A stretch of 64,000 bases of DNA, taken from Sedimentisphaerales bacterium. GTDB lineage: Bacteria > Planctomycetota > Phycisphaerae > Sedimentisphaerales > SM23-30. The notes beneath the pieces were generated by a model. That model was not told the origin of the DNA, did not search any database, and was given only the letters and a program-made list of their open reading frames with translations. The stretch lies in assembly GCA_963666285.1 (NCBI GenBank), contig OY762711.1; one strand, given 5' to 3'. Made by a program: the position numbers and the translations under genes. Of the stretch, positions 1 through 64,000 are shown piece after piece (positions within the stretch are counted from its first letter, which is position 1; each line of letters opens with the position of its first letter).

Positions 1-1
1 A

Positions 2-241
2 GAGTTTATTATTCTACTGCCCGGCAGTGACCTGGAAAAGGGCCGCAAGACCGCAGAACGTATCAGGGAATATATCGCGACTATTAAAATCCCGAATGTG
101 GACAGGCCAATTACCGCAAGCCTGGGGGTCTCTCAATATGATCTTGGTATGAACGCTACTGAAATTGTCGCTAAAGCTGATGAGGCTATGTATCAAGCCA
201 AACAAAACGGCAAAAACCAGGTTTGCGTATCTGAAAAATAA
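2..241 (+). CDS. C-terminal part of a GGDEF diguanylate cyclase (runs off window start)
   Basis: Manual frame-2 translation EFIILLPG...ITASLGVSQY...IVAKADEAMYQAKQNGKNQV*, the typical tail of a GGDEF domain; TAA at 239-241. Confidence 0.85.
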   Translation, partial: EFIILLPGSDLEKGRKTAERIREYIATIKIPNVDRPITASLGVSQYDLGMNATEIVAKADEAMYQAKQNGKNQVCVSEK

Positions 242-352
242 AGGATATTCTGGCTTGCTCTTCCAGATTTGAATGATTAATTTTGCGACTTCTGATAGAG
301 ATTCAAGTTTTGGTGTTACCTGTTTTGCGTTTGTTTCTTTACCATCTCAACT

Positions 353-1981
353 CTAATTACTGACAAAGTTGTTTCTTCCATTTTCCTTGGCACAATACAG
401 GTTGCTGTCGGCTTTTTCTATCAGTTCTCGGGTGGTTTCAATATCATCGGTTAGTTCTACTAGACCGCAGCTTATCGATACATTCATACCTGGATATGGC
501 CAGTTTATATTTCCTATTGAATGGTATATTCGTTCCAGGGCAGGTTTTGAGTGTTCTATATTCTGGTCGATAAATACCAGCAGAAATTCATCGCCGCCAT
601 ATCTGCCCAATATATCGGAATCTCGTATCTCTTCTTGAATTGTGGCTACGATAGTTTTAATTACTTCATCACCTGTCTGGTGGCCGAATTTGTCATTAAT
701 CTGTTTGAAATAATCGATATCAATTACCGAAGCGGATAGCTTATTGCCATATCTTTTAGCACGTGATATTTCTGATGTCAGTCTGTCAATAATAGACTTA
801 TGGTTCAAAATACCTGTCATGCTGTCGGTTGTTGCCATGATTTCAAGCTGTTTGGATTTGGCCCTGATGGAATTCAGCAGGTCGTTAAACTGGATGGCCA
901 AATAGCCGATTTCATCTTTACGTTGAATTGAATGTTCAATTTTAAGCTTTTGTGTTTTCTGAATCTTGGCTATTTCTCTTACCATTTTATATAGTGGTTT
1001 AAGGACAATTCTTTGGGTTAATATTCCCATTATGAGAAACAGGCCGAGAAAGATTACTGATATCATTATCAGCAGAGACTCTATAGTTACGATTCCCAGG
1101 GCTGTAATTTTGCCTTCAACTTCTTTGCTGATAATAAATAATGGCTTACCGGTTTGTGTGATATATATTGAAGATATCTGCTCTTTGTTGTCTTTTTGTA
1201 AATATCTGTAATTATACGATTTAAATATTTCACTTCTTTTTTCGACAATGTCGGTTACTCCAGTCAGAGCTTCGTCACCTATCACTTGACTTTCTTCAAA
1301 GGTCATACCTACATTATTTCTGATTTTGTCGAAAAACTTCTCATCAATAAATTTCCCCATCATGAGTGTACCGCGGTATGGTTCCTTGCCGTCTGATGGT
1401 AATATAGGACGAGATAAAACAGCCATATAGCGATCACCAATAAGTGGAAAATTAATGTAAACTTTTCTATCATCATAGCTTTCAGGTATTAATACGCCAG
1501 GGTTGAAATCTTTCTTTCCAGTTATTTCTGGCAGGTTAAGTTCTTTTTTACCCTCCAGGTTATAGCATTTCCCAAAAACTGGTTCGCCTGTTTTGTTATA
1601 GATGTATATCAGGTTGATATTCGTTGAGTAAAAAGAATCTTCGACCAGATTAGACTCGACAAAGTTTTCATTTCTTTCGTTTACGAATGTATATAAGTCG
1701 TCCCAGTTCCCCCAGTCTTTACAGGCCAGGTTCAGATGCATAAGTTCATTTTCAATACTTTTCTGGATCAGGCACAATTCATTTTGAGCCTTCTCATGCT
1801 CCAGATTGGCAAATGCTGGCTCTATAATATATGCGCTGACATACAAAAGCACGAATAGCCCTAAAAATGTTACCGAACAAGCAGTTACAAATAGTTTATA
1901 TTTAATTGAGTTTCTAAATTTTATCATGTAATTTCCATAATTCTTCCCTCTTTTCCTGTAAATATAGATGTTTTTAGCCAT
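353..1981 (-). CDS. Membrane diguanylate cyclase (CHASE4-HAMP-GGDEF)
   Basis: Two TM segments flanking DWGNWDDLYTF (CHASE4-like); HAMP (RKDEIGYLAIQFN); intact GRYGGDEF. Confidence 0.9.
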   Translation of the reverse strand: MAKNIYIYRKRGKNYGNYMIKFRNSIKYKLFVTACSVTFLGLFVLLYVSAYIIEPAFANLEHEKAQNELCLIQKSIENELMHLNLACKDWGNWDDLYTFVNERNENFVESNLVEDSFYSTNINLIYIYNKTGEPVFGKCYNLEGKKELNLPEITGKKDFNPGVLIPESYDDRKVYINFPLIGDRYMAVLSRPILPSDGKEPYRGTLMMGKFIDEKFFDKIRNNVGMTFEESQVIGDEALTGVTDIVEKRSEIFKSYNYRYLQKDNKEQISSIYITQTGKPLFIISKEVEGKITALGIVTIESLLIMISVIFLGLFLIMGILTQRIVLKPLYKMVREIAKIQKTQKLKIEHSIQRKDEIGYLAIQFNDLLNSIRAKSKQLEIMATTDSMTGILNHKSIIDRLTSEISRAKRYGNKLSASVIDIDYFKQINDKFGHQTGDEVIKTIVATIQEEIRDSDILGRYGGDEFLLVFIDQNIEHSKPALERIYHSIGNINWPYPGMNVSISCGLVELTDDIETTRELIEKADSNLYCAKENGRNNFVSN

Positions 1982-2225
1982 TGATTTATCGACCGAATAT
2001 TAAGCAATATTCACTTTGTTTTGTATTTTGAACTATTTACTATAAGATATTGTATTTGATATGTTTAGCTCTAAAATTGTAGCAATTGCATTACGATACA
2101 ATGTTATTTGCCGAAGCCGAAAAAATATAATTTATTTATTTTTTATCGGACATTTGTCGATATATCTGATTGTGTGCAGACTGTTTTATGAAAACTGAAA
2201 ATAATAATTCTGCAGGCGATAATTT

Positions 2226-2675
2226 ATGTTTTACTTTTTGGCACAAACAAATAAATTGTTTAGTAACAATCCTAACCCTTTGAAGCAATGGAGCAAATCT
2301 TTTCAGGATACTGCTAAATTTGATTCTGTTCTGGCTTATAAATTTCTGGGGATTATTGTTGCTATTATTCTTACCTTGATTTTGATAAGAAAAATTCATA
2401 TCAGGCATAATTATCATAAAACTACCCGCGAGTATAAGCTTTTTGAAGATCTGCTGGCCAAGCTAAATTTGACACGAACTGAAAAAAGCACCCTCAGACA
2501 GATGGCTAAGGAAGCAAGGCTCAAACAACCGGCTATGTGCCTGATTACACCGGGACTTATGCAGGTTTCCAAGGACCTCTGGCTGAAAGAAAAGGGCAAA
2601 AAGCTTATCAAAAGCGGGAAGATCCAGGTCCTCAATAATGTGTCACACAAACTTCACGACTACAGTCTTGTTTGA
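2226..2675 (+). CDS. Hypothetical single-TM protein
   Basis: 149 aa ORF, one hydrophobic segment, basic soluble domain. Confidence 0.55.
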   Translation: MFYFLAQTNKLFSNNPNPLKQWSKSFQDTAKFDSVLAYKFLGIIVAIILTLILIRKIHIRHNYHKTTREYKLFEDLLAKLNLTRTEKSTLRQMAKEARLKQPAMCLITPGLMQVSKDLWLKEKGKKLIKSGKIQVLNNVSHKLHDYSLV

Positions 2676-2852
2676 GATATAGAATAAGCTCCTTTTGTTC
2701 ATTTCTTATATAACTGTCTGTTTGACAGTGGTTTCCAGTTACTGATATTTATTTTATTTTGCTGCGCAATATTGTGATATTTTTTGCTTATCTATAATAG
2801 ATACTTGGAAATAATATTTAAATTTCACAAATTTTAACATGGAGTATTTATT

Positions 2853-4448
2853 ATGAGACATGCAGAAGATTTATCATTGACCAGAAATAAATTGAATATT
2901 AAAAATCCGCAGAAGGTGCAGGGTTTTATTAGATTTATATTTTGTATTGCTACCTTACTGCTGATATATACCAAAAGCTCTGCAATATTTGATAAAACTC
3001 TTCAATTTGTTGATGAAATTTTGGTTGACGGCAAAATAAGATTTCAGGCTGTTGAAAGTATCAGGCTTTGGAACGGTATTACCTTTACTATATGTTCTGT
3101 TATCCTGACACTCATCGCTATTATTATAATTATAAATATGATAAGTGCTGTAAGGTCAATGCTTTCGCTCTTTGTGCCTGTTCATGTACCCGGTCCGATA
3201 TCAGAGAAAGATGTATTATCACTTTTCAAGGATAGAACAATTACAACTTATTCAAAGCCTACAAGGTTCATTAATATACTATGTTCGGTATTTAGTGAGA
3301 GATTGAGATTTGTAACCGGCGATGTACACCGACTTATATATATTACGATTTCTTCTTTGAAGTTTTGGCTTATTCTGCTTTCACTGCTGGTAATACCAAA
3401 ATTTATTTCTATCGATAACCCTGATCTGGCATGGATTATAAATAGTATTCCAATGCCTGTTTATCTGATTGGTATTGTCGGTCTTGCTTTTATTGTACGT
3501 TTGTCAGCAATTGTAGCTTCAATTCCATGCAGACCCGATGTTTATGTCTCTGAAAGTAGAAAGCATCAGGACAATACAGGTAATCCTGTAAACTTTCATA
3601 ATTATATCAACCATGTATTGAACGTAATACGCTATAAGAACTTTGAAAATAGAATTATATCTAATGTACCTCCGAGGGTTGGTCGCACGGAACGCGGACA
3701 GACTGACAGCTTTTCCTGCCGACTGCTGGCTGAAACACAGCCGGTACCCATACATAGAGGGTTTGCATTAAATTCCATTATATTATTGATCGGCAGTGCC
3801 ATAATGTGCATTTACGCGATATTTATAATTACTGCCATACCGGAAAAGGTTGTAATTACTGATATTACCGGTTTCAACAGTTTATCTGATAGCCAGAGAG
3901 CGAGATTGATGTTTAACATAATTATCTCTGGTCTGTCAATGGTTTTTGCTTGTTTTATTGCTCTCAAAATTGGCAGCAGTCTTAACTCATGGGGAAAACA
4001 CTTTGCTCATAAGTTCAGATTTGCTAGTAAGTTGTACTGGATAAATGTTAATGGAACTTATAGTGCCAGCAACATTGGTATTGGCGATGGCAGGGGAGGG
4101 CAGTTATATTCTCAACGTGTTGTTATGCAGGGTGATTCTTATATAACATTGTATGCTACCAGGATTATTACTGAATGTCATTCTCTTGATGAGCCCAGAG
4201 TTATGCTGACAACAAAACTATCAGTGGATTTTGAAAGAGAATTGGAGTATCTTTTGAATGAAATCGAAAATTATGATGATGCCGGTAAACTTGCCGGAAT
4301 TCAGCCTGACGATAAAAATATTCATAATATTATGGCTGCAAATAATATGATAAACCAGGCAAATGCGGCAGCGATGAAGCTTAACGGCTTTAATGTTGAA
4401 AGCAATGGATTGCAGTATTTGAATACGAATGAGAATTGCCAAAATTAA
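2853..4448 (+). CDS. Hypothetical multi-pass membrane protein
   Basis: 531 aa ORF, GGAG RBS upstream, about six hydrophobic segments; no family recognised. Confidence 0.7.
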   Translation: MRHAEDLSLTRNKLNIKNPQKVQGFIRFIFCIATLLLIYTKSSAIFDKTLQFVDEILVDGKIRFQAVESIRLWNGITFTICSVILTLIAIIIIINMISAVRSMLSLFVPVHVPGPISEKDVLSLFKDRTITTYSKPTRFINILCSVFSERLRFVTGDVHRLIYITISSLKFWLILLSLLVIPKFISIDNPDLAWIINSIPMPVYLIGIVGLAFIVRLSAIVASIPCRPDVYVSESRKHQDNTGNPVNFHNYINHVLNVIRYKNFENRIISNVPPRVGRTERGQTDSFSCRLLAETQPVPIHRGFALNSIILLIGSAIMCIYAIFIITAIPEKVVITDITGFNSLSDSQRARLMFNIIISGLSMVFACFIALKIGSSLNSWGKHFAHKFRFASKLYWINVNGTYSASNIGIGDGRGGQLYSQRVVMQGDSYITLYATRIITECHSLDEPRVMLTTKLSVDFERELEYLLNEIENYDDAGKLAGIQPDDKNIHNIMAANNMINQANAAAMKLNGFNVESNGLQYLNTNENCQN

Positions 4449-4599
4449 ACTGCTCTAATATTCAACTTTCGCAGCTTTTAATTTACAAGGCTCTGTTCCG
4501 GACTTTGCGTGTAATGCGGAACAGTCAAAAGTGTGATACCGCACATTTGACGTTCTGTACAACTGAGAAAAAAACAAAACAGCAGAACAAGAAGGATAG

Positions 4600-5754
4600 A
4601 TGAAACTGAATAATAAGTTAAATATATTGGTTTTAGAAGCTTACGATGGCGGCAGTCATGGCGGCTTTCTGGATGGATTGATCAGTTGCAGTAAACATAA
4701 TTATGTTCGCCTCTCACTGCCTGCCAGGAAGTGGAAATGGCGGATGAGAGGCTCTGCTATCTGGTACGCCCGCAAATTACACAATATCTGGCCTGTCAAT
4801 GCCGGGTTTGCTCCGGATGGTGTCGACCTGATTTTTACTTCTGATATGACAAGTGTTGCCGATCTGAAGGCTTTGCTTCCTGTTAAGCTTAGATGTGTTC
4901 CGGTGGTATGCTATTTCCATGAAAATCAGCTCACCTATCCGCTCTCCGAACATGATGAAATTGACTATCAGTATGGATTTACCAACATAACATCAGCTTT
5001 ATCAGCTGATGCCGTTTGGTTCAATTCTGAATATAATCGTATGTCTTTCCTGGATGCTGCTGATGAACTTCTCAGGAAGATGCCTGATTTTGTACCGGAA
5101 GGTATCGCAGACGACTTAAGAAACAGCAGTATTATCATGCCGCCAGGTTTGAACCCTGGTGTTTTTATGGTTAATCGATCTGAAAGACAGTTTAATTGTC
5201 CGGTTATTTTGTGGAACCACAGGTGGGAATTCGACAAACAGCCGGAAGTTTTTTTCGAGACCCTTTACAATCTTGATGATGATGGTGTTGATTTTCGGTT
5301 AATCGTTGCCGGTGAATCATTTAGGACATGGCCGCCGGTCTTCGATGATGCTATGGAAAGACTATCAGAGAAGATTATTCACTTTGGTTATGCTGAAACC
5401 AGCCGCCGCTATTATGAACTTCTCGCCATGAGTGATATTGTAATATCGACTGCAATTCACGAGTTTTTTGGCTTAAGCGTAATGGAAGCTGTTGCTGCCG
5501 GTTGTTATCCATTACTGCCAAACAGGTTAAGTTATCCATATCTCATTCCCCAAAAATGTCACAATCAATGTATATATGATAGCGATCATGATTTGCTGGA
5601 CAAACTGAAGACCTTAATTACTTCAAAGGGCTATGAAACTAATAGTGATTTATCATTGCTGTCTAACACAACTTTTGAACTGAATTGGGATAAGCTGGTT
5701 GATAAATATGACTTGGAATTCACCAAAATACTGACAGGTGCTAATGAGGCTTGA
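4600..5754 (+). CDS. DUF3524/GT-B glycosyltransferase (GTDC1-like)
   Basis: GGSH, LPARKWKWRMRGSA, YFHENQLTYP, WNHRWEFDK and HEFFGLSVMEA motifs. Confidence 0.85.
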   Translation: MKLNNKLNILVLEAYDGGSHGGFLDGLISCSKHNYVRLSLPARKWKWRMRGSAIWYARKLHNIWPVNAGFAPDGVDLIFTSDMTSVADLKALLPVKLRCVPVVCYFHENQLTYPLSEHDEIDYQYGFTNITSALSADAVWFNSEYNRMSFLDAADELLRKMPDFVPEGIADDLRNSSIIMPPGLNPGVFMVNRSERQFNCPVILWNHRWEFDKQPEVFFETLYNLDDDGVDFRLIVAGESFRTWPPVFDDAMERLSEKIIHFGYAETSRRYYELLAMSDIVISTAIHEFFGLSVMEAVAAGCYPLLPNRLSYPYLIPQKCHNQCIYDSDHDLLDKLKTLITSKGYETNSDLSLLSNTTFELNWDKLVDKYDLEFTKILTGANEA

Positions 5755-5801
5755 TTTATCCAATAGCTTGACAGCGTAGAATAATGTGCAATTGTGAATG
5801 A

Positions 5802-5838
5802 AAAGTTCGAAATTAGCGTTACGATAATTTCGAACTTT
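5802..5838. terminator. Hairpin between convergent genes, probable terminator
   Basis: AAAGTTCGAAATTA-GCGTTACGA-TAATTTCGAACTTT inverted repeat. Confidence 0.55.
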
Positions 5839-5872
5839 GGATATAGAAAACAGAAATGTAATTATTTGTGGT

Positions 5873-6754
5873 TTATAGTGATAGATCTATTTCCAATTGT
5901 TTAATTTCATCTTCACACGCTGGTTGAAGAGGCATTCTTGGCGGACCTACCGGGTGACCTTTTATTGCACAGCCGGCCTTTACATATTGAGTATATTTGC
6001 CGCTGTTTTCGATTGCTGCCAGTGCCGGCAGAATCTTATACAGATATTCTCTGGCCGAAGAATAGTCCTTTTGCAATACACAAAGATTGTATAGCTCTAC
6101 ATGTTCTTTAGGCAGGACATTAGCTATGCCGCCAACCCAGCCGATTACACCCAGTGCAAATAATTCCAATGCAACACAGTCACCGCCGGCAAAAACAGCT
6201 ATGCTGTCTCCGCAGCGGCTTATAATTTCACTTACTCGGGTGGAATCACCGGTGCTTTCTTTGATGTATTTGACATTTTTAAGTTGTGCCAGAGCTTCAA
6301 CCTGTTCCGGCGTAATGTCAACTCCTGCACGTGCCGGGTAATTATAGAGCATTATCGGGATATCTATGGAGTCATTGACAGCCTCAAAATGTTTAAATAA
6401 TTCCGGGGGAGTTGGCAGAGAATAATATGGCGGGGCAATCAGCAAACCGTCTGCTCCGGCCTTTTCGGCTTGTTGGGAATATTCTATTACCTTTTTAGTT
6501 GAAGACGCGTTGGTACCTGCCAAAACCGGCACTCTGCCGGCAACAGCGTCAATAGTTACCCGCAAAACCTCGCTGCGCTCATGGTCTGTAAGGGCATAAA
6601 ATTCTCCGGTACTGCCTAGCGGGATAATCCCGTGAACTCCTTCTTTAATGAGGTAGTCAGCAAATTCGCCCAGTTTATCGTAATTAATCTCCTGGTTATC
6701 GTCCATAGGCGTTATCATTGCGACATAAACGCCTGTAAAATTACTTTTAGTCAT
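5873..6754 (-). CDS. DapA-family enzyme, probable 1-pyrroline-4-hydroxy-2-carboxylate deaminase (LhpC-like)
   Basis: GSTGEF, YNYP and YIKEST Schiff-base motifs; last gene of the hydroxyproline operon. Confidence 0.75.
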   Translation of the reverse strand: MTKSNFTGVYVAMITPMDDNQEINYDKLGEFADYLIKEGVHGIIPLGSTGEFYALTDHERSEVLRVTIDAVAGRVPVLAGTNASSTKKVIEYSQQAEKAGADGLLIAPPYYSLPTPPELFKHFEAVNDSIDIPIMLYNYPARAGVDITPEQVEALAQLKNVKYIKESTGDSTRVSEIISRCGDSIAVFAGGDCVALELFALGVIGWVGGIANVLPKEHVELYNLCVLQKDYSSAREYLYKILPALAAIENSGKYTQYVKAGCAIKGHPVGPPRMPLQPACEDEIKQLEIDLSL

Positions 6755-6844
6755 AAAGTGAACATCCTTTATTATTTATGGTTTCAAAAACGCTCTAGTG
6801 TGTGTCAGGCTATCATATTAGTGATAGCCGACAGGTAAAGATTG

Positions 6845-8341
6845 CTAGAAGCTCATCCATATGGTTTTCATTTCTGTGTATTGTTCGTGGGCGTAAATGG
6901 ATTTATCGCGACCGAAGAAGCCGGATTGTTTGTAGCCGCCAAATGGTGTGCCCATGTCGCCCTCGGCAAAGCAGTTTACTGAGACATTACCGGCTCTTAG
7001 TGCTTTAGCTATCCTGTGAGCTGAGTTCAGGTTAGTTGTGTAAACTGAACCAGCCAGTCCATATTCTGTATCATTTGCTACTGCAATAGCTTCCTGTTCA
7101 TCCTTTACTGAGATGACAGATAGTACCGGGCCGAATATCTCTTCAGCGGCGATTTTCATGTCATTTTTGACATTGTCAAAGATAGTAGGTTCGATGAAAT
7201 AACCGCCGCTTTCTTCGTGAATCCTATTACCGCCAAGTACGAGTTTGGCTTTTTCTGCCTTTCCGGCTTCAATGTACCCCAGCACCTTCTCCATATGAGG
7301 TTTTTCGATCATTGCCCCCAGAAGATTGTCAGGGTCCAGCGGATCGCCGGTTTTCCAGGTTGATGCCTTGGCTATGATTTTTTCCAGAACTGCATCTTTG
7401 ACCGATTCTTCGACAATAAGCCTGGAGCCGCAACTGCAATTCTCGCCCATATTCCAAAACGCGGCACTTACAGCGTTTTCGGCAACAATATCAAGATCTG
7501 CGTCTGCCATTACGATTTGAGGGCTCTTGCCGCCGCATTCGAGAATAATGCGTTTTAGATTAGATTGGCTGGCATAGTTTAGGAAGTATCTGCCTACTTC
7601 AGTCGAACCGGTGAAAGCTACCATATTGACATCCATATGCATACCTATTGCTTTACCAGCTGTTTCACCGTAACCAGGGACAACGTTAAATACTCCGTCC
7701 GGCATTCCGGCCTCTGCTGCCAGCTTTGCCATTAATAAAGCGCTTAGTGAAGTCAGCTCCGCTGGCTTTAATACCACACTGTTTCCGGTTGCTAATATCG
7801 GGCCGAGTTTCCAGGCTGCCATTTGGGCCGGAAAGTTCCATGGGATAACTGCCCCTACTACTCCCACCGGTTCACGAACTATAATGCCGAGATTATCCGG
7901 TCCGGTTGGTGAGATACTGTCATATAGCTTGTCGGCAGCTTCGGCATGCCAGCGTATGCATGCTATTGTTTCGGGAGCATCTATCTGCTCGCAGTCGCTA
8001 ATGGGCTTACCAGCTTCCAGGCAATCTAATAATGCCAGTTCCTGCTGGTGTTTTTCCATGAGGTCGCAGAATTTCAGCATGATTGCTTTACGTTCAGAAG
8101 GTGCCATTCCTGACCATACTCCCTTTTCAAAAGATAATTTAGCGGCTTTAACAGCCTTATCGACATCTTTGACATCACATTCTGCTATTTGAGCCAGCTC
8201 TTTGCCTGTTGCTGGGTTTTCTGTTGCAAACGTCTTTCCGCTGGCTGCTTTTACAAAGCTTCCATCAATAAATGCGTCAGTTTCAAAATGTAATTCTTTG
8301 GCAGCTTTAACATATTCGTCTTTTGTTAATAAGTCGCTCAT
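6845..8341 (-). CDS. NAD(P)-dependent aldehyde dehydrogenase (PuuC-like; candidate 2,5-dioxopentanoate dehydrogenase)
   Basis: PWNFP, FTGSTEVG, LECGGKSP, ENCSCGSR, EEIFGP; likely start MSDLL. Confidence 0.85.
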   Translation of the reverse strand: MSDLLTKDEYVKAAKELHFETDAFIDGSFVKAASGKTFATENPATGKELAQIAECDVKDVDKAVKAAKLSFEKGVWSGMAPSERKAIMLKFCDLMEKHQQELALLDCLEAGKPISDCEQIDAPETIACIRWHAEAADKLYDSISPTGPDNLGIIVREPVGVVGAVIPWNFPAQMAAWKLGPILATGNSVVLKPAELTSLSALLMAKLAAEAGMPDGVFNVVPGYGETAGKAIGMHMDVNMVAFTGSTEVGRYFLNYASQSNLKRIILECGGKSPQIVMADADLDIVAENAVSAAFWNMGENCSCGSRLIVEESVKDAVLEKIIAKASTWKTGDPLDPDNLLGAMIEKPHMEKVLGYIEAGKAEKAKLVLGGNRIHEESGGYFIEPTIFDNVKNDMKIAAEEIFGPVLSVISVKDEQEAIAVANDTEYGLAGSVYTTNLNSAHRIAKALRAGNVSVNCFAEGDMGTPFGGYKQSGFFGRDKSIYAHEQYTEMKTIWMSF

Positions 8342-8352
8342 AATAATTCCTT

Positions 8353-9654
8353 TCAATATAGTTCTGTCGATGCTTTATCGCAGCAGGTTTCGCTATATCC
8401 GGCCAGAGATTCGACTCTGACTGGAAATATGGGGGCGCGGTTAGTTGTTTTCTCCCATCCAAAAAGGTATCGTACTGCACCGCTGCATGTTCTGCCCTGG
8501 CATGGCCCCATACCCAAATGGCTATATAGTTTAGCTTCACGCCATAATGTATTGTTTTTTATATCTTTATATGCGGCATCTTCACAGCGGCATATAATTG
8601 TATCTGGTCGTACCAGTTCTTTTAGCTCATTCCTTAACGCGAAATGAAAATCCAGTGCCTTGCCAAATAGAATCGTTTTTGTTTTTTTCTTTTGGTAACG
8701 TTTGGCTGATTTATGGTTTCCGGTGCACGCATATCCGGCAATTAATCCTTCAACTAATGCACCATCAACTCCGGAGATACCAGTTGGCTCACCTGCACAG
8801 TATATGTTTTCCACAGATGTTTTGCCGGTATTGTCAGTAACAACCTTTTCCTGTTGTATTTCGCAACCCAGCAACTCAGGTAATTCCAGATTTGAACATA
8901 AGCCAAAGGCTGATGCCAGATAGTTGCAAGGCTCTGTCCAGGTTTTAGTACCGTTTGTGAGAGTAACGCTTTCGATTTTGTCTATGCCGTTAGCTTCTAT
9001 GGGCCAGCAATGGGTCTTGTACGGTATGCCCAGTAGGATAGATTGATATATAGCAGCCTGAACGATCTTCGATGGAGCCAGTTTTGGCAGTTTTATCCCG
9101 AATTTGATCAGGTTCGGCAAGTCGGCCTGTTCTGCAATCAACTTAACTTTTGCGCCGTGCAGCCTTAGGTGTGCAGCCGCGGCAAACAGCAGGGGACCGC
9201 TGCCGGCAAGTACGACCTTTTTATTTTTGACGTCCATGCCCAGTTTTGCCAGATTGTGCATCCCGCCTATCCCAAATACGCCGGGCAGTGTCCAGCCGGG
9301 AAATGGTACAAATATTTCCCTGGCACCGACCGCCAGAATCAGTTTTGAATATTTGACCTGCAATACATTATCTGGAGTTTCTACTAGAATTGTGTCCATA
9401 CCAGATGCGGCAAATACTGCAGCTTGGGTATAAATCTTAACTTTCGAGTTTTCAATTCTTCGCACCCATCCCCCACCCCCCATAGGTTGTTGATTTTGTT
9501 CGGCTGATTTCCAGATTTGTCCGCCTAAATTATTTGTAAGTTCGAAGAGTCCGACCGAGCAGCCAGACTCAGCAGCTGTGCATGCGGCAGCTATACCGGC
9601 TGGGCCACCGCCAACGATAACAACGTCATAATGCAATTTTTTACTATCTGTCAT
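8353..9654 (-). CDS. D-hydroxyproline dehydrogenase FAD subunit with C-terminal Cys cluster (LhpF/HcnB/OoxA-like)
   Basis: GGGPAG, PFPGWTLPGV, ICRCED, GMGPCQGRTC. Confidence 0.8.
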   Translation of the reverse strand: MTDSKKLHYDVVIVGGGPAGIAAACTAAESGCSVGLFELTNNLGGQIWKSAEQNQQPMGGGGWVRRIENSKVKIYTQAAVFAASGMDTILVETPDNVLQVKYSKLILAVGAREIFVPFPGWTLPGVFGIGGMHNLAKLGMDVKNKKVVLAGSGPLLFAAAAHLRLHGAKVKLIAEQADLPNLIKFGIKLPKLAPSKIVQAAIYQSILLGIPYKTHCWPIEANGIDKIESVTLTNGTKTWTEPCNYLASAFGLCSNLELPELLGCEIQQEKVVTDNTGKTSVENIYCAGEPTGISGVDGALVEGLIAGYACTGNHKSAKRYQKKKTKTILFGKALDFHFALRNELKELVRPDTIICRCEDAAYKDIKNNTLWREAKLYSHLGMGPCQGRTCSGAVRYLFGWEKTTNRAPIFPVRVESLAGYSETCCDKASTELY

Positions 9655-9893
9655 CTGGTTTCAACTTTCATACCTGATTTACATTTTGTCTGACAGCTGC
9701 GACAGTGCTGATTTCCATTAACGGTAACTGTACATTCAAAGCAGGTTCCCATGCCGCAAAGCGGACCTCTTGGGCTGCCGTCTGGCGATTTGTGAAATTC
9801 TGTTATCCCGGCTTTGGCTAATACTGAAGATAATATTTCACCTTCGCGGACGCTATGCTCATTTCCATTAATGTATATTGTTATCATATCAGC
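9651..9893 (-). CDS. 2Fe-2S subunit (LhpE/HcnA-like)
   Basis: CGMGTCFEC...RSCQT; overlaps neighbouring genes; start uncertain. Confidence 0.8.
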   Translation of the reverse strand, partial: ADMITIYINGNEHSVREGEILSSVLAKAGITEFHKSPDGSPRGPLCGMGTCFECTVTVNGNQHCRSCQTKCKSGMKVETR

Positions 9894-11022
9894 CATTCTG
9901 TGCATCTCCTGCCATTATCCTGGATGGCAAATAGGGGGCTGTTGGAATTGAACTTTCAATATTATCGAGCATTTCGCTTATAATCTTGCCTGTGGCAATA
10001 GAGGTTGTAATGCCAAAACCTTCGTGGCCAGTAGCTGCCCATATTTTGTCTTCTCCGGGACAGGGGCCAATATATGGTGTTTTGTCTGGAGTAGCCGGTC
10101 TGAATCCAGCCCATGTTCTTATCGCCTGGAGATCTTTTAATTTTGGCATATATTCAAAGCATCTGTTAAGCATTTGACCAAGAATATCAAAATTAACATC
10201 CTTGCTGTAATTATCAAATTGCCGTGATGAGCCAATGATTATTTTACCATTTGCGCAAGGATGAAGATTAAAAGCAACCGATTCCTTTGCGGCAGAATGA
10301 GCGCTCTTGAGATATCCAAGCTCTATAATTTGATGATTAATCATACCAGGGTAACGATTAGTGACGACAAGATGTCCCTTACGTTTAATGACCGGAAGAT
10401 CGGTAATTAAATCTGAAGAATTGTAGCCAGCAGCTATTATGATAGTGTCAGCATGAATTTTAGAACCGTCTTTTAGGGTAACGGATCCATCTGATGTTGT
10501 ATTTATTACTTCTGTATATTGACGGATTTCAGCCCCATACGACTCAGCCAGCTTGGAAAATAGCTTTGCCGCTGCAGGTGGGTAAAGAACAGCATCGTCT
10601 GGAACCAATAATCCTCCTAAAAAACCAGGTTTCAAATTTGGTTCGGTTTCTGTGATAGATTTCTGGTCAAGTATCTCAACATTTACACCTCTACTATTGT
10701 AATATGTGAATCTATCCTTGACGGCATCCATTTCTTCCTGGTCGGCAGCTACCCACAGTGTACCGCAGCGGTTCCATTCGATTTTTTCAGTGTTTGTCTC
10801 TGCAAATTCTGTCCAAAGGTCGCGAGAATATCGGCAAAGTTGAAATTGGGATTCTGAATCATCAAGTACAACGATGTGTCCCATGCCTGATGCAGTAGTT
10901 CCTCCGCCAATCATTTGACGTTCAAGCAGTAAGGTTTTTCGGCCACATTCGGCGATATATTTCGCACAGCAGCATCCGACAATTCCGCCGCCAATTATGA
11001 TTACGTCATAAGTGGAATTCAA
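9889..11022 (-). CDS. DAO-family FAD oxidoreductase, D-hydroxyproline dehydrogenase catalytic subunit (LhpB-like)
   Basis: GGGIVG, GTTASGMGH, WAGFRPATPD, GHEGFGITTS. Confidence 0.8.
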   Translation of the reverse strand: MNSTYDVIIIGGGIVGCCCAKYIAECGRKTLLLERQMIGGGTTASGMGHIVVLDDSESQFQLCRYSRDLWTEFAETNTEKIEWNRCGTLWVAADQEEMDAVKDRFTYYNSRGVNVEILDQKSITETEPNLKPGFLGGLLVPDDAVLYPPAAAKLFSKLAESYGAEIRQYTEVINTTSDGSVTLKDGSKIHADTIIIAAGYNSSDLITDLPVIKRKGHLVVTNRYPGMINHQIIELGYLKSAHSAAKESVAFNLHPCANGKIIIGSSRQFDNYSKDVNFDILGQMLNRCFEYMPKLKDLQAIRTWAGFRPATPDKTPYIGPCPGEDKIWAATGHEGFGITTSIATGKIISEMLDNIESSIPTAPYLPSRIMAGDAQNG

Positions 11023-12008
11023 TGCTTAATCCCCCAGCAGAAAGGATCTGTTGTGTCGATAAGCAATCTTGATTCAGCATTAATGTACGCATTACCAGAT
11101 ATAATAGGGATAACTTTATCGCCATCCCATTTATATCTGGCTTCGAATCGGCTGCCAATAATACTTTCCTGTATCCATATTGATTCCTCAGCTAACAGAC
11201 CTTCAGCAGCCAGGCAGGCAATTCTGGCGCTGGTTCCAGTGCCGCAGGGAGATCTGTCGTATGCTTTTCCCGGACATAAGACAAAGTTGCGGCTATTGGC
11301 AAGGCTGGAACTTGAAGGACCGCAAAGTTCTATATGATCGACCTCAGGATAGCCTTGCTCATTTACACTTTTTCTAAGTTTCCAGGCGAAATCAATCAAT
11401 AATTCAACATTATCCTGCTCCAGGCGCATATTGTGATCTTCGCATAAATAAAACCAGTTTCCTCCCCACGCTATATCTCCATGGAAGGTTCCGGTGTCGT
11501 CTATTTTAACAGGGACATTCATGTGTTTACGGTAGCTCGGCACATTTTTGACAGAAACTTTATTGTCGCAAAGGGTTACTGTGACTTTACCTACCGGGGT
11601 GTCCAGGATGTGTTCGCCTGTTGTGATCTTGCCCATATAATGCAGTGTTTTTACAAGACCAATAGTACCGTGTCCACACATTCCAAGGTATCCTACATTA
11701 TTGAAAAATATCACCCCGCCAATAGTTGTGTCATCATCAGGTTCAATGTATAGAGCTCCAACATATACATCAGATCCGCGAGGTTCATTTACGATTGCAG
11801 ATCGGAAATGGTCATAGTTAGCTTTAAAACGATCTAGTTTTTCCACTAATGTTCCATTGCCAAGATCAGGTCCTCCATGAATTACGACTCTGGTTGGCTC
11901 ACCTTCAGTGTGGGAGTCAATGACGACGATTTCGTTGGAATTGTTTTGCGGCGAACCGGAAATAAAACTATACCCATTTATATTTTTCTGTTTTGTCTGA
12001 TGCATCAT
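11019..12008 (-). CDS. 4-hydroxyproline 2-epimerase (proline racemase family)
   Basis: DSHTEGEPTR, EPRG, both catalytic Cys motifs (GMCGHG and DRSPCGTGT). Confidence 0.9.
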   Translation of the reverse strand: MMHQTKQKNINGYSFISGSPQNNSNEIVVIDSHTEGEPTRVVIHGGPDLGNGTLVEKLDRFKANYDHFRSAIVNEPRGSDVYVGALYIEPDDDTTIGGVIFFNNVGYLGMCGHGTIGLVKTLHYMGKITTGEHILDTPVGKVTVTLCDNKVSVKNVPSYRKHMNVPVKIDDTGTFHGDIAWGGNWFYLCEDHNMRLEQDNVELLIDFAWKLRKSVNEQGYPEVDHIELCGPSSSSLANSRNFVLCPGKAYDRSPCGTGTSARIACLAAEGLLAEESIWIQESIIGSRFEARYKWDGDKVIPIISGNAYINAESRLLIDTTDPFCWGIKH

Positions 12009-12361
12009 TTTGGAACTCTTAAAAAAATAATATGCCGATAATGCTATTTTGCATCAATATTTATTTCATTTCTTATACCAAGCTTATATATGTATTTTAC
12101 TACTTAAACAAAGGTGGAATCTAGAAGGTTTATAAAGAAAGGACTATAGTATTATTCTAAAATAATAAGTTTTTATTATAGAGCTTAGTTTATCGGTAAC
12201 AAACTTAACTCATATGCTCGATCCTGCAATATTTTGACATCGTTCAGTGTGTGCAGTTTCGAGAGTTTTAGCTTGGGAATGTTACAATTGATTTTGGCGA
12301 TGGACTTGAGTTCTGACTTGAGATTTGGCCAAAAGAATTCAACTGATAGATTTAAGAGAAG

Positions 12362-12397
12362 TTAAAAAAAACGGCACAGATTAAAATCTGTGCCGTT
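12362..12397 (-). terminator. Rho-independent terminator of the LamG/CotH gene
   Basis: AACGGCACAGATT-AA-AATCTGTGCCGTT stem followed by a T-run on the minus strand. Confidence 0.8.
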
Positions 12398-12415
12398 GGT
12401 TGTTTTTATAGGGTT

Positions 12416-15400
12416 TTATTGTACACCCGGAGTTGGTTCAGCAGCATGCCAGTTGCCTGGGTCATTAGTATAGTTATTACCGGCTTCGGTTGGCCGTAAA
12501 TGTGTCAGGCTATTGCCGGTACCATCAGCCTGGAATGTCCAAGGCAGGCGGTCATCGTAATTAACCCTATCGGTACGGATATAGTACCTGTCTTTGCCGT
12601 AATCCTTATCGCCTGGAATTGCAATTTCCAGTTTCTCACCGTCATTTGACAACCCACCCGTATCCCACTGATATATTGTAGTGTTTTGCGGGACATTGGT
12701 ATAGTGAGCATTGAATGAGTTCAGGTCTTTAACCAGTAAAATAGACTGGTTAGGCATTAATACCAAATCATCCGGGAATTCAAATTCAATACCCTCTGTA
12801 AATTTCCATGGGATCAGCTCATTTGTTGACTGGGTATTATTTTCATCCAGATAAGTCGTTGCATAGGTGGCAGTAAGTACCGGGTTGCTTGAAATATTTG
12901 TTAACTCTATATATTCCAGATTCTGGTCGTCATCTGCCGGGTTGTACATGATTTCGGTAATAATGACCGGGCCTACTTTTGGATAAGCATTTTCGGCATT
13001 TGGAGTTTGAGCTGATTGCGGAACAAAATTCCAGGATCCATTTGATTTCTGATAGCGGCCGAAAGAGACATTAGATTCAGCGGCGTCGAATGATTCACTT
13101 TCTAAATAGCCAGTAAGTTCTTCTCCGGATGCAGATTGCAGATATAGAGTTTCGCCACCTTCACTCAAGGCAAATGCTATTCTGCATTGTGAGTCTGAAG
13201 TATTATTGAAGCTAGTCTCTTCAACTACAAAATAAGGATTTGCCGGGGTGAGAATAGTGTTAGCAGGAATTTGATATTTTTTGATCTCAGATTCTGAATC
13301 GTTGCTGTCGGACAGGAACCATCCGCTAATGTCAATTTCCAGGTCTGTGGTATTTTTTAATTCGATCCAATCTGGCAGCTCTGCATGTGAATGGGATAGG
13401 ATTTCGTTGATAACGATACTGCCTGGAGCAGGAACCTGTTCCTGTGCAGTTTCAGCTCGTCCAGGAGTACCTCCAATTATAGAGCTCGGTCTCCAGGCTG
13501 ATTTGCTATTCCAAGGATTTACCTGGCTGAGTGTCATTACCTCTTCGTTAGTTAAAGCTGCATTATAGAATCTGACTTCATCCATCCATCCATCAAAATT
13601 AGAAACAGTATCGTCACTGGAATAACCGAGCCAGTTGTTGGTTAATGTGTTAAGATCGGCAGGAGATAAACTGAAAGAGTCACTTTGTCCGATAATAAGC
13701 CCATCTTCATAGATAGTACATATAGAGCCATTTTTAGTGATGGCAAGGTGCGTCCAGTCACCAATATTTGTCTTAGATAATGATGTGAGTGAAACGGTCT
13801 GATACGGGTCTTTGATTGTGATATTATAGTAGCCATCCAGGTTAGCTGTAATAGTAATAGATTGATTGCTATTAGAACAATCCAGGATGCGAGCTGATTT
13901 GAATTTGTAAGGCAGCTTAATCCAGCATGAGAATGTGAAGTCACTAAGTTGTGATACTGTATCTTGTGGTAAGGATATATAATCATTAAAACCATCCAAT
14001 CTCAAACAGTTCTGAATAATACCGTTAGTTCGTGTTTTTGGAGTACTATTCATTAATTGAGCAAGTTGAGAGTAAGCAGAATTTACCAAGTAATTGGTTT
14101 TAAGTCCATCAAACCTGTAATCTGCGGTCAAACTATTATTTACTTCGGTTTCATAGTCATCTGTCAAGGTAAGCGAAAATCCTTTACCATCTGTTATGTC
14201 ATGCCATTGATCATCATAATCAATTTCTTGTATTTTTATATCATTAATATCTCTAACGGTGATCATTTCGCCAGAATTATCAAGCCTTCCAGTATATTGA
14301 CCAATGATTGGTCTGTTATTACCGTACTTATTGGTGAAAGTTTGAGTGTCTGCTACAACTAGAGCATATTGGCCAGGAGCTAAAGTAGTATCTGGGAATA
14401 CAAAATCAACACCATTGTTGATAGTGCAATTTGAAAGGTTAATAGTGGAATCACAAATATTGGTAAATTCGATGAATTCTTCGTTTGGATCAGAATAAGG
14501 GTTGAACATAATTTCTGATATTCGAAGACCTTCGTGTATTTTGCCAATTAGGAATGTTGCTTCCTTTAGGCTACTCCATGTGCCATTGTTAAGTGTTCTT
14601 GCCTTAATTGTTCCTGATTTGTCTACAGTTATAGGAGATGTGTATTCAATTGCTGAAGGCGATATAGAGTTGTTAGTATAGACGCCTCCCTCAAGTTCAG
14701 CTGAGATAACGAAGTCGGTGCTGTTTATAGATGTATTTATGCCATGTATAGCAAGAATATTTGTCCCCAATTTAAGTTTATCTAAATGGTTAGAAATAGA
14801 AAAAGATGTCATGCCTGTATTTTCGTGGCTGCTGGCTGTGCTGTTCCATGAAGGTGTTGTACTAATGCCTGCCTGTGCAACTTGCTGGCCATTGATATAA
14901 GCGACAAAGCCGTCATCGTATCGTATATTTAATGTCAGGAAATTCCATTGGTTATAGTTTGATTCTGTTATTTCGAATGGGATGCGAATATATATGCATG
15001 TATTAACTCCCCGCATTTCGTCAAGTACATCATAGCTGATATATGGCTTATTTGAAGTGGAGCTATTAATATCTACCTCATATCCCACACCACCGGTTTT
15101 ATCATTTATTACAGGAAGGCCATCAGTCCATTCAGAGTCATTATAAGGTTCATTTGCAGGCAGTCCCCGCCAGGACGTTCCGATATTATAGGTTGGTACA
15201 AGTATTTTTTTTGCAGCATTTTCAGGAACAAGTATGAAAGAGATATTTTTTTTAGTTTCTGATAGACGAGGGTCTTCTTCATTAAGCGTGTAATAAATTG
15301 TGCCAGACTGTCCAGTGTAGTTTTCAAGTGCTATATCAATTGGATACGTTCTTTTAGTTATATGAGTATTTTCACCGTCCAGGTATATTAAAGGGCCCTG

Positions 15401-18337
15401 AAAGGTAAATAATCCTTCGCTAATACACTGATTAAGGAATATGTTTTCACGGGATGGAATGAAACTGGTTGGTATATACTGGTTAACGTTGGTAATAACG
15501 CCGCTGACTTCATGAGCCAGCTCATTAAATATTTCTGTTAATGCAGTTTTCTGCATCCATCCATTAGCTTCAAAAAAGTGTTTCTGAATACGGTCACCGA
15601 ACAGTTGTTTGAAGTCAGGATTGGTTTTTAAGCCACGGTATAGTTTGGCAAGGTCATGGCTGCCAGTATTTAATCCATTTCCCACGGTGAAACAATTTCT
15701 TGAGACAGTGTTATCCATACCACCTTCACCGTCCCAGATGAAGAAGTGCCATTTTGGACTATCGCTTCGCTCGGAAGCGGCAGTCCAGTTATTCTGCGGC
15801 CAGTCCCAGTTTCCGCTCCAACATTGAATAATGAGGTAGTCAATGAATGAAACCAGGTCGATTTGTTCAGAGGCGGTCAGGTAATCAGTTGGGTTTGTAA
15901 GGTCATTGTTTGTGACAAAATCAATATAATTTTTGAAGGCTACTGTGTCACCATCTCTTGCTTCGAGGACATTGTCAGGCTGTACCCAGCCAACGACATC
16001 CCATGGCAGGTCGCTATCGAACATCTCTTGGCAGAAGTCTTCATTTAATCTTTCGCAAGGGTTGAAATATCCTTTATAAACACCATTTATATAAAGATTT
16101 GCAAAGGTTCCTCTTGAAGCTGGATGTCCCATATAATATTGTAGTCTTCTTAGCATTTCATCGCGAACAAATGGGTTACTAATATCATTATGGCCGGCAC
16201 GAATAACAAGAGCATCAATTTTATCAGCTTCAGGAAACTTTTCTAAAACAGGCTCTTCAAGATTATTGTTACCATATGAACTTCGGAAATACAGGCGTTG
16301 GCTGATCTTCCCGGTGCCATACCATATTCCAGAGCTAGGGGTAGTGTATCTAGGCCTCATCCATGCACTTCCGTGGACACGCAGGCCGCAATCCTCATGG
16401 AAACTCTCATCATATTTATTACTTATCCATTCGAAAGAAACAGGTCTTTCATAGTCCATGCCGTGCATAAGCATATTGTTATAGTCAGAAGAATTTACCG
16501 GATACCATATGTCGTTAGACCAAGAGCCGCCGCTTATTGCCATTACGCCGTTTGGATTGTAAAACACCTCTCCGGCTTCGCCATTAAGAGAGATGGCAGG
16601 AAGTCCTCTAGCAGCTGTGGTTTTGTTGAAAAGATATGAATTTGAAGCGATAGGGCTACTCTTGTGTCCTATTTTTTCTACAATAGCTCGTATGCATGTT
16701 CCGGTCAAACTGTTGCTTGTTATTGGTATGGGTTCTATGTATGTGTATCCATTTCTGCTGGTAGGGTCGCTGCCGTCAGTAGTGTATCGAATAACGGCAT
16801 CTTCGATGTCGGTGGATAATTCCAGTACAAACGAATCATTGTAAAAACCTCTTTTATGACTGAATTTTGGTTTTTTAAGTTCGGAGAGATAGCCAGGTTT
16901 GTTATCAAATCCTGGAGTTGGTAAAGCAAAGTAACTGTTAATATCGTCAAAGACACCATAGGAAATATTTTCTTCCTGCTTGGGGTAGCCCCAGAAATTA
17001 TCATTATCGTAATAAGTTTGTTTATATTCATGAACAACTTCACCAGCGGGACTAAATAATCCAAGATATTCTCCGTCTTTTGCTAGCGAAAAGTTTGTGT
17101 GTAAATAACCGGAAGAGTCGACAAATGGATAATTGCTGGGATGGTCGTCCTCTTCTTTTTTAGAAGCAAATACAAGGAGGTTGCCATGGGGTTCAATTGT
17201 AGTGTTTGGCGGAAAAGCCCACTTGCTTTTTTTACTTTCTTTATCTGTAAGAGTCCAATTGCCGATATTAAAATTATAATTGGTATTATTATGTAATTCG
17301 ATCCAGTCTGATGCTTCTCCAAGTCCGTCCAATATATGGCCGTTAATAGTATCGGGAGGATTTTCGCTATCATTATCTGCCATAAATTCACTGATAATTA
17401 CGGGACTAATTTCAAGATTCCATGTTTTAGCTAGATAGGAAAAGTCTGAATTGTCGATAATTGGATTGTTATTTCTATTTATACTACTAGTGTTGGAATG
17501 ACCATATTTGTAAATACTAAATATTTCCCAACTGCTTAGTTCTCGATTATATATACGTATATCATCGATGCAGCCATTATGGTGATATTTTGGAGTTTGA
17601 ATATTATCAGCCTGGTTAATGTCAGTGGCTCCAATTAATATGCTTTCGTTTAAGGAAGTGTTAATTTCTAAATCAAGTTCATTTGCATTTGTGTATATTT
17701 CAAATCCGTCAACAAACATTTTAACCTGATTTATATTATTGGCACCATCAGGCAGGACAATAGCAATATGATGCCATTGATCATCATGTAAATTATTGCC
17801 TCCTATCAATCTGGCGTTATAAATCCCTAACGCAAGCTGTCCTGTAATCTCGTCGATCATAATTATCCATTTTTTGCCAGCATCAGCTATGCCCCATGAC
17901 AAAATAGTATCCAGGCTTGTCTGTTCTTCCTTGTTCGTAATGAATGCGGTGATTGTTCTAGGTTCATGACCACCAATTCCTGATATATTTTCTGCAATAA
18001 TGTAATCGTCAATACCGTCAAAGTATAGTGCTCCACTTATTATGCCGCTTTCAGGTCGCCATTCAGGTTCTCCGTAAATGGTGTTTTGGGAACCAGAAAC
18101 AGATTCCAGGAGAGTCTCGCCGCCGGTTTCATCAAATTTCCAATAGGCGACAAGGCCGTCCTCTTCAATGTTTTCAGTCGTAAGCCACTGAAATGTAAGG
18201 ATTTGCAGATCAGCGATATCGACAATGCAATCGCCTGTTAGATCGCCAGAAAGATGGTTTGCCGCAAAAGATGCAGATGTTGATATTAGTAATATCAGAA
18301 ATAAAATATGTGCGGGTATGTATCTACACATTTTCAA
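12416..18337 (-). CDS. Large secreted protein: signal peptide, dockerin-like repeats, LamG x2, lamin-tail domains, FN3-associated domain, CotH kinase-like domain
   Basis: Signal peptide; GDLTGDCIVDIADL; DDQWHHIAI...IDDIRIYNRELS; IISEFMADN/ISEIMFNP/INEILSH repeats; IRYTTDGSDP; GNWDWPQNNW...WDGE. Confidence 0.85.
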   Translation of the reverse strand: MKMCRYIPAHILFLILLISTSASFAANHLSGDLTGDCIVDIADLQILTFQWLTTENIEEDGLVAYWKFDETGGETLLESVSGSQNTIYGEPEWRPESGIISGALYFDGIDDYIIAENISGIGGHEPRTITAFITNKEEQTSLDTILSWGIADAGKKWIIMIDEITGQLALGIYNARLIGGNNLHDDQWHHIAIVLPDGANNINQVKMFVDGFEIYTNANELDLEINTSLNESILIGATDINQADNIQTPKYHHNGCIDDIRIYNRELSSWEIFSIYKYGHSNTSSINRNNNPIIDNSDFSYLAKTWNLEISPVIISEFMADNDSENPPDTINGHILDGLGEASDWIELHNNTNYNFNIGNWTLTDKESKKSKWAFPPNTTIEPHGNLLVFASKKEEDDHPSNYPFVDSSGYLHTNFSLAKDGEYLGLFSPAGEVVHEYKQTYYDNDNFWGYPKQEENISYGVFDDINSYFALPTPGFDNKPGYLSELKKPKFSHKRGFYNDSFVLELSTDIEDAVIRYTTDGSDPTSRNGYTYIEPIPITSNSLTGTCIRAIVEKIGHKSSPIASNSYLFNKTTAARGLPAISLNGEAGEVFYNPNGVMAISGGSWSNDIWYPVNSSDYNNMLMHGMDYERPVSFEWISNKYDESFHEDCGLRVHGSAWMRPRYTTPSSGIWYGTGKISQRLYFRSSYGNNNLEEPVLEKFPEADKIDALVIRAGHNDISNPFVRDEMLRRLQYYMGHPASRGTFANLYINGVYKGYFNPCERLNEDFCQEMFDSDLPWDVVGWVQPDNVLEARDGDTVAFKNYIDFVTNNDLTNPTDYLTASEQIDLVSFIDYLIIQCWSGNWDWPQNNWTAASERSDSPKWHFFIWDGEGGMDNTVSRNCFTVGNGLNTGSHDLAKLYRGLKTNPDFKQLFGDRIQKHFFEANGWMQKTALTEIFNELAHEVSGVITNVNQYIPTSFIPSRENIFLNQCISEGLFTFQGPLIYLDGENTHITKRTYPIDIALENYTGQSGTIYYTLNEEDPRLSETKKNISFILVPENAAKKILVPTYNIGTSWRGLPANEPYNDSEWTDGLPVINDKTGGVGYEVDINSSTSNKPYISYDVLDEMRGVNTCIYIRIPFEITESNYNQWNFLTLNIRYDDGFVAYINGQQVAQAGISTTPSWNSTASSHENTGMTSFSISNHLDKLKLGTNILAIHGINTSINSTDFVISAELEGGVYTNNSISPSAIEYTSPITVDKSGTIKARTLNNGTWSSLKEATFLIGKIHEGLRISEIMFNPYSDPNEEFIEFTNICDSTINLSNCTINNGVDFVFPDTTLAPGQYALVVADTQTFTNKYGNNRPIIGQYTGRLDNSGEMITVRDINDIKIQEIDYDDQWHDITDGKGFSLTLTDDYETEVNNSLTADYRFDGLKTNYLVNSAYSQLAQLMNSTPKTRTNGIIQNCLRLDGFNDYISLPQDTVSQLSDFTFSCWIKLPYKFKSARILDCSNSNQSITITANLDGYYNITIKDPYQTVSLTSLSKTNIGDWTHLAITKNGSICTIYEDGLIIGQSDSFSLSPADLNTLTNNWLGYSSDDTVSNFDGWMDEVRFYNAALTNEEVMTLSQVNPWNSKSAWRPSSIIGGTPGRAETAQEQVPAPGSIVINEILSHSHAELPDWIELKNTTDLEIDISGWFLSDSNDSESEIKKYQIPANTILTPANPYFVVEETSFNNTSDSQCRIAFALSEGGETLYLQSASGEELTGYLESESFDAAESNVSFGRYQKSNGSWNFVPQSAQTPNAENAYPKVGPVIITEIMYNPADDDQNLEYIELTNISSNPVLTATYATTYLDENNTQSTNELIPWKFTEGIEFEFPDDLVLMPNQSILLVKDLNSFNAHYTNVPQNTTIYQWDTGGLSNDGEKLEIAIPGDKDYGKDRYYIRTDRVNYDDRLPWTFQADGTGNSLTHLRPTEAGNNYTNDPGNWHAAEPTPGVQ

Positions 18338-18899
18338 CTATTCTCCTATGTTTTTGTGGTGGTTTCTGGCAGGAATCTTCAGAATCATTAATTTATGATA
18401 TTGTGAAACCATAATTACTTACTTTTTTTCAGATTAACTTAATTCAAGTATAGTAAATTAGAGGTGGTGAAACAATTGATATATGTGTTTTTTAAGATAT
18501 TTATGTTATTTTTATGTTATTTTTCTGTGTTTTGGGTTTATCAAAAGGCAAGAATGGTAATTGAGGTAAATTATTATAAAATTATACTAAAATTAGGAAA
18601 TACTGCACTATTATCCAGTTTTTTGTTTGTCAATAGCGGCTCATTTCATTATTGTGTAATATAAGCTGGTTGAGAGAGAAAAAGTGTGTTGTTGGATATG
18701 TTAATATTTTTCAGGTAGTTACATGGTTTTCACTGCAAGAAAATATTAAATAAAATTGTGTTTTATATGTGGAATTTGTGTAGTATAGTATAACTTTTAT
18801 TGATTTAGCTCAATAAAATTACTTGAAATAAAACCATGAATTGTGGAAAATTAATAGCCTAGAGGGCTGAATAGGAGATTCAATTCAGGAGTATGTGTA

Positions 18900-20000
18900 A
18901 TGCCATTATTTGATGTAAAGCAAAAAGAACAATGCAAATACGATATTCTTTCACTTGGAGAGATTATGCTCAGGCTGGATCCAGGTGAAGGTCGCATTCG
19001 TACAACCAGGTCATTTAGAGCCTGGGAAGGCGGAGGTGAGTATAATGTAGCTCGTGGACTGCGTCGCTGTTTCAAACAACGCGCGGCAGTCGTTACGGCG
19101 TTTGCAAAAAATGAAATTGGTTTGCTTCTGGAAGATCTCATTCTACAGGGCGGAGTTGATACATCTTTGATTAAATGGTTTGATTATGATGGTATAGGCA
19201 GGACGATACGTAACGGATTAAACTTTACAGAGCGGGGTTTTGGAATCCGTGGCGCGGTTGGCTGTAGTGATCGCGGATTATCAGCAGCATCTCAGCTCAA
19301 GGCAGGCGATATTGATTGGGATGATATTTTTGGTAATATTGGAGTTAGATGGTTTCATACCGGAGGAATTTATGCCGGGCTGAGCGACACCACTCCGGAG
19401 GTCGTGATTGAAGCTATGAAATCGGCTAAAAAATATGGCACTATTATATCTTATGACTTGAATTACAGACCGTCTTTGTGGAAAGCTGTAGGTGGTCATG
19501 AAAAATGCCAGGAAGTAAATAAAGAGATTGCCAAATACGTAGATGTAATGATAGGAAATGAAGAAGATTTTACAGCCTGTCTGGGTTTGGAGGTTGAAGG
19601 GGTAGATGAACATCTTACAGAACTGGAAACAAGTGCTTTTGAAAAAATGATTAAAAAAGCAACACAGGAATATCCTAATTTCAAGGCAACTGGAACTACG
19701 CTTCGTAGTGTCAGGACTGCAACGATTAACGATTGGGGGGCAATGTGCTGGGCGGGAGGAGAATTCTATACCGCTACGCACAGGCCAAATCTGGAAATAA
19801 TGGATAGAGTTGGCGGAGGTGACAGTTTTGCTTCCGGTTTTATATACGGGCTTATGGAACTTGATGACCCTAAGATGGCGGTTGAATATGGAGCAGCTCA
19901 TGGGGCACTGGCAATGACTACGCCAGGTGACACAACGATGGCAAGCTTGAATGAAGTTGAAAAGCTTGTTGGAGGAGGCGTAGCAAGGGTTGATAGGTAA
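18900..20000 (+). CDS. kdgK: 2-keto-3-deoxygluconate kinase (PfkB family)
   Basis: LGEIMLRL, GGGEYNVA, YDLNYRPSLW, DRVGGGDSF; adjacent to eda and uxaC. Confidence 0.85.
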   Translation: MPLFDVKQKEQCKYDILSLGEIMLRLDPGEGRIRTTRSFRAWEGGGEYNVARGLRRCFKQRAAVVTAFAKNEIGLLLEDLILQGGVDTSLIKWFDYDGIGRTIRNGLNFTERGFGIRGAVGCSDRGLSAASQLKAGDIDWDDIFGNIGVRWFHTGGIYAGLSDTTPEVVIEAMKSAKKYGTIISYDLNYRPSLWKAVGGHEKCQEVNKEIAKYVDVMIGNEEDFTACLGLEVEGVDEHLTELETSAFEKMIKKATQEYPNFKATGTTLRSVRTATINDWGAMCWAGGEFYTATHRPNLEIMDRVGGGDSFASGFIYGLMELDDPKMAVEYGAAHGALAMTTPGDTTMASLNEVEKLVGGGVARVDR

Positions 20001-20109
20001 TATGTGAATGATAATAAATATTTTTCCTAGGTCTGATTTTTATAAATTGGCTTTGTGTCTTAAAAATAAATGATAGCTGAATACTAACTATAAGTTAGGA
20101 ATAAATAAA

Positions 20110-20742
20110 ATGGAAAAACTAAAAAATAAACCGGTTATACCTGTTGTCGTTATCGAAGACGAGGCAGACGCCTGCCCGCTGGCAGAGGCATTTCTTGCAG
20201 GAGGTCTAGATGTTATTGAAATTACTTTTCGAACAGAAGCCGCCTCAGATGCAATAGTTAGTATAAAGAAGAATTTTCCAGAAATGCTTCTTGGTGCCGG
20301 AACTGTTATCTCAATGGACAAGGCTAAAATTGCAGTTGACGCCGGTGTTGATTTTGGGCTGGCACCTGGTTTGAATCCTGAAATAGTGAAGTTTTTCCAG
20401 ACTAATAACACCTTTTTTATTCCTGGTGTTATGACACCTAGTGATATTGAAGGTGCGTTGAGTTTGGAATGTACTTCTCTGAAATTTTTCCCAGCGGAAG
20501 CTGCAGGTGGAGTAAATATGCTCAAGTCGATGGCAGCTCCTTATATTTCAGCTGGTGTTGCATTTTGCCCTACAGGCGGATTGAAACTCGATAATATGAA
20601 TGACTATCTACGTTTACCGTTTGTAAATAATATTGGCGGTTCATGGCTGGCTACAAAGCAGCAGATTGCCGACAAGCAATGGTCTGTTATAACAGGCCAG
20701 GTAAAAGCGGCGTTAAGCAAGGCTTCAGAAATAGAATTATAA
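20110..20742 (+). CDS. eda: KDPG/KHG aldolase
   Basis: IEITFRT, GAGTV, PGVMTPSD, LKFFPAE, PTGG. Confidence 0.92.
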   Translation: MEKLKNKPVIPVVVIEDEADACPLAEAFLAGGLDVIEITFRTEAASDAIVSIKKNFPEMLLGAGTVISMDKAKIAVDAGVDFGLAPGLNPEIVKFFQTNNTFFIPGVMTPSDIEGALSLECTSLKFFPAEAAGGVNMLKSMAAPYISAGVAFCPTGGLKLDNMNDYLRLPFVNNIGGSWLATKQQIADKQWSVITGQVKAALSKASEIEL

Positions 20743-20780
20743 TCAAGTAATTGTGTTGAATAAAGACACAGGAGTTAATA

Positions 20781-22184
20781 ATGAAGAAGTTTATTCACGA
20801 TGATTTTCTTTTACAGACTAAACAGGCAAGCAAGCTGTATCATGAATATGCCAAAGATATGCCTATCATTGACTTTCACTGCCACCTACCTCCCCAGGAA
20901 GTAGCGGGAGACAAAAAGTGGGCTAATGTCGCAGAGGTATGGCTGGGCGGTGACCATTATAAATGGCGTGCGATGAGGTCAAATGGTGTAGCTGAGAAAT
21001 TCTGTACAGGAAACGTTGCAGATCGTGAAAAGTTTGAGAAATTTGCGGAAACAATGCCTTATCTGCTGCGTAATCCGATGTATCATTGGACTCAACTGGA
21101 ATTGGCAAGGTATTTTGATGTCTTTGATCTGCTATCGCCTGAAACATCAGAGGATATATGGCAGCGTACTGGAGAAAAACTTAAAAGTATATCAGCCCGC
21201 TCTTTGATGAAAGAGAGTAATGTAGTTCTGGCATGTACTACTGATGACCCGATAGATTCACTGGAGTATCACAAACAAATCCTTACTGATGATTCGTTTG
21301 ATGTGCAGGTTCTGCCAACCTGGCGTCCTGACAAGGCAATGAAGATAGCGGACCCTTATACATACAATGAATATGTAGATAAGCTGGCAGCTGCAGCCGG
21401 TATGGCAATTAACAGTTACGATGATTTACTTGAAGCTCTGAGAAAGCGTCATGATTTCTTCCATGAATGTGGTTGCAGGCTTTCTGACCGTGGACTTGAT
21501 ACTGTTGTGTCAGAAACATTTAACGAAAATGAAGCTGATTGTATTTTTGCAAGAGTTCGTAATGGTGATCGCGTAACAGAGTATGAGGTTGCAGTATTCC
21601 AGACTTCTATGCTGCTTGAGCTTGCAATTATGGATGCAGATAGAGACTGGACAATGCAGCTGCATGTAGGTGCAATGAGAAATAACAATACTGCGATGTT
21701 TAATTCGCTGGGACCGGATACCGGTTTTGACTCAATTGCTGATTCCGGCTATGCCAAGGCATTAAGCAAGTTTTTGGATAGGTTAACAAGTATTGATAAA
21801 CTGCCAAAAACAATCCTTTACAATTTGCACCCTGGCGATAATGAGATGCTGGCAACTATGCTTGGTAATTTCCAGGATGGTTCGGTTCCAGGGAAAATAC
21901 AGTTGGGCAGCGGCTGGTGGTTCCTTGATCAGAAAGACGGAATGGAAAGGCAGATGGAAGCTCTTAGTCAGCTTGGTCTGCTGCGTCGTTTTGTTGGTAT
22001 GGTAACGGATAGCCGTTCATTTTTGTCTTATACCCGTCATGAATATTTCCGTCGGGTATTATGTAATATTCTTGGTAATGATATGGCTAATGGCCTTATA
22101 CCTGACGACTATGAGCTTGTTGGTCAGATGGTTAAAGATATTAGTTATAATAATGCTGCGACTTACTTTGGGTTTAATCTATAA
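20781..22184 (+). CDS. uxaC: Glucuronate (uronate) isomerase
   Basis: IIDFHCHL, WLGGDHYKWRAMR, TTDDP, GSGWWFLDQKDG, TDSRSFLSYTRHEYFRR. Confidence 0.95.
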   Translation: MKKFIHDDFLLQTKQASKLYHEYAKDMPIIDFHCHLPPQEVAGDKKWANVAEVWLGGDHYKWRAMRSNGVAEKFCTGNVADREKFEKFAETMPYLLRNPMYHWTQLELARYFDVFDLLSPETSEDIWQRTGEKLKSISARSLMKESNVVLACTTDDPIDSLEYHKQILTDDSFDVQVLPTWRPDKAMKIADPYTYNEYVDKLAAAAGMAINSYDDLLEALRKRHDFFHECGCRLSDRGLDTVVSETFNENEADCIFARVRNGDRVTEYEVAVFQTSMLLELAIMDADRDWTMQLHVGAMRNNNTAMFNSLGPDTGFDSIADSGYAKALSKFLDRLTSIDKLPKTILYNLHPGDNEMLATMLGNFQDGSVPGKIQLGSGWWFLDQKDGMERQMEALSQLGLLRRFVGMVTDSRSFLSYTRHEYFRRVLCNILGNDMANGLIPDDYELVGQMVKDISYNNAATYFGFNL

Positions 22185-22265
22185 TGATAGTATATGCTGT
22201 TTACTCCATGAGGGTATTTAGTGTTTAGTGATAAAATATATTTTTAGAATAAAGAAGTTTATGTA

Positions 22266-23084
22266 ATGAGTAATTTATTTGATGTAAAAGGAAAGCGAAT
22301 TGTTGTTACTGGCGGATCAGGGGTGTTGTGCAGTGAACTCGTCAGGTTTTTTGCTGCTCGTGGCGCAATAGTTTGTATTGGAGACTATAAGTTAGACCGA
22401 GCTGCAGGATTTGCGAAAGAAATTACAGATGCCGGCGGAGTTGCTTATCCTCTGAAAATGAATGTTGTTGTCAAAGAAGAGGTGGAAAATTCGCTGGATA
22501 AAGCTATTGAGCTGATGGGTGGTGTTGATGTATTAATCAATGGAGCAGGCGGAAATAAAAAAGAAGCTACAGCTACTGACGAGCTGTCATTCTTTGATAT
22601 TCCTGCAGATGCTTTTCGCTGGGTTTTTGACCTGAACCTGATTGGGGCACTGTTGCCGTCACAGGTTTATGGTAAATACATGGCGGAGCAAAAGAAGGGG
22701 ATTATTCTCAATGTTTCCAGCATGAATGCATATAAGCCGCTTACCAAGATAGTTGCTTATTCTGCTGCCAAAGCTGCGGTTAGCAACTTTACCCAGTGGC
22801 TGGCAGTACATATGTGCCAGAAGTACTCTACAGATATTCGTGTTAATGCAATAGCTCCGGGTTTCTTTTTGACCGATCAGAACCGTTTTCTTTTGACTGA
22901 CGAAAAGACCGGCGATCTTACCCCTCGCGGCCGGCAGATTATCGACCATACACCTATGGGACGTTTTGGTGATGCCGATGAGATCTGTGGTACAGTTCAG
23001 TGGCTCATAAGTGATGCTTCAAAATTTGTAAACGGCACTGTTATTCCGATTGACGGTGGTTTCAGTGCTTTTAGTGGTGTCTAA
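22266..23084 (+). CDS. SDR-type D-mannonate oxidoreductase (fructuronate reductase, UxuB-like)
   Basis: TGGSGVL, NGAGGN, YSAAK, APGFFLTDQNR; directly after uxaC. Confidence 0.85.
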   Translation: MSNLFDVKGKRIVVTGGSGVLCSELVRFFAARGAIVCIGDYKLDRAAGFAKEITDAGGVAYPLKMNVVVKEEVENSLDKAIELMGGVDVLINGAGGNKKEATATDELSFFDIPADAFRWVFDLNLIGALLPSQVYGKYMAEQKKGIILNVSSMNAYKPLTKIVAYSAAKAAVSNFTQWLAVHMCQKYSTDIRVNAIAPGFFLTDQNRFLLTDEKTGDLTPRGRQIIDHTPMGRFGDADEICGTVQWLISDASKFVNGTVIPIDGGFSAFSGV

Positions 23085-23102
23085 TTATCTACGGAGTTTT
23101 AT

Positions 23103-24368
23103 ATGCTCTACTATTCAAGAGGCCATGAAAATGAAAGCCTGACATTATCTGATTTAAATGCCGGGCTGTGTGAAGCTTTAGATAAAATTGGCAATCGGCA
23201 AAAAGTGCTTGCTCTTCCGCCAGATATTACCCGTTTTTATTCTCGTGCGGGTAAGCTTACCGAATTTATCTGGCAATACTATGGTGAAAGACTGACAGAT
23301 ATACTACCAGCACTTGGCACTCACTATGCTATGACGGCTGAAGAGATTGATCGCATGTTTGGCCAGATCCCGCATGATCTCTTCAGGGTGCACGATTGGC
23401 GTAATGATGTAGTGACCATTGGTGAGGTGCCATCTGAGTATGTTAAGGAAGTCAGCGGCGGCAAAGTAGATTTTAGCTGGCCGGCTCAAGTGAACAGAAT
23501 GCTGATAGAAGGCGGACACGACCTGATTTTGTCAATAGGTCAAGTAGTACCGCATGAAGTTATTGGCATGGCCAATTATAATAAAAATATTTTTGTTGGT
23601 ACAGGTGGTGCAGAGGGTATTAACAAGAGTCATTTTCTTGGAGCTGCTTATGGTATGGAAAATATCATGGGACGGGCTGATACTCCAGTAAGAAAAGTGC
23701 TTAATTATGCATCAGATCATTTTGCCAAAGATATTCCAATTGTATATGTTCTGACAGTAGTTTCGGCAACCGAGGAAGGTCAGGCGATACGAGGTTTGTT
23801 TATTGGCGATGATGTTGAATGTTATGAATTAGCGGCTGAATTGTCGTTAAAGGTAAATTTTCAGATGCTGAATGAACCGCTGAAAAAAGCGGTAGTTTAC
23901 CTTGAACCGGAAGAGTTTAAGAGCACCTGGCTAGGTAATAAGAGTATTTATCGTACCCGCATGGCGATGGCTGATGGCGGTGAGCTGATTGTTCTGGCAC
24001 CCGGCCTGAAAGAATTTGGCGAGGATAAGGAAATTGACCGCCTTATCCGTAAGTATGGATATGTTGGTACTGATAAAGTCTTGCAGCTCACAAAAGAAAA
24101 TGAAGAGTTGAGTAATAACCTGAGTGCCGCAGCACACCTTATTCATGGATCGTCGGAAGGCAGATTTAACGTTACCTATTGTCCGGGAAATATCAGCCGA
24201 GAGGAAATTGAATCTGTCAATTTTACATATGCTGATCTGGACGAGATGCTTAAACGATATAATCCAGAAAAACTCCACGATGGATATAATACTGTCGATG
24301 GTGAAGAAGTATTCTATATTTCAAACCCGGGTCTTGGATTGTGGGCCTGGAAGGAGAAGTTTAAATAG
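23103..24368 (+). CDS. LarA-superfamily (lactate racemase domain) protein, probable D-mannonate/D-gluconate 2-epimerase
   Basis: PPDITR, ALGTH, VHDW, VVPHEVIGMANYNK, NKSH: LarA-like motifs; hexuronate operon context. Confidence 0.75.
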   Translation: MLYYSRGHENESLTLSDLNAGLCEALDKIGNRQKVLALPPDITRFYSRAGKLTEFIWQYYGERLTDILPALGTHYAMTAEEIDRMFGQIPHDLFRVHDWRNDVVTIGEVPSEYVKEVSGGKVDFSWPAQVNRMLIEGGHDLILSIGQVVPHEVIGMANYNKNIFVGTGGAEGINKSHFLGAAYGMENIMGRADTPVRKVLNYASDHFAKDIPIVYVLTVVSATEEGQAIRGLFIGDDVECYELAAELSLKVNFQMLNEPLKKAVVYLEPEEFKSTWLGNKSIYRTRMAMADGGELIVLAPGLKEFGEDKEIDRLIRKYGYVGTDKVLQLTKENEELSNNLSAAAHLIHGSSEGRFNVTYCPGNISREEIESVNFTYADLDEMLKRYNPEKLHDGYNTVDGEEVFYISNPGLGLWAWKEKFK

Positions 24369-24392
24369 TAAATTTATAATGGAGTCTAAGTA

Positions 24393-25463
24393 ATGACCGA
24401 AACATCAAAAAAATATGCTTTAATAATTCCAACAAGCATGGGGCTTCGTTTGACCCCTGCAAATTCACAGCCTTTTCATTGCAGTGATACTTTTAAGATG
24501 CAGGCTACCAGTGCCGAAAGTAATGTTGCAAGTGTTGTATCTTACCTGGGTATGCCGGTCAAGGTTTTAACGGCATTTGTTAAGGGTAGTCCGGTTTCTC
24601 ATTTTATCAAGGATAATATCAGAAGTCGTCGTATGGATTTTGAAGGACCTGAATTTGATCAGGGTGGCCCATGGGGGTATCGACACCAGATTAATATGGC
24701 AGATAGTGGATGGGGTTCTCGTGGGCCGCGTGTTCAGAATGATCGTGCCGGTGAGGTTGGTCGTGAGCTTTGTGTTGACGATTTTGATCTTGACAGAATT
24801 TTTGGCAAGGAAGGTACTACCATTGTGCATCTGTCAGGTCTGATTGCGGCATTATCCCCCAAGACCAGTAAGTTCTGTCTTGATATTGCCAGGGTTGCAA
24901 AAGAAAATGGTTCTCTTATCTCATTTGATCTAAACCATCGTGCCAGTTTCTGGAAAGGTCGTGAAAAAGAGCTGTCCGAGGCTTTCGCAGAGATTGCTTC
25001 TCGCAGTGATATTCTGATTGGTAATGAAGAAGATTTTCAGCTTTGTCTGGGGATCAAAGGTCCGGAATCCGGCGGTCAGGGTCTTGATGAAAAAATAGAC
25101 AGTTTTAAGGAAATGATTGGCAGGGTTCAGAAGGCATATCCCAATGCCGGTTATTTTGGTACAACCCTTCGAGAAGTTGTCTCGGCTAACTGTCACATGT
25201 GGGGGGCTTTGGTTACCGACGGTAAAGACTGGGAAGTAATCAAGCCGCGTGAGATCGGTGTTTTGGACCGTATAGGCGGTGGCGATGGCTTTGTTGGTGG
25301 CTTACTTTACGGCATTCTCAAGGGTTGGGATGTTCAAAAATGCGCCAGGTTTGGCTGGGCCAGTGGTGCATTGGCTGCAACTATGCTGACAGATTATGCT
25401 CAGCCTGCTGATGAAGATCAGCTTTGGAGTATATGGGAAGGAAACGCAAGAGTAAAAAGATAG
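24393..25463 (+). CDS. Second PfkB/KdgK-like sugar-acid kinase (candidate gluconate kinase)
   Basis: AESNVA, FDLNHRASFW, GNEEDFQ, DRIGGGDGF. Confidence 0.8.
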   Translation: MTETSKKYALIIPTSMGLRLTPANSQPFHCSDTFKMQATSAESNVASVVSYLGMPVKVLTAFVKGSPVSHFIKDNIRSRRMDFEGPEFDQGGPWGYRHQINMADSGWGSRGPRVQNDRAGEVGRELCVDDFDLDRIFGKEGTTIVHLSGLIAALSPKTSKFCLDIARVAKENGSLISFDLNHRASFWKGREKELSEAFAEIASRSDILIGNEEDFQLCLGIKGPESGGQGLDEKIDSFKEMIGRVQKAYPNAGYFGTTLREVVSANCHMWGALVTDGKDWEVIKPREIGVLDRIGGGDGFVGGLLYGILKGWDVQKCARFGWASGALAATMLTDYAQPADEDQLWSIWEGNARVKR

Positions 25464-25593
25464 ATTACTGTTTTGATCTGATACTCTAATGTCCTGTTTT
25501 GTAAGGTTTTATATAAAGGCATTGACTTTGTCCCTTTATGTTGAATAACATTATGATAAAGAAAAACAAATATTAATATATGGAGAATATATA

Positions 25594-27045
25594 ATGTCGA
25601 AAGCAGATATTGCTGTGATTGGTTTAGCTGTGATGGGTGAAAATCTGATCTTGAATATGGAAAGTAAAGGTTTTACTGTTGCCTGTTATAACCGGACAGT
25701 TTCAAAAGTAGATGAATTTATGGAAGGACGGGCTAAAGACAAAAACATTATTGGCTGTAAGTCTGTTGAAGAATTGGTAGCCAGTCTGAAGAGTCCTCGA
25801 AAAGTTATGATGATGGTTAAAGCCGGAAAACCTGTTGATTTGTGTATTGAGCAGGTATTACCACTTCTTGATGATGGAGATATCATAATTGATGGTGGAA
25901 ACAGCCATTTCCCTGATACCGTTCGCAGAACAGAACTGGTTGAAAGTCAGGGTAAATTATATATTGGTACCGGTGTTTCCGGTGGAGAAGAAGGAGCGTT
26001 GCTGGGGCCGTCAATTATGCCGGGTGGTTCGCCAAAAGCCTGGGAAGCTGTAAAGCCCATTTTCCAGAAGATTTCAGCTCATACAGATGCTGGTGAGCCT
26101 TGCTGTGACTGGGTTGGAGAAGGCGGTGCAGGGCATTTTGTCAAGATGGTTCATAATGGTATTGAGTATGGTGATATGCAGATGATCTGTGAAACCTACC
26201 AGATGATGAAACAGGGTCTTGGCATGACTAATGAAGAAATGCATGATGTTTTCAAAGATTGGAATGAAGGTGAGCTTGACTCATATCTGATCGAAATAAC
26301 TCGTGATATTCTTGGTTATAAAGATGATGATGGTGAAGCTGTTGTTGATTTTATTCTTGATACTGCCGGTCAGAAAGGTACCGGTAAGTGGACAGCGGTT
26401 TCTGCTTTAGATACCGGCCAGCCGCTGACACTGGTAACCGAAGCAGTGTTTGCTCGTTGTTTGTCTGCGTTGAAGGAAGAGCGTGTTGAAGCTTCAAAAG
26501 TACTGGCCGGACCAGGTAAGGTTTTCGATGGAAATAAAAAACAGATGGTCGATGATTTGCGTCAGGCATTATATGCTTCAAAAATCGTTAGCTATGCCCA
26601 GGGTTACCAGCTGATGAGAGCTGCGGCTGCTGAATACGGCTGGAATTTGAATTATGGAGGTATTGCCTTGATGTGGCGTGGCGGTTGTATTATCCGCTCA
26701 GTATTTCTTGGCAAGATTAAAGAAGCATTTGACAAAAATCCTGAATTAAATAATCTGCTGATGGACTCTTTCTTTAAGGATGCCATTGAGAAAGCCCAGG
26801 ATGCCTGGAGAAGGGTGCTGGTTGCATCTGTTCAGATGGGTATTCCTATGCCTGCAATTAACTCAGCCTTGGCTTATTATGATGGTTATCGTGCCGAGCG
26901 TCTGCCATCAAATCTGCTGCAGGCCCAGCGTGACTATTTTGGCGCTCATACTTACGAACGCATTGACAAGCCTCGCGGCGAATTCTTCCATACAAACTGG
27001 ACAGGTCGCGGTGGTACAACAGCGTCAACAACTTATAATGTTTAA
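25594..27045 (+). CDS. gnd: NADP-dependent 6-phosphogluconate dehydrogenase
   Basis: GLAVMGENL, GVSGGEEGA, KMVHNGIEYGDMQ, QAQRDYFGAHTY. Confidence 0.96.
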   Translation: MSKADIAVIGLAVMGENLILNMESKGFTVACYNRTVSKVDEFMEGRAKDKNIIGCKSVEELVASLKSPRKVMMMVKAGKPVDLCIEQVLPLLDDGDIIIDGGNSHFPDTVRRTELVESQGKLYIGTGVSGGEEGALLGPSIMPGGSPKAWEAVKPIFQKISAHTDAGEPCCDWVGEGGAGHFVKMVHNGIEYGDMQMICETYQMMKQGLGMTNEEMHDVFKDWNEGELDSYLIEITRDILGYKDDDGEAVVDFILDTAGQKGTGKWTAVSALDTGQPLTLVTEAVFARCLSALKEERVEASKVLAGPGKVFDGNKKQMVDDLRQALYASKIVSYAQGYQLMRAAAAEYGWNLNYGGIALMWRGGCIIRSVFLGKIKEAFDKNPELNNLLMDSFFKDAIEKAQDAWRRVLVASVQMGIPMPAINSALAYYDGYRAERLPSNLLQAQRDYFGAHTYERIDKPRGEFFHTNWTGRGGTTASTTYNV

Positions 27046-27054
27046 TCAATTACT

Positions 27055-27086
27055 GGCCGGACGGTTAAAACTGTCCGGCTTTTTTA
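27055..27086 (+). terminator. Rho-independent terminator after gnd
   Basis: GCCGGACGG-TTAAAA-CTGTCCGGC followed by TTTTTT. Confidence 0.85.
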
Positions 27087-27116
27087 TGCGCATTAAAGCT
27101 TTGGTATATATTTGGT

Positions 27117-27473
27117 ATGGATAGTGGTTTATATATAGCAATCTTCAATCTCGAAAAGGCATTAACTATTGAAGTAGGAAAGTTTGGCAGGCATGACTTT
27201 GTGCCAGGTTATTATTTTTATGCGGGTAGTGCAAAGCGAAATATGATGTCACGGCTTGATCGACATGCCAGTCAAAATAAGCCGCTTCGTTGGCATATTG
27301 ATTATCTGTCTATTTATGCTCAAATGCTCGGCGCGGTTATTCTGGAAGATTTTGATATTACTGAATGTGAGTTAGCCGAAGAATTATCTTTATTATACCA
27401 GAGAATTATTCCTGGTTTTGGGGCATCTGACTGTAAATGTGAGGGACATTTGTTTTATAATGCTGAATTCTGA
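27117..27473 (+). CDS. DUF123/GIY-YIG (Uri superfamily) nuclease-like protein
   Basis: GLY...YFYAGSA, RWHIDYL, GFGASDCKCEGHL. Confidence 0.85.
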   Translation: MDSGLYIAIFNLEKALTIEVGKFGRHDFVPGYYFYAGSAKRNMMSRLDRHASQNKPLRWHIDYLSIYAQMLGAVILEDFDITECELAEELSLLYQRIIPGFGASDCKCEGHLFYNAEF

Positions 27474-27699
27474 TACTTAGGCTTGTAAATTTCAGTTCCT
27501 TCTTCAAACCCTTCGAAAACGATTATTTTATTATAAGTTTGTATGTATTATTAATTTAATGGTTATATTATTAGGGGCTTTCATTTATTTTTCTCTTGAA
27601 TATGTTGTATGCTTTGGTATAAACTCTATAGGAAGTGGGGTAAAACTGATATAAATATATACAGCAAATTAAATTATAAAAAACTAATGGGTATAAGCA

Positions 27700-29883
27700 A
27701 TGTCAAGACTGATAATGATCTCCAATAGATTGCCGGTAAGCGTGTCGAAAGAAAACGGAGAGTTGTCTTTCCATTCCAGCGTTGGCGGTGTTGCAACTGG
27801 CATAGCATCTCTTGAGGATCCCAAAGAACGCCTTTGGATGGGATGGCCGGGACTCGCTAATGATCAGATTAATAAAAAAGAAGCTGAGAAGATAAAGAAA
27901 GAGTTGAAGTCACGCGGCTGCATTCCTCTTTTTTTAAGCGAGCAGGATATAGAAGAGTTTTATGCAGGTTTCTCTAATAAGACTATCTGGCCGTTATTCC
28001 ATTATTTTTCCACAAAATCTTCATTTAGAGATGAATATTGGAATACTTACAAACAGGTTAATCAGGCATTTTGTGACGAAATTGTTAAACATATTACGCC
28101 TGAAGATCAAGTATGGATTCATGACTATCAATTAATGCTTTTGCCCGGAATGCTTCGTGAAAAGATGCCGGATGCAGATATTGGTTTCTTTTTACATATT
28201 CCATTTCCTACCTTTGAACTTATTCGCCATCTGCCCTGGCGTATGGAAATTCTGGAAGGAATTCTCGGTGCCGACCTTGTCGGTTTTCATGAATACGACT
28301 ATGTAAGGCATTTTCTCAGTAGTGTATATCGAATTGCAGGGCATGAACATCACTTAAGCGAATTAGTTGTGGGTGACAGACTTGTCAGGGTAGATGCGTT
28401 CCCGATGGGTATAGATTATTATAAATATGCAAACAGCTTTGATTTGCCTGAAGTTAAGGCACAGGTTAATAATTATAGTACAAATAAAGAATTGCGTTTG
28501 ATAATTTCAGTTGACAGGCTGGATTATACAAAGGGTATATTAGAGCGATTGCTGGCATATAATACTTTTCTTACAGAGAACCCTCATTACCATGGAAAAG
28601 TATCTCTTATGATAATTGCAGTTCCTTCTAGAACGAAAGTTGATGATTATGCTGAGTTGCGAGATCAGATAGAAGTTACCGTCGGACGTATCAACGGTGA
28701 GTTCAGTACTGTCAATTGGATCCCTATACAATATCTCTATCGCTCTCTTCCTTTTGACCAACTGGCGGCTCTATATAATATTGCTGATGTAGCATTGATA
28801 ACCCCACTCCGAGACGGTATGAATCTGGTAGCAAAGGAATTTGTTGCCTGTCAGGAACATCGAGAGGAGCAGGGAATACTGATATTAAGTGAAATGGCCG
28901 GTGCAGCCTCCGAGCTTGGCGAGTCTTTAGTAATTAATCCATTTGACCATAGAAAGCTTGTTAATGCCATAAAGGATGCTCTGGAGATGCCCGATAAAGA
29001 ACGTAAGCGTCGCAATAAGCTTATGCAAAAGCGTTTATCGCGGTATACTGTCGGACATTGGGCAGAAGATTTTCTGAAACGATTAAAGGAAATAAAAAAT
29101 AAGCAGGAGTATTCTGTAACAAGAAGATTTATTCGTAAGCATCGTGCAGAAGCTACCTTAAATTATGCAACTGCAGAAAAGAGGCTTTTATTGTTCGATT
29201 ATGATGGTACTCTGGTGCCGTTCTTTAAACTTCCCGAGCAGGCATTTCCTGACGAAGAGATTCTTGGTATTCTCGAAAAATTAACAAATGATCCCAGGAA
29301 TCAGGTTGTTATTATCAGTGGCCGAGATAAAGATACTCTTGAAAAATGGGTGGGCCACTTTCCTCTTGCGTTGGTCGTCGAGCATGGAGCTTATGTTCGC
29401 AACGAAAATGGAAAATGGGAAACAATGGTTGCTCCTGAAAATGACTGGAAAAAAATTGTCAGACCTATATTTGAGCTGTATGTCGACAGGACGCCAGGCT
29501 CGTTTATTGAAGAAAAAGTATATTCACTTGTCTGGCATTGTCGAAAGAGCGAACCTGATCTGGCGAAGCTGCGTACACAGGAAGTAAAAAATGCTCTTGT
29601 TGATATGACTTCAAACCTGAATATAGGAGTGTTTGAAGGTAATAAAATAGTAGAGGTAAAAGATATTGGAGCTAATAAAGGTCAGTCGATTATCAATTGG
29701 GCCGGCAGTGATGATTGGGACTTCATTTTTTGTGCCGGGGATGATTATACTGATGAAGATATGTTTAATGCTCTTCCGGAAAAGGCCATATCATGTAAAA
29801 TCGGTATGGGGCCCTCAAATGCGGTTTATCGATTAGATTCACCGTTTGAATTGAGAGCGTTTTTAAAGTCACTAATAGAATAA
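27700..29883 (+). CDS. Bifunctional trehalose-6-phosphate synthase/phosphatase (OtsA-OtsB fusion)
   Basis: SNRLP, WIHDYQL, FLHIPFP, DRLDYTKG, DGMNLVAKE; HAD domain FDYDGTL...GDDYTDE. Confidence 0.93.
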   Translation: MSRLIMISNRLPVSVSKENGELSFHSSVGGVATGIASLEDPKERLWMGWPGLANDQINKKEAEKIKKELKSRGCIPLFLSEQDIEEFYAGFSNKTIWPLFHYFSTKSSFRDEYWNTYKQVNQAFCDEIVKHITPEDQVWIHDYQLMLLPGMLREKMPDADIGFFLHIPFPTFELIRHLPWRMEILEGILGADLVGFHEYDYVRHFLSSVYRIAGHEHHLSELVVGDRLVRVDAFPMGIDYYKYANSFDLPEVKAQVNNYSTNKELRLIISVDRLDYTKGILERLLAYNTFLTENPHYHGKVSLMIIAVPSRTKVDDYAELRDQIEVTVGRINGEFSTVNWIPIQYLYRSLPFDQLAALYNIADVALITPLRDGMNLVAKEFVACQEHREEQGILILSEMAGAASELGESLVINPFDHRKLVNAIKDALEMPDKERKRRNKLMQKRLSRYTVGHWAEDFLKRLKEIKNKQEYSVTRRFIRKHRAEATLNYATAEKRLLLFDYDGTLVPFFKLPEQAFPDEEILGILEKLTNDPRNQVVIISGRDKDTLEKWVGHFPLALVVEHGAYVRNENGKWETMVAPENDWKKIVRPIFELYVDRTPGSFIEEKVYSLVWHCRKSEPDLAKLRTQEVKNALVDMTSNLNIGVFEGNKIVEVKDIGANKGQSIINWAGSDDWDFIFCAGDDYTDEDMFNALPEKAISCKIGMGPSNAVYRLDSPFELRAFLKSLIE

Positions 29884-29911
29884 ATAATATAACATAAAAA
29901 AGAACTGTATT

Positions 29912-31714
29912 ATGAATAATCTTGATTATGGAGTAATTGGAAATTGTAAAAGTGCCGCTTTGGTCTCAAAAGACGGAAGTATTGACTGGTGTTGTCTGCC
30001 TGATTTTGACTCTTCTTCGTTCTTTGCAAAGATTTTAGATCAAGAGAGGGGTGGTTGTTTTGCAATTGAGCCTGTAGGAGATTACAAGGTTACTCAAAAT
30101 TATATTCCCCGCACAAACATACTTACAACAACTTATACTCACGGGCAGACAAAATTTGAAGTAAATGATTTTATGCCGAGATTTCAAAATACGCAGGGAC
30201 AGTATCATTGTCCGCCTGAAATTATCAGGTATATCCGTGTATTAAAAGGAAGACCGGAGATTCGTGTAATTTATGATCCTCGTCCGGCGTATGCTCAATA
30301 TGAAGCATCCAAGACTTTGACTGAGCATTATCTTAAACATTACACAACTGAAGGACCGTACGAATCAGTTTATTTATATAGCGATCTGGAATTAAGTGAT
30401 ATTGCCGATAGTCGTCCTGTTTTGCTGGAAGATGATTGTTTTATGGCAGTTTGCTATAATCAGAAATTGTATAAGCCTGACTTGGATTGGGTGGTTCTTG
30501 AATTTGAACGTACAAAAGTATATTGGATGGGATGGCTTGCTAAGACAACAGTCATGTCAGGTTATCAGAAAGAAATCGAAAGAAGCTCACTTGTTTTGAA
30601 GATGCTTGCTTCGCAGAAGACAGGTGCTATTTTGGCGGCTGTAACTACTAGTCTTCCTGAAACGATAGGTGAAGTGCGTAACTGGGATTATCGTTTTTGT
30701 TGGATTCGTGATGCTTCTATGACTATTAATATTCTAGTCCGTCTTGGGCATTATAATGTTGCCAAGCGATTCTTGAACTTTATTTTGGATATTGTCCCAT
30801 TTAAGGATGAACGTGTCCAGATTATGTATCCTGTCAACCATCGAAGAAGTATGGAAGAAAAAGTTCTGCCTTGGCTGGGAGGTTATGAAAATTCCAGGCC
30901 GGTAAGAATAGGTAATGCTGCTGCTCTTCAAAAGCAGAATGATATTTATGGGGTTTTGCTTGATGCTATTTATCAAAGTTTGCAGTTTTTCCATGATACT
31001 ATGGATAATAAAGAGGATGTCTGGACTGTAGTTCGTACTTTAGCACGTCATGTTGAGCATAACTGGCAGGAACTGGATTCAGGTATCTGGGAATTCAGGA
31101 CAGAGCAAAAACATTTTGTTTTTTCAAAAATTCTATGTTGGGCTGCTATGGATAGAGCTGCCAGGATAGCGGCTTTTTTTGAGAAACGAAATGAAGCCAG
31201 GGAATATTCCAAGTTCCGTGATAATATAAGGCAGGATATCCTGGAAAATGGTTGTGACCCGGAAACCGGGGCTTTGGTTCAGCATTATGGCTCTGAAGCA
31301 TTAGATGCTTCAAATCTATTGGCACAGCAATATGGCTTTTTGTCCTCCAAAGATCCAATATTTGAAAAGACTGTTTTGCAAACTTATGACAGGCTCTGCA
31401 AAGATGGGCTTATGTATCGCTATAAAACGCCAGATGATTTTGGTGAGCCTAAATCATCTTTTACTGTTTGTACCTTCTGGATGATTAAGAGCCTTTATCT
31501 TATCGGGCACAAAGAGCAGGCCGTTGAAATGTTTGAGAAACTCCTGTCATATAGTAATCATCTGGGGTTGTTTAGTGAAGATATTGACTTTGCATCTAAA
31601 CGATTACTTGGGAATTTCCCGCAAGGGTATTCTCATATTGCGCTTATAGATACGGCCCTGACAATTTCTAATAGTCCCAGCTGGTTTATTGAGGCGGAGG
31701 ATTTTCGGCCTTAA
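29912..31714 (+). CDS. Glycoside hydrolase family 15 (probable trehalase)
   Basis: TTSLPE...RNWDYRFCWIRD, GIWEFR, LFSED, GNFPQGYSH. Confidence 0.9.
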   Translation: MNNLDYGVIGNCKSAALVSKDGSIDWCCLPDFDSSSFFAKILDQERGGCFAIEPVGDYKVTQNYIPRTNILTTTYTHGQTKFEVNDFMPRFQNTQGQYHCPPEIIRYIRVLKGRPEIRVIYDPRPAYAQYEASKTLTEHYLKHYTTEGPYESVYLYSDLELSDIADSRPVLLEDDCFMAVCYNQKLYKPDLDWVVLEFERTKVYWMGWLAKTTVMSGYQKEIERSSLVLKMLASQKTGAILAAVTTSLPETIGEVRNWDYRFCWIRDASMTINILVRLGHYNVAKRFLNFILDIVPFKDERVQIMYPVNHRRSMEEKVLPWLGGYENSRPVRIGNAAALQKQNDIYGVLLDAIYQSLQFFHDTMDNKEDVWTVVRTLARHVEHNWQELDSGIWEFRTEQKHFVFSKILCWAAMDRAARIAAFFEKRNEAREYSKFRDNIRQDILENGCDPETGALVQHYGSEALDASNLLAQQYGFLSSKDPIFEKTVLQTYDRLCKDGLMYRYKTPDDFGEPKSSFTVCTFWMIKSLYLIGHKEQAVEMFEKLLSYSNHLGLFSEDIDFASKRLLGNFPQGYSHIALIDTALTISNSPSWFIEAEDFRP

Positions 31715-31718
31715 AACA

Positions 31719-32141
31719 TTAACTGTTTGCCGTTGCTCTGTAAAAACGGCCGGTAGCTTCAGCTTTTGTTTTATTGCCTTGGCATATTTGAGCTTTTAAA
31801 CTATATAATCCGTGCGATTCACTAACCAGCCACGCGTTAACCTCAGTTTCGACTTCTATTTCGATGGCGTGCCGATATTTTGTGGTTAGTTCTATTGTTA
31901 AAGCTTTGATACCCAGGGCAAACAGGCAGTGTACCATGGCACAATCAAGAATGGAAGCTGTGATGCCGCCATGAACAATGCCGTTGTAACCCTGATATTT
32001 TTTGTCAATCTTAAATATTGAAGCAACTTTATCGTTTTCGATGTTAAACCTTAATCCCAAACCTTCATTACAATTGTCACCGCAGGCAAAGCATCTACTA
32101 TGTACCTCTTGGCTAAGTTGCTGCATTAATTCTAAATTCAT
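31719..32141 (-). CDS. PaaI-family thioesterase
   Basis: CFACG...GL, YQGYNGIVHGGITASILD. Confidence 0.85.
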   Translation of the reverse strand: MNLELMQQLSQEVHSRCFACGDNCNEGLGLRFNIENDKVASIFKIDKKYQGYNGIVHGGITASILDCAMVHCLFALGIKALTIELTTKYRHAIEIEVETEVNAWLVSESHGLYSLKAQICQGNKTKAEATGRFYRATANS

Positions 32142-32184
32142 TTGAAGCTTTTTCTAGTCGCATATTATTGTTTGAGAAGTTTTA

Positions 32185-32520
32185 TTAATGGTCGCACGCA
32201 TTAATGCCTGTTTCCAGGCTGTTGTCGAGGTAAGCCTGTACGACAGCAGTTGCTTCCATAGCGGGAGCGCCTGTAATAACACTTATCTGGTGCTGGCTGA
32301 AAATGGCTTGTGCCCGCTGTCCCATTCCACCGGCGATAATAGTATTTACTGACATTTCAGCCAGCCATGCCGGTAGGACTCCTGGTTCATGAGGTGGTGG
32401 GGTATGTTCAGAGCTGGTAGAAATTGTGTTATCTTCATTGATTTCAAATATAATGAATTTTTCGCAATGGCCAAAGTGCATGCAAAGTTCACCGTTTACT
32501 GTTGGTAGTGCTATTTTCAT
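32185..32520 (-). CDS. NifB/NifX-family metal-cluster binding protein
   Basis: HFGHCEKF, PPPHEPG, IAGGMG, C-terminal NACDH. Confidence 0.85.
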   Translation of the reverse strand: MKIALPTVNGELCMHFGHCEKFIIFEINEDNTISTSSEHTPPPHEPGVLPAWLAEMSVNTIIAGGMGQRAQAIFSQHQISVITGAPAMEATAVVQAYLDNSLETGINACDH

Positions 32521-32536
32521 GAATAACTCCTTATGA

Positions 32537-33370
32537 TTATTTTTTATGTATTTTGCTAAGTAAAGTTTCTACGATTTTTCCCAGTTCATCCTGGACAACA
32601 TCTGTTGTTTTGCTTTCAGAAATAGACATGCCTGCATCACCACCGGTTGCAATGCCTGGATCAATTGGCAGACTGCCCAGTAAGGTCAGGCCGCTTTCTT
32701 CTGACAGTTGTTTACCACCATCGGATTTGAAAATGTCAAACTTTTCTCCGCAATGAGGGCATACTACAGATGACATATTTTCGATTAATCCCCATATTGG
32801 CAGCATTACCTGGTTGCAGAATGTCAGGCATTTACGTACATCGCCAATTGAAACTGCTTGTGGAGTGGTTACTACCACGGCGCCGGCATTGATTCCGACT
32901 AATTGTGCCGCGCTTAACGGTTCATCACCAGTTCCGGGCGGTGAATCGATTACCAGGTAATCCAGTTCGCCCCAGTCTGTATTAGCCAGCAGTTGCTGTA
33001 TGACTGAGTTTTTCATTGGTCCCCGCCATATTACGGCTTTGTTGATATCATCCAGCAGGAAGTCTATTGACATTACTTTCAATGTCTCAGACACAACTAT
33101 AGGGATGAGTGTTTCATTGTCGCCGTGACATCTCTGGCCGCTTAAGCCGGTCATTCTTGGTACACTTGGTCCATGAAGGTCAATGTCAAGCAGGCCGGTT
33201 TTATATCCTTTTTTACTCAGCTCAACAGCCAGGTTAACTGCTACTGTACTTTTGCCTACACCGCCTTTACCGCTCAAGACGAGTATTTTTTTGCCGATAG
33301 CATTCATTACTCGTTCAAGTTTTTCTTTATCCGCCTGCGGATGCCCGTGAGTACCGCTATCTTGTACCAT
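32537..33370 (-). CDS. Mrp/NBP35 (ApbC) Fe-S carrier ATPase
   Basis: SGKGGVGKST, DIDLHGPS, WRGPMK, DSPPGTGD, ENMS...CPHC. Confidence 0.92.
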   Translation of the reverse strand: MVQDSGTHGHPQADKEKLERVMNAIGKKILVLSGKGGVGKSTVAVNLAVELSKKGYKTGLLDIDLHGPSVPRMTGLSGQRCHGDNETLIPIVVSETLKVMSIDFLLDDINKAVIWRGPMKNSVIQQLLANTDWGELDYLVIDSPPGTGDEPLSAAQLVGINAGAVVVTTPQAVSIGDVRKCLTFCNQVMLPIWGLIENMSSVVCPHCGEKFDIFKSDGGKQLSEESGLTLLGSLPIDPGIATGGDAGMSISESKTTDVVQDELGKIVETLLSKIHKK

Positions 33371-33374
33371 ATTG

Positions 33375-35177
33375 TTATTTCCTTATTGCTTTATTAATGT
33401 TTTGCCATATTGCTGTTATTTCCCTGGCAGTTTTACTGTCAGGGGAGTATTCAACTACAGTTTGTTTTTCTGACATGGCATTACAGAATACTTCATTATA
33501 TGATATTCTGCCGAGTAAATCTATATTGTTATTATTGGCAAAATTAATTATCTTAGTGCTCATTTCTTCATTTAAATCGGCTTTGTTAATGACGATACCG
33601 GCAGGTAGTCTGAAGTGCCTGCAAAGATCATATATCATGGTCAGGTCATGAAGTCCGGACACCGTTGGTTCTGCTGCCAGGACTACATATTTGACTCCGC
33701 CTACTGAAGCAATCACAGGGCAGCCTGTACCAGGTGAGCCGTCGATAATTACATAGTTATTCTTGTCTATCAGCTCACCGGCTTTGTTGCGTACCAGTGT
33801 TACCAGTTTGCCGGAATTGGACTTGCCGGGGACAAGTGTTGCATGACTCATTTTTCCACTTCGTATGTTTGATTCATACCATCGACCATCAATTCCAGGT
33901 CTGCCGAATATGGCGTTTCTTGGACACAGCTCGACACATGCGCCACAACCTTCACATTTATCTTCGTCGATCTGGTATCCGTAGCTTCCGGTTCGTTTAA
34001 CCGCTCCGAATTTACATATGTATAAGCAGTCTCCGCAAGGATGGCATTTACTATTATCAATATACATTGTTTGACCGCCTGTAAATTCCTTGCATTTTTG
34101 CACTTCCGGTTCAAAGATCAGGTGCATGTCAGCAGCGTCAACATCACAGTCAGCTATTGTTCCTTCTGATAAAACAGCCAGGCATCCGGCCAGTGAAGTT
34201 TTACCGCTGCCGCCTTTTCCGCTTAATACGGCGATTTCAATAACATTTGTATTATGGCTTCCGGTTCCGCTGATTCTACCTGTTGGTTCGGCCTGAAATA
34301 CACCTTTGCATTCGATAGGTTCATTTTTGGCTGGTTTCTGTTTTAAGATAATATCAGCTGCTGTTTTAAAGGCAGCTTTTATCTCCGGCATACTATTAAC
34401 TGCTAATTCACCTCTGGAATATTTTTCGGCAATTTCTCTGCTATCGGGTAAAGTCACCAGGATTTCCAGTTCTTCTTCTTCACACCATTTTGTAAGTGAT
34501 TTCAAGTCCCCTAATCCAGACCTGTTAATGAGAATTAGTGGTTCAATACCGAGAGATCGGCACATGCCGACAGAAAGTTTCATGTCATGTGTGCCAAATG
34601 GGGTAGGATCACCAACTACTACTGTTATATCTGCGTCTTGCACTGTATGAACTGCAGGGCAGCTTGTCCCCGGAGGGGAATCGTATATAGTGATGTTATC
34701 AGATAGATTTTCCTTTAGGGAATCTATCAATTTGGTTGTCATGCCGCCGGAACCTGTTGCGAGTTCTGCCCATTTCAAACTTATATTATCTTTTGTGCCG
34801 CAATATGTTGTGCCGATCTTTTTCTGGCTTTTTATCATTGCCTGCTGTTTGCAAACAACCTCACAAGCACCGCAGTACCGGCATAACTCGTTGAATACCA
34901 TAACCTTTTCTTTGCCTACGACAATAGCATTCATAAAGCATATTTTGCCGCAGTTTCCGCAAAGTACACATTTATCCATATCTACAGAATCAATACAATC
35001 AGCATATTGTACTATTTCTTTTGTTTCATCGGGTTTAATAAATAAATGTGCATTTGCACCTTCAACATCGCAGTCAATATATTCGACAGGTTGTTGTTCA
35101 CTTAAGACCTTTGCCAGGCAGGTGGCAGCAAAGGTCTTGCCGCTCCCGCCTTTTCCACTTGTAATAGCTATTTTCAT
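33375..35177 (-). CDS. Tandem-fused MinD-like P-loop ATPase with 4Fe-4S ferredoxin inserts (two COG1149-type modules)
   Basis: Two GKGGSGKT/DCDV/CxxCxxCxxxC/D(S/G)(P/S)PGT(S/G)CP modules in one ORF; likely start MKIAI. Confidence 0.85.
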   Translation of the reverse strand: MKIAITSGKGGSGKTFAATCLAKVLSEQQPVEYIDCDVEGANAHLFIKPDETKEIVQYADCIDSVDMDKCVLCGNCGKICFMNAIVVGKEKVMVFNELCRYCGACEVVCKQQAMIKSQKKIGTTYCGTKDNISLKWAELATGSGGMTTKLIDSLKENLSDNITIYDSPPGTSCPAVHTVQDADITVVVGDPTPFGTHDMKLSVGMCRSLGIEPLILINRSGLGDLKSLTKWCEEEELEILVTLPDSREIAEKYSRGELAVNSMPEIKAAFKTAADIILKQKPAKNEPIECKGVFQAEPTGRISGTGSHNTNVIEIAVLSGKGGSGKTSLAGCLAVLSEGTIADCDVDAADMHLIFEPEVQKCKEFTGGQTMYIDNSKCHPCGDCLYICKFGAVKRTGSYGYQIDEDKCEGCGACVELCPRNAIFGRPGIDGRWYESNIRSGKMSHATLVPGKSNSGKLVTLVRNKAGELIDKNNYVIIDGSPGTGCPVIASVGGVKYVVLAAEPTVSGLHDLTMIYDLCRHFRLPAGIVINKADLNEEMSTKIINFANNNNIDLLGRISYNEVFCNAMSEKQTVVEYSPDSKTAREITAIWQNINKAIRK

Positions 35178-35282
35178 TTTATTAAAATATAGTTGCGGCT
35201 TTGAATTTGCAGAGACACTCACAGTGACTGTGGTTTGTGTTTCATACTAAAACATTGCCGCAACTGAGTACAAAAATATCAA

Positions 35283-35564
35283 TTAATATCCGCCGCCTCG
35301 AATTCGTTTGCGGCTGCCGTCACAGAAACCTCTACCAAATCCACCGCCTCGGCGACGTCCCATGCCGCGACCGAAACCGGCTTGTTGTGCAAATCCTCGT
35401 CCAAAGTTTGCATTAAAACTTTGATTTGGTATTTGGCTGGTTTCCTGTTCAGTTTCATTATTAGCGTTTACGTTATCTGTAGAGTAAGCTCCGTTACATC
35501 TACCCATACCGCGACCTGTCATAGGCCCCTGGCCATTTGGTCCAGTTCCATCAAAACGTGGCAT
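35283..35564 (-). CDS. DUF5320-family Gly/Arg-rich protein
   Basis: MPRFDGTGPNGQGPMTGRGMGRC N-terminus. Confidence 0.8.
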   Translation of the reverse strand: MPRFDGTGPNGQGPMTGRGMGRCNGAYSTDNVNANNETEQETSQIPNQSFNANFGRGFAQQAGFGRGMGRRRGGGFGRGFCDGSRKRIRGGGY

Positions 35565-35601
35565 GTTACACCTGCCTTTCTTTATGTTGTTTGTTGCATA
35601 C

Positions 35602-36468
35602 TCAAACACATTGTAGGTTGGTTTGAGTTATTATCATATCACCCAGGTTACATTCCAGTTCTCTGGCGACAACCGGGCATTTTGCCTTCAATAAGAAGAA
35701 TATATTTTTGTCAATATGATTGAGTGTTTCAAAATTTCCCTGACCCTTGGCGATTATAAGGTCTGCCTTTTCGAATTCCTTTAGAAAGTTGTCTGAACAT
35801 AGCTCCAGTACTGTTCCTGGTGCATTGGTACCATTGTCGATGACTTTTACCATTTGTGGTAGACCTGTAAGTCTTGCATCTTCAATTGTTACATCGTTCA
35901 GGATAGGCATTCCGCGAACAACCGCGGTCACTTTTTCCGTAGGCATCAATTCGATCAGTAATTTATCAAATACTACTTCTCCAGCATTATCCAGCAGGTA
36001 CAAAATATTTTCAGCTTTGGTTACGGCTTTTTGAAGCTCTTTGACTTTTTCAGTGTTTAATTTGCTGGTTAATGATTCTGTTATTGCTGCTTCAATTGTT
36101 TCATCCGAGACGTAACTTGTGACGCCAAAGTCGATTATATTTCCGGCAATTGCCAGTCGAATGGCTGTCTCAAATTTACATTCAGAGTTTTCTATTTTTT
36201 CATGCAGCTCATCCAGCAGTCTCAATGCCACCTTATCAGAGTTTTCTTTTATTTCTTTATAAGCATCTATGCCGCCGGTATGTTTGTTTATTATTTCCTG
36301 TATTTTTTGACTCAGTACCGGCGGGCTGTTTTCAAAATCCAGTTTACTGGCGGCAATTAGAGCTTCACGCATAATCTTTTCGCGAATTTCCTGATCGTTA
36401 ACTGTTTTTGCTGCCACAGTATATGCCTGGCGTATTAGGCAAGGCACACATTCCAAAAAAGTTTTCAT
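35602..36468 (-). CDS. DUF89/ARMT1-like damage-control phosphatase
   Basis: ECVPC, AGNIIDFG, DNAGEVVFD, KGQGNFETL, KAKC. Confidence 0.88.
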   Translation of the reverse strand: MKTFLECVPCLIRQAYTVAAKTVNDQEIREKIMREALIAASKLDFENSPPVLSQKIQEIINKHTGGIDAYKEIKENSDKVALRLLDELHEKIENSECKFETAIRLAIAGNIIDFGVTSYVSDETIEAAITESLTSKLNTEKVKELQKAVTKAENILYLLDNAGEVVFDKLLIELMPTEKVTAVVRGMPILNDVTIEDARLTGLPQMVKVIDNGTNAPGTVLELCSDNFLKEFEKADLIIAKGQGNFETLNHIDKNIFFLLKAKCPVVARELECNLGDMIITQTNLQCV

Positions 36469-36504
36469 AAACTACTCGTTCTACTCTCTCTATATACTGA
36501 TAGG

Positions 36505-36870
36505 TTAAACCCAATGTCCTTCAACATTTGCTTCTTTTATTTCTTCCAGTTTGTTAGCTTGAAGGTCGTTTGCTAATTCACGTATTTCCTTACCTTCTAA
36601 CGCTTTAAATACTTTTATGCCATTTCCTGTAAGGGCAGCCATAGCTTTAGGTCCTACATTTAATGCAACCAGTACCTCAACTCCGGCATCAATAATTTGT
36701 TGGGAAGCCTGTAAACCGGCACCTTGAACTGCCTGGGTGTCCTGGGTGTTTGAGATATAGGACCATTCTTTGCTATTAGTGTCGTAAATTGCAAAGAAAC
36801 CGGCACGTCCAAAACGTACAGAAACTAATGCATCATTACTTTCTTCTTCAACACAGAATGCTATTTTCAT
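36505..36870 (-). CDS. NifB/NifX-family protein
   Basis: RFGRAGFF, GAGLQASQ, VGPKA, NVEGHW. Confidence 0.85.
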   Translation of the reverse strand: MKIAFCVEEESNDALVSVRFGRAGFFAIYDTNSKEWSYISNTQDTQAVQGAGLQASQQIIDAGVEVLVALNVGPKAMAALTGNGIKVFKALEGKEIRELANDLQANKLEEIKEANVEGHWV

Positions 36871-36873
36871 ATT

Positions 36874-37185
36874 TTATTCCTCGCATTTCTTTCTATCAAA
36901 TCTTATGTGACCGCCTTCTATACAGATTGCTTTACCTTCTGCCAGAGCTTCTGCCAGTTTTTTTCTTACACTGGCGTAAATCCTGGTTACTGTCGGGCGT
37001 GAAATATTCATTTTTGCAGCTGCTGTTTCCTGGTCCATTCCCTGGTTGTCCAGCAGATTCATTACTTCGAATTCGTCCAGCGTTATAATGACTCGTTCCA
37101 GCTGCCGAGCTGGGATTCCGGCCGGTTTATACATTACCGATCCCGGCACACTTGAAATTCGTCTGTGTTTATGCGGCCTGGGCAT
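36874..37185 (-). CDS. DUF134 HTH DNA-binding protein
   Basis: MPRP...YKPAGIP, DEFE...D..GMDQE.AA.KMNISRPTV.R, IEGG. Confidence 0.9.
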   Translation of the reverse strand: MPRPHKHRRISSVPGSVMYKPAGIPARQLERVIITLDEFEVMNLLDNQGMDQETAAAKMNISRPTVTRIYASVRKKLAEALAEGKAICIEGGHIRFDRKKCEE

Positions 37186-37227
37186 TAATTACTCCCCGTT
37201 TAATGTTATTTCTATCGTCCTTTTTAT

Positions 37228-37259
37228 ACTACATTATGAACATATGTTCATAATGTAGT
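37228..37259. promoter_or_regulatory. Perfect 32-bp palindrome upstream of the DUF134 operon (candidate operator)
   Basis: ACTACATTATGAACATATGTTCATAATGTAGT equals its own reverse complement. Confidence 0.7.
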
Positions 37260-37345
37260 CAAGAAAAAATCTTTTGGAATATGATGTTTAGATCTGTAAG
37301 TGACTTTGAATAAAGTGGTTGAGGTGAAAAAAGAAATATTTTTTA

Positions 37346-37717
37346 TTAGCCGGCTGCAAGGTGGCAAGGGCAGTTATTATCGTTTTTTAGCTTAGTTTTG
37401 CTTTGGCTTGTCAGCTGTAAAAAGCGGCGGCACTGCTGCAGGCGGTCATAGCCTAGCATGGTGCCAAGTATGAAGTCTTCATCCGGAGTATATTCTGTCA
37501 GGTTAGGTTTGCCTATTGTTGTGATGACATTTACGCACTCTGTTGCACCAAAAAAGACATTTATATTTCCGTTTTTTAACGGGTAAATGACATATGCTAT
37601 CTCATACTTATTGAGCTTCTGTTCAATCTTATCTCTGAATTCAGAAGAAATGGTATGTAAGATCAGGTTTCTCAATCCTTTACGATATTCATATATGTGA
37701 TGATTAAATACTCTCAT
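37346..37717 (-). CDS. DUF2023-family protein
   Basis: HHIYEYRKGLRNL, NVFFG, EDFILGTMLGYD; follows feoB. Confidence 0.85.
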   Translation of the reverse strand: MRVFNHHIYEYRKGLRNLILHTISSEFRDKIEQKLNKYEIAYVIYPLKNGNINVFFGATECVNVITTIGKPNLTEYTPDEDFILGTMLGYDRLQQCRRFLQLTSQSKTKLKNDNNCPCHLAAG

Positions 37718-37805
37718 GTATTTTTCCTATATTCGTGAATGGTTATTGATCCTGTCCTTGTTTGATATTATTTAGGGAATAATATATGTGCGGTCAAGGT
37801 AAGCA

Positions 37806-39869
37806 TTAAGTCCCTATATTTAATGCTGTGCCAACCTGAAATACCAGGGTGGTGAGCCCAAATGCTATAACTGTAAGGCCGACGAACTGGAAAATAGCCC
37901 ATTTCCAGTTTGTCTCTCTTCGACATACTGCCAGAGTGGCCATACACGGTGCACTGATCAGGCAGAACAGCATGATGCAGAAGCCTTGAAGCGGGTTGTA
38001 GTTGTTTTTGAGTTTGTCTCTCAGTGTGTCAGATTCTTCATCTGTTTCACCTACGGAAAAGACGATACCCATTTGAGCGACAAAGACTTCCTTAGCGGCA
38101 AGAGCTCCCAGTAGAGCTGTGCCTATTTTGTAGTCAAAGCCCATTGGTTTGATAACAGGTTCCATCGTTTTACCTATTCTGCCGACGATAGAGTATTCCA
38201 GCTCGGCCTGCTGGACTTGTTCGGCGGTCAATCCTTCCAGTGATTCGGCAGAAGGTTTTGGGTAAACGGTTGCAGCCCATAAAGCGATAGATATCCATAA
38301 GATAACGGTACCGGCTTTTTTGAGGTATAGCCAGCTGCGGTTTGATACATGGATTGACAGGCCTCGTAAAGTCGGCATACGGTAGGGCGGCAGTTCCATC
38401 AGGAAGATTCCGCTCTGGCCTTTGAGTATCGTTCTTCGCAGTATAGCGGCAAGAATAACTGCTAGAATAATTCCTATAACGTACATAAGCCACATAACAA
38501 ATCCTCGCCATTGAACCGGGAAAAAGGCAGGGATAATAAGTGAATAAATTGGCAGCCTGGCACCGCAGCTCATAAGCGGCAGGATGAGAATTGTGGCAAA
38601 TCTACTCTTTTTATCTTCTAATATTCTGGTGCCCATAATTGCCGGTACGGTACAGCCAAAGCCGATGACCATTGGGATAAAGCTTCTGCCGTGCAGTCCG
38701 ATTTTTTTCATGATACGGTCCATGAGGAATGCCGCTCTTGCCATATAGCCGCTGTCTTCGAGCATGGAAATAGCAAGGAAGAGAAGTACGATATTTGGTA
38801 GAAAGACAATTACGCCGCCTACTCCGCCTATTATGCCATCGACAATAAGTGACTTCAGGTGGCCGTCCGGTATTATGTTGGAAATGCCGGTGCTTAGTAT
38901 TCCAAAGCCACTTTCAATCAAGCCCATGAGCGGATCGCCCGCCCAGAAAACCAGTTTGAAGACAAGGTACATCATGAGAAAGAAAATGGGCAGTCCGATA
39001 GCACGGTTAAGTAAGAATGTGTCAATAGTGTCGCTGATGTCGTGGTGACGCTGTGCTGTATGTTTAACAGCCTGTTCGTGTACTCCAGAGATGAACCCGT
39101 AGCGTTTTTCCGCAATAACAACATCAGGCCGGTCACCGAAAAGTTTATCCAGTTTTGAAGCACTTTCGTGGGCAGCTTCGAGAACTTCGATGTTATGTTC
39201 TTTGCTCAAGATATCTTCGTCATGTTCGAGCAGTTTAAGTGCGATCCATCTTCTACCGTATTTTTGTGCAAGGGTGTGATCTTTATTTACGACAGATGAA
39301 AGTTTGTCGAGTTCTTTTTCGATATCGTCGCCATAATTGATCAGGTTTGCAGAGTCAATATTACCGGGATTGTTTGCTTTGTCGATTACCGCATCGAGCA
39401 GTTCGTTCAGGCCTGAACCTTTTGAACCGATAGTAAGTACAACATTTGCGTTAAAGAATTTACTGATTTTAGCAATGTCGAATGTGAAACCCTGTTTTTC
39501 CGCGATGTCTGCCATATTGAGAGCAAGTACCATCGGTACATTAAGTTCCATAATCTGCGTGGTGAGATATAGATTTCTTTCGAAATTGCCAGAATCGATA
39601 ACATTTATAACAACATCCGGTTTTTCCAGGATAAGGTAATCTCTGGCAACAACCTCTTCGACCGAGTTGGCAGCTAACGAATATGTGCCAGGCAGGTCAA
39701 CCAGGTTGACCTGATAATCTTTGTATATTTTAGTGCCTTCTTTTTTTTCTACAGTAACGCCAGGGTAATTTCCAACATTCTGCTTGGCACCAGTAAAAGC
39801 ATTGAATATTGTTGTTTTACCGCTATTAGGATTACCCGCGATAGCTACTGTAAGTTTTTTATTTTGCAT
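37806..39869 (-). CDS. feoB: Ferrous iron transporter B
   Basis: GNPNSGKT, GNYPGVTVE, DLPGTYS, EDSGYMARAAF, GFGC, MSCGARLP, MELPPYRMP. Confidence 0.95.
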   Translation of the reverse strand: MQNKKLTVAIAGNPNSGKTTIFNAFTGAKQNVGNYPGVTVEKKEGTKIYKDYQVNLVDLPGTYSLAANSVEEVVARDYLILEKPDVVINVIDSGNFERNLYLTTQIMELNVPMVLALNMADIAEKQGFTFDIAKISKFFNANVVLTIGSKGSGLNELLDAVIDKANNPGNIDSANLINYGDDIEKELDKLSSVVNKDHTLAQKYGRRWIALKLLEHDEDILSKEHNIEVLEAAHESASKLDKLFGDRPDVVIAEKRYGFISGVHEQAVKHTAQRHHDISDTIDTFLLNRAIGLPIFFLMMYLVFKLVFWAGDPLMGLIESGFGILSTGISNIIPDGHLKSLIVDGIIGGVGGVIVFLPNIVLLFLAISMLEDSGYMARAAFLMDRIMKKIGLHGRSFIPMVIGFGCTVPAIMGTRILEDKKSRFATILILPLMSCGARLPIYSLIIPAFFPVQWRGFVMWLMYVIGIILAVILAAILRRTILKGQSGIFLMELPPYRMPTLRGLSIHVSNRSWLYLKKAGTVILWISIALWAATVYPKPSAESLEGLTAEQVQQAELEYSIVGRIGKTMEPVIKPMGFDYKIGTALLGALAAKEVFVAQMGIVFSVGETDEESDTLRDKLKNNYNPLQGFCIMLFCLISAPCMATLAVCRRETNWKWAIFQFVGLTVIAFGLTTLVFQVGTALNIGT

Positions 39870-39884
39870 TGTATCAATCCTGTA

Positions 39885-40646
39885 CTATTGCTGTTCGACA
39901 ATGATGTTAACCGCTTCGTTTTTTCTGATAGATAAATGGTACCCTTTAACCTTAATCTCTATAGGGTCGCCAAGCGGCGCTACTCTCTCAACCTCAATGA
40001 CTGTGCCGCGGCTAATGCCCATTTCGGCCAGTCGTTTTGATGCAGAAGACCCTCTTTTGACTCTTTGGACGATACATTTATTGCCGGGTTTGATGTCCAG
40101 CAGGGTTTGGGGTTCGGTTTCATCGGTCATCTTTGCAATTTCCTTTTTGTGTCTGTTTGCGGTATCCTCAAGGCATGTCTGACAGGATTCCGAGCTGCTG
40201 AGGTGCAGTTTCTGGGTATAGCTTTGGAATCTATCGACCCAGTTTTTGCCGCATTTAGGACATGCCTGGATGAATTCAGAAAATAGTATTATCCGATCGA
40301 TAATCTCGTCCGGGACAGCGTGTTCCATCTCACAAGCTCCTTTTTCGGCAATGTCGGAATTGACGCCCAGTATGTTTTCGAAAAAGTCGCTTAGAGTTTC
40401 GTGTTTTCTGATAATTTCGAGTGCTTTTTCCTGGCCTTCCGGAGTAATGGAGATGAGTTCGTAAGGTGCATAGTTTATAAGTTTCATTTTTGTAAGGGCT
40501 TGTAGAGCGCCGGTGACAGATCCGGCCTTGACGTTAAGCCTGTCAGCGATGTCCTTTGCCCGTGCAGCTCCTTTATCGGCGACTATCAGGTAAATAGTTT
40601 CCAGGTAGTCTTCCAGGCTGGCACTAAGTTGTATGTTTTTAGTCAT
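39885..40646 (-). CDS. DtxR/MntR-family metal-dependent repressor with C-terminal FeoA domain
   Basis: SLEDYLETIY, ACEMEH, C-terminal RLAEMGI...APLGDPIEIKVKGY. Confidence 0.9.
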   Translation of the reverse strand: MTKNIQLSASLEDYLETIYLIVADKGAARAKDIADRLNVKAGSVTGALQALTKMKLINYAPYELISITPEGQEKALEIIRKHETLSDFFENILGVNSDIAEKGACEMEHAVPDEIIDRIILFSEFIQACPKCGKNWVDRFQSYTQKLHLSSSESCQTCLEDTANRHKKEIAKMTDETEPQTLLDIKPGNKCIVQRVKRGSSASKRLAEMGISRGTVIEVERVAPLGDPIEIKVKGYHLSIRKNEAVNIIVEQQ

Positions 40647-40661
40647 GAAAAAGCCTTTCTT

Positions 40662-40694
40662 TTAGTCCTATCTAATTTTATAAGGCCAGCCTAA
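40662..40694. promoter_or_regulatory. Two DtxR/MntR-type boxes upstream of the repressor-feoB operon
   Basis: TTAGTCCTATCTAA (40662-40675) and TAAGGCCAGCCTAA (40681-40694), TTAG-N6-CTAA-like dyads. Confidence 0.6.
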
Positions 40695-40749
40695 CTTTGT
40701 CAATATTTTTTTATTTTTTGGAGGTTTCAAGGGAGAGGTGTTTTTCATA

Positions 40750-42500
40750 TATTTAGCACCAGGCGAAACTTGGAGCAGAGCAGGCATAGCCTGCACCAGA
40801 CCTCAGCAGCCTCGCTGCGTTCGGACCAGACATAGTCTGGACCAGACCTCGCTTTGCTCGGTAACGAATAGAGATTGTCAATTCTAGAGGGCAAATCAGA
40901 ATGATTTGCCGAGGCGTGATACAAATATTCAGTTTTTCAAAGAGCAAAATTTATGTAAAAGACGAAGTATTCGTCGTTGTTAAGTTTTAACGAGAGCAGT
41001 TTTTTTGTCGGTAATCATTTTTATTAGCTCTCTACAATTGGACGGTATGTCGAAAGTGCGCTGATTTTTTTGATGGGATGGTTGGTTTGGAAGTTTGTAA
41101 GGTGTTGTGGATAAGCGGGATAATAATTTTGAAGATTTTAGATTTTCGCGATTTGGTGGATGTAAAAACGAGATGATTTTTTCGAGAAAATCAGGGGCCA
41201 GGGATCAGGTTTCAGATGCCAGGGAAGGTTGCTCGCTACCGCTCGCGGGTAATTGATGGGTAACGGGAGGTGTGCGGAAAGGTAACGGGACAGCGCGGAG
41301 GTGGGACGGCGGTGAAAAGGGGTGCGGATTTGAACGGCGGGGAATTGCGGGCTGCGGACAGTATACGGCGGAACGTTGAATGGGTGCGGCGGTATACGGA
41401 CTGGAACGAAGCGGAGAAGCGACGAGCTACGCTAAATGAAAATGAATAATGAAAAATGAAAAGTTGAGGTGTCCGCTTCGCGGACGGCTTGTTTTAAACG
41501 GCTACGCCGAACGACGGAAGGTCGTTAGAGATTAGAGCAGGTGAGCAGAAGAACAGGCAATCAGCAGCGAGCCAACAGCGGCCAGCGAGCAGCCAAGCTG
41601 CTAGAGATTAGAGCAGATGACAGTGGAACAGGAGGAAGATAAATACGTGCTACGCACTCTGGCACATCATTGGACAAGTCCAATGATGTGAAGGTGTCGC
41701 TACGCAACCTGTTTGAATAATGTGCCGAGCTCCGCCTGAGGCGGATTTCAATCAGCTCAGCGTTCCCAGGAGTGAAGGTGTCGCTACGCGACCTGTTTTA
41801 AACGGGTTCGGCGAAAAGCAGAACCATCAATGAACGCGGATGAACACTGATAAGATGTTGCTAACGCGACGGATGTTTCATGCTCAGTGTTACCAGAGGT
41901 GAAGGAGGGGTTAAAAAACGGAATGAAATTGAAGAGTGCGGGGATATAAGAACGAATGCATGGCGGGTTCAGGGAAGAGTTGCGGCGGGGAGGGGATTTT
42001 GCGGATATTTACGTAAGTTGTTATTTTTGGATTGTGGGCGGACCAGATGCCGCGAAGCGGCATCTGAAGTCTGAAGTTTGAAGTCTGAATTCTGAAAAGA
42101 TGGTGTTCGCCTAGCGGCTCACAACTTATTTTAAAGCTGTTGCATATTTAAATTCAGAATTATGAAAAAGATTGGCAACCACGAAAATTCACGAAAGAAC
42201 ACGAAAAAAAATACTGTTGCTCGCAGAGGACGCAAAGATCGCAAAGAATATTACCTGGCCATGAAGGGAATGCGTTAAATTTAAAATTAAAAATTAAGAA
42301 TTGAGAATTAAAAAGAACTGAAAAATACAAGGCTGCGATAAGTACCAATAATTATAAGATGGCTTGCTTCAGCCTTCGTTAAAGCTATGGTTCGACAAGA
42401 CCGGACGTGATTAATAATTCTGAACCACTGATGCACGCGGATGGACACCGATAAGAAAATGTTTAGATAACTTGACGGTAAATTTTACAACCACGAAAAT
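40750..42500. repeat. Non-coding mosaic of short tandem repeats and hairpins (part 1)
   Basis: No credible ORF; 7-mer and 9-mer tandem runs, recurring AGGTGTC-hairpin-TTTTAAA modules, REP-like palindromes. Confidence 0.75.
42176..42210 (+). repeat. Empty (uninterrupted) IS target repeat
   Basis: CAACCACGA-AAAT-TCACGAAAGAACACGAAAA is the sequence obtained by joining the flanks of either IS copy. Confidence 0.9.
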
Positions 42501-42619
42501 ACAATGAAAGCCAGAATATTCCTGTAGCATGGCTTGTGTTATAATACACAATAATTTTAGCACGAGCTGTCACAGGGACGCTCAAATATTTAACCAATTT
42601 TATACGGAGTATTCTGGCT

Positions 42620-43666
42620 ATGAAGACTATTATGTCAATTGATTTAGGAAAATTCAAGAGTGTAGTTTGTTTTTATGAGGTAAAAAGCTGTAAGGCTATA
42701 TATAAGTCGTTTAAGACTAACCCTCAAGAGCTTCATGACCTGGCAGTATCTCACCCTGCTGATCTTATTGTATTTGAGGCTTGTGATATCATAGGCTGGA
42801 TTTGTGACCTTTTTGACACCCTGGAATTAAAATATGAAGTGGCAAATACTAATACCGGCGAATGGTCTGGCAGAAAATTGAAGAAGAAAACAGATAAAAA
42901 GGATGCATTTTGGCTGGCCAAGCGTGCTGCTTTAGGAGATTTATCAACTGTCTATGTTCCTAAAAAGGAAATTCGAGAGAAACGATCTTTAATTAATTAT
43001 CGCCAGAGCCTTACAGAACGGATAACTCAGGTAAAAAATACTATTCGTTCTTTATTAAATGCCCAGGCGTATTCGTTGCCGTCAGGCAGAAAGTGCTGGT
43101 CTAAGCAGAATCTGGAACAGTTAAGAAGTATGGCTATGCCAATGGATAAAGTTAAACCAGATGAGCTCTGGAAAGGCAATCTATGGAGCGAGCTTATATT
43201 ACTGGAACAATTAACAGACGCTTTGCAAGTAGTTGAAGATAAACTGGAAGAGTTAAATAGTACTGATGAAAAGGTAAAACTATTACAGACTGTTCCCGGA
43301 GTTGGCCCACGTCTGGCAGAGGCAGTTGCAGCTTATATTGATGATCCACATAGATTTAAGAATTGCAAACAAGTTGGCAGCTATATTGGTATGACACCGC
43401 GTCAGTACCAATCAGGTAATACAGACCGTCATGGGCGGATAAGTAAATATGGCAATAGGTTATTGCGAGCATTACTTGTTGAGGTTTGCTGGCTGGGTTT
43501 GCGTTGGAATCCATGGATAAAAGAAACATACGAAAGAATAAAGAGGGGAAGTAAAACTCGTGCAAAAATAGCGATAGTAGCTACAGCCCGACGGTTGTTC
43601 GTACGATTGTGGGCGATGATGCGAGATGGGACAAGTTGGCAGATGCCTGAATTGCAAAGTGTTTGA
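42620..43666 (+). CDS. IS110-family DEDD transposase/recombinase
   Basis: SIDLGK, FEAC, KTDKKDA (DEDD); TVPGVG; QYQSG; GRISKYGNRLLR. Confidence 0.95.
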   Translation: MKTIMSIDLGKFKSVVCFYEVKSCKAIYKSFKTNPQELHDLAVSHPADLIVFEACDIIGWICDLFDTLELKYEVANTNTGEWSGRKLKKKTDKKDAFWLAKRAALGDLSTVYVPKKEIREKRSLINYRQSLTERITQVKNTIRSLLNAQAYSLPSGRKCWSKQNLEQLRSMAMPMDKVKPDELWKGNLWSELILLEQLTDALQVVEDKLEELNSTDEKVKLLQTVPGVGPRLAEAVAAYIDDPHRFKNCKQVGSYIGMTPRQYQSGNTDRHGRISKYGNRLLRALLVEVCWLGLRWNPWIKETYERIKRGSKTRAKIAIVATARRLFVRLWAMMRDGTSWQMPELQSV

Positions 43667-43699
43667 TACCAATATAAGTAAAATATAAATATTACCTAT

Positions 43700-43900
43700 G
43701 ATTTTGCCCGATTGAAATCGATACGGAACCTTGGTCGTGCATTTGGGTTTTGAACCTGACACGAAAATTAAGCCGTATCGCAATATATATAATGGAACCA
43801 TGGCGTAAAATACAGCCTCGGACACTCCGGATAGAAAGATGAAACAATCAGGTAAATAATGATTCGCTACGCGAAAATTGTTTTAAATAGGTTTATCGCA
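43700..43900 (+). ncRNA. Candidate bridge/seekRNA of IS copy 1 (boundaries approximate)
   Basis: Stem CGATACGG/CCGTATCG closes an internal loop holding TCGTGCATTT (complement of right target) and CACGAAAATT (left target). Confidence 0.75.
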
Positions 43901-44069
43901 TAAGGTCAAAAAGCAAAAAACGAGGCGGTGTAAAACCGCCCCGGCTTCTTGACAACTTGCAACGCTCGGGTTGCTCCTCAGCAGAGCCCTATCCTTTGCA
44001 AGATAAAGGAATTATAGCAAAAATGAATAAAATTAGAAAATTAATGTTGCATTCTGGCTTCATAGAAAT

Positions 44070-44544
44070 TCACGAAAGAACACGAAAAAAAATACTGTTG
44101 CTCGCAGAGGCCGCAAGGTTCGCAAAGTATCATTTCAAATATGGCACTGACCGACACGGGCAGGCACAGGCAAACACGGTAGGCAGCAATCAGCAATCAG
44201 CAATCAGCTACGAGCGGCGAGCGAACAGTGAAGAGGAAATACGTGCTGCGCACTCTGGCACATCATTGGACAAGTCCAATGATGTGAAGGTGTCGCCTGG
44301 CGGCGAGGATGATTAAAAAATAATGGGGAGGCTTGTTTATTCACCCGGTTGAAACCGGGGGCTACCAAAAATTAGCAGTCAGCGGCGAGCGATGCTAAGT
44401 GAAAAATGAATAATGAAAAGTGAAAAGTTGAGGTGTCCTGATATACGTTGACATCAGGAATAATTCGCTGTCGCTCACGACTTATTTTTAAGCTGTCGCA
44501 TATTTAAATTCAGAATTATGAAAAAGATTGTCAACCACGAAAAT
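44070..44544. repeat. Repeat mosaic between the IS copies (part 2)
   Basis: Re-uses modules from 41430-41700 and 42125-42260; CAATCAG tandem run; GTAG-type hairpin at 44342-44367. Confidence 0.75.
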
Positions 44545-44663
44545 ACAATGAAAGCCAGAATATTCCTGTAGCATGGCTTGTGTTATAATACACAATAATT
44601 TTAGCACGAGCTGTCACAGGGACGCTCAAATATTTAACCAATTTTATACGGAGTATTCTGGCT

Positions 44664-45710
44664 ATGAAGACTATTATGTCAATTGATTTAGGAAAATTCA
44701 AGAGTGTAGTTTGTTTTTATGAGGTAAAAAGCTGTAAGGCTATATATAAGTCGTTTAAGACTAACCCTCAAGAGCTTCATGACCTGGCAGTATCTCACCC
44801 TGCTGATCTTATTGTATTTGAGGCTTGTGATATCATAGGCTGGATTTGTGACCTTTTTGACACCCTGGAATTAAAATATGAAGTGGCAAATACTAATACC
44901 GGCGAATGGTCTGGCAGAAAATTGAAGAAGAAAACAGATAAAAAGGATGCATTTTGGCTGGCCAAGCGTGCTGCTTTAGGAGATTTATCAACTGTCTATG
45001 TTCCTAAAAAGGAAATTCGAGAGAAACGATCTTTAATTAATTATCGCCAGAGCCTTACAGAACGGATAACTCAGGTAAAAAATACTATTCGTTCTTTATT
45101 AAATGCCCAGGCGTATTCGTTGCCGTCAGGCAGAAAGTGCTGGTCTAAGCAGAATCTGGAACAGTTAAGAAGTATGGCTATGCCAATGGATAAAGTTAAA
45201 CCAGATGAGCTCTGGAAAGGCAATCTATGGAGCGAGCTTATATTACTGGAACAATTAACAGACGCTTTGCAAGTAGTTGAAGATAAACTGGAAGAGTTAA
45301 ATAGTACTGATGAAAAGGTAAAACTATTACAGACTGTTCCCGGAGTTGGCCCACGTCTGGCAGAGGCAGTTGCAGCTTATATTGATGATCCACATAGATT
45401 TAAGAATTGCAAACAAGTTGGCAGCTATATTGGTATGACACCGCGTCAGTACCAATCAGGTAATACAGACCGTCATGGGCGGATAAGTAAATATGGCAAT
45501 AGGTTATTGCGAGCATTACTTGTTGAGGTTTGCTGGCTGGGTTTGCGTTGGAATCCATGGATAAAAGAAACATACGAAAGAATAAAGAGGGGAAGTAAAA
45601 CTCGTGCAAAAATAGCGATAGTAGCTACAGCCCGACGGTTGTTCGTACGATTGTGGGCGATGATGCGAGATGGGACAAGTTGGCAGATGCCTGAATTGCA
45701 AAGTGTTTGA
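44664..45710 (+). CDS. IS110-family DEDD transposase/recombinase
   Basis: Protein identical to 42620..43666. Confidence 0.95.
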   Translation: MKTIMSIDLGKFKSVVCFYEVKSCKAIYKSFKTNPQELHDLAVSHPADLIVFEACDIIGWICDLFDTLELKYEVANTNTGEWSGRKLKKKTDKKDAFWLAKRAALGDLSTVYVPKKEIREKRSLINYRQSLTERITQVKNTIRSLLNAQAYSLPSGRKCWSKQNLEQLRSMAMPMDKVKPDELWKGNLWSELILLEQLTDALQVVEDKLEELNSTDEKVKLLQTVPGVGPRLAEAVAAYIDDPHRFKNCKQVGSYIGMTPRQYQSGNTDRHGRISKYGNRLLRALLVEVCWLGLRWNPWIKETYERIKRGSKTRAKIAIVATARRLFVRLWAMMRDGTSWQMPELQSV

Positions 45711-45743
45711 TACCAATATAAGTAAAATATAAATATTACCTAT

Positions 45744-45944
45744 GATTTTGCCCGATTGAAATCGATACGGAACCTTGGTCGTGCATTTGGGTTTTGAACC
45801 TGACACGAAAATTAAGCCGTATCGCAATATATATAATGGAACCATGGCGTAAAATACAGCCTCGGACACTCCGGATAGAAAGATGAAACAATCAGGTAAA
45901 TAATGATTCGCTACGCGAAAATTGTTTTAAATAGGTTTATCGCA
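45744..45944 (+). ncRNA. Candidate bridge/seekRNA of IS copy 2 (boundaries approximate)
   Basis: Same sequence as 43700-43900. Confidence 0.75.
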
Positions 45945-46113
45945 TAAGGTCAAAAAGCAAAAAACGAGGCGGTGTAAAACCGCCCCGGCTTCTTGACAAC
46001 TTGCAACGCTCGGGTTGCTCCTCAGCAGAGCCCTATCCTTTGCAAGATAAAGGAATTATAGCAAAAATGAATAAAATTAGAAAATTAATGTTGCATTCTG
46101 GCTTCATAGAAAT

Positions 46114-46700
46114 TCACGAAAGAACACGAAAAAAAACTGTTGCTCGCAGAGGCCGCAAAGATCGCAAAGAATATTACTTGATCATGAAGGGAGTGGAGTT
46201 AATGAAGGAGAATAGAAGAGCGAAGCATTGCTAAGTGAAAAGTTATTAAGGTGGCCGCCTATCCTTCGACTAGCTCAGGACAGGTCGGTTCACGACTTGT
46301 TTTAAAGCTGTTGCTACGGATTGTAGAAAAAACGGATTGTGGTAAGTTGGGGAAATGGAATTTTGACTGTAACTAATGAGTGGGGTTGCGGTATAAGAGT
46401 GTGTGGTGTGAGTGAAGATGACATCAGGAATAATTTGCTTTCGCGAACTATTTTAAAGCTCCGCAAACACAGAATCTGACGCAAATAACGCACCTGTGAA
46501 TGCTTACAAGAATGAAATGAGATGGAAGCGATTGGCAGGTGGGCAGCTAAAGGCAACGGCTGTCAGCGGACAGCAAGCAGGATGGGATGTTAATTCCACA
46601 TTGTGCTGCGCACTTCGGCACTTTTCAGGCGGAGCTGAAAAGTGGAGGTATTGCCTGGCGGCGAGGCTTGTTACAAATGATGAGAATATCGGGATGGTTT
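46114..46700. repeat. Repeat mosaic (part 3)
   Basis: Right half of the target unit, then further AGGT-hairpin-TTTTAAA-type modules (46249-46306, 46420-46456, 46646-46678). Confidence 0.7.
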
Positions 46701-47075
46701 AGGAGATTTTCCGGTGTGAGTTTGTGTTGAGGGGCTGGTGCGAGTGTTGGTGTTGTTGGGGTGTTGTAAGTGGTTGTATTATAGTGGTTTATGTTGTGGT
46801 GGTTTCGTGTTGGAAATGAAGGCAATGTTTTTTGAATTGCGGCGTCAATTTTGATGGTAAGTGTTTGGGGAATTGGCGTTTATTTGGTATAATACTATTG
46901 TTTTGAGATTGATTTTGTCTTTTGGCCGGGAAAGAACAGTTTTTTCTCCCGGAAGTTAAGTTTTTTAATAATTGCAGTAGAGTTAAGTCTTGTTTTGAAA
47001 AGAAGTTAGAGGATGAAAAACTGAACGGGTGAACAGTTGAGCAGAAGAAAGAAATATGAGTCTGGAGTCATAAAA

Positions 47076-50000
47076 ATGAAAAATATAATAACTTGTGTGT
47101 TAATTGTATTGTTATGGATGTCAACATTTGCATTTGGTGTGGGTGGAGTTTTGCCTGGGAGTGGGACAGTGAGTGATCCGTATTTGATAGAGGATCTGGC
47201 GGATTTTGATGTGTTTGCGGATGAGGCTAATGCCGGGACGTATTGGGCGAGCGGTGTGTATGCGAAACTGGTGTGTGATATAGATTTGAATGGTCGTGTA
47301 TATGATAGAGCTGTTATTGCATGGGATACAGATGATACAAATGGTGTTAATTTTGATGGAGCAGATTATTCAGGGATCTTTGAAGGTAATAATCACATAA
47401 TAAGTAATATTTCGCTAGAGACTTATTATTACGCAGGGCTTTTTGGTCGGTTAAATAATGGTTCAATTTTAAATCTAGGTGTCGAAAATATAAACATTAC
47501 AAGTTCCAATGGATATAGTGAATATGTTGGTGGTTTGGTCAGCTGTAGTATAAGCAGCTTAATCAATAATTGTTACACAATAGCAACAATTGAGACGGGT
47601 GGTTCTATGGTTGGCGGACTGGCAGGTTGTAATGGGTATGGCAGTACAATTGAAAAATGTTATAGCAATGCAACGGTTTCCGGATACCAATTAATTGGTG
47701 GTTTAGTCGGACTCAATAAAAGTAGTGGTACAATAAACGAAAGTTATGCTATTGGTTATATATCTGGCAGCAGGCTTGTAGGTGGTCTGGCGGGAAGGAA
47801 TTACGGTGGGTCAATATATTGGAGTAATGCATCAAGTACAGTTTCCTGTGATAATGAGATGGTTGGCGGTTTAGCAGGAGGTTCTTCTACTGGTTCCATA
47901 ATTTCTAATTGTTACTCAACGGGTACTATTACTGGAGATGCATATAAGGCCGGAGGCTTGATTGGTGATCTGGAATATGGACAATTATTGAGTTGTTATT
48001 CGCATTGTAGTGTATCAGGATCAAATTCAGTTGGAGGTCTTATTGGATCAGCAAAAGTATTAGATGTGGAATATTGCTATTCAACTGGAGTAGTGTCTGG
48101 AAGCCGATACCCTGGCGGTTTTATGGGATACTTATATTCCGGAAGCTCAGGTATAAAATCATGTTTCTGGGATGTTGACAGTTCTGGTATGACGAACGGA
48201 TTTAGCAGTTATAATATTGGAACGATTTCAGAACTGCAAGGGCTGAATACAGGTGAGATGCAAACTCGATCTACTTTTACTGATGCAGGATGGGACTTTA
48301 TTGATGAGAGCAGCAATGGTACTGATGACTTTTGGTCAATGAAATTATATCCAATATTAAGTATTAATACTGATGGATTTATTTCTATTCCTGACATAAC
48401 AAGCTTACCCCAGATTGATGCAGAAGCGTTAATAATAAGTTCAGGTTTTGTGCCAGGCAATATTAGTTATGATTATAACAGCATAATTCCTGAAGGAAAT
48501 GTAATTAGTCAATTTCCTTTAGCAGGTAAAATGAGGGTGTCAGGCGCCTACATTAATTATACTTTATCATTGGGAGTTTATCCTATTACTGGTTTGGGTA
48601 CAAAAGAATCCCCATATATTATTTCTGATTTTGAAGGTTTTAATATTTTCTGTGATCCGGAAAATGCAGTGAAATACTGGGAGGAGGGAGTTTATACTAG
48701 ATTAGACAATGATATTGACCTGGATCCAGTTTTACCTGACAGGCAGTTGTATACTATGGCACCAATATCACCAGATAGTGCTGGTTCAGGATATCAGGGA
48801 AAAGAATTCAGTGGAGTGTTTGACGGAAGTGGTAAAATAGTAAGTAACCTTACTATCGATGGATCATACTATTGTGGTATGTTTGGTAGAATAGGAACCA
48901 GCGGTTCAGTTATTAACCTCGGTTTGGAAAATGTTTCTGTTACCGGTTCATTTGATAATATTAGCGGACTTGCGGGAGAAAGTTCCGGCAATGTCAGCAA
49001 TTGCTACATTACCGGCATTGTTAGCGGGAGAGACGCTGTTGGCGGGCTTGTTGCAGAAAATAATAGAGGTAGTATTGATAATTGTTACAGCACATGCTCT
49101 GTGACAGGCGATTATGAAATTGGTGGTCTAGTTGGATCTAATTATTTTGGCAGTATTAGTAATTGTTACAGCATTGGTATTGTAGACGGGAATTTACTTG
49201 AGGGCGGACTGGTCGGAAGCGATCTTTCAGGTATCATTAGTAATTGTTATTTATATATTTATTGTGGTTTGAATAATGGACATGGTATTCCACTGGATGA
49301 TACTGGATTAGAGACAAAATCCAGTTTTTCCGGATTTGACTTTACCGGCGATAATGCTGATGGTTCTGGGGATTACTGGGCTATTGAGCCTGGTTATATG
49401 CCAAGACTTGTTTGGCAGGAATCTCCCGGTTTTAATGCGCCATATTTAATTGACAATATTACTACCAGCTTACTAGGCAGCGGTTATTCTGATGACCCTT
49501 TTATAATAGATAGTTATAGTGATCTAATGATATTTAAGAGCGACTCATCTCTGCGAATCGGCTACTACAGCTTAACAACTGATATAGATTTGTCAGGCAT
49601 AACATATACAGAAGCGTTTATACCGGATGATTTTTTCGGAATATTCCAGGGTAATGGTCATCGTATCTCCAACTTAACGATTGATAGTGATTCTAACCTG
49701 GGTTTGTTTGGTAGACTTAATGGTACAGTAGACAATCTAATCCTTGATGACATATCGATAAACGGCACAGGTTCTTATGTCGGTGGGGCAGCAGGAAACA
49801 ATTATTATGGCATTATCAGTAATTGCTATGTTACGGGCAGTATAGTTGGTTTGGGTAACTATGTTGGCGGACTGGCTGGGCGTAGTTATGGTAACATCAG
49901 CAATTGTTGCAACGAAAGTAATATTAGCGGCTCTTATCAAAGCACTGGTGGTTTAACGGGGGATAATTCTGGCAGAGTCATGAAAAGTTACAGTACCGGC

Positions 50001-51635
50001 AATGTAGAAGGAAGAAGTGCTGTTGGTGGTCTAGTGGGAAATAATTATGGCACTATTGTTAACAGTTACAGTACAGGTGATGTTAGCAGTTCTAATAATT
50101 ATGTTGGTGGTCTTGTTGGGACATTTACATCAGGAGATATGAGTAATTGCTATAGCACCGGAAAAGTGAACGGTTTACATTTTATTGGCGGTTTGGTAGG
50201 AGATTATCAACCAGAAACTGACAATGTCTGCAATTGTTATTTTTATGTTCATAGCGGTCCTAATAATGGCTATGGAATGTATCTTGATGATGTTGGCTTA
50301 GAGTCAAAATCCAGTTTTTTCGGTTTTGATTTTACAGGTGATGATACAGATGGCTCGGAAGATATTTGGGAAATTGATCCAGGTTACATGCCTAGACTTG
50401 TTTGGCAGGAAACTCTGGGCTTTAATGCTCCATATTTAATTGACAATATTTCTACCAGCTTAACCGGCAGTGGTTATCCTGATGCCCCATTTATTATAGA
50501 TAATTTAGATGATTTGCTGGAGTTTAAGAATAATAATGCACTTCGTATCGGATGCTATAGTTTAACGAGTGATATTGATTTAGCTAGCGTAACATATACA
50601 GAAGCGTTTATACCGGATGATTTTTTCGGAATATTCCAGGGTAATGGTCATCGTATTTCTAATTTAATGATTGATGGTGATTCTTACCTTGGTTTTTATA
50701 GTAAATTATGTGGTACCGTTGGTAATCTTGTCCTAGAGAATGTGTTCATAAATGGCTCAGATGATTATGTTGGCGGTTTGGTAGGAGACAATTATTATGG
50801 CAATATCATTAATTGTAATGTTTCAGGCAGTGTATCCGGTTTAGATCGTTATGTTGGTGGATTAGCGGGAGACAATTATTATGGCAGTATTAGCAATTGC
50901 TATTCCAGTTCAATTGTTACCGGCTATCGTTATGTTGGCGGCTTGGTGGGAAACAACTACAATGGTATAATTACCAAAAGTTATAACACCGGTACAACAA
51001 ATGGTACTGGTTATTCTATCGGCGGACTTACAGGAGAAAATTATAATGGTAGCATAAGCAGTAGTTTTAGTACCGGAATTGTGAACGGAGAAAGCTATAC
51101 AGGCGGCCTGTGTGGATCGAATTCCAGTGGAGATGTGAGTAACTGCTATGCCACAGGAGATGTTATTGGTTTTTATTCTGTCGGCGGTTTGGTAGGAGAG
51201 AATAATTATGCAAATATCAGTTACAGTTACAGTATCGGAGCAGTTTCTGGTAATAGTGTTGTGGGTGGATTTTGTGGAAATAATATTAGTGCCACTATCA
51301 GCAGTTGTTTCTGGGATATTGAAACTTCTGGTAGGACAATGAGTAATGGAAGTATTGGCAAATCAACAGCAGAGATGCAGATGGTAAGCACCTTCACTGA
51401 TGCGGGTTGGGATTTTGTAGGTGAGGATGGAAATGGTAGTGAGGATTTGTGGCGTATGCCGTATGCTATGCCGGGTTATCCGATACTGGCGTGGCAGAAG
51501 GATATCGCGGGCGATATAGCAGGTGGATATGGTGTGGATATGGAAGATGCAGCTCTGCTGGCGAGTGGTTGGATGGAGAACTATACAAAGGCAGATTTGG
51601 AAACTCTGGCGTCTAACTGGCTGGCGGGGAAGTGA
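47076..51635 (+). CDS. Secreted GLUG-repeat protein with one PASTA domain and a C-terminal dockerin-like motif
   Basis: Signal peptide MKNIITC; many VGGLVG..N...I.NCYS.G repeats; GSGT..DPYLI modules; PASTA (IPDITSLPQIDAEALI...VISQFP); GDIAGGYGVDMEDAALLASGW. Confidence 0.88.
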   Translation: MKNIITCVLIVLLWMSTFAFGVGGVLPGSGTVSDPYLIEDLADFDVFADEANAGTYWASGVYAKLVCDIDLNGRVYDRAVIAWDTDDTNGVNFDGADYSGIFEGNNHIISNISLETYYYAGLFGRLNNGSILNLGVENINITSSNGYSEYVGGLVSCSISSLINNCYTIATIETGGSMVGGLAGCNGYGSTIEKCYSNATVSGYQLIGGLVGLNKSSGTINESYAIGYISGSRLVGGLAGRNYGGSIYWSNASSTVSCDNEMVGGLAGGSSTGSIISNCYSTGTITGDAYKAGGLIGDLEYGQLLSCYSHCSVSGSNSVGGLIGSAKVLDVEYCYSTGVVSGSRYPGGFMGYLYSGSSGIKSCFWDVDSSGMTNGFSSYNIGTISELQGLNTGEMQTRSTFTDAGWDFIDESSNGTDDFWSMKLYPILSINTDGFISIPDITSLPQIDAEALIISSGFVPGNISYDYNSIIPEGNVISQFPLAGKMRVSGAYINYTLSLGVYPITGLGTKESPYIISDFEGFNIFCDPENAVKYWEEGVYTRLDNDIDLDPVLPDRQLYTMAPISPDSAGSGYQGKEFSGVFDGSGKIVSNLTIDGSYYCGMFGRIGTSGSVINLGLENVSVTGSFDNISGLAGESSGNVSNCYITGIVSGRDAVGGLVAENNRGSIDNCYSTCSVTGDYEIGGLVGSNYFGSISNCYSIGIVDGNLLEGGLVGSDLSGIISNCYLYIYCGLNNGHGIPLDDTGLETKSSFSGFDFTGDNADGSGDYWAIEPGYMPRLVWQESPGFNAPYLIDNITTSLLGSGYSDDPFIIDSYSDLMIFKSDSSLRIGYYSLTTDIDLSGITYTEAFIPDDFFGIFQGNGHRISNLTIDSDSNLGLFGRLNGTVDNLILDDISINGTGSYVGGAAGNNYYGIISNCYVTGSIVGLGNYVGGLAGRSYGNISNCCNESNISGSYQSTGGLTGDNSGRVMKSYSTGNVEGRSAVGGLVGNNYGTIVNSYSTGDVSSSNNYVGGLVGTFTSGDMSNCYSTGKVNGLHFIGGLVGDYQPETDNVCNCYFYVHSGPNNGYGMYLDDVGLESKSSFFGFDFTGDDTDGSEDIWEIDPGYMPRLVWQETLGFNAPYLIDNISTSLTGSGYPDAPFIIDNLDDLLEFKNNNALRIGCYSLTSDIDLASVTYTEAFIPDDFFGIFQGNGHRISNLMIDGDSYLGFYSKLCGTVGNLVLENVFINGSDDYVGGLVGDNYYGNIINCNVSGSVSGLDRYVGGLAGDNYYGSISNCYSSSIVTGYRYVGGLVGNNYNGIITKSYNTGTTNGTGYSIGGLTGENYNGSISSSFSTGIVNGESYTGGLCGSNSSGDVSNCYATGDVIGFYSVGGLVGENNYANISYSYSIGAVSGNSVVGGFCGNNISATISSCFWDIETSGRTMSNGSIGKSTAEMQMVSTFTDAGWDFVGEDGNGSEDLWRMPYAMPGYPILAWQKDIAGDIAGGYGVDMEDAALLASGWMENYTKADLETLASNWLAGK

Positions 51636-51809
51636 GAAAACAGTGGTTAGGTTACAGGTGCCAGAGTATAGGGTTTGAAAGCCGCGGGCCTTTGATGTAC
51701 TCAGGGCAGACGGCAAGGTAATTTATATAAGTGTGTTTTAGTTTTGTGTATTATGCGAGGCATGCTTGTGGCAGTTCAGCATTGTACACGTAATGTCTGA
51801 TAGTGAAAT

Positions 51810-51968
51810 TAGAGCAATTTAATTTTTCGTGTTCGCTTTTTACCTGTTGCGGCTTCGGCTGACTTCATCAGAAATACTCGTAATATATCAATATTCCTGT
51901 GTTTTCTTCTTTATCAGCCTCGTCCTCACAGAGGCAAAAATCGGAACAGAAAATATTAAAGTGCTCTA
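51810..51968. mobile_element. ~160 bp MITE-like element, copy 1
   Basis: Terminal IRs TAGAGCAATTTAAT...ATTAAAGTGCTCTA; reverse-complement copy at 59037-59214. Confidence 0.75.
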
Positions 51969-52061
51969 GAATTGCAGTTGAACGCAAATAATGCGTATAG
52001 GAAGAAGGGATAATGTAGTCGATGGCTGCATATAGAAATTGTGAAAACAGGAGAGTCTAAA

Positions 52062-55000
52062 ATGCAAAAGCTGAGTCTAATGATTTTGAGTCTGGTTTTG
52101 GTAGTAAGTGGGATGGTAAATGCTGCTGGTGGGGCTATGCCGGGGAGTGGGACGGAGTCTGATCCGTATTTGATAGAGGATCTGGCGGATTTTGATGTGT
52201 TTGCGGATGAGGCTAATGCCGGGACATATTGGTCGAGCGGTGTGTATACGAAACTGGTGTGTGATATAGATTTGAGCGGTCGGGTGTATGACAAGGCAGT
52301 GATAGCACCGGATACAGATAATACACAATTATGGTATCAGGGGAATAATTACTATGGAGTTTTTGATGGAAATGGTCATAAAATAACCGGTTTGACAATT
52401 ACGCCAACTGCCGGAGAAGATTATCTTGGCCTGTTTGGCAGGCTTTTGGGTTCTACAGCTGCAATAAAAAATCTTAATGTAGAAAATTATTCTATAACAG
52501 GAACCAACTTAAGTGATGTGTTGGGAGCAATATGCGGGATGTGTGTAGAAGCTAAGATTGATAGTTGTCATGGAAAAGGGATGGTGTCAGGATGTTATTA
52601 CCTAGGAGGTGTTTGCGGAGTATTAGCGGGAGGAGAAATAATTGACAGCAGTATAGAATGTGAAATTATTTGCAATAATAGTGTTTATGCCGGTGGTATA
52701 TGTGGTATTATTGATGGTAGTTCTTCTATAACAGACTGCTCCAGTGTAGGTGTAATATCAGGAATTGGTTTTACAAGAAAAATTGGTTGTTTGTGCGGCT
52801 ATAATAATTCATCGACGATCAGCAGGTGCTCGGCAGAAGGTTCGATCAGGCTTGGAGTTGATTCAGAATTAGTTGGCGGTTTTTGCGGCGAGAATAATTC
52901 TGGAACGATTGAACATAGCTATAGCCAGGTTTCTGTCGAAGGAGGTGACAGTTTAGGTGTGTTTTGTGGTTCGAACAATGACGGTACGATACGCAAATGT
53001 TATGCCAGTGGTGATATTCGTGGTGAAAGTAATGTTGGCGGTTTTTTGGGTTATAACAATACAGATGAATATTTAGTAACATATTGTTATTCTTCAGTTT
53101 TAGTATTAGGTATGGATAGGGATACAACGGGCGGCTTTTGTGGTGATTATGAATCCAAATCATCTTTATATTGTATCTACGATGGGGAAAAGAACAGTTA
53201 TTATTATGTTGGCGGTGCGTATCCTGCATCAACAGCCGAGATGCAAATGATGAGTACTTATACTGATAAAAACTGGGATTTTGTAAATTATTCTAATGGC
53301 GGGACAGATTCTGACTGGTATATGGCAGATTATCCGATATTATCATGGCAGATTGAAGAGTTCGTTGAGATGCCTTATGTTGGTAATATACTGCCGTCAG
53401 AAGCAGATGTTATGTTGGCTAATGCAGGTTTGCTTACAGGAGTGGTGAGCAATGAATACAGTAATGTTGTTGCAGAAGGTATGATAATCAGCCTGGAATA
53501 TGAAGCGGGAGACTATCTGGCAAGCGGTTCGAGTGTTGATTATACTGTATCTCTCGGAGTATGGCCGGTAGTGCCGGAGTTGGTAATGATGACATTGGCT
53601 GGCGCAGAATCGGCGATATTGGATGCCGGTCTGGAATTTGGTGGGGCCGGTTATGTTTACCATGATTTCTTCGAGCCGGGAAGAGTTTGCAGTCAGTATC
53701 CTGCTGCGGGTGTAATGTTAGGGGCTGGAGAGAAGGTATATATTAATGTTTCGCTGGGAGTGTGCCCGGGATTGGCAGGCAGCGGAACGGAGGAAGATCC
53801 TTACCTGATAGCGAGCCTGGCAGATTTTGTTGAGTTTTCTGATGTTGATAATGAAGGAGTTTACTGGGCGGAAGGTGTGTATGCCAGGCTAACAAATGAT
53901 ATTGATCTTGAGACAATGAATTATACAAACTCGGTTGTATCGTCATATAATGGTATTTTTGACGGTGATGGTCATGTGATAAGTAATTTGCGGATAGGAA
54001 GTATGGATGGTTTTGGTGACCTGGGACTGTTTGGTTGGCTGCGTGCAGGTTCTGTGGTAAGGGCTCTTGGTCTGGAAGATGTCGAAGTTCGGTCGGGTAA
54101 CAGGTCGAATTATATAGGCTCTCTTTGCGGGATGATTTATGGCGAAGGAGCAAAGATTGAGGGCTGCTATTCAACCGGAAGTGTAACAGCGGGCGAGGGA
54201 GTGAATTTTGTCGGCGGTCTGTGCGGCAGAGTGGCAAACGAAGGTGTATTGACAGATTCGTATTCAGTTTGTACGGTATCTGCAGGTAGGAACTCGGACA
54301 ATATTGGCGGTCTGTGTGGGGCAGTTAATGGCACAGTTGCTTATTGTTATGCCGGGGGAGATGTAAGTGGAGAAGGAGTTAGAGTCGGCGGATTGTGCGG
54401 CGGAATAGGTACGTGGTCGGGTATAACCGGGACAGTATCAAACAGCTATGCAACCGGTTCTATAAGCGGTGTGGATTATGTCGGCGGCTTTTGCGGGGAA
54501 AGTATTTCAGATGTAGTAATAAACTGTTATGCAACAGGCGAGGTAAGCGGCGAAGATTATATAGGAGGTTTTATTGGTTATGGCAGTGCGAGCGGCTGCT
54601 ATGCAACGGGAAATGTTACGGGGGCCTCTAAAGTAGGTGGCTTTGTCGGTTACGGCGGCGGCGAGAATTGTTATGCTACGGGTGAGGTTACGGGATTGGC
54701 TGAGGTTGGCGGTTTTGTCGGAACTTTGTATAATGTCGATGTGAAATATTGTTATTCGACCGGTAAGGTATCAGGGTATTCAGAAGTTGGTGGTTTTATC
54801 GGGGTATTAAAAGAAGGCGTTTCGGAGAGTAATTTCTGGGATGTTGAAGCGAGCGGATTCGGCAGTGTTGGTGATGTATGGGCAGGTTCAACCGGCATGA
54901 CAACGGCACAGATGCAGACGAGGCAGACGTATGGTGATGCGGATTGGAATATGGTTTATCAGGCTTCAAATTATGATTCCCGAGAATACATTGCGCCAGA

Positions 55001-56849
55001 TTGGTATATGGAAGAAGGCAGTTACCCTCAAAAGCCATGGGAGTTTGCATGTGATTTGCTGCCGGGTAAGGGTTCCAGTTACAATCCGTTTCTAATAGAG
55101 GATATCTCTGATTTTGATATTTTATGCGATACACGATATTTCTGTCACGAAGGCGTTCATGTGAAACTAATGTGCGACCTAGACCTTGAAGGAAGGGTTT
55201 ATGATAATTCACCAATAGCTCCTCAATGTTATAGATATTCTGACAATGAAAGATACGTTGAGGTTGGATTTGCCGGGGTATTTGATGGAAATGGTTATGT
55301 TATTAGTAATATTAACATTGAACCAGACGGCGATAATATTATGCAATGCATAGGTTTTTTTGGCAGGGTAAAAGGTGAAAATGCTGAAATTAAAAACCTT
55401 GGAATAGAAAACATAACGATATCAGATACGGTAATGGACAATTACGTTAATGTTTGGGAATATCGGTATGGTGGATTATGTGGTTCAAACCAATATGGCG
55501 TAATAAGAAATTGTTATACTACAGGAATGGTTGGCGGTATAGGATTGTACAGTCAGTTAAGTAATAGTAATGGCGGTTTGTGTGGATACAATCTAGCAGG
55601 CGAAATCACAGGTAGTCATTCATTATGTGATATTTCAGGCGGAGGTGGCGGTTTATGTGGCTGGAATAGGGGAGGTTCAATTACAAATTGTTATGCTGCA
55701 GGTGAAATATTTAATGGCGGCGGTGGTTTATGTGGATATTCACTTGATTATTCACCATCAGCATCATCAGATATTTATTATGCTTCAATAAAAGATTGCT
55801 ATGCTTCAGGAAATGTGAGCGGAAAAAGATATGTTGGAGGTTTTATAGCAAGAAATTGTAGTTTAGTTGAGAATTGTTATGCAACAGGAAATGTTGAAGG
55901 AATTGAATTTCTTGGCGGTTTTGCAAGTTCAAATGAATATGATAGTTTCGTATATCATGCAGGTAATATTTCGCAATGTCATTCGACAGGTGACGTGAAT
56001 GTCAATGTTCCGGCTGATTATATAATTGATGAGGTTTCGTATGCCGGCGGTTTTTGCGGTAAAGGACGTTCAGATATAACAAACTGTTATAGTGAAGGTA
56101 ATGTAACGGTGAATAATGAATGCCCGAATGCCTATAGTAAAGTCGGCGGTTTTTGCGGCGGGAGTGTGTCCTCAACTTTACGTATATCATATTGTTTTTC
56201 GACCGGTTCGGTTTATGCCGGGGCAAATAGCGAAAGTGTCGGCGGTTTTTGCGGATTTAGTAGCCAAGCAACGATATTCAGGAATTATTCCAGGGGCGAT
56301 GTTGAAGGCGGCAAATATGTTGGCGGTTTCCTTGGTTATGCAGATGGATGTTCGATAGGTTATAATTATTCAACAGGCGAGGTTGATGGAAATGAGAAAG
56401 TTGGTGGCTTTGCCGGATATTTTGAAAGTAATCGTGGCGGAGGTTCATTCTGGGATGTAGAGACAAGCGGCATGGCAGATCCAGAAGCAGGAGAGGAAGA
56501 TACTGACGGGATGGCAGGCAAAATGACATCAGAGATGTATGATATTGATACATATCTGGATGCGGGTTGGGATTTCAGATTTGGTCGTGGAAGCGGTACA
56601 ATCAGTTACTGGTATATGCCGGTAGATGATTATCCGATCTTGACCTGGCAGGAAGGTGTTCCGCTGACACCAGATATTGATGGTGATAGGGATATTGATA
56701 TAATAGATTTTACACGATTTGCCAGTTACTGGGGTGAGTGTGATTGTGGCGAGCCAGGCTGGTGCGGTGGAAGAGATTTTGATATGGATCGTTGTGTGAA
56801 TATGAATGATTTGCTTATACTGGCGTCTAACTGGCTGGCGTGGAAGTAA
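52062..56849 (+). CDS. Secreted GLUG-repeat protein with two PASTA domains and a C-terminal dockerin-like domain
   Basis: Signal peptide MQKLSL; VGGFCG/GGLCG repeats; two PASTA units; DIDGDRDIDIIDF...DFDMDRCVNMNDL. Confidence 0.88.
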   Translation: MQKLSLMILSLVLVVSGMVNAAGGAMPGSGTESDPYLIEDLADFDVFADEANAGTYWSSGVYTKLVCDIDLSGRVYDKAVIAPDTDNTQLWYQGNNYYGVFDGNGHKITGLTITPTAGEDYLGLFGRLLGSTAAIKNLNVENYSITGTNLSDVLGAICGMCVEAKIDSCHGKGMVSGCYYLGGVCGVLAGGEIIDSSIECEIICNNSVYAGGICGIIDGSSSITDCSSVGVISGIGFTRKIGCLCGYNNSSTISRCSAEGSIRLGVDSELVGGFCGENNSGTIEHSYSQVSVEGGDSLGVFCGSNNDGTIRKCYASGDIRGESNVGGFLGYNNTDEYLVTYCYSSVLVLGMDRDTTGGFCGDYESKSSLYCIYDGEKNSYYYVGGAYPASTAEMQMMSTYTDKNWDFVNYSNGGTDSDWYMADYPILSWQIEEFVEMPYVGNILPSEADVMLANAGLLTGVVSNEYSNVVAEGMIISLEYEAGDYLASGSSVDYTVSLGVWPVVPELVMMTLAGAESAILDAGLEFGGAGYVYHDFFEPGRVCSQYPAAGVMLGAGEKVYINVSLGVCPGLAGSGTEEDPYLIASLADFVEFSDVDNEGVYWAEGVYARLTNDIDLETMNYTNSVVSSYNGIFDGDGHVISNLRIGSMDGFGDLGLFGWLRAGSVVRALGLEDVEVRSGNRSNYIGSLCGMIYGEGAKIEGCYSTGSVTAGEGVNFVGGLCGRVANEGVLTDSYSVCTVSAGRNSDNIGGLCGAVNGTVAYCYAGGDVSGEGVRVGGLCGGIGTWSGITGTVSNSYATGSISGVDYVGGFCGESISDVVINCYATGEVSGEDYIGGFIGYGSASGCYATGNVTGASKVGGFVGYGGGENCYATGEVTGLAEVGGFVGTLYNVDVKYCYSTGKVSGYSEVGGFIGVLKEGVSESNFWDVEASGFGSVGDVWAGSTGMTTAQMQTRQTYGDADWNMVYQASNYDSREYIAPDWYMEEGSYPQKPWEFACDLLPGKGSSYNPFLIEDISDFDILCDTRYFCHEGVHVKLMCDLDLEGRVYDNSPIAPQCYRYSDNERYVEVGFAGVFDGNGYVISNINIEPDGDNIMQCIGFFGRVKGENAEIKNLGIENITISDTVMDNYVNVWEYRYGGLCGSNQYGVIRNCYTTGMVGGIGLYSQLSNSNGGLCGYNLAGEITGSHSLCDISGGGGGLCGWNRGGSITNCYAAGEIFNGGGGLCGYSLDYSPSASSDIYYASIKDCYASGNVSGKRYVGGFIARNCSLVENCYATGNVEGIEFLGGFASSNEYDSFVYHAGNISQCHSTGDVNVNVPADYIIDEVSYAGGFCGKGRSDITNCYSEGNVTVNNECPNAYSKVGGFCGGSVSSTLRISYCFSTGSVYAGANSESVGGFCGFSSQATIFRNYSRGDVEGGKYVGGFLGYADGCSIGYNYSTGEVDGNEKVGGFAGYFESNRGGGSFWDVETSGMADPEAGEEDTDGMAGKMTSEMYDIDTYLDAGWDFRFGRGSGTISYWYMPVDDYPILTWQEGVPLTPDIDGDRDIDIIDFTRFASYWGECDCGEPGWCGGRDFDMDRCVNMNDLLILASNWLAWK

Positions 56850-56923
56850 TTTTCAGTAAAAAGAATTAACTTTTGTGTGGGCATTCTTCTGATTCATTAC
56901 AGGAGATGCCCATTTTTTTTCAG

Positions 56924-58021
56924 CTATTTCCCGTAGCAGATGCTCGGTCCGAGGTGGTTGGGGAAGTGGTTGTTTTCGAAGAGGAACTTGCGGGTATCAT
57001 AGCACAGGTGGCATTTGCCGGTGTAAGTCGGCTTGGGCCGGAATCCGAGCGTGACGGCGTGTTGGGCCAGCCCGTAGGGTCCGGAATTGGTGAGGGTAGA
57101 CCATATCGGATGGGTGGTGAAGTTATAGTCTAGCCATAGGTCTTTGAGCGAGTATTCCGAGTTGATTTTGCCGGTGATAATGCCTATGCAGGTGCTGCTG
57201 AAGACATTTCCCATGCCGTCGATATGGACACCCTTGGCGTCCATGTGTGATTTACGGCATCCGGCGGATTTGAACTGTTCAAACGGTTTCTGGTCAACGA
57301 GAGGAGCGAGTTGTTCAGCGGCTCGGCCAACCATCCGTTCGGGAATTTTGGCGAGAGCGTCTTTGAATGCCTGGTTTAGCTGAGTTTGGCTCATGGATTC
57401 GGTGTGGGTCGGATTAGCGGCGAAATCCCGCCATCGAACCTGTACTTTATCATCGCCGAGTATTTCCGTTGCAATACGTATGCCCCGCTGTACGCATTCT
57501 GTTGGGACATATTGCTGATGATAGCAGTCTGTGCTTATTTGCAGTTTTGTGAGGCCAAGATTGGCGAGTTCTTCTATTCTTTTGGTTGTAATATCGTCAT
57601 TTATACACCATGCTGCGTTGGTTTCGACCTTTTCGAGCCCTCCGAGACGTTCCTGCTGAGCGATTTTGAGGGTGTCGCGCAGAGTTTCATATCGCAGGAA
57701 AGGTTCGCCTCCGGTAATATGTACCAGTCCCTCCTGTCCGCAAAGCTGCCGGGTAGCACGCCAGCAGTCGATAGCCATTTCGAGCGACATTTCAGTATCG
57801 GGTGAGTTGATATCCGGGGCGGAAAAGACATAGCAGCAGGCGCAGGCCGCGGGGCATCGGTAGGTGAGCATAATGCCAACAGACCGCCATAGTTTATACT
57901 TTGGAGCATTGCGAGGCTGGTCCATATTGAAGGCATTTTCGTATAGATTAACAGGTTCTTTCTTATTTGTCATACAGGGAATTTTAGCTTTTTGAGTCGA
58001 AATTAGCAAGGAAAGATACAA
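56924..58021 (-). CDS. Radical SAM protein with C-terminal Cys cluster
   Basis: YRCPAACACC (CxxxCxxC), HITGGEPF, ETNAAW, CHLC; true start probably downstream of the listed one. Confidence 0.85.
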   Translation of the reverse strand: MYLSLLISTQKAKIPCMTNKKEPVNLYENAFNMDQPRNAPKYKLWRSVGIMLTYRCPAACACCYVFSAPDINSPDTEMSLEMAIDCWRATRQLCGQEGLVHITGGEPFLRYETLRDTLKIAQQERLGGLEKVETNAAWCINDDITTKRIEELANLGLTKLQISTDCYHQQYVPTECVQRGIRIATEILGDDKVQVRWRDFAANPTHTESMSQTQLNQAFKDALAKIPERMVGRAAEQLAPLVDQKPFEQFKSAGCRKSHMDAKGVHIDGMGNVFSSTCIGIITGKINSEYSLKDLWLDYNFTTHPIWSTLTNSGPYGLAQHAVTLGFRPKPTYTGKCHLCYDTRKFLFENNHFPNHLGPSICYGK

Positions 58022-58477
58022 ACTTCAGACTATCAGTAAGTCAGTTTGTGGTTATGGAAGATTGGAGTATGAAGAGTTAAGGTATTGCATGCCGGTAAAA
58101 CTGTTAAATAATGGCAGAAAAGCCGTTAAACAAGCGAATAACCTGTTATTTCATGGTAATATTGATTATAGTTTTCGTTAGATTTTTTGAGAGAGGAAAG
58201 TGGAAAAATGCTCTGTAGATAGCTCTAAAATGGCAGGAAAAGGCCTGAAACGTAAAAATTTTGCATTTTTAGCGATTTTTTTATACTTTTTCTCAACTTT
58301 TTGCTTTGCAAAAACCGATTTAGAGAGTAAAAATAGAGCTATATTATCGGACATGACTATTTCGTTATGAATTAAGCTTTATTTAAAGGACTGGATAAAG
58401 AGAGATACTTTGTACTGTGTGCGGCATAACGTAAGGCCGCTTGTATTATATTACTTATTCTCATGGAGGATACGATT

Positions 58478-58735
58478 ATGGCGAAAAAAGCCGCGAAGAA
58501 AACTGCTAAAAAACCTGCTAAGAAAGCTGCTGCTAAAAAACCTGCTAAGAAAGCTGCATCAAGAGAAGTATTGGTTGTAGCCAGCAAGGTAAAAGCTTAC
58601 ATCAAGAGCAAAGGCATGATGTGCAGCAGTGACGCTGTTCAGGCACTATCAGAAAAAATTTACTGCATCCTGGATTGTGCATGCACACGCACCGAAGCTA
58701 ACCGTCGCAGCACAGTTAAGCCTCAGGATCTGTAA
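58478..58735 (+). CDS. Bacterial histone-fold protein with Lys/Ala/Pro-rich N-terminal tail
   Basis: GGAGGA RBS; LVVASKVKAYIKSKG..SSDAV..LSEKI...L..A..R...NRRSTVKPQD histone fold with RxTxxxxD motif. Confidence 0.85.
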   Translation: MAKKAAKKTAKKPAKKAAAKKPAKKAASREVLVVASKVKAYIKSKGMMCSSDAVQALSEKIYCILDCACTRTEANRRSTVKPQDL

Positions 58736-58974
58736 TTTTTGTGGTGTTCCTGATGAGTGTTTAGCGAAAGCGGTAATACATTTTCGCTAAAGATGATAAG
58801 GCTGAGAGTAATATCTTCTCAGATAAGAAATCATCGAAGTGTCTCATAACTGCACTGTGGTAAATATCGCAAATGCGGGGGTTGTGCTTATATTCGTAGG
58901 GTACAATTTTACGCTAAAGGTGACAGTAGTATTTGAGAACAGATTACGATTCAGTAAAACCCGAAAAGACAAAG

Positions 58975-59004
58975 AAAAGCCGGGCATTTATGTTCGGCTT
59001 TTTT
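58975..59004 (+). terminator. Rho-independent terminator
   Basis: AAAAGCCGGGCAT-TT-ATGTTCGGCTTTTTT. Confidence 0.75.
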
Positions 59005-59036
59005 ATTTTAAATCAAGCAGGTTAATTCCGGAAGCA

Positions 59037-59214
59037 TAGAGCAATTTAATTTTTTTGTTCCGATTTATGCCTCAGTGAGGACGAGGCTGACAAAGAAGAA
59101 AACACAGTAATATTCATATATTGTGAGTATTTCTGTTGAAGTCAGCCGAAACCGCAACAGGCAAAAAGCGAATACGTCATAAAGTGATGCGAAGCATAAA
59201 AATTAGATTGCTCA
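59037..59214. mobile_element. MITE-like element, copy 2 (inverted, with ~20 bp insertion)
   Basis: Colinear with the reverse complement of 51810-51968. Confidence 0.75.
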
Positions 59215-59418
59215 AAAAGTAGCCTTGCCGACCTCTTGCCTCGTAGCCAGAATCCGGCATACCTTTTTTTGTAGTTTAGCGAAGCTTGCCCCTCGGCAAC
59301 CGTAGCGGGCAGCAGTTCGCTGTTTTCTTTTCACATAAATGGACCCGGTACCGGCCTTTGCGGATAATGTTGAACAGTTAAAACTACGCCTTGTATAAGA
59401 TGCGTAGCATAAAGCGTA

Positions 59419-59640
59419 TTACTTACCTGAACCTGTTAATCTGTCAAGTGCAGATTGAGCGTCCGTATCTCCCTGCTCCGCCGCTTTGCGATACCATTTC
59501 ACAGCCTCAGTATAGTTTTGTTCATCATAATATTCTAATCCTAAATTAAAACACTCTTCTTTGGATTTGGCGGCATAAGACTGTTCACTAATTCCTAAAA
59601 CCAATGCTGACACTATCAATATAATACTTACTTTTTTCAT
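59419..59640 (-). CDS. Small secreted Sel1-repeat protein (single repeat, possibly truncated)
   Basis: Signal peptide; FNLGLEY..QNYTEAVKWYRKAAEQGDTDAQ. Confidence 0.7.
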   Translation of the reverse strand: MKKVSIILIVSALVLGISEQSYAAKSKEECFNLGLEYYDEQNYTEAVKWYRKAAEQGDTDAQSALDRLTGSGK

Positions 59641-59739
59641 TACTGATTTATCCTTTTCCTTGATTTTTATGCTATTATATACTTATTGCCGCTTCTGGCA
59701 ATATTATTATGGCAGTAGCCACACAGCCATACCCCAAAG

Positions 59740-60196
59740 CCCTGCCGATTTCTTCGATTATTCCATGGCCAATCGTACCTATCGATATTTCAAAGGTGAG
59801 CCGCTATATGCCTTTGGTTATGGCCTGAGCTATACAACTTTCGATTACAGCGAGATTGAATTGTCTGATAAGATTGTCAAAACTGACGGCAGTATTAAGG
59901 TCAGTGTAAAAGTAAAAAATACCGGCAAAGTTGACGGCGAAGAGGTCGTCCAGCTATATCTCCGTCATATAGACTCACCCGTACCTCAGCCGATCCATAG
60001 CCTCGCCGGTTTCAAGCGAGTTGCTATTGCCTCTGGAAAATCAGAAACAGTTGAGTTCGAACTGCCTGATTCCTCTCTGCGATATTGGGATACCGATGCC
60101 GGTAAATATGTTGTCCCAACCGGCAGGTTCGAGGTCCAGGTTGGCTCGTCTTCTGACAATATCCGTCAGAAAGCTGCCTGCGTTGCTGTTAAATAA
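59740..60196 (+). pseudogene. C-terminal remnant of a GH3 beta-glucosidase/xylosidase (Fn3-like domain)
   Basis: DYSMANRTYRYF.GEPLYAFGYGLSYTTF, VKNTG..DGEEVVQLY, LAGFKRV; catalytic N-terminal domains absent. Confidence 0.8.
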
Positions 60197-60609
60197 TTTC
60201 GAAGTGGATTATGTTTTGCTAAATGAAAAAGTTCTGACTGATATTGGGGCTTTTTTCTTTTTCATTACCGACGAAAACACTTGAGTTATCGGAATATAGT
60301 CTGAATTTATAATGAAATATATTTGAATAAATGCATTTTGGTGAAATGTCGCTGTAAATTCTGGAAAGTAAGATTTGTGACATTTGTTTCACTTCACCTG
60401 TGTGTAATATTAAAATAATGCCTGGTTTGTGAAATATATTTCCGGATCCCCTAACTTGTCGTTACAGTAATTTCATAATTTAGTTCTCTTCTGATTATCG
60501 TAAGCAATTGCATATCGTTGTCTTCAAAATTATATTCTAAACTGCTTTTCATCTTTTCCGATAGTACAATCAACAAGAGGTAAGAATGTTTTTTTATTAG
60601 GAGGAGAAG

Positions 60610-62523
60610 ATGGAATCTGATCTTCAAGCTGTAACTGAAAATTTGAATTATATCTGGGTATTGATGTGTGCGGGACTGGTATTCTTTATGCAGGCTGGTT
60701 TTATGTGTGTTGAATCCGGGTTGGCTCGTGCCAAGAATTCTATTAATGTTGCGATCAAGAATATGGCCGATTTCGTGCTTGCCACAATCCTGTTCTGGTT
60801 TGTTGGCTTTGGCATTATGTTCGGCAAAAGCTGGAATGGCTGGTTTGGCACTTCAGAGTTTATGATCAACCTGGACAATACCTGGGAAATTGCTTTTATG
60901 ACTTTCCAGATTGTGTTCGTTGGTACCGCTGCGACTATCGATTCCGGTGCTGTTGCCGAACGAACCAAGTTCATGTCTTATCTTATTCTTTCTGCCATTG
61001 TTTCTTCACTTATATACCCGGTATTCGGTCATTGGGCCTGGGGTAGTCTATTCTTCAACGATCAGGCAGGATGGCTCGAAAATATGGGCTTCAAGGATTT
61101 CGCCGGGTCAACTGTTGTCCATTCTGTCGGTGGCTGGGTTGCTCTTGCCGGTGTTATTATTATTGGTCCGAGAATGGACAAGTACGATGAAAACGGTAAT
61201 CCCAGGAAGCTGCATCCGCACAATATGCCGCTCACTTATCTTGGCACATTCATTCTTATTTTTGGCTGGTTCGGCTTTAATTGCGGCAGTACCCTTGCTG
61301 CTACAAAAGATATCGCACCAATTGCCTTTAACACCATTCTTTCCGGCTGTTTCGGTTGTGTGGTTTCTTCTGCTCTCAGTACTTTATTCAGCCATGACAA
61401 ACACCCGGAAGGTGAGATGATCGCCAACGGCGTTCTCGGCGGGCTGGTCGGTATTACTGCCGGTTGTGCCTTTGTCGAATCTACCGGTGCTATGTATATT
61501 GGTATAGGCTCAGGCTTTGTGGTATATTTTGGTTCACTTTTTATCGAAAGAGTTCTAAAGCTTGATGATGTGGTAGGAGCGATTGCGGTTCATGGTCTTT
61601 GCGGGGCGTGGGGAACAATTGCTGTTGGACTTTTTATCACCGATGCGAATCTCGGCGAACTTACCAGGCTTCAGCAGCTATGGGCACAATGCGTTGGCGT
61701 GGTAACGGCTTTCTTCTGGACTTTCATCACGAGCTTTATCATTATCAAACTGATCTCAATGTTTAACGGTGGTATGCGGGTTTCTCGCGAAGATGAACTC
61801 ATGGGGCTGAATGTTGCCGAACATGGAGCATCATCTTCTATTCTGGAACTTGCCAACGCAATGGACAAGGCTACCCGCACCGGAGATTTCTCCGAAGCTG
61901 TTAAGATCACCGAAGAAGTTGGCACCGAAGCCGGTGATCTCGCTCGCGGTTTCAATCTCATGGTCGATACTGTCCGTTCTGCTCTCGAAAGAACTCAGCA
62001 GCAGGTAATCGCAGTCAGCAAAGCCCAAGAGGAAAGTAGGAATATGCACGAACAGCTCGAGAGTAACCAGCTTGAATATTCGACCAGGATCGAGCAGATC
62101 GCATCGAATCTCAACGCTATGATTGCTGAACTTGATAACTCTATGGCTGTTATCGCCGGTGCCGCTGATAATGTCGGAGTAAATGCTACCGATCTCCAAT
62201 CTCAAATCGATTCTATCCATAAGTCTTTGAAGAAGATCGACGAGATATCAAATACTATCAACCTGATATCTATGAACGCGATGGTTGAAGCTGCCAGGGC
62301 CGGCGAGTCCGGCAGAAGCTTCGCGGTTGTCGCGACAAACATGAAAAAACTTGCCGGAAATTCCAATGATATTACTCAGGAAATTCATAATATTGCTGAT
62401 GGCATATTTAATAAGCTTAACGATGTTCTGAATAGTATACGCGAACAAATTGAAATTGCCGGTAAAGGCAAAGAGTCAATTTTGAATGCTAATGTCCTTG
62501 TTAGTAATCTTATTAAAGAATAA
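60610..62523 (+). CDS. Ammonium transporter (Amt) fused to a methyl-accepting chemotaxis signalling domain
   Basis: FMQAGF, SGAVAER, DFAGSTVVH, WFGFN, DDVVGAIAVHG; C-terminal INLISMNAMVEAARAGESGRSFAVVA. Confidence 0.9.
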   Translation: MESDLQAVTENLNYIWVLMCAGLVFFMQAGFMCVESGLARAKNSINVAIKNMADFVLATILFWFVGFGIMFGKSWNGWFGTSEFMINLDNTWEIAFMTFQIVFVGTAATIDSGAVAERTKFMSYLILSAIVSSLIYPVFGHWAWGSLFFNDQAGWLENMGFKDFAGSTVVHSVGGWVALAGVIIIGPRMDKYDENGNPRKLHPHNMPLTYLGTFILIFGWFGFNCGSTLAATKDIAPIAFNTILSGCFGCVVSSALSTLFSHDKHPEGEMIANGVLGGLVGITAGCAFVESTGAMYIGIGSGFVVYFGSLFIERVLKLDDVVGAIAVHGLCGAWGTIAVGLFITDANLGELTRLQQLWAQCVGVVTAFFWTFITSFIIIKLISMFNGGMRVSREDELMGLNVAEHGASSSILELANAMDKATRTGDFSEAVKITEEVGTEAGDLARGFNLMVDTVRSALERTQQQVIAVSKAQEESRNMHEQLESNQLEYSTRIEQIASNLNAMIAELDNSMAVIAGAADNVGVNATDLQSQIDSIHKSLKKIDEISNTINLISMNAMVEAARAGESGRSFAVVATNMKKLAGNSNDITQEIHNIADGIFNKLNDVLNSIREQIEIAGKGKESILNANVLVSNLIKE

Positions 62524-62617
62524 TTATTGTAATAGGTTAGTCTATTAAAAACAAACTGTTACAACGCGGCTACTGTATATGACGACACACTAAAATCTAC
62601 TTTTTCATTAATACGGC

Positions 62618-62663
62618 TTGACATCTGACTACGCTTGTAGTATGTTAGACTACAGACGTAGTC
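62618..62663 (+). promoter_or_regulatory. Sigma70-type promoter overlapped by two BlaI/CopY-type operators
   Basis: TTGACA(62618)-N17-TATGTT; dyads ACTACGCTTGTAGT and GACTACAGACGTAGTC. Confidence 0.75.
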
Positions 62664-62723
62664 ATTTGTTTTTTTATTTAAACATGCCGATGGCTTGCTT
62701 GAGTTTTTAAGGAAGTGTGCCGT

Positions 62724-63116
62724 ATGAGTGAAAAAAATCAGTCTTTAGGCCAGCTGGAGCTGGAAGTATTAAAAATCGTATGGGAAAAACAGGGTTGTTC
62801 TGTCCCCGAAGCGGCCGAGATTCTGTCCGGTCAAAAAGGATATGCTCGCACAACAATTCTCACTATCTTTCAGCGTTTGCACAAAAAAGGATTTCTTAAC
62901 CGAAGGAAAAAGGCCGGTATATTCTGCTACTACCCGACTCAGCAGAAAAACGATGTGCTCGGCAATCTCGCTCAGCAGTTTGTCCGAAATATCTTCGAAG
63001 GTTCTCCTTCCGGGCTCGTCCAACACCTCACTAAATCTAATGTCTCTGCCGATGAGCTTGCCCGCATGCGTCAGATCATTGATGATGCCTTAGCAGCAGA
63101 AGGGGGCAAATCATGA
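62724..63116 (+). CDS. BlaI/MecI/CopY-family repressor
   Basis: LELEVLKIVWE, YARTTILTIFQRLHKKGFL, F.GS...LV.HL. Confidence 0.9.
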   Translation: MSEKNQSLGQLELEVLKIVWEKQGCSVPEAAEILSGQKGYARTTILTIFQRLHKKGFLNRRKKAGIFCYYPTQQKNDVLGNLAQQFVRNIFEGSPSGLVQHLTKSNVSADELARMRQIIDDALAAEGGKS

Positions 63117-63226
63117 ACTTTGTTCAGGATTTTCTTTCTTCCGGTTATGCCGCCGACCTGGCTGTTGCCCTTATCCATACTCTCTGGCTGGGCGTTATTA
63201 TTGCTCTCGCTCTATTCGCTTCTTGA
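63113..63226 (+). pseudogene. Truncated BlaR1/peptidase M56 N-terminus
   Basis: ATGA overlap with the repressor gene; MNFVQDFLSSGYAADLAVALIHTLWLGVIIALALFAS* then an abrupt switch to AT-rich DNA. Confidence 0.7.
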
Positions 63227-63561
63227 AATTATATCCAACTTTTTAAAATGTAAACCAAAAATTTGCTATATAGCATTATAATATATTACAAACACGAAAC
63301 TTATGATATTTTTTTAAGATATATGGAGGGAGATTCTTATCTATGGACCTTGAAAATGTCGATTTTCAAGCGTAGTCGGCAATCACAAATCGTTTTTAAT
63401 CAAATAGGCCTTTATAACAATAGATTTATGGGATAATACCTTAAAATGATATGCCGGATAGTAAATTTGAATTATTTTTTAAAATTAATGTCTTAATTTT
63501 GCTCATTAAGACCCTATAGCAATAGAAGTCTAAATTCTAAATTACGTTAGTTTATTTGGTA

Positions 63562-64000
63562 TGTCTGGTCCTGTGATAAGTTGTCACATTATAGATTTAA
63601 TGTTTTAACAAATAACAGGAGACAACAATGTTGGTAAGTAAACGAACTTATAATCGCTACAGCGAAGCCTTTAAATTACAGGTGGTAAATGATCTTGAAT
63701 CTGGTAAGCTAAGCAGTATTTATGAGGCTAATTCCCGCTATGGGATTTCTGGTACAACAACAGTAAAGAGTTGGCTAAGAAAATATGGCCGTAACCATTT
63801 GATACCAAAGGTGATACGCGTGGAAAAACTAGATGAACAAGATCATGTAAAGAAGTTAGAATCAGAGATTAAGCAGCTTAAAGAAGCGTTAGCAGACAGC
63901 CATATAGAGAATATTGTAAGTGAAGCCAGGTTTCAGGTTATTTGTAAAGAATACGGGCTGGATCCCGAGGAGTATAAAAAAAAAGTCGATACCAAACGGT
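63562..64000 (+). mobile_element. Left end of an IS3-family element (runs off window)
   Basis: Candidate TG... left end at 63562; OrfA downstream; A9G slippery site at 63976-63985. Confidence 0.7.
63628..64000 (+). CDS. IS3-family transposase OrfA (HTH), partial
   Basis: AGGAG RBS; MLVSKRTYNRYSEAFKLQVV...YGISGTTTVKSWLRKYG...LESEIKQLKEALA. Confidence 0.8.
   Translation, partial: MLVSKRTYNRYSEAFKLQVVNDLESGKLSSIYEANSRYGISGTTTVKSWLRKYGRNHLIPKVIRVEKLDEQDHVKKLESEIKQLKEALADSHIENIVSEARFQVICKEYGLDPEEYKKKVDTKR

Follow-up and report, generated by a model that had tools for sequence, protein, structure and literature searches.

A repeat array in the 64,000-nucleotide window, the whole stretch of DNA analysed here, contains two copies of what is very probably an intact IS1111-type insertion sequence, present nine times in the genome, likely borne by an excised circle and likely directed to its site by a small RNA encoded behind the recombinase gene. 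The ends of the element, its copy number, its target motif and the match between guides and target, with covariation in relatives, are observed. The target belongs to a class of phased repeats, and the two copies in the window most likely result from separate insertions, each into a repeat unit that already existed and had diverged from the other.

Two identical elements in an array of modular repeats

Both elements are located in an array that also holds an empty site. The following features were assigned:

41151..46310: array of modular, non-coding host repeats in which all three sites lie
42176..42210 (+): empty target, 4-A allele, with three CACGAA words at 10-bp spacing (42180, 42190, 42200)
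42488..42496 (+): left half of filled site 1, CAACCACGA
42497..44066 (+): IS1111-type element, copy 1, 1,570 bp
42500-42505 (+): -10-like TACAAT in the left end of copy 1
42504..42517 (+): left sub-terminal inverted repeat of copy 1, 7 bp inside the end
42620..43666 (+): IS110-family recombinase gene, copy 1, 348 aa
44047..44066 (+): right end of copy 1, carrying -35-like TTGCAT (44047-44052) and, 3 bp from the terminus, the right sub-terminal inverted repeat (44051-44063)
44067..44540 (+): spacer of 474 bp, comprising the right half of site 1, a mosaic of repeat modules and the left half of site 2
44541..46110 (+): IS1111-type element, copy 2, 1,570 bp, identical to copy 1
44664..45710 (+): recombinase gene, copy 2
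46111..46190 (+): right half of filled site 2, then CGCAGAG/CGCAAAG words at 9-bp spacing

An earlier note on this DNA had described two flanked copies and an intact sequence at 42176-42210, all of which were re-located at these positions. The alignment it had proposed for the two apparently identical elements showed identity over 1,570/1,570 bp; including the shared flank, the identical run extends over 1,605 bp and stops at the left edge of CAACCACG. Each copy begins directly 3' of CAACCACGA, which lies at 44532-44540 before copy 2, and ends directly 5' of AATTCACGAAAGAACACGAAAA. The distance between the copies, previously given as 475 bp, is of about that size and amounts to 474 bp with the element ends used here. 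The sub-terminal inverted repeats of copy 1 at 42504 and 44051 (14/13 bp, one indel) leave extensions of 7 bp on the left and 3 bp on the right, and the non-coding stretch 3' of the gene measures 400 bp versus 123 bp on the 5' side. Joining of the element ends would create a predicted TTGCAT-17-TACAAT promoter across the junction. No such circle junction was listed among the joints of the short-read contigs, which drop rare forms.

Outside the host array, its modules are found again in 191 clusters on the chromosome, those of the spacer have up to 133 matches elsewhere in the genome, and some other array modules are palindromic (I1). The 119-aa ORF of the spacer matched no family, no ORF of 100 aa or more runs across the insertion sites, and an Rfam search over 40600-47100 gave 0 matches at E<=1.

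The recombinase and its family

The recombinase matched NF033542 (213 bits, cut-off 140), PF01548 and PF02371 and comprises DEDD_Tnp_IS110 and Transposase_20 domains. Residues D8, E53, D92, D95 and S265, which we take to be catalytic by analogy with the motifs of IS621, are all present. Similarity to the IS621 structure (PDB code 8wt6, E 3.5e-14) resides mostly in the C-terminal part. As is typical of the IS110 family, the element lacks a target-site duplication and shares a short core with its target, and joining the flanks of the copies recreates intact sites with 3, 4 and 5 A. The sub-terminal inverted repeats, the long 3' non-coding region and two guides with the top-strand match first are traits of the IS1111 group, for which the published description gives inverted repeats of 11-13 bp located 7 bp (left) and 3 bp (right) inside the element ends (PMC11187229). 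Pattern-based locus scans retrieved only distant relatives, 27-32% identical (2 loci in genome contigs, 7 in metagenome contigs), and viral contigs contained 0 exact matches to the left junction. The element was not found in the three same-genus genomes searched (completeness 72-98%), and in the two of them that extend far enough past the neighbouring DtxR/FeoA-like gene no such array was seen by eye.

Target sequence and crossover

Three CACGAA words, 9-10 bp apart, make up the target. Among 6-mers repeated at a lag of 10 in the non-coding DNA of the chromosome, CACGAA is the most frequent. At the left junction 4 A are found in all nine copies, whereas the A-run of the right junction comprises 3 A in six copies (including the looser site), 4 A in two and 5 A in one; the copy in a CRISPR spacer also lacks the T at its right junction. 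This constancy on the left and variability on the right assign AAATACA to the element, in line with extensions of 7 bp (left) and 3 bp (right), and dispose of the previous reading of AAAT as a duplicated 4-bp core. Consequently, both window copies entered the 3-A allele CAACCACGAAATTCACG, which is found intact at G000:C1:918226, and not the 4-A allele at 42176. Recombination would take place within the shared A-run, without target duplication and with tolerance for one extra or missing A. The three host units differ downstream, as the earlier note had seen, with values for family D2 of 94% and, ungapped, 75% to the reference.

REP/BIME sequences are short GC-rich palindromes forming hairpins, and integron attC sites are imperfect palindromes (RYYYAAC...GTTRRRY) flanking gene cassettes. 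The target described here is a direct triple repeat and thus lacks the defining trait of REP/BIME. The impression that this target class had not been described was shared by our search, which was confined to open-access full text and found no description there.

Nine copies in the genome

Mapping of all copies, as the earlier note had recommended, yielded nine near-identical ones, all in the CCACGA motif class and seven of them beyond the window pair. Of all nine, seven reside in this repeat family, one resides in a looser copy of the repeat and one interrupts a spacer of a Cas12a CRISPR array. CCACGA directly precedes every copy. The proposal that the repeats serve as a safe harbour was upheld insofar as 9/9 insertion sites are non-coding, compared to 13% of 300 random sites, and was weakened by the copy which breaks the CRISPR spacer. 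Apparently, the element follows sequence and not harmlessness. As this spacer has just 29 nt and is made of the target motif, long repeat flanks are unnecessary for insertion. Five viral matches (three contigs) were rejected as protospacers for it, as they share the core alone and represent further arms of the repeat class.

The same motif class is hit by two further IS110 families of this genome, each with its own matching guides; the identities are 34% (full protein) and 27% (C-terminal half).

A predicted guide RNA behind the recombinase gene

The following segments were predicted in the 3' non-coding end, the fold of which has a z of -2.9:

43719..43780 (+): predicted target-binding hairpin of the seek/bridge RNA, copy 1
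45763..45824 (+): predicted target-binding hairpin, copy 2
43735..43744 (+): 5' guide, able to pair with the top strand to the right of the insertion point, 8/9 matches at family sites
43760..43769 (+): 3' guide, equal to the left target half plus core, 5/5 at all nine sites
43785..43838 (+): likely donor-binding region, in which GATAGAA matches the element's own right end (by eye, no statistics)

Each of the predicted guide segments corresponds to one half of CACGA|AA(A)TTCACGA, the motif in which every copy sits. Being identical to the left target half and core, the 3' guide would pair with the bottom strand; the 5' guide has one fixed mismatch at every family site. Owing to partial complementarity between the two guides, part of the loop is closed in the predicted fold. 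The top-strand match lies 5' of the bottom-strand match, which is the order given for IS1111 elements in PMC11187229. The RNA would be made and then bound by the recombinase, which presumably is thereby directed to its site. The sequence AAAATACA at about 43807 was discarded as donor guide, as it sits in a stem that varies among relatives.

Guides and targets covary among related elements. Against its own target the 5' guide scored 7.68/9, compared with 3.65 against those of others (13 element types), and the 3' guide 4.1/5 compared with 1.38 (15 element types), with three registers permitted for own and control pairs alike and with kin that are not independent. Neither score was reached in 100,000 permutations. 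Ten (5' guide) and eight (3' guide) of 23 element types were left out, namely four without a detectable 5'-guide anchor, four near kin and, for the 5' guide, two more with a cut flank.

The 14-15-mer predicted from the guides occurs with <=1 mismatch at 11 sites in the genome versus 1.1 expected, which excludes chance, and all of these are phased repeats by eye. Because the guide alone already restricts near-perfect sites to this extent, we consider it unlikely that it is insufficient and that the recombinase additionally recognises some property of the phased repeat, be it a bend, a structure or a bound host protein. Such a second determinant, known for ISPpu10 as a target stem-loop (10.64898/2026.03.19.712850), would agree with the presence of ACCACGA at 9/9 filled sites though its first bases are not guide-encoded, and with the finding that the only two filled sites with 2 mismatches are both phased repeats while several 2-mismatch sites outside repeats are empty. 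These numbers are small, though, and the copy in the CRISPR spacer lacks any long flanks.

Origin of the pair

The earlier note had concluded that the pair arose by two independent, same-orientation insertions into diverged repeats; this conclusion stands, with differing flanks, a differing spacer and seven more copies in the motif class. The left flanks of the pair belong to different repeat subtypes and diverge from the first base outside CAACCACG, which makes a tandem duplication unlikely. It is improbable that the pair goes back to a single insertion, either by such a duplication or by a circle of element plus 474 bp of repeat DNA integrating into a resident copy. IS110 members do make modular circles (10.1101/2025.01.17.633520), and the spacer is bounded by a right half-site at its start and a left one at its end, as expected of such a circle; yet it has no full-length close match elsewhere, the best long match being 73% over 464 bp, and its identity to the stretches that a tandem duplication would make identical is just 52% (upstream) and 56% (downstream). 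Left-flank identity is limited to 9 bp. The copies are identical and directly repeated, but the distant copies at C1:4653015 and 4025554 are equally identical, so that the identity of the pair requires no local duplication.

An assembly artefact as the source of the second copy is highly improbable: the region is highly repetitive and none of the short-read contigs examined spans both copies, but each copy has its own distinct flanks, the spacer pieces are at single-copy depth, and element depths of 274 and 229 versus about 27-39 for single-copy DNA, from runs that may derive from the source sample, correspond to about 8-9 copies, with nine assembled. Contig joint X3, which skips copy 1 exactly, was rejected as an empty allele of this site, as it equals the empty sites C1:912838 and 3963060 found elsewhere in the genome.

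For the idea that the direct copies could mobilise the DNA between them, no evidence was found; with only repeat modules inside, composite mobilisation would carry no gene.

Relation to known systems

The RNA-guided mechanism likely at work here has been known since 2024, and the element alone is therefore ordinary. The IS1111 seekRNA elements ISEc11, ISPa11, ISKpn4, ISPst6 and ISPa25 (PMC11187229) share with it the DEDD recombinase, the 7/3-bp extensions, the long 3' end, two guides with the top-strand match first and a repeat as target. ISPa11 targets REP and ISKpn4 attC, whereas the target here is a linear phased direct repeat and not a palindrome. ISKpn4 and ISPa25, with transposases 46% identical, have one common target (same source), which parallels the divergent transposases on a common target in this genome. 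One-base slippage beside the crossover and the sharing of one class by three families in a single genome distinguish our case from these IS1111 seekRNA elements. The bridge-RNA recombinase of IS621 resembles it in RNA guidance and a circular donor, both predicted here, and in a short target around a shared core; it differs as an IS110-group member whose RNA is encoded in the left end and whose guides come in the reverse order (PMC11208160). Abundant intergenic repeats are likewise landing sites of ISPpu9, ISPpu10, ISPsy8 and ISRm22 according to PMC1525189, 10.1101/2025.01.17.633520 and 10.64898/2026.03.19.712850; in contrast to the REP targeted by these, the repeat described here is a direct triple repeat, and it has no Rfam match.

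The natural sites make guide rules of IS1111 readable, namely slippage by one base next to the crossover, tolerance of a central mismatch and dispensable long flanks, and these are relevant to the programming of IS1111 recombinases. A further point of interest is a target class that resembles the arms of GxxExxY genes and is used by three unrelated families in one genome.

Repeat arms at GxxExxY nuclease genes

The target shows an arm pattern of three 7-base words at 9-10-bp spacing, and would belong to a widespread class of triple repeats, phased at 9-10 bp, whose like surround small, uncharacterised GxxExxY nuclease genes elsewhere in the phylum. The pattern, fixed before counting, was present upstream of 13/30 GxxExxY genes, reversed downstream of 11/30 and on both sides of 9/30, as against 4 and 2 of 348 control windows. 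The empty target of a sister element (66% protein identity) resembles the sequence on either side of a GxxExxY gene, at 93% over 113 and 79 bp. The target class was present in 15/41 close relatives and 32/301 genomes of the phylum. The strict arm pattern matched reconstructed targets of 5/29 related element types besides this one, the others being alike by eye only.

In relatives, arms bracket a PF13366/TIGR04256 gene, often in inverted orientation. This genome (97% complete) has 0 PF13366 matches and its arms point in the same direction, the 40 arms of the chromosome including just 1 pair of neighbours on opposite strands; its phased triple repeats may be gene-less leftovers. A GxxExxY gene of its own was rejected as origin of the repeats, as tblastn, too, gave only two weak 33-aa matches.

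It is tempting, and somewhat short of an even chance, that the target represents the terminal arm of a GxxExxY nuclease cassette, undescribed and putatively mobile, that several IS1111 lineages repeatedly reprogrammed their guide RNAs onto arm variants, and that these elements are parasites of a second cryptic mobile element. IS4321 and IS5075 target the inverted repeats of Tn21, and IS1383 targets the ends of IS1384; these IS1111 members landing in the ends of another mobile element serve as a model, although the putative host in our case is no transposon described so far. Of 85 IS loci, none placed an IS next to a GxxExxY gene, and guide-predicted targets in four relatives did not favour GxxExxY flanks of the own genome over those of other genomes. 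In the transposase tree, the label 'phased target' requires at least six changes on the starred branches, and 29/500 shuffles were as low. As this label was set by eye (one matching row is unlabelled) and the long branch of family c is unreliable, we draw no conclusion on convergence from the tree. If the cassette exists, leftover arms would constitute a widespread landing-pad class, split here among three families by their 5' guides, and if the arms belong to a mobile cassette, RNA-guided IS targeting would be linked to an uncharacterised element.

Four-helix-bundle genes (10 matches) were likewise rejected as source of the repeats: the eight inspected often carried other short repeats, not the target motif. 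The genome additionally contains five matches to Y1 transposases.

An IS1111-type element with nearly identical copies

The window corresponds to G000:C1:672001-736000, part of the chromosome of a 6.35 Mb genome in four contigs. In the interval bounded by the end of an iron-uptake operon at 40646 and the start of a large gene at 47037, two open reading frames share one 348-aa product, which was identified as an IS110-family recombinase by matches to NF033542, PF01548 and PF02371. They belong to the following elements:

42497-44066, IS1111-type element copy 1 (1,570 bp)
44541-46110, IS1111-type element copy 2 (1,570 bp)

The two copies, separated by a spacer of 474 bp, proved identical over the whole aligned 1,570 bp, as they had appeared to be in the earlier note. 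Each carries a sub-terminal inverted repeat of 14/13 bp, set 7 bp in from the left end and 3 bp in from the right, and non-coding ends of 123 bp 5' and 400 bp 3' of the gene. Sub-terminal repeats with 7/3 ends define the IS1111 layout in PMC11187229, and the element agrees with the group described there in layout, repeat offsets and long 3' end. Nine full copies were found in the genome; four are identical, two of these being megabases distant, and the remaining ones show between 1 and 16 differing positions in the alignment, which fits recent activity. The element is a genuine, recently active member of the IS1111 group. Short-read depth of 274 and 229 on the element, compared to about 27-39 on single-copy pieces, corresponds to about 8-9 copies; the runs possibly represent the source sample, and none of their pieces covers both copies.

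Probable independence of the two insertions

The main inference of the earlier note, independent insertions rather than a tandem duplication, holds, because the left flanks of copies 1 and 2 are distinct subtypes, each also found before empty sites, and the spacer aligns at only 52% and 56% identity to the stretches that a tandem duplication would make identical. Identity of the copies ends at the first base leftward of CAACCACG. An unlikely alternative is that the pair formed by integration of a circle consisting of element and spacer.

Junctions and target alleles

The left flank CAACCACGA and the right flank AATTCACGAAAGAACACG are present at both copies, the uninterrupted motif lies at 42176-42210 and the downstream parts of the three units differ, all as previously described. 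The proposed 4-bp core AAAT was refuted, since the A-run at the right junction varies among the nine copies while the left one is constant. Four A were found at every left junction (9/9); the right junction shows three A in six copies, four in two and five in one, the last without the T. If the ends are 7/3 and nothing is duplicated, joining the flanks yields sequences that exist uninterrupted: the 3-A allele (C1:918226), the 4-A allele (42176) and, in viral contigs, the 5-A form. As 3-A and 4-A junctions both occur in short-read contigs, the difference in A-run is not a homopolymer error. Both filled sites in the window derive from the 3-A allele. One-base slippage was also observed among the many copies of the relative G062 (AAGGTGTCCG and AGGTGTCCG).

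A predicted guide RNA matches the target

The 3' end folds better than shuffled sequences (z -2.9) and contains a predicted hairpin:

43719-43780, predicted hairpin in the 3' end

The 5' segment of its loop complements the top strand on the right side of the insertion point, matching 8/9 positions at seven family sites and 7/9 at two looser sites; the 3' segment equals the left target half, with 5/5 matches at all nine sites. This order, top-strand match first, is that of IS1111 guides in PMC11187229. The search for relatives covered 201 genomes of the order, 401 of the class and 25 of the family, of which 24, 14 and 3, respectively, had a match. The relatives yielded 23 element types with both ends, of which 13 were scored for the 5' and 15 for the 3' guide, one anchor being set by hand; left out were four types without detectable anchor, four near kin and two with cut right flanks. 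The 5' guide scored 7.68 of 9 on its own target versus 3.65 on targets of other elements, and the 3' guide 4.1 of 5 versus 1.38. Neither own-target score was reached in 100,000 permutations, in which kin are not independent. A promoter is predicted over the joined ends (TTGCAT-17-TACAAT); no joint of a circular form appeared among those listed for the short-read contigs.

Related elements (L007, L011 and loci akin to them in G062 and G068) use another repeat class, AATTA|AGGTGTCCGG or AGGGGTCAG, and element L030 (G056) the target TTGAG|ATCGCCACGTC, each with matching guides. Past the predicted guide RNA, 43840-44046 holds more hairpins; its stretch 43963-43995 is matched by contigs of other organisms with unrelated flanks, which suggests a small common module. 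Contigs of the element from a second sample (run X3; 43770 and 42987-43358) break at 43770 within the predicted guide hairpin, where they run on into unrelated sequence; a related strain may carry an additional insertion there.

Landing sites

CCACGA precedes all nine copies. Seven sites belong to the same repeat family, one is a looser copy and one a CRISPR spacer. No stop-free frame of 100 aa spans any of the nine; at 300 random sites a 150-aa frame was absent from 13%. The guide-predicted site occurs 11 times with at most one mismatch (1.1 expected) and 22 times with two (13.8 expected). The CRISPR copy interrupts spacer 10 of an array beside cas12a, cas4, cas1 and cas2:

G000:C1:3248295-3250718 (L175), Type V-A CRISPR array, 14 repeats

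As this 29-nt spacer consists of three CACGAAA words, long flanks are not needed for insertion. Spacer 1 is a phased arm too (AACCACAGATGGACACGGA), so that 2/13 spacers derive from the phased-repeat class; neither matches its own genome with up to four mismatches. Spacer 2 (C1:3248393) differs at 1 of 26 positions from the chromosome at C1:5307714; the stretch there is higher in GC and possibly an integrated mobile element.

Three families share one motif class

Two more IS1111-type families, with 34% and 27% identity to the element, carry their own matching, readable guides and use their own positions within the motif class:

G000:C1:2394581, 1590953, 5026694, 5746177, family of four copies
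G000:C1:3804251, 5397362, 6012047, family of three copies

One cuts where the element does, at CCACGA|A, in the ATGGACACG subtype in 3/4 copies, the fourth lying in a variant; the other uses the opposite strand, AACCA|CGAA. This parallels the divergent transposases ISKpn4 and ISPa25 sharing attC, as reported in PMC11187229. RNA-guided targeting by IS110/IS1111 (PMC11187229, PMC11208160) and targeting of REP (PMC1525189) and attC (PMC11187229) are likewise documented. The element is of a known kind; some novelty lies in the identity of the target class, for which no account was found among the listed matches in open-access full text, and in its use by three families.

Target class, repeat arrays and GxxExxY genes

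Same-direction modules, namely 7-bp tandems, small palindromes and phased arms, form a large array at 41151-46310. Its first and second non-IS stretches are covered to 98% and 100% by at least three other loci, the third to 48%, and copies of its modules make up 191 clusters, 0.7% of the chromosome; the host DNA flanking the elements is a mosaic of repeats. The target module comprises three CACGAA words spaced 9-10 bp apart. ACCACGAA-N4-CACGAA was detected in 15/41 relatives and in 32/301 genomes of the phylum, with 2 hits for the reversed control in the former and 2 control hits in the latter. In three motif-rich relatives it lies mostly in short gaps separating ordinary genes, once at a GxxExxY gene start.

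The class pattern stands upstream of 7/11 loci of the nuclease gene GxxExxY (control 2/143), these loci coming from genomes picked for the motif. Among 30 new loci it was present upstream in 13, reversed downstream in 11 and on both sides in 9 (control windows: 4 and 2 of 348). We compared 66 rebuilt empty targets with GxxExxY loci. The empty target of a sister element (66% identical) resembles the two flanks of one GxxExxY gene in the genome that carries it, with 93% identity across 113 and 79 bp and in direct orientation. For two targets of the element, such flanks from another genome match at 93% across 27-28 bp. By sequence and architecture, the target class is linked to GxxExxY arms. Speaking against the link, the host genome has no PF13366 gene and its arms are hardly ever inverted; no IS was found beside a GxxExxY gene in 85 loci, and guides showed no preference for GxxExxY flanks of their own genome.

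CACGAAA triple arms also lie between genes of phage-like viral contigs (L176-L180), one pair being inverted. The remaining contigs of the genome, G000:C2, C3 and C4, measure 65-67 kb each; C2 has about 17 kb in common with C3 and 7 kb with C4, little of it resembles the chromosome, and the three are possibly related plasmids or phages.

Follow-up and report, generated by a model that had tools for sequence, protein, structure and literature searches.

A polar non-coding element and one-sided purine-rich domains in a Sedimentisphaerales chromosome

Bacterial strand asymmetry is usually attributed to replication and transcription (PMC3269012). Among described systems, Bartonella has a phage-derived origin with run-off (escape) replication (PMC2697382), which resembles the process proposed below: extra synthesis begins at one defined place on the chromosome, next to DNA that is largely non-coding, and enters host genes. 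The Bartonella origin is single and described as bidirectional, has a helicase gene at its peak and amplifies the DNA, whereas here dozens of gene-free, one-directional sites are known only as a composition footprint. No phage-type helicase or initiator gene was found at the site in our window (the whole 64,000-nucleotide stretch of Sedimentisphaerales DNA that was analysed).

Several intergenic repeats offer structural parallels. REP and REPIN clusters with RAYT (PMC3116915) are likewise non-autonomous clustered hairpins inserted into or beside one another, and REPs serve as IS targets (PMC1525189). A REPIN, however, is a pair of REPs in inverted order that depends on a single RAYT; the elements reported here contain many module types, never inverted, together with tandem arms and a 500-bp head, and inverted REP doublets were not found among the module loci. 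The one RAYT-like ORF found in the genome (C1:3258144) had no modules in its inspected flanks. Heptamer direct repeats of the TAACTGA type (PMC4679880) also form 7-nt intergenic runs with one preferred orientation; the available portion of that account describes no link to four-helix-bundle genes or intervening sequences (IVS), no heads and no skew domains. The ORF-bearing 23S rRNA IVS with S23p (PMC4990558) encodes a protein of the four-helix-bundle family, and it is the cassette arms of this family that our 7-nt runs match; the window locus differs in having one arm orientation, no gene and a site that is not rRNA. No prior description of skew domains or of arm/cassette arrays was found in the literature searched, mostly papers outside subscription and without their supplements, and the skew likely records a process not described so far.

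Structure of the window element

The window locus is one of 31 genome copies of a polar non-coding element, which begins with a head of 500 bp whose CGG motifs are helically phased and goes on as a chain of modules that have been reshuffled, their order among copies being read from part of the alignments. Here the chain amounts to ~2.8 kb, to which two IS1111-type insertions, identical to each other, are added, and every feature lies on the plus strand. Optional upstream extension modules with small hairpins (40802..40924), present in only a subset of copies, precede the first part of the conserved head (40925..41245; ~78-88% identity among the 31 copies), which has two invariant small stems and terminates in a 7-nt run and a hairpin. 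The helically phased CGG array that follows (41246..41414) is a candidate for the place where a protein binds and the purine domain starts. CGG outnumbers CCG by 18 to 1 in 41200-41430, and CGG gaps are 11, 11, 10 and 11. Patches were exchanged between copies, linkage among 30 heads falling from r2 = 0.52 to 0.03 beyond 60 nt. Only short modules of the head were matched in relatives (12/40 genomes), and the exact head or anchor patterns had no match in the metagenome, genome or viral contigs scanned. Orientation relative to the replication fork was not biased (61/108 leading, P = 0.21; heads, 19/31 leading).

The module chain opens with a 7-nt run and a hairpin-TTTTAAA unit (41434..41498), laid out as directly 5' of the four-helix-bundle genes at C1:8299 and C1:5096210. 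It continues with a CAGC-type run, a small hairpin, a 28-nt palindromic insert (41663-41690) and hairpin units 41692 and 41776 (together 41557..41802), a GxxExxY-cassette-type arm of 10-nt period (41821..41855), and a second shared block comprising eight CGG motifs, a 23-nt palindrome, a TCTGAAG run (42063-96) and hairpin unit 42100 (41898..42135). A chain of 9/10-nt GxxExxY-type arms with one 7-nt run (42277-314) occupies 42178..42499; it contains an empty IS target (42178-42193) and shares 93% identity with another chain, at C1:3.96 Mb. Between the two IS copies lie arms, runs, a palindromic insert and hairpin units (44069..44543), and a distal chain of arms and hairpin units 46249, 46420 and 46646 follows them (46113..46680).

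The tandem runs and hairpin units reported in the original prediction are confirmed. TRF placed runs where they had been described, at 41434-62, 42063-96, 42180-209, 42277-314, 44184-208 and 44397-428, and the 10-mer arms 41821-55 and 42422-56 are both present as members of family D20. All nine hairpin units that it listed exist, but both canonical ends occur in only three (41467, 41776 and 42100); units 44431 and 46249 carry additional inserted hairpins, and one end is degenerate in 41692, 44288, 46420 and 46646. Pairing of run and hairpin exceeds chance, since 108/181 chromosomal anchor matches follow a tandem run versus 0/27 and 0/17 in two 2-Mb shuffles. The predicted strand polarity extends to the chromosome, where 75/76 multi-piece module loci are co-oriented. 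As had also been stated, no credible ORF lies outside the IS copies: the sole one of at least 90 aa (43957-44316) has no Pfam match. A decayed protein-coding gene, named at the time as an outcome that would refute the array, does not fit the head, which shows no codon periodicity and has stops in all six frames.

A further claim, that hairpin sequences change while pairing is kept, was overstated. Stems are mostly invariant: in the commonest hairpin type, 50 copies yielded one compensatory T-A. Hairpins that differ from one another are alternative modules, and their loops vary. We consider it very unlikely that the locus encodes a long structured RNA or, as once suggested, a leader for the downstream GLUG genes. 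In its favour, the module chain folds better than shuffles (z = -2.7) and terminator-like hairpins are in excess (13 versus 5.3 expected). Against it, the folding is the sum of local inserts, the head gives z = +0.97 and -1.79, 2/50 predicted pairs show a double change (21 copies), and there is no Rfam match at E<=1. The leader proposal is supported neither by an RNA structure signal nor by the surroundings: the 31 copies adjoin unrelated genes, and in 13/24 readable copies the long ORF that comes next is encoded on the other strand.

Both insertions are ordinary IS1111-group members, predicted to be guided to one module type. Copy 1 (42500..44068; transposase 42620-43666) is an IS1111-type IS110 element with sub-terminal inverted repeats and appears as a 1569-nt skip in the sample contig; copy 2 (44544..46112) is identical, and the arm into which it is inserted is a further copy of the one that received copy 1. 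Like the IS1111-group elements with bridge RNA (PMC11208160), they combine a DEDD recombinase (DEDD_Tnp_IS110 and Transposase_20 domains), sub-terminal inverted repeats (13 nt; left end, 120 nt), a long right end (~400 nt) with target guides and a fixed repeat target, all 9 copies in the genome lying behind the same 10-mer. The predicted target guides (43735..43769) match the reverse complement of the target at 9/10 positions (from 43735) and the target itself at 10/10 (from 43760), and both matches were reached in 0/400 shuffles; donor guides were not clearly found in the IS bridge RNA. Unlike in the elements of that source, the target here is a GxxExxY-type cassette arm, and the right end holds an extra hairpin-TTTTAAA insert without a tandem run (43863..43887, repeated at 45907-45931), which adds two units to the nine listed earlier. 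Contig depth fits the assembly copy numbers (head, ~31x, and IS, ~8x single copy, from two runs of one sample, possibly the source sample). The original prediction, whose interpretation is partly supported, did not mention that the head is conserved, that the IS is targeted or that a purine domain lies on one side.

One-sided purine domains

The main result lies outside the coordinates first noted: the element strand is purine-rich at synonymous sites on one side of the arrays. The window locus has a modest domain of its own at four-fold sites (37800..58000, plus strand; residual +0.04 to +0.18 per gene), and elsewhere in the window the residual falls to zero or below for the most part between 22 and 36.5 kb and reaches -0.33 to -0.35 between 59.6 and 62.5 kb. 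The purine residual was found downstream of 30/30 and upstream of 12/30 head-bearing arrays, and downstream of 30/33 and upstream of 17/33 large headless arrays. Small modules had it on both sides (downstream, 109/118; upstream, 101/118) and are thus inside domains. The four-fold GC skew residual was positive downstream of 30/31 heads and upstream of 15/31, with downstream exceeding upstream in 27/31 (Wilcoxon P = 5e-6). None of 3000 random placements reached the observed value; this null was used instead of orientation flips, which were not centred on zero for signed bins. The sole head without a positive downstream GC skew residual is a copy truncated before the CGG array.

On the element strand, A and G rise and T and C fall. 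The profile climbs from ~3.5 kb upstream of the head, so that the start is not sharp, stays at ~+0.2 between 2 and 20 kb, fades over ~40 kb and is near zero by ~50 kb. The shift was present in 4/4 classes of gene strand and replichore, and genes with old congener orthologues showed +0.243 downstream (n = 73) and +0.012 upstream (n = 70), both gene strands alike. The domain signature is distinct from that of the replichores, which have G>C with T>A and no purine skew (beta -0.02). These two replichore properties, together with the gradual decay of the signal and the two-sided skew that breakpoints between co-oriented repeats would yield, make it extremely unlikely that the domains are ancestral leading-strand skew blocks scrambled by inversions, even though repeats recombine and skew polarity changes can follow rearrangement or transfer (PMC3269012).

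Small module loci with a CGG array were one-sided (14/14 down; mean up, -0.04), and the 104 without one were two-sided (up, 0.165; down, 0.181). Distances between pairs of CGG motifs have maxima at 10/11, 21 and 31/32. Elements with both CGG array and modules had a downstream domain in 61/62 cases and an upstream one in 26/62. The 14 CGG arrays without modules had little effect (9/14 down, +0.047), and 14/16 large arrays without a detected CGG array nonetheless had a downstream domain. In the congener G003, run polarity agreed with local skew in 61/62 and 42/48 cases. Its domains are strong and accompany a different repeat family, with only 4 CGG-rich windows in 1.6 Mb, none phased; in G017, 4 CGG windows were not one-sided in the expected direction. 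A phased CGG array as a trigger common to relatives was thus not found in either genome, and the array is not a shared trigger. Domains are partly common to G003 (same sign in 41 genes, opposite in 25), so some may predate the present arrays. The congener G001 was weak (2/7 runs agreeing in 200 kb), and skew was flat in a more distant relative that has runs (G031) and in a 50-kb stretch of E. coli.

These comparisons bear on a passive role of the arrays, in which another nearby feature starts the domains and arms, hairpins and IS accumulate there, oriented by the domain bias. The symmetry of the 104 small loci, the G003 domains with their other repeat family, the ramp that begins upstream of the head and the runs without domains in G031 would all suit this account. 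We nevertheless regard it as rather unlikely, given the 61/62 versus 26/62 asymmetry and the truncated head that lacks a domain; no other common feature was found at domain starts.

A raised mutation rate could not be shown, four-fold sites being saturated (0.30-0.37 identical in all classes). Hypermutation was rejected because the lower synonymous identity in domains was traced to recently shared islands, which belong to the flat class, and loss of MutS because MutS is present. As regards a conjugative oriT, searches of the genome for relaxases of the TrwC and MobA/VirD2 families found none. DUF559 was not found in the genome search, which returned one small GIY-YIG ORF.

A rival reading is a retro-process like that of diversity-generating retroelements (DGRs), in which an RT and an Avd-like four-helix-bundle partner (TIGR02436, which we take to be homologous to Avd) would prime at GNA-loop hairpins and copy the pyrimidine-rich strand with adenine-biased errors. 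Among 86 GC-rich triloops in the elements, 52 are GNA on the minus strand and 15 on the plus strand (22 and 17 of 187 in random DNA), and T loss on the element strand equals A loss on the other. The geometry recalls the DGR target hairpin, a GRNA-loop hairpin downstream of the mutated region (PMC3240598), in its GC-rich stem and its G..A loop on the adenine-losing strand, 3' of the altered region. We hold this process to be quite improbable, as C also falls and as an RNA template would not produce the equal effect found in genes of either strand. In contrast to the DGR hairpin of that source, stems here are of 4-6 bp and most loops are triloops, neither a DGR RT nor a template/variable repeat pair was seen, and the domains span tens of kb. 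Three RT loci resemble group II intron types (two inspected as introns; class from context).

Arms and mini-gene cassettes

The runs are gene-less cassette arms, and the earlier notion of emptied cassettes is valid for their origin. In relatives, 6-8-nt periodic runs lie 5' of 21/29 four-helix-bundle genes, where 9-11-nt runs were found in none; 5' of GxxExxY genes, 9-10-nt runs occur in 15/30 and 6-8-nt runs in none. The 9/10-mer arms of the window match GxxExxY flanks only. It is the arm period that is shared with relatives, the exact heptamer words of the window rarely so. In this genome, a run and hairpin unit lie directly 5' of the four-helix-bundle start codon at 2/9 loci examined. Inverted downstream arms, seen in 14/24 and 11/17 of the cassettes with an upstream arm in relatives, were present at 0/9 four-helix-bundle loci here, and a mini-gene between arms with the usual inverted second arm had no match in the window.

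A stronger version would have a site-specific system insert and excise mini-gene cassettes, as an integron does at attC, with the skew brought in by captured DNA. Besides the match of arms to cassette flanks, direct repeats flank 4/9 four-helix-bundle genes of this genome, GxxExxY 3' remnants occur in two other module loci, and intact GxxExxY genes gave 3 and 11 matches in congeners and none over the cut-off here. An integron-like recombination array is improbable all the same. No integron integrase was found over the cut-off (TIGR02249), the modules are heterogeneous, with more than one site type, and islands that were shared recently belong to the class without skew, the flat one. Accessory genes were not enriched downstream: old orthologues, themselves skewed, made up 13% downstream and 16% upstream (orthologue search over 1.6 of 4.6 Mb of one congener).

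Candidate one-way re-copying

The window element stands at the start of a one-sided purine domain and, with about an even chance in our judgement, is the likely entry site for a predicted one-way re-copying of one strand. A putative protein would load or nick at or near the head, and the element strand would be re-synthesised 5' to 3' with the other strand as exposed template. Purines would be inserted in excess, for example opposite lost or damaged purines, skewing synonymous sites over long times. Together with homology-driven exchange, one-way copying would pile up arms that all point the same way, wear down inverted arms, which are rich in pyrimidines, and turn the array into a place where IS110, IS3 and group II introns land. 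On the best reading, the elements start a one-way re-synthesis with biased errors, and the arms are passengers. The basis of this copy-start reading is wholly compositional.

We propose tentatively, at somewhat less than an even chance, that the elements are copy-start sites of a new class, dispersed over the chromosome and unidirectional. At these sites, a species-specific protein bound to the phased motifs may launch re-synthesis of one strand for tens of kb, ~60-75 times around the chromosome, which would carry selfish cassette arms along and be a third source of strand asymmetry. The footprint, a synonymous purine excess of ~+0.2 over 20 kb, has its starts at non-coding elements, dozens of them and all oriented, and is independent of replication and transcription. 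If the elements are causal, they would reveal a one-way DNA synthesis or processing pathway new to science, testable because its start sites are defined and clonable. They would also link a host process to the mini-gene cassettes with flanking arms, which are widespread, and account for the single surviving arm orientation.

The ends of a three-copy Rep-like element were absent among head matches. Contig depth was similar up- and downstream of the window locus (from fragmented contigs, and unused as evidence). In G001, a RAYT-like ORF (assigned by eye) adjoins a similar hairpin unit.

Head, module chain and insertion sequences

The element comprises a polar non-coding head of ~500 bp, starting at window position 40925, followed downstream (along the element's strand) by a reshuffled chain of short tandem runs and hairpin-TTTTAAA units. 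The genome under study (G000) holds 31 copies of the head, one of them truncated after 225 bp. The chains behind them are mostly 1.0 to 1.8 kb long with ragged ends, and the element of the window, at ~2.8 kb without its insertion sequences (IS), is among the longest. The tandem runs and hairpin units originally predicted at 41200..46700 were both found as described, and the absence of a credible ORF outside the IS copies was borne out. The head, considered as a possible decayed protein-coding gene, proved non-coding. Fold analysis gave it no structural support, a search of 40 relatives did not find it, and the region had no match in Rfam.

Segments of the region outside the IS match 180 loci, and the window locus is a mosaic in which 13 blocks, each 93% identical or more, find their best matches at many different loci. 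Among 30 heads, linkage (r2) falls from 0.52 to 0.03 beyond 60 nt, and none of 2,000 permutations gave a near-site incompatibility as low. Old copies, ~70% identical, lie at positions 768000-769600 and 1419800-1419960 of the chromosome (C1); the former keeps the same module order, so the element has a long-lived backbone. The head copy of the window carries a perfect 9-mer at 41106-41114, presumably DnaA-box-like, that is not conserved across the other 20 aligned copies, and its edge on the minus strand (40925-40945) resembles what we take to be a boxA antitermination motif, in some copies only. Another repeat of ~190 bp (C1:5956650-5956840; at least 30 copies) adjoins a three-copy element of ~1.8 kb.

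A tandem run precedes 108 of the 181 hairpin-unit matches on the chromosome, versus none in two 2-Mb shuffles. Both ends are canonical in three of the nine units originally listed, and two additional units sit within the IS copies. The proposal that pairing is kept while the sequence changes was overstated: stems are mostly invariant and loops variable, true compensatory change being rare (1/50). On the minus strand, the triloop is GNA in 52 of 86 cases. The IS contains the hairpin unit with no run beside it, and in the congener G003 the unit lies within a run; it is therefore a micro-insert separate from the runs. The suspected orientation bias is present genome-wide, with a single orientation for all pieces at 75 of the 76 loci that have several, and adjacent runs sharing orientation in 44 of 46 pairs. 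A loose TAAGT...TTA-type motif occurs at 42013, 46766 and 46858, both where the element is AT/GT-rich and ahead of the first GLUG gene. In the congener G001 (L076:8540-8800), a hairpin-TTTAAA-like unit and a REP-like repeat adjoin a RAYT-like ORF.

The two IS copies (42500-44068 and 44544-46112; 1,569 bp each) encode an IS110 recombinase. Their inverted repeats are sub-terminal and their right end is long, which is the IS1111 layout (PMC11208160). The same 10-mer precedes all 9 genomic copies. A further 11 sites with a second arm unit, among them 42178, carry no IS, and neither do 23 lone 9-mers. The right end matches the two strands of the target, at 10/10 and 9/10 positions, both reached in none of 400 shuffles. 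The IS component is already known biology. Other copies of the element are interrupted by IS3 and a second IS110, and a related array by a group II intron (named by eye, from translations). One group II intron, with a 443-aa reverse transcriptase (RT), interrupts a 7-nt run in a module chain at C1:910700-912650 and has an IS110 copy on either side; a second copy of the intron is at C1:5395338-5397289.

Runs as cassette arms

The runs had been linked to four-helix-bundle and GxxExxY genes, and the comparison loci (29 and 30, respectively; the best-scoring locus of each genome, in searches that covered 61) agree with this: arms of 6 to 8 nt flank 21/29 of the former and arms of 9 to 10 nt 15/30 of the latter, with no cross-over. 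For the 9/10-mer arms of the window, the only matches are to GxxExxY flanks, in forward orientation upstream and in inverted orientation downstream. In this genome, the four-helix-bundle family gives 10 matches and GxxExxY none over the cut-off, and a run plus hairpin unit stands immediately ahead of the four-helix-bundle start codon at two of the nine loci examined. The last ~35 codons of a GxxExxY gene are kept, with weak matches (E ~0.002-0.01), inside two module loci (C1:4811539-4811649 and 5794793-5794906, minus strand), these similar 3' remnants each being followed by an inverted arm. An inverted second arm accompanies 14/24 and 11/17 cassettes with an upstream arm in relatives, and 0/9 in this genome, where several arms are weak. 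At C1:45322-46061, two tandem four-helix-bundle cassettes and the start of a third share their opening run, as would be expected had the cassette been duplicated as one unit.

One-sided purine domains

Skew was taken at four-fold synonymous sites of mechanically called ORFs, with gene-strand and replichore effects removed. The GC residual is positive downstream of 30/31 heads and upstream of 15/31; neither the downstream residual nor the asymmetry was reached by any of 3,000 random placements. In each of the four combinations of gene strand and replichore, A and G are above background and T and C below it. The purine signal ramps from 3.5 kb upstream, stays at about +0.2 from 2 to 20 kb and has faded by ~50 kb. 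Large arrays are one-sided; small modules are two-sided. The window locus has a modest domain of its own (+0.04 to +0.18, 38 to 58 kb), with an opposing head at C1:747 kb. The three contigs C2-C4, of ~65 kb, have no purine domains.

Codon choice was rejected as the cause, because the excess flips with gene strand. Restricting the measurement to genes that have an old orthologue in G003 (1.6 of its 4.6 Mb compared) gives +0.243 downstream versus +0.012 upstream, indicating that the skew arose in place. Passive accumulation of arrays, as the explanation of their association with the domains, seems to us improbable.

We confirmed a phased CGG array at 41246-41414, one of 76 in the genome; distances between CGG pairs have their maxima at multiples of the helical turn. 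Among small module loci, one-sidedness is confined to those with an adjoining CGG array. Against CGG as the trigger, CGG arrays that lack modules show little effect, domains still accompany large arrays in which no CGG array was detected, and G003 has no phased CGG arrays. What starts a domain may be a motif specific to the species or a combination of parts.

In other genomes, sampled over 180 to 1600 kb, G003 has domains of up to 100 to 200 kb; its mosaic repeats form a family of their own, and the polarity of its runs agrees with skew in 103/110 cases. Agreement is 5/5 in another relative (G017) and 2/7 in G001; the more distant G031 is flat (3/6), as are 50 kb of Escherichia coli.

Possible mechanism and related systems

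The simplest reading of the domain, with an even chance of being right, is that the element's strand would be re-synthesised repeatedly and one-way, starting at or near the head. A one-strand purine excess would need asymmetric transversions, and the purine signature differs from the replichore signature of the same genome. MutS is present and the RTs look intron-type; searches of G000 did not find TrwC or MobA relaxases or an integron integrase, and no enzyme for one-way re-synthesis was found there. A raised mutation rate in the domains could not be demonstrated.

The four-helix-bundle family presumably resembles Avd. The closest working analogy to re-synthesis is run-off replication in Bartonella (PMC2697382), and the closest in architecture are REP/REPIN clusters (PMC3116915) and heptamer repeats (PMC4679880); DGR hairpins (PMC3240598) share the geometry of the element's hairpins. 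The element lacks hallmark features of all four systems. A literature search of main texts found no description of such elements, arms or skew domains.

Thirty-six genes of G000 have a copy of at least 90% amino-acid identity in the G003 sample (versus a median of 73%), many in skew-free regions, which suggests that islands were exchanged recently. In G003, skew-free islands where domains diverge (C1:205-220 kb and 673-713 kb) hold restriction-modification-like genes, integrases and a duplicated ATPase cluster, all named by eye. At window 58484-58557, a tandem repeat coding for lysine, alanine and proline lies in a 90-aa ORF that we take to be histone-like.

Follow-up and report, generated by a model that had tools for sequence, protein, structure and literature searches.

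Downstream of the transposase gene of an insertion sequence in a Sedimentisphaerales bacterium lies a non-coding region whose letters resemble both sides of the element's own insertion site. This raises the question of whether the region encodes an RNA guide, and whether guide, core and target can be read together from the DNA. Coordinates below refer to the window, the 64,000-nucleotide stretch of contig OY762711.1 that was analyzed. An earlier note on this DNA had proposed such a guide, with a 4-nt AAAT core. Here, we find that the non-coding region matches both halves of the site and both ends of the element, and very probably encodes a bridge/seek RNA that would guide the recombinase to a 14-bp site composed of 5 nt, the core AA, and 7 nt.

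The Element and Its Transposase

The element is intact, spans 1,570 bp (42497-44066, plus strand), belongs to the IS1111 type of the IS110 family, and occurs in nine full copies in the genome. The copies are 99.0-100% alike, with zero differences among them within 43707-43949, and the second copy in the window (44541-46110, plus strand) is identical to the first at an offset of 2,044 nt. The 14-nt left subterminal inverted repeat (42504-42517) and the 13-nt right repeat (44051-44063) match at 13 of 13 positions with one gap; IS1111 repeats are usually near-perfect and 11-13 bp long. Outside the repeats are a 7-bp left extension (42497-42503) and a 3-bp right extension (44064-44066) without target duplication, in a register inferred from relatives and with the core counted on the left, in keeping with the published rule for IS1111 ends, 7 bp plus 3 bp outside the repeats (PMC11187229). 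The gene is followed by 397 nt of non-coding DNA and preceded by 119 nt. All nine copies share the left 5-mer and the core, which corresponds to one target used in one orientation.

The gene (42620-43666, plus strand) encodes a DEDD recombinase/transposase of 348 amino acids, within the 330-350 of IS1111 transposases, and carries GMTPRQYQSG, which fits their G(L)-P-x4-(S/T)G motif. In a profile search the protein exceeds the cut-offs for PF01548 and PF02371, and it scores 213.5 bits against NF033542 (cut-off 140). D8, E53, D92, D95, and S265 are invariant in 37 of 37 aligned homologues, as expected for the DEDD RuvC-like domain and the C-terminal PF02371 domain with catalytic serine that define the IS110 family in the broad sense. 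The nearest proteins with a source name come from Sedimentisphaerales (73%), and identity to the IS5075 transposase is about 24% over 82% of the length. The profile match to the solved IS621 protein has an E value of 1.3e-21; no IS1111-group protein came up in this search of solved structures. The narrow-sense IS110 group (IS621, ISEc21) has an upstream RNA, a bottom-strand match first, and no long inverted repeats, and all three features are opposite here. Every IS1111 feature that can be tested in sequence is present in this element, which is a further example of the guide-RNA system published in 2024 and not a new system. Such elements number in the thousands (similar recombinases form 2,792 protein clusters at E <= 1e-30), and this is one more putative RNA-guided recombinase whose guide can be read; it brings an AA core and nine intact copies, from a branch in which we found no tested member.

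A Predicted Target-Binding Stem-Loop

The predicted target-binding stem-loop occupies 43719-43780 on the plus strand, and its stem, arms, and hairpin lie 45-118 nt past the transposase stop codon. The outer stem (43719-26 with 43773-80), the 5′ arm (43735-44), the hairpin (43745-57), and the 3′ arm (43760-69) are where the earlier note had placed them, and its assignment of the element to the IS1111 type, with a downstream guide RNA, a target-binding loop, and a top-strand match ahead of a bottom-strand match, is supported by sequence comparison. The inner helix that closes the loop (43730-33 with 43769-72) had been missed, and the capping hairpin is 43744-43758. T43744 and T43769, previously counted as guide letters, belong to the scaffold instead, as U-G in 24 of 26 and G-U in 26 of 26 related sequences. 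Read in reverse complement, the ten-letter 5′ arm agrees with the right junction, as claimed, at 9 of 10 letters; the claimed identity of the 3′ arm with the left junction extends over 9 nt. On the plus strand, we read the 5′ guide arm as 43735-43743 (7 nt of right target and 2 nt of core, complementary to the top strand; 8 of 9, with the mismatch at 43740) and the 3′ guide arm as 43760-43766 (5 nt of left target and the 2-nt core, identical to the top strand, so that it would pair with the bottom strand; 7 of 7). The top-strand match at 43735-43 precedes the bottom-strand match at 43760-66, which is the IS1111 order. In 20,000 dinucleotide shuffles of the non-coding region, with either strand and any spacing allowed, the left match recurred 150 times, the right match 1,067 times, and both together 12 times, so the double match exceeds chance. 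An Rfam search of 40500-47100 gave no match at E <= 1.

The earlier note described an internal loop here. Because the target has CACGA in direct repeat, one arm is complementary to the other, and the single-sequence fold (-23.1 kcal/mol, z -2.26, with 3 of 200 shuffles doing as well) closes this loop by pairing TCGTG with CACGA; in a second fold run the closed form (-22.5 kcal/mol) is 9.4 kcal/mol lower than the form with the arms forced open (-13.1 kcal/mol). The consensus fold of 26 sequences (this element and 25 of the main clade, picked from 40 candidates) instead leaves the loop open, each arm 10 nt long, with 43730-33/43769-72 as the closing helix and the hairpin 43744-43758 as the cap. 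The scaffold helices are paired in 96.6% of 208 cells, a value that 0 of 500 shuffles attained and that compares with 11-51% in slid controls, and the arms are unpaired. Since the arms are complementary, their matches are not independent in this element, and the case therefore needs relatives.

Covariation of Guides and Flanks in Relatives

We gathered 146 loci with a transposase match, including five of other families in this genome; a scan of the genome collection with the single protein returned only two distant loci. Loci were set aside when they had no end pair (29), were removed by hand (32, of which 19 were repeat fetches, near-duplicates, or further copies and 13 had wrongly called ends), lacked the anchor motif (4), or had short flanks or missing anchors (17). 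The final set holds 64 rows and 52 distinct guide pairs, 51 from relatives plus this element, with guide positions fixed by the scaffold only.

The arms covary with their targets in these homologues, as the earlier note had expected of a guide, with matches above the permuted level for both arms across the 52 guide pairs. The 3′ arm matches its own left flank at 4.73 of 6 positions (permuted, 2.31), and the 5′ arm matches its own right flank at 3.88 of 7 in a fixed register (permuted, 1.98) and at 5.77 of 7 in the best of three registers (permuted, 3.10). Each value was reached in 0 of 10,000 permutations, counts that overstate the case, the relatives being kin and not independent; the signal holds within one clade of 30. 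Swapping the order of the arms leaves little or no signal (369 and 4,815 of 10,000 permutations). The match extends over five positions on the left, each at 44-49 of 51, and drops to 9 and 14 beyond them; on the right it extends over seven, each at 18-20 of 20, and drops to 1. A marine contig (run X5, aligned to window 43466-43856) that resembles the element at about 92% differs from it within 43671-43808 at four listed positions, 43735, 43741, 43763, and 43764, all of them in the arms (one contig, 5 of its 32 differences unlisted), and this relative looks naturally reprogrammed. Guidance by the arms is well supported through these comparisons.

Short direct repeats serve as the target elsewhere in the set too: in 18 of 52 guide pairs the left 5-mer recurs 8-10 nt later, which makes self-pairing arms a recurring trait of this branch. 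Arms able to form at least 5 bp with each other occur in 12 of 52 guide pairs.

A Predicted Donor-Binding Region Follows the Target Loop

A predicted donor-binding region (43786-43838), absent from the earlier account, follows the target loop. Its left-donor guide (43831-43837, plus strand) is identical to the right end of the element plus the core at 7 of 7 positions, and 43838 is a handshake-like position. The candidate right-donor guide (43786-43790, plus strand) fits the left end of the element outside the inverted repeat, that is, the right donor half (42499-42503, plus strand), at 4 of 5 positions; it was placed by alignment with relatives and is not unique alone, as seven other places in the region match equally well. 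Across the 52 guide pairs, the left-donor guide matches the right end at 4.77 of 5 positions (permuted, 3.83) and the right-donor guide matches the left end at 3.31 of 4 (permuted, 2.62; covarying between subfamilies only), both with 0 of 10,000 permutations as high, counts that kinship again inflates. Separate putative donor guides that covary with the ends, a hallmark of IS621-type bridge RNAs, are found here, and multi-loop donor guides have been described for IS1111 elements in the text of Durrant et al. (PMC11208160).

The handshake-like dinucleotide AT at 43767-43768 (plus strand) in the target loop equals the first two letters of the left end of the element, and across the set the 3′-arm letters at the two positions past the core match the donor left end in 50 and 51 of 52 guide pairs and the target in 13 and 6, although they are nearly invariant. 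After the left-donor guide, the first letter past the core equals the target letter in 31 of 52 (permuted 31%, about 16), and in 19 of 30 within one clade (42% permuted; 22 of 10,000 permutations); the second letter follows the target weakly. In this element 43838 is a mismatch to its commonest target. For IS621, the bridge RNA literature reports covariation at the equivalent first position of each loop.

Target Site, Core, and Register

At copy 1, the left target half is 42492-42496 (5 nt), the core AA at the left junction is 42497-42498, where 43 of 52 guide pairs have AG, and the core AA (44067-68) with the 7-nt right target half is 44067-44075, all on the plus strand. Junctions of the relatives read left flank, 2-nt core, 5 nt, and inverted repeat at one end and inverted repeat, 3 nt, core, and right flank at the other. 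The left flank is the same in all nine copies. On the right, the flank begins with three A's before TTCACGA in five copies and with one more A in two, and the remaining two copies diverge further. The target repeat also occurs empty, with four A's at five sites, one of which lies in the window (42180-42194, plus strand) and exceeds the site of copy 1 by one letter, and with three A's at four sites. With a 2-nt core, five copies, among them those in the window, sit in CACGA-AA-TTCACGA, which fits the guide at 13 of 14 positions, two sit in sites with two mismatches, and the two with an extra A sit in the four-A allele with no mutation needed; seven of the nine rebuilt sites are within 2 letters of the guide and two are one letter longer. 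Joining the ends in silico under this core brings a -35-like hexamer (44047-44052, plus strand) to 17 bp from a -10-like hexamer (42500-42505) that overlaps the right donor half. A promoter scan of the linear element was uninformative (7 sites versus 4.9 expected). The circle junction was not seen in contigs of seven sequencing runs, a form of data from which rare forms are dropped, and the two skip joints found in them are explained by empty paralogous sites.

The natural sites belong to a host repeat, CACGA twice 9 nt apart, that is one position off the guide yet is used, as is the allele one letter longer. Position 43740, the one mismatch of the guide, lies opposite the second letter past the core. 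From this mismatch the earlier note had predicted a well-targeted variant with four A's, which is one A too many, as the register of the relatives reads three. The perfectly guide-matched site is absent from this genome in three-A and four-A form alike; that the three-A form should be a good target follows from the preference of IS621 for perfect guide-target matches, as reported in the bridge RNA literature. The corrected register is the more useful product, because a reprogramming designed on a 4-nt core would shift the guide by one letter. The register is loose on the right-hand side: in the fixed register 20 of 51 relatives reach at least 5 of 7, while 14 do so one letter further, 5 one letter nearer, and 2 two letters further, and two of the nine copies of this element are one letter off. 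We considered four-A alleles as escape variants and dropped the idea, as 5 of 9 three-A and 2 of 7 four-A sites are filled, which is too few to tell.

Left cores are more uniform than right cores across the relatives, and two readings of the crossover point within the core fit. In one subfamily (loci L082, L086, L090, L099, L079, L088, L089, L101, L105, L106, and L144) a left core of AG is consistently paired with a right core of CG or CA, which should be useful for fixing the crossover point.

Alternative Readings

The register of the earlier note, with a 4-nt AAAT core, a three-A circle junction, a four-A true target, and a four-A variant with G predicted from the guide mismatch, has some points in its favor: AAAT stands on both sides of six of the nine copies, there are five exact four-A empty sites, one of them in the window, the 3′ arm equals the four-A site over 10 nt, and a crossover inside an A run is unreadable from one copy. 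We nevertheless consider it quite improbable. Relatives with the same scaffold place the core at 2 nt, and one of the nine copies has A and not T at the fourth place on the right. For the two extra-A copies the site would have to hold five A's, and no such site exists in the genome; the extra A is also present in short-read contigs of one run. The ends would have 9 bp between the inverted repeats and a 16-bp promoter spacer in place of 7 + 3 and 17, and one rebuilt site would be one letter too long relative to its empty paralogue, with which it is collinear only under the 2-nt core. Finally, the marine relative changes 43741, and 43768 is not listed as changed, though both would face the same core letter. 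The 2-nt core is supported by the 7 + 3 end rule, the 17-bp spacer, the three-A and four-A empty alleles, and the collinear rebuilt site, and we infer that the core is AA, that the element is 42497-44066, and that the apparent AAAT duplication is a coincidence of the A run.

Two further explanations concern guidance itself. That the structure is an ordinary hairpin, in which one flank matched by chance and the second arm followed through arm complementarity, would suit the lowest-energy fold with its paired arms and the direct repeat in the target; it is highly improbable, since the consensus fold leaves both arms open and the signal persists in the 40 guide pairs with arm-to-arm pairing limited to 4 bp (4.67 of 6 versus 2.15; 5.67 of 7 versus 3.06). 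A less remote reading, though still an unlikely one, gives the guiding role to the target loop alone, as a short seekRNA, with the ends recognized by the protein through the inverted repeats and the donor-like matches in an accessory role. An 82-nt seekRNA was reported to be enough for ISEc11 movement (PMC11187229), so this element may not need its donor loop; an RNA with the target loop only is reported to have supported one junction of another IS110 element (bioRxiv 10.1101/2025.10.25.684509), and the right-donor guide is weak here. Against this, the left-donor guide changes together with the right end from relative to relative, and the letter beside it tracks the target, which implies selection on the donor loop.

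A Proposed Mechanism and Its Relation to IS621

The element would circularize, joining the -35-like and -10-like hexamers at a 17-bp spacing, and transcription of both transposase and RNA would start from the promoter so formed. At the target, top-strand pairing with core and right half would fall to the 5′ arm (43735-43) and bottom-strand pairing with left half and core to the 3′ arm (43760-66), while the guides at 43786-90 and 43831-37 would hold the circle junction; the sequence matches are as given above. The protein is predicted to have to open the arms, which are paired with each other in the naked RNA. If the model of IS621 holds, cleavage and strand exchange would take place at the 2-nt core in a recombinase tetramer, and the handshake letters, which would match the partner DNA only after exchange, may help strand exchange.

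The guide match lengths found here, 5 on the left and 7 on the right, equal the IS621 guide lengths on the other strand. We lean toward the view that the IS1111 loop is the IS621 loop read on the other strand, with a 9-nt 5′ arm, a 7-nt 3′ arm, two handshake letters, a 14-bp site, and a second loop with its own handshake letter, so that the "reversed order" of guides said to set IS1111 apart from IS110 elements would be no different mechanism. From this geometry, mirrored relative to IS621, we predict exchange of the bottom strand before the top strand. If this reading is true, cleavage and exchange by IS1111 recombinases would begin with the bottom strand, the 7-bp left extension would consist of the core and a 5-nt donor half, and IS621 design rules would carry over by a strand flip. 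The seekRNA paper, in the text available, leaves open whether both families work alike (PMC11187229), and the strand-flip reading offers a cheap test of this point. A strand-flip or handshake reading of IS1111 was not found in the literature text searched, although supplementary material or figures such as Durrant Extended Data Fig. 10c and Siddiquee Fig. 3 may show one. IS5075 fits the handshake reading at one of its loops only: in its target loop, the letter that directly follows the core matches the target and not the donor, which counts against the reading there. No 5′ arm match was found in the Acaryochloris element (best 6 of 9, at five places).

Comparison with Known Systems

As described in the available text on ISEc11, ISKpn4, ISPa11, and ISPst6 (Siddiquee et al. 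2024, PMC11187229), those elements share with this one a DEDD transposase of 330-350 amino acids, subterminal inverted repeats, extensions of 7 bp on the left and 3 bp on the right, a long downstream non-coding region, a top-strand match that precedes the bottom-strand one, insertion into one target in one orientation, and a promoter motif at the junction. Unlike them, the present element belongs to a divergent branch, targets a host repeat with a 9-nt period, and has a non-coding region of about 400 nt and arms that can pair with each other. IS5075 (plasmid NZ_ON169979.1) is alike in its 7 + 3 ends, inverted repeats that start with ATG, a 5′ arm of 7 + 2 nt, four guides in the same order (9/9, 6/7, 5/5, and 7/7), and the same motif around the left-donor guide; it differs in its target, in a protein of about 24% identity, and in a first handshake-like letter of the target loop without donor match. 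IS621, as presented in the text of Durrant et al. 2024 (PMC11208160), Hiraizumi et al. 2024 (PMC11208158), and the 2026 excision structures (PMC13626964), likewise has two guide loops, a 2-nt core, a 14-position target, a 9-nt 5′ arm, a 3′ arm of up to 7 nt with two handshake letters, and the catalytic DEDD and serine. Its RNA, however, is encoded upstream of its gene, with a 5′ arm for the left target; in the present element the predicted RNA maps downstream, and its loop has that geometry on the opposite strand. The core of IS621 is CT, and the present element has an AA core, donor guides in a multi-branch region, and long inverted repeats.

Genomic Setting and Further Observations

The element lies in about 6 kb (40950-47000) without host genes of at least 80 amino acids, made up of repeated non-coding blocks (families D2-D10) and runs with a 7-nt period. 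The target repeat recurs in similar blocks at several other places in the genome. The idea that target repeats flank GxxExxY genes was dropped: the genome has no PF13366 match, and a motif screen raised 4 weak flags among 279 open frames beside relatives' junctions. Genes of the PF05635 four-helix-bundle family gave 10 matches in the genome, none at target-repeat arrays.

Downstream of the predicted RNA, a GC-rich hairpin (43921-43943) scores as a minus-strand terminator. A 33-nt motif in the distal non-coding region (43963-43995) recurs at varying places in eight loci of relatives; this genome also has it at two sites outside IS elements, and it occurs in many unrelated contigs, so it may be a small element or RNA in its own right. 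Among the relatives' loci, a short partial duplication of the element's left end and flank (L005:1300-1500, G145) directly precedes one copy, resembling what a one-ended insertion might leave.

The genome also holds a second IS1111-type family of four copies (G000 C1 at 2394698, 1590836, 5026811, and 5746294), with 34% protein identity and the same RNA scaffold, which sits in a sister repeat with CACGA twice, 10 nt apart. A third IS1111-type family has three partial matches, and there is one further match on C4.

Follow-up and report, generated by a model that had tools for sequence, protein, structure and literature searches.

The locus at positions 58478-58735 raises the question of whether a small, lysine-rich protein is a bacterial histone and, if so, what its basic N-terminal tail and its cysteines contribute. 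The window, which is the whole 64,000-nucleotide stretch of Sedimentisphaerales DNA that was analyzed, encodes this protein on the plus strand. As evident from the translation, the open reading frame comprises 85 amino acids and ends in RRSTVKPQDL, as the preliminary description had claimed. An alternative upstream ATG at 58463 overlaps the Shine-Dalgarno sequence listed in Table 1, and a similar site was found before the MAK start in 58 of the 63 loci of the order. In 48 of these 63 loci, a loose promoter-shaped pattern preceded the gene, a figure that stands without a shuffle control. The upstream neighbor is a radical-SAM-type open reading frame divergent to the histone gene, and a terminator-like hairpin follows the gene; from this arrangement, the histone gene is likely transcribed as a single-gene unit. 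A Logan contig spanned positions 58100-59104, duplication included, without a single difference or gap, although this agreement is not independent because the underlying runs (X1 and X2) represent one sample, possibly the source sample. Searches of Pfam (E up to 1) and NCBIfam revealed no histone family for the 85-residue protein, and homologues named by their source were mostly "hypothetical", the annotation that had been anticipated.

Table 1. Coordinates of the features at the histone locus and of the hairpin in related loci.
Feature	Position	Strand	Basis or remark
Candidate promoter: T-tract, TTGCAA, spacer, TAAAAA	58298..58333	+	inferred
Shine-Dalgarno GGAGG, 8 nt 5' of ATG	58465..58469	+	start at 58478 backed by GGAGG
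N-terminal tail, residues 1-29: 12 K, 11 A, 2 P, net +13	58478..58564	+	predicted disordered
Exact 27-bp (9-codon) tandem duplication in tail	58504..58557	+	bridged by Logan contig without differences
Short-α3 face-to-face-type histone fold, residues 30-85 and stop; signature R71, N75, R77, T79, D84	58565..58735	+	HLp alignment
Four Cys codons, C49, C63, C67, C69	58622..58684	+	HLp alignment, tetramer model
Genus-conserved structured element: closing helix AAGUGU/ACGCU, UUCG-capped hairpin 58881-58907	58837..58916	+	presumed 3' UTR
Intrinsic-terminator-like hairpin and T run	58973..59004	+	3' of histone gene
CGCGAAAG loop on variable stem	9-172 nt after stop		L007, L009, L011-L013, L015, L016, L018-L020, L078-L086

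A phmmer search of the PDB revealed that the core was highly similar to HLp from Leptospira perolatii (PDB 9QT0), with 35 of 59 residues identical (59%) in a gap-free alignment over 59 residues and an E-value of 1.1e-18. HBb/Bd0055 from Bdellovibrio bacteriovorus (E 5e-4) and HTkC (E 0.28) were also matched, and a profile of 43 sequences gave E-values of 2.5e-26 for HLp, 7e-10 for HBb/Bd0055 and 6e-6 for HTkC. The proposal that the fold is close to the Leptospira face-to-face (FtF) type and related to Bd0055 was therefore borne out, Bd0055 being the more distant of the two.

The residues that mark the FtF type, as named in the available text of PMC11390915 and PMC12701072, were all found in the window histone. 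The RxTxxxxD motif (the RD clamp) is formed by R77, T79 and D84, and the tetramer residues R48 and N52 of the family profile (R49 and N53 in HLp) are present as R71 and N75. Upon alignment with HLp, its tetramer residues R49, N53 and R55 together with the RD clamp corresponded to R71, N75, R77 and D84, and the five signature residues of Table 1 were invariant in all of the best 120 of 1510 homologues. Among the HLp residues listed as DNA contacts in the accessible part of PMC12701072, A13, S14, K15, K17 and K21 align with A35, S36, K37, K39 and K43, while T27, G29, T56 and T57 align with C49, S51, S78 and T79; the contacts are thus kept save three, T27 being replaced by Cys and G29 and T56 by Ser. 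S52 and T61 of HLp are replaced by Ala and Gln in the window histone. In the model of the core, two long helices were followed by a C-terminal helix of 3 residues, corresponding to the shortened α2 and truncated α3 of this type. HBb/Bd0055 (PDB 8CMP, 8FVX) shares the short-α3 bacterial histone fold; in contrast, it is of the bacterial-dimer type, binds DNA as a dimer and lacks equivalents of R71 and N75, according to the portions available of PMC10627809. The HBb type is recognized by the absence of the R48 and N52 equivalents, both of which the window histone has, and the Spirochaetota sequences without them formed a separate clade in the tree (support 100/100).

A multimer prediction had been proposed as a check of the fold. 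Four copies of residues 24-85 gave a homotetramer score of 0.85 compared with 0.00 for the best of 3 controls, a pass that may stem from the predictor's memory of the solved structure 9QT0. Of 30 solved pairs, 21 attained the mark applied to this score, compared with 0 of 23 single chains, and these counts are only roughly valid for four copies. The tetramer runs shared at least 98% of their contacts, with a partner pLDDT of at least 89, and the contacts predicted between the dimers (residues 70-75 and 81-84) coincided with the FtF interface (end of α2, loop 2 and α3). The fold was compared by Foldseek, by a second look at 3 chains with VIA and by the sequence profiles. With the tailed monomer model (pTM 0.39), Foldseek gave no histone match; with the core monomer model, 9QT0 was the top match (E 3.5e-3, probability 0.99, TM 0.42, rmsd 12 Å), and no match with a Z of at least 2 was obtained by VIA-align among the 3 chains. 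The weakness of these monomer searches probably reflects the modeling of one chain of an obligate dimer. Together with the homology to HLp, the predicted assembly suggests that the window histone forms a tetramer.

The gene is single-copy in the window genome, where no second histone was found with this query; one HU/IHF-family gene is also present. Its presence in the order is nearly universal: 227 of 251 genomes of the order contained the histone gene, as did 40 of the 41 relatives analyzed here and 121 of 301 genomes of the phylum. The named homologues belong to Phycisphaerae, Sedimentisphaerales and Anaerohalosphaera, and our literature search found no report linking histones to Sedimentisphaerales.

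We regard it as probable, with good confidence, that the protein is a tailed FtF histone whose ring-shaped homotetramer wraps approximately 60 bp of DNA, with the lysine/alanine tails acting as non-specific charge arms. Judged from HLp, wrapping of this length without sequence preference is likely. By analogy with L. interrogans, and given the conserved promoter and ribosome site, the protein would be highly abundant. The contribution to nucleoid condensation put forward in the preliminary description follows from membership of the histone family, and we take it to be right. The HLp described in the available text of PMC12701072 (9QT0-9QT2) has the related core, the same RD clamp and tetramer residues and, by prediction, the same tetramer. 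In contrast, HLp comprises 63 amino acids with approximately 7 unresolved N-terminal residues, whereas the window histone carries a 29-residue tail of charge +13 and four cysteines.

The preliminary description put the tail at approximately 23 residues; we found that 29 residues precede the fold, the string quoted there being itself 28 residues long, and the value of approximately 23 corresponds to the excess over the 63-residue HLp. In the AlphaFold2 model, residues 1-29 showed a pLDDT of 44-50 and no helix. The tail lacks Gly and contains a single Arg and a single Ser, both at the fold junction. The exact duplication noted earlier was confirmed, positions 58504-58530 being identical to 58531-58557, and Tandem Repeats Finder reported a period of 27 with 2.0 copies and 100% identity at 58503-58557. 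Since the copies are exact, the duplication is recent, and it may represent one case of repeat slippage lengthening or shortening the tail.

Conservation of the tail and of the cysteines was counted in the best 120 of 1510 homologues. In this set, tails ranged from 8 to 52 residues (median 18) and were composed of 53% K, 30% A and under 1% R; 11 of the 120 had tails of at least 29 residues, which places that of the window at the long end. Over 122 loci, one mis-called start being left out, tail lengths ranged from 2 to 44 residues. Many members of the order make do with a 5-residue tail, long tails recur in several families, and both Leptospira-like loci have short acidic tails. Near-invariance is confined to the first four residues, and no position-specific motif is conserved. 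In the relatives L002, L003, L007, L034 and L089, a Cys was seen inside the tail, adjoining the fold.

This variability bears on the reading in which a long, mostly neutral tail arose by repeat slippage and the protein functions as tailless HLp does. Because so many members of the order have a 5-residue tail, the family as a whole can do without a long one, which may be nearly neutral. Long and short tails were scattered over a poorly resolved tree (58 loci, 56 columns) from which the order of gains and losses could not be recovered; the exactness of the duplication, and hence its recent origin, points the same way, as does the argument in the available text of a review (PMC10919886) that tails readily appear and disappear. 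However, at least 15 tail residues were kept in 107 of the best 120 of 1510 homologues, a set biased for tail retention by the tailed query itself, and the near-constant K/A make-up with almost no acidic residues argues for selection on charge. We therefore consider a neutral tail unlikely. On the preferred reading, in which the tails act as charge arms, four flexible tails would add +52 per tetramer beside the +12 of the cores and could neutralize or bridge flanking DNA, thereby strengthening DNA binding and compaction, much as the PAKK/KAAK tail of HupB acts in nucleoid association.

The tail had been called eukaryote-like, and its composition does not bear this out. The tails of H3 and H4 are conserved and position-specific, with patterned K, R and Gly, as described in the accessible text of PMC10919886, whereas the window tail is a K/A/P repeat without Gly and with one Arg, in a family whose tails vary from 8 to 52 residues among the best 120 of 1510 homologues. 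By composition, the tail resembles the K/A/P repeats of H1 and HupB rather than the H3/H4 tails. In mycobacterial HupB, as in the H1/H5 linker histones, a K/A/P repeat is carried by a folded nucleoid protein, and the PAKK/KAAK tail of HupB aids nucleoid association (PMC5676037, portions available); that tail is C-terminal on an HU fold, whereas the window tail is N-terminal on a histone fold, and the likeness is one of composition alone. The window genome itself reuses tail-like K/A repeats in two stand-alone open reading frames and in parts of three other proteins. The stand-alone K/A/V/P-repeat frames encode 115 residues (G000 C1:655,640-655,987; L142:641-988) and 96 residues (C1:3,784,621-3,784,911; L143:622-912), gave no match in Pfam and look like bacterial H1-like nucleoid proteins. 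They may resemble Hc2 and AlgP.

Nor is a basic tail unusual in this group: in the available text of PMC11390915, bacterial FtF histones are described as commonly bearing one. The statement that characterized examples lack long tails agrees in part with the literature. It fits Hocher 2023, in the accessible text of which long tails are absent from most bacterial singlets and persistence in Planctomycetota is noted; it does not fit Schwab et al. 2024 (PMC11390915), where, in the text available, the FtF histones have a positively charged, non-conserved N-terminal tail and Planctomycetota are named among the main hosts. From the histones described there, the window histone differs in nothing of kind. 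A 2024 review (PMC10919886), as far as its text was available, likewise argues that tails of this sort are readily acquired, citing HupB. The tail is thus of a known kind, and the gene is no discovery in itself. Our literature search revealed no publication in which the function of the basic tail was tested for a bacterial FtF histone.

The tail had also been described as possibly modifiable, and one reading takes it as a regulated platform, the lysines of which would be acetylated and deacetylated so that the nucleoid is loosened and tightened. The 12 lysines lie in a segment predicted to be disordered, and the genome encodes a 581-residue fusion of a GNAT acetyltransferase with a Hist_deacetyl domain (G000 C1:5,772,686-5,774,431; L141:387-2132) that could serve as the enzyme. 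HDAC-family matches were present in 31 of the 41 genomes and in 23 of the 24 other genomes of the window's family, and sit in open reading frames of similar length in many genomes of that family. However, 9 of 14 control genomes also had such a match, the fusion gene is unlinked to the histone gene and lies approximately 5 Mb away on the contig, and the HDAC-family match is absent from G031 and G037, which have 44-residue tails, and from G034, with a 25-residue tail. SET and SIR2 matches were not found in the window genome (SET was matched in 2 of the 41 relatives), and the missing position-specific motif also speaks against such regulation. Direct support for a modifiable tail was therefore not obtained; acetylation of the tail is possible, whereas its use as a regulated platform, perhaps through the GNAT-HDAC fusion, appears unlikely to us.

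As the preliminary description stated, the fold carries four cysteines. C49 occupies the position of HLp T27, which contacts the DNA backbone, and C69 aligns with HLp L47 in the hydrophobic dimer core and contacts I42 in the model. C63 and C67 share a face of helix 2 and do not belong to the interface residues predicted with confidence. A redox or metal switch, in which oxidation of C49 or metal binding by C63xxxC67 would alter DNA binding upon exposure to oxygen, draws on this position of C49 and on several further observations. Four cysteines in 56 residues exceed the genome background of 1.39% (binomial p = 0.008), and every core among the loci of the window's family contained 2-5 cysteines. 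Among the best 120 of 1510 homologues, C63 occurred in 65 and C49 in 47, with both in 42 compared with 25.5 expected, relatedness being uncorrected. COX1 was not matched in the 97%-complete window genome, which would fit an anaerobe tolerant of cysteine. In the same 120 homologues, however, all four cysteines occurred together in 2, and 41 had none; position 49 alternated between C (47), T (38) and S (35), and position 69 was mostly I, M or A. Relatives had cysteines at other sites (47, 60, 64 and 70), rarely or never with 67 or 69, and no Cys-Cys pair appeared among the 25 best predicted contacts of the tetramer model. The word "cysteine" does not occur in the main text of PMC11390915. The suggestion of a redox-sensitive histone consequently fared poorly, the one point that we retain in its favor being the alignment of C49 with a DNA-contacting position, and we judge a switch of this kind very unlikely. 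Rather than forming a sensor, the cysteines most probably represent Ser/Thr/Ala-type substitutions that a probable anaerobe tolerates.

Downstream of the gene, we found conserved elements that differ between the window's genus and the rest of its family. A CGCGAAAG hairpin loop lies within 200 nt 3' of the histone stop in 19 of 24 loci of the window's family and in 1 of 93 others, five duplicate loci having been dropped beforehand, three of them motif-bearing copies from the family. The hairpin is usually located just ahead of the terminator. Across 16 training sequences, its stem showed 32 two-sided changes compared with 17.5 in shuffles, with 60% of cells pairing, among kin that are not independent. 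In the 16 training genomes, the best match per genome of the hairpin model R1 was the CGCGAAAG site, which is circular. When the model was applied to 17 loci, matches were obtained solely at the three loci of the family that had been held out of training (E 1.5e-4, 6e-3 and 0.71). Extra R1 matches in genomes of the family (18 examined) were mostly inside open reading frames, ribosome-site-like or terminator-like; one, at L112 in G022, resembles a true second copy, and another, at L098 in G024, was ambiguous. Neither the window's genus (4 genomes) nor G015 has the hairpin. A AGCGAAAGC at about 58764 of the window was considered as a copy and rejected, as it was left unscored by model R1.

The window's genus has a different element (Table 1), in which 95% of cells were paired and 5 of 16 pairs showed two-sided changes, in 4 sequences of which two are nearly identical. 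It resembles a three-way junction with an invariant AAGUGUCUCAU, has equivalents in L002-L004 and is single-copy in the genome. Rfam gave nothing near the gathering score in positions 57500-60500 of the window or in 20 related loci. The 3' region folded with a z of -5.8 with the terminator and -3.8 without it, and since 9 of 91 control downstream regions folded equally well or better, fold stability alone is unexceptional. A hammerhead-like reading of this region and a conserved antisense small open reading frame were both dropped after inspection by eye. Also by eye, other lineages of the order appeared to have conserved structured 3' regions of their own (L029-L032 and L041; L047, L048, L052, L063 and L064), one group with two hairpins and another with a GCGCTAAC block. 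The CGCGAAAG and genus elements may stabilize or regulate an abundant histone mRNA.

Other features of the window were recorded alongside. An intergenic repeat of approximately 180 bp lies at 59037-59217, with a second, partial copy at about 51828-51968; it gave 24 BLAST matches in the genome at 79-100% identity and approximately 30-fold depth in the runs, and may be a miniature mobile element. Positions 47037-51635 and 52041-56849 encode, in tandem, two secreted-looking proteins with glycine-rich repeats (1532 and 1602 amino acids), the second with a PASTA-like stretch. At 60610-62523, an ammonium transporter carries a fused C-terminal domain of methyl-accepting-chemotaxis-like type.

A joint reading would combine a tail modified by the GNAT-HDAC protein, an oxygen-sensing cysteine at the DNA contact and an mRNA stem-loop controlling supply (CGCGAAAG in most genera, another fold in the window's genus) into one regulated histone. 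We hold this to be highly improbable; if true, it would be a bacterial counterpart, reached by convergence, of the histone code of eukaryotes and of the histone mRNA stem-loop. A printed account of the CGCGAAAG hairpin 3' of a histone gene was not found in our search, and in the family relatives this candidate histone-mRNA 3' element is the sole lead from the locus that we did not find in print. For the tail, the order offers a natural series in which a near-constant core is joined to tails of 5 to about 50 residues, and this constant core with graded tail lengths makes the role of the tail directly testable beside HLp.
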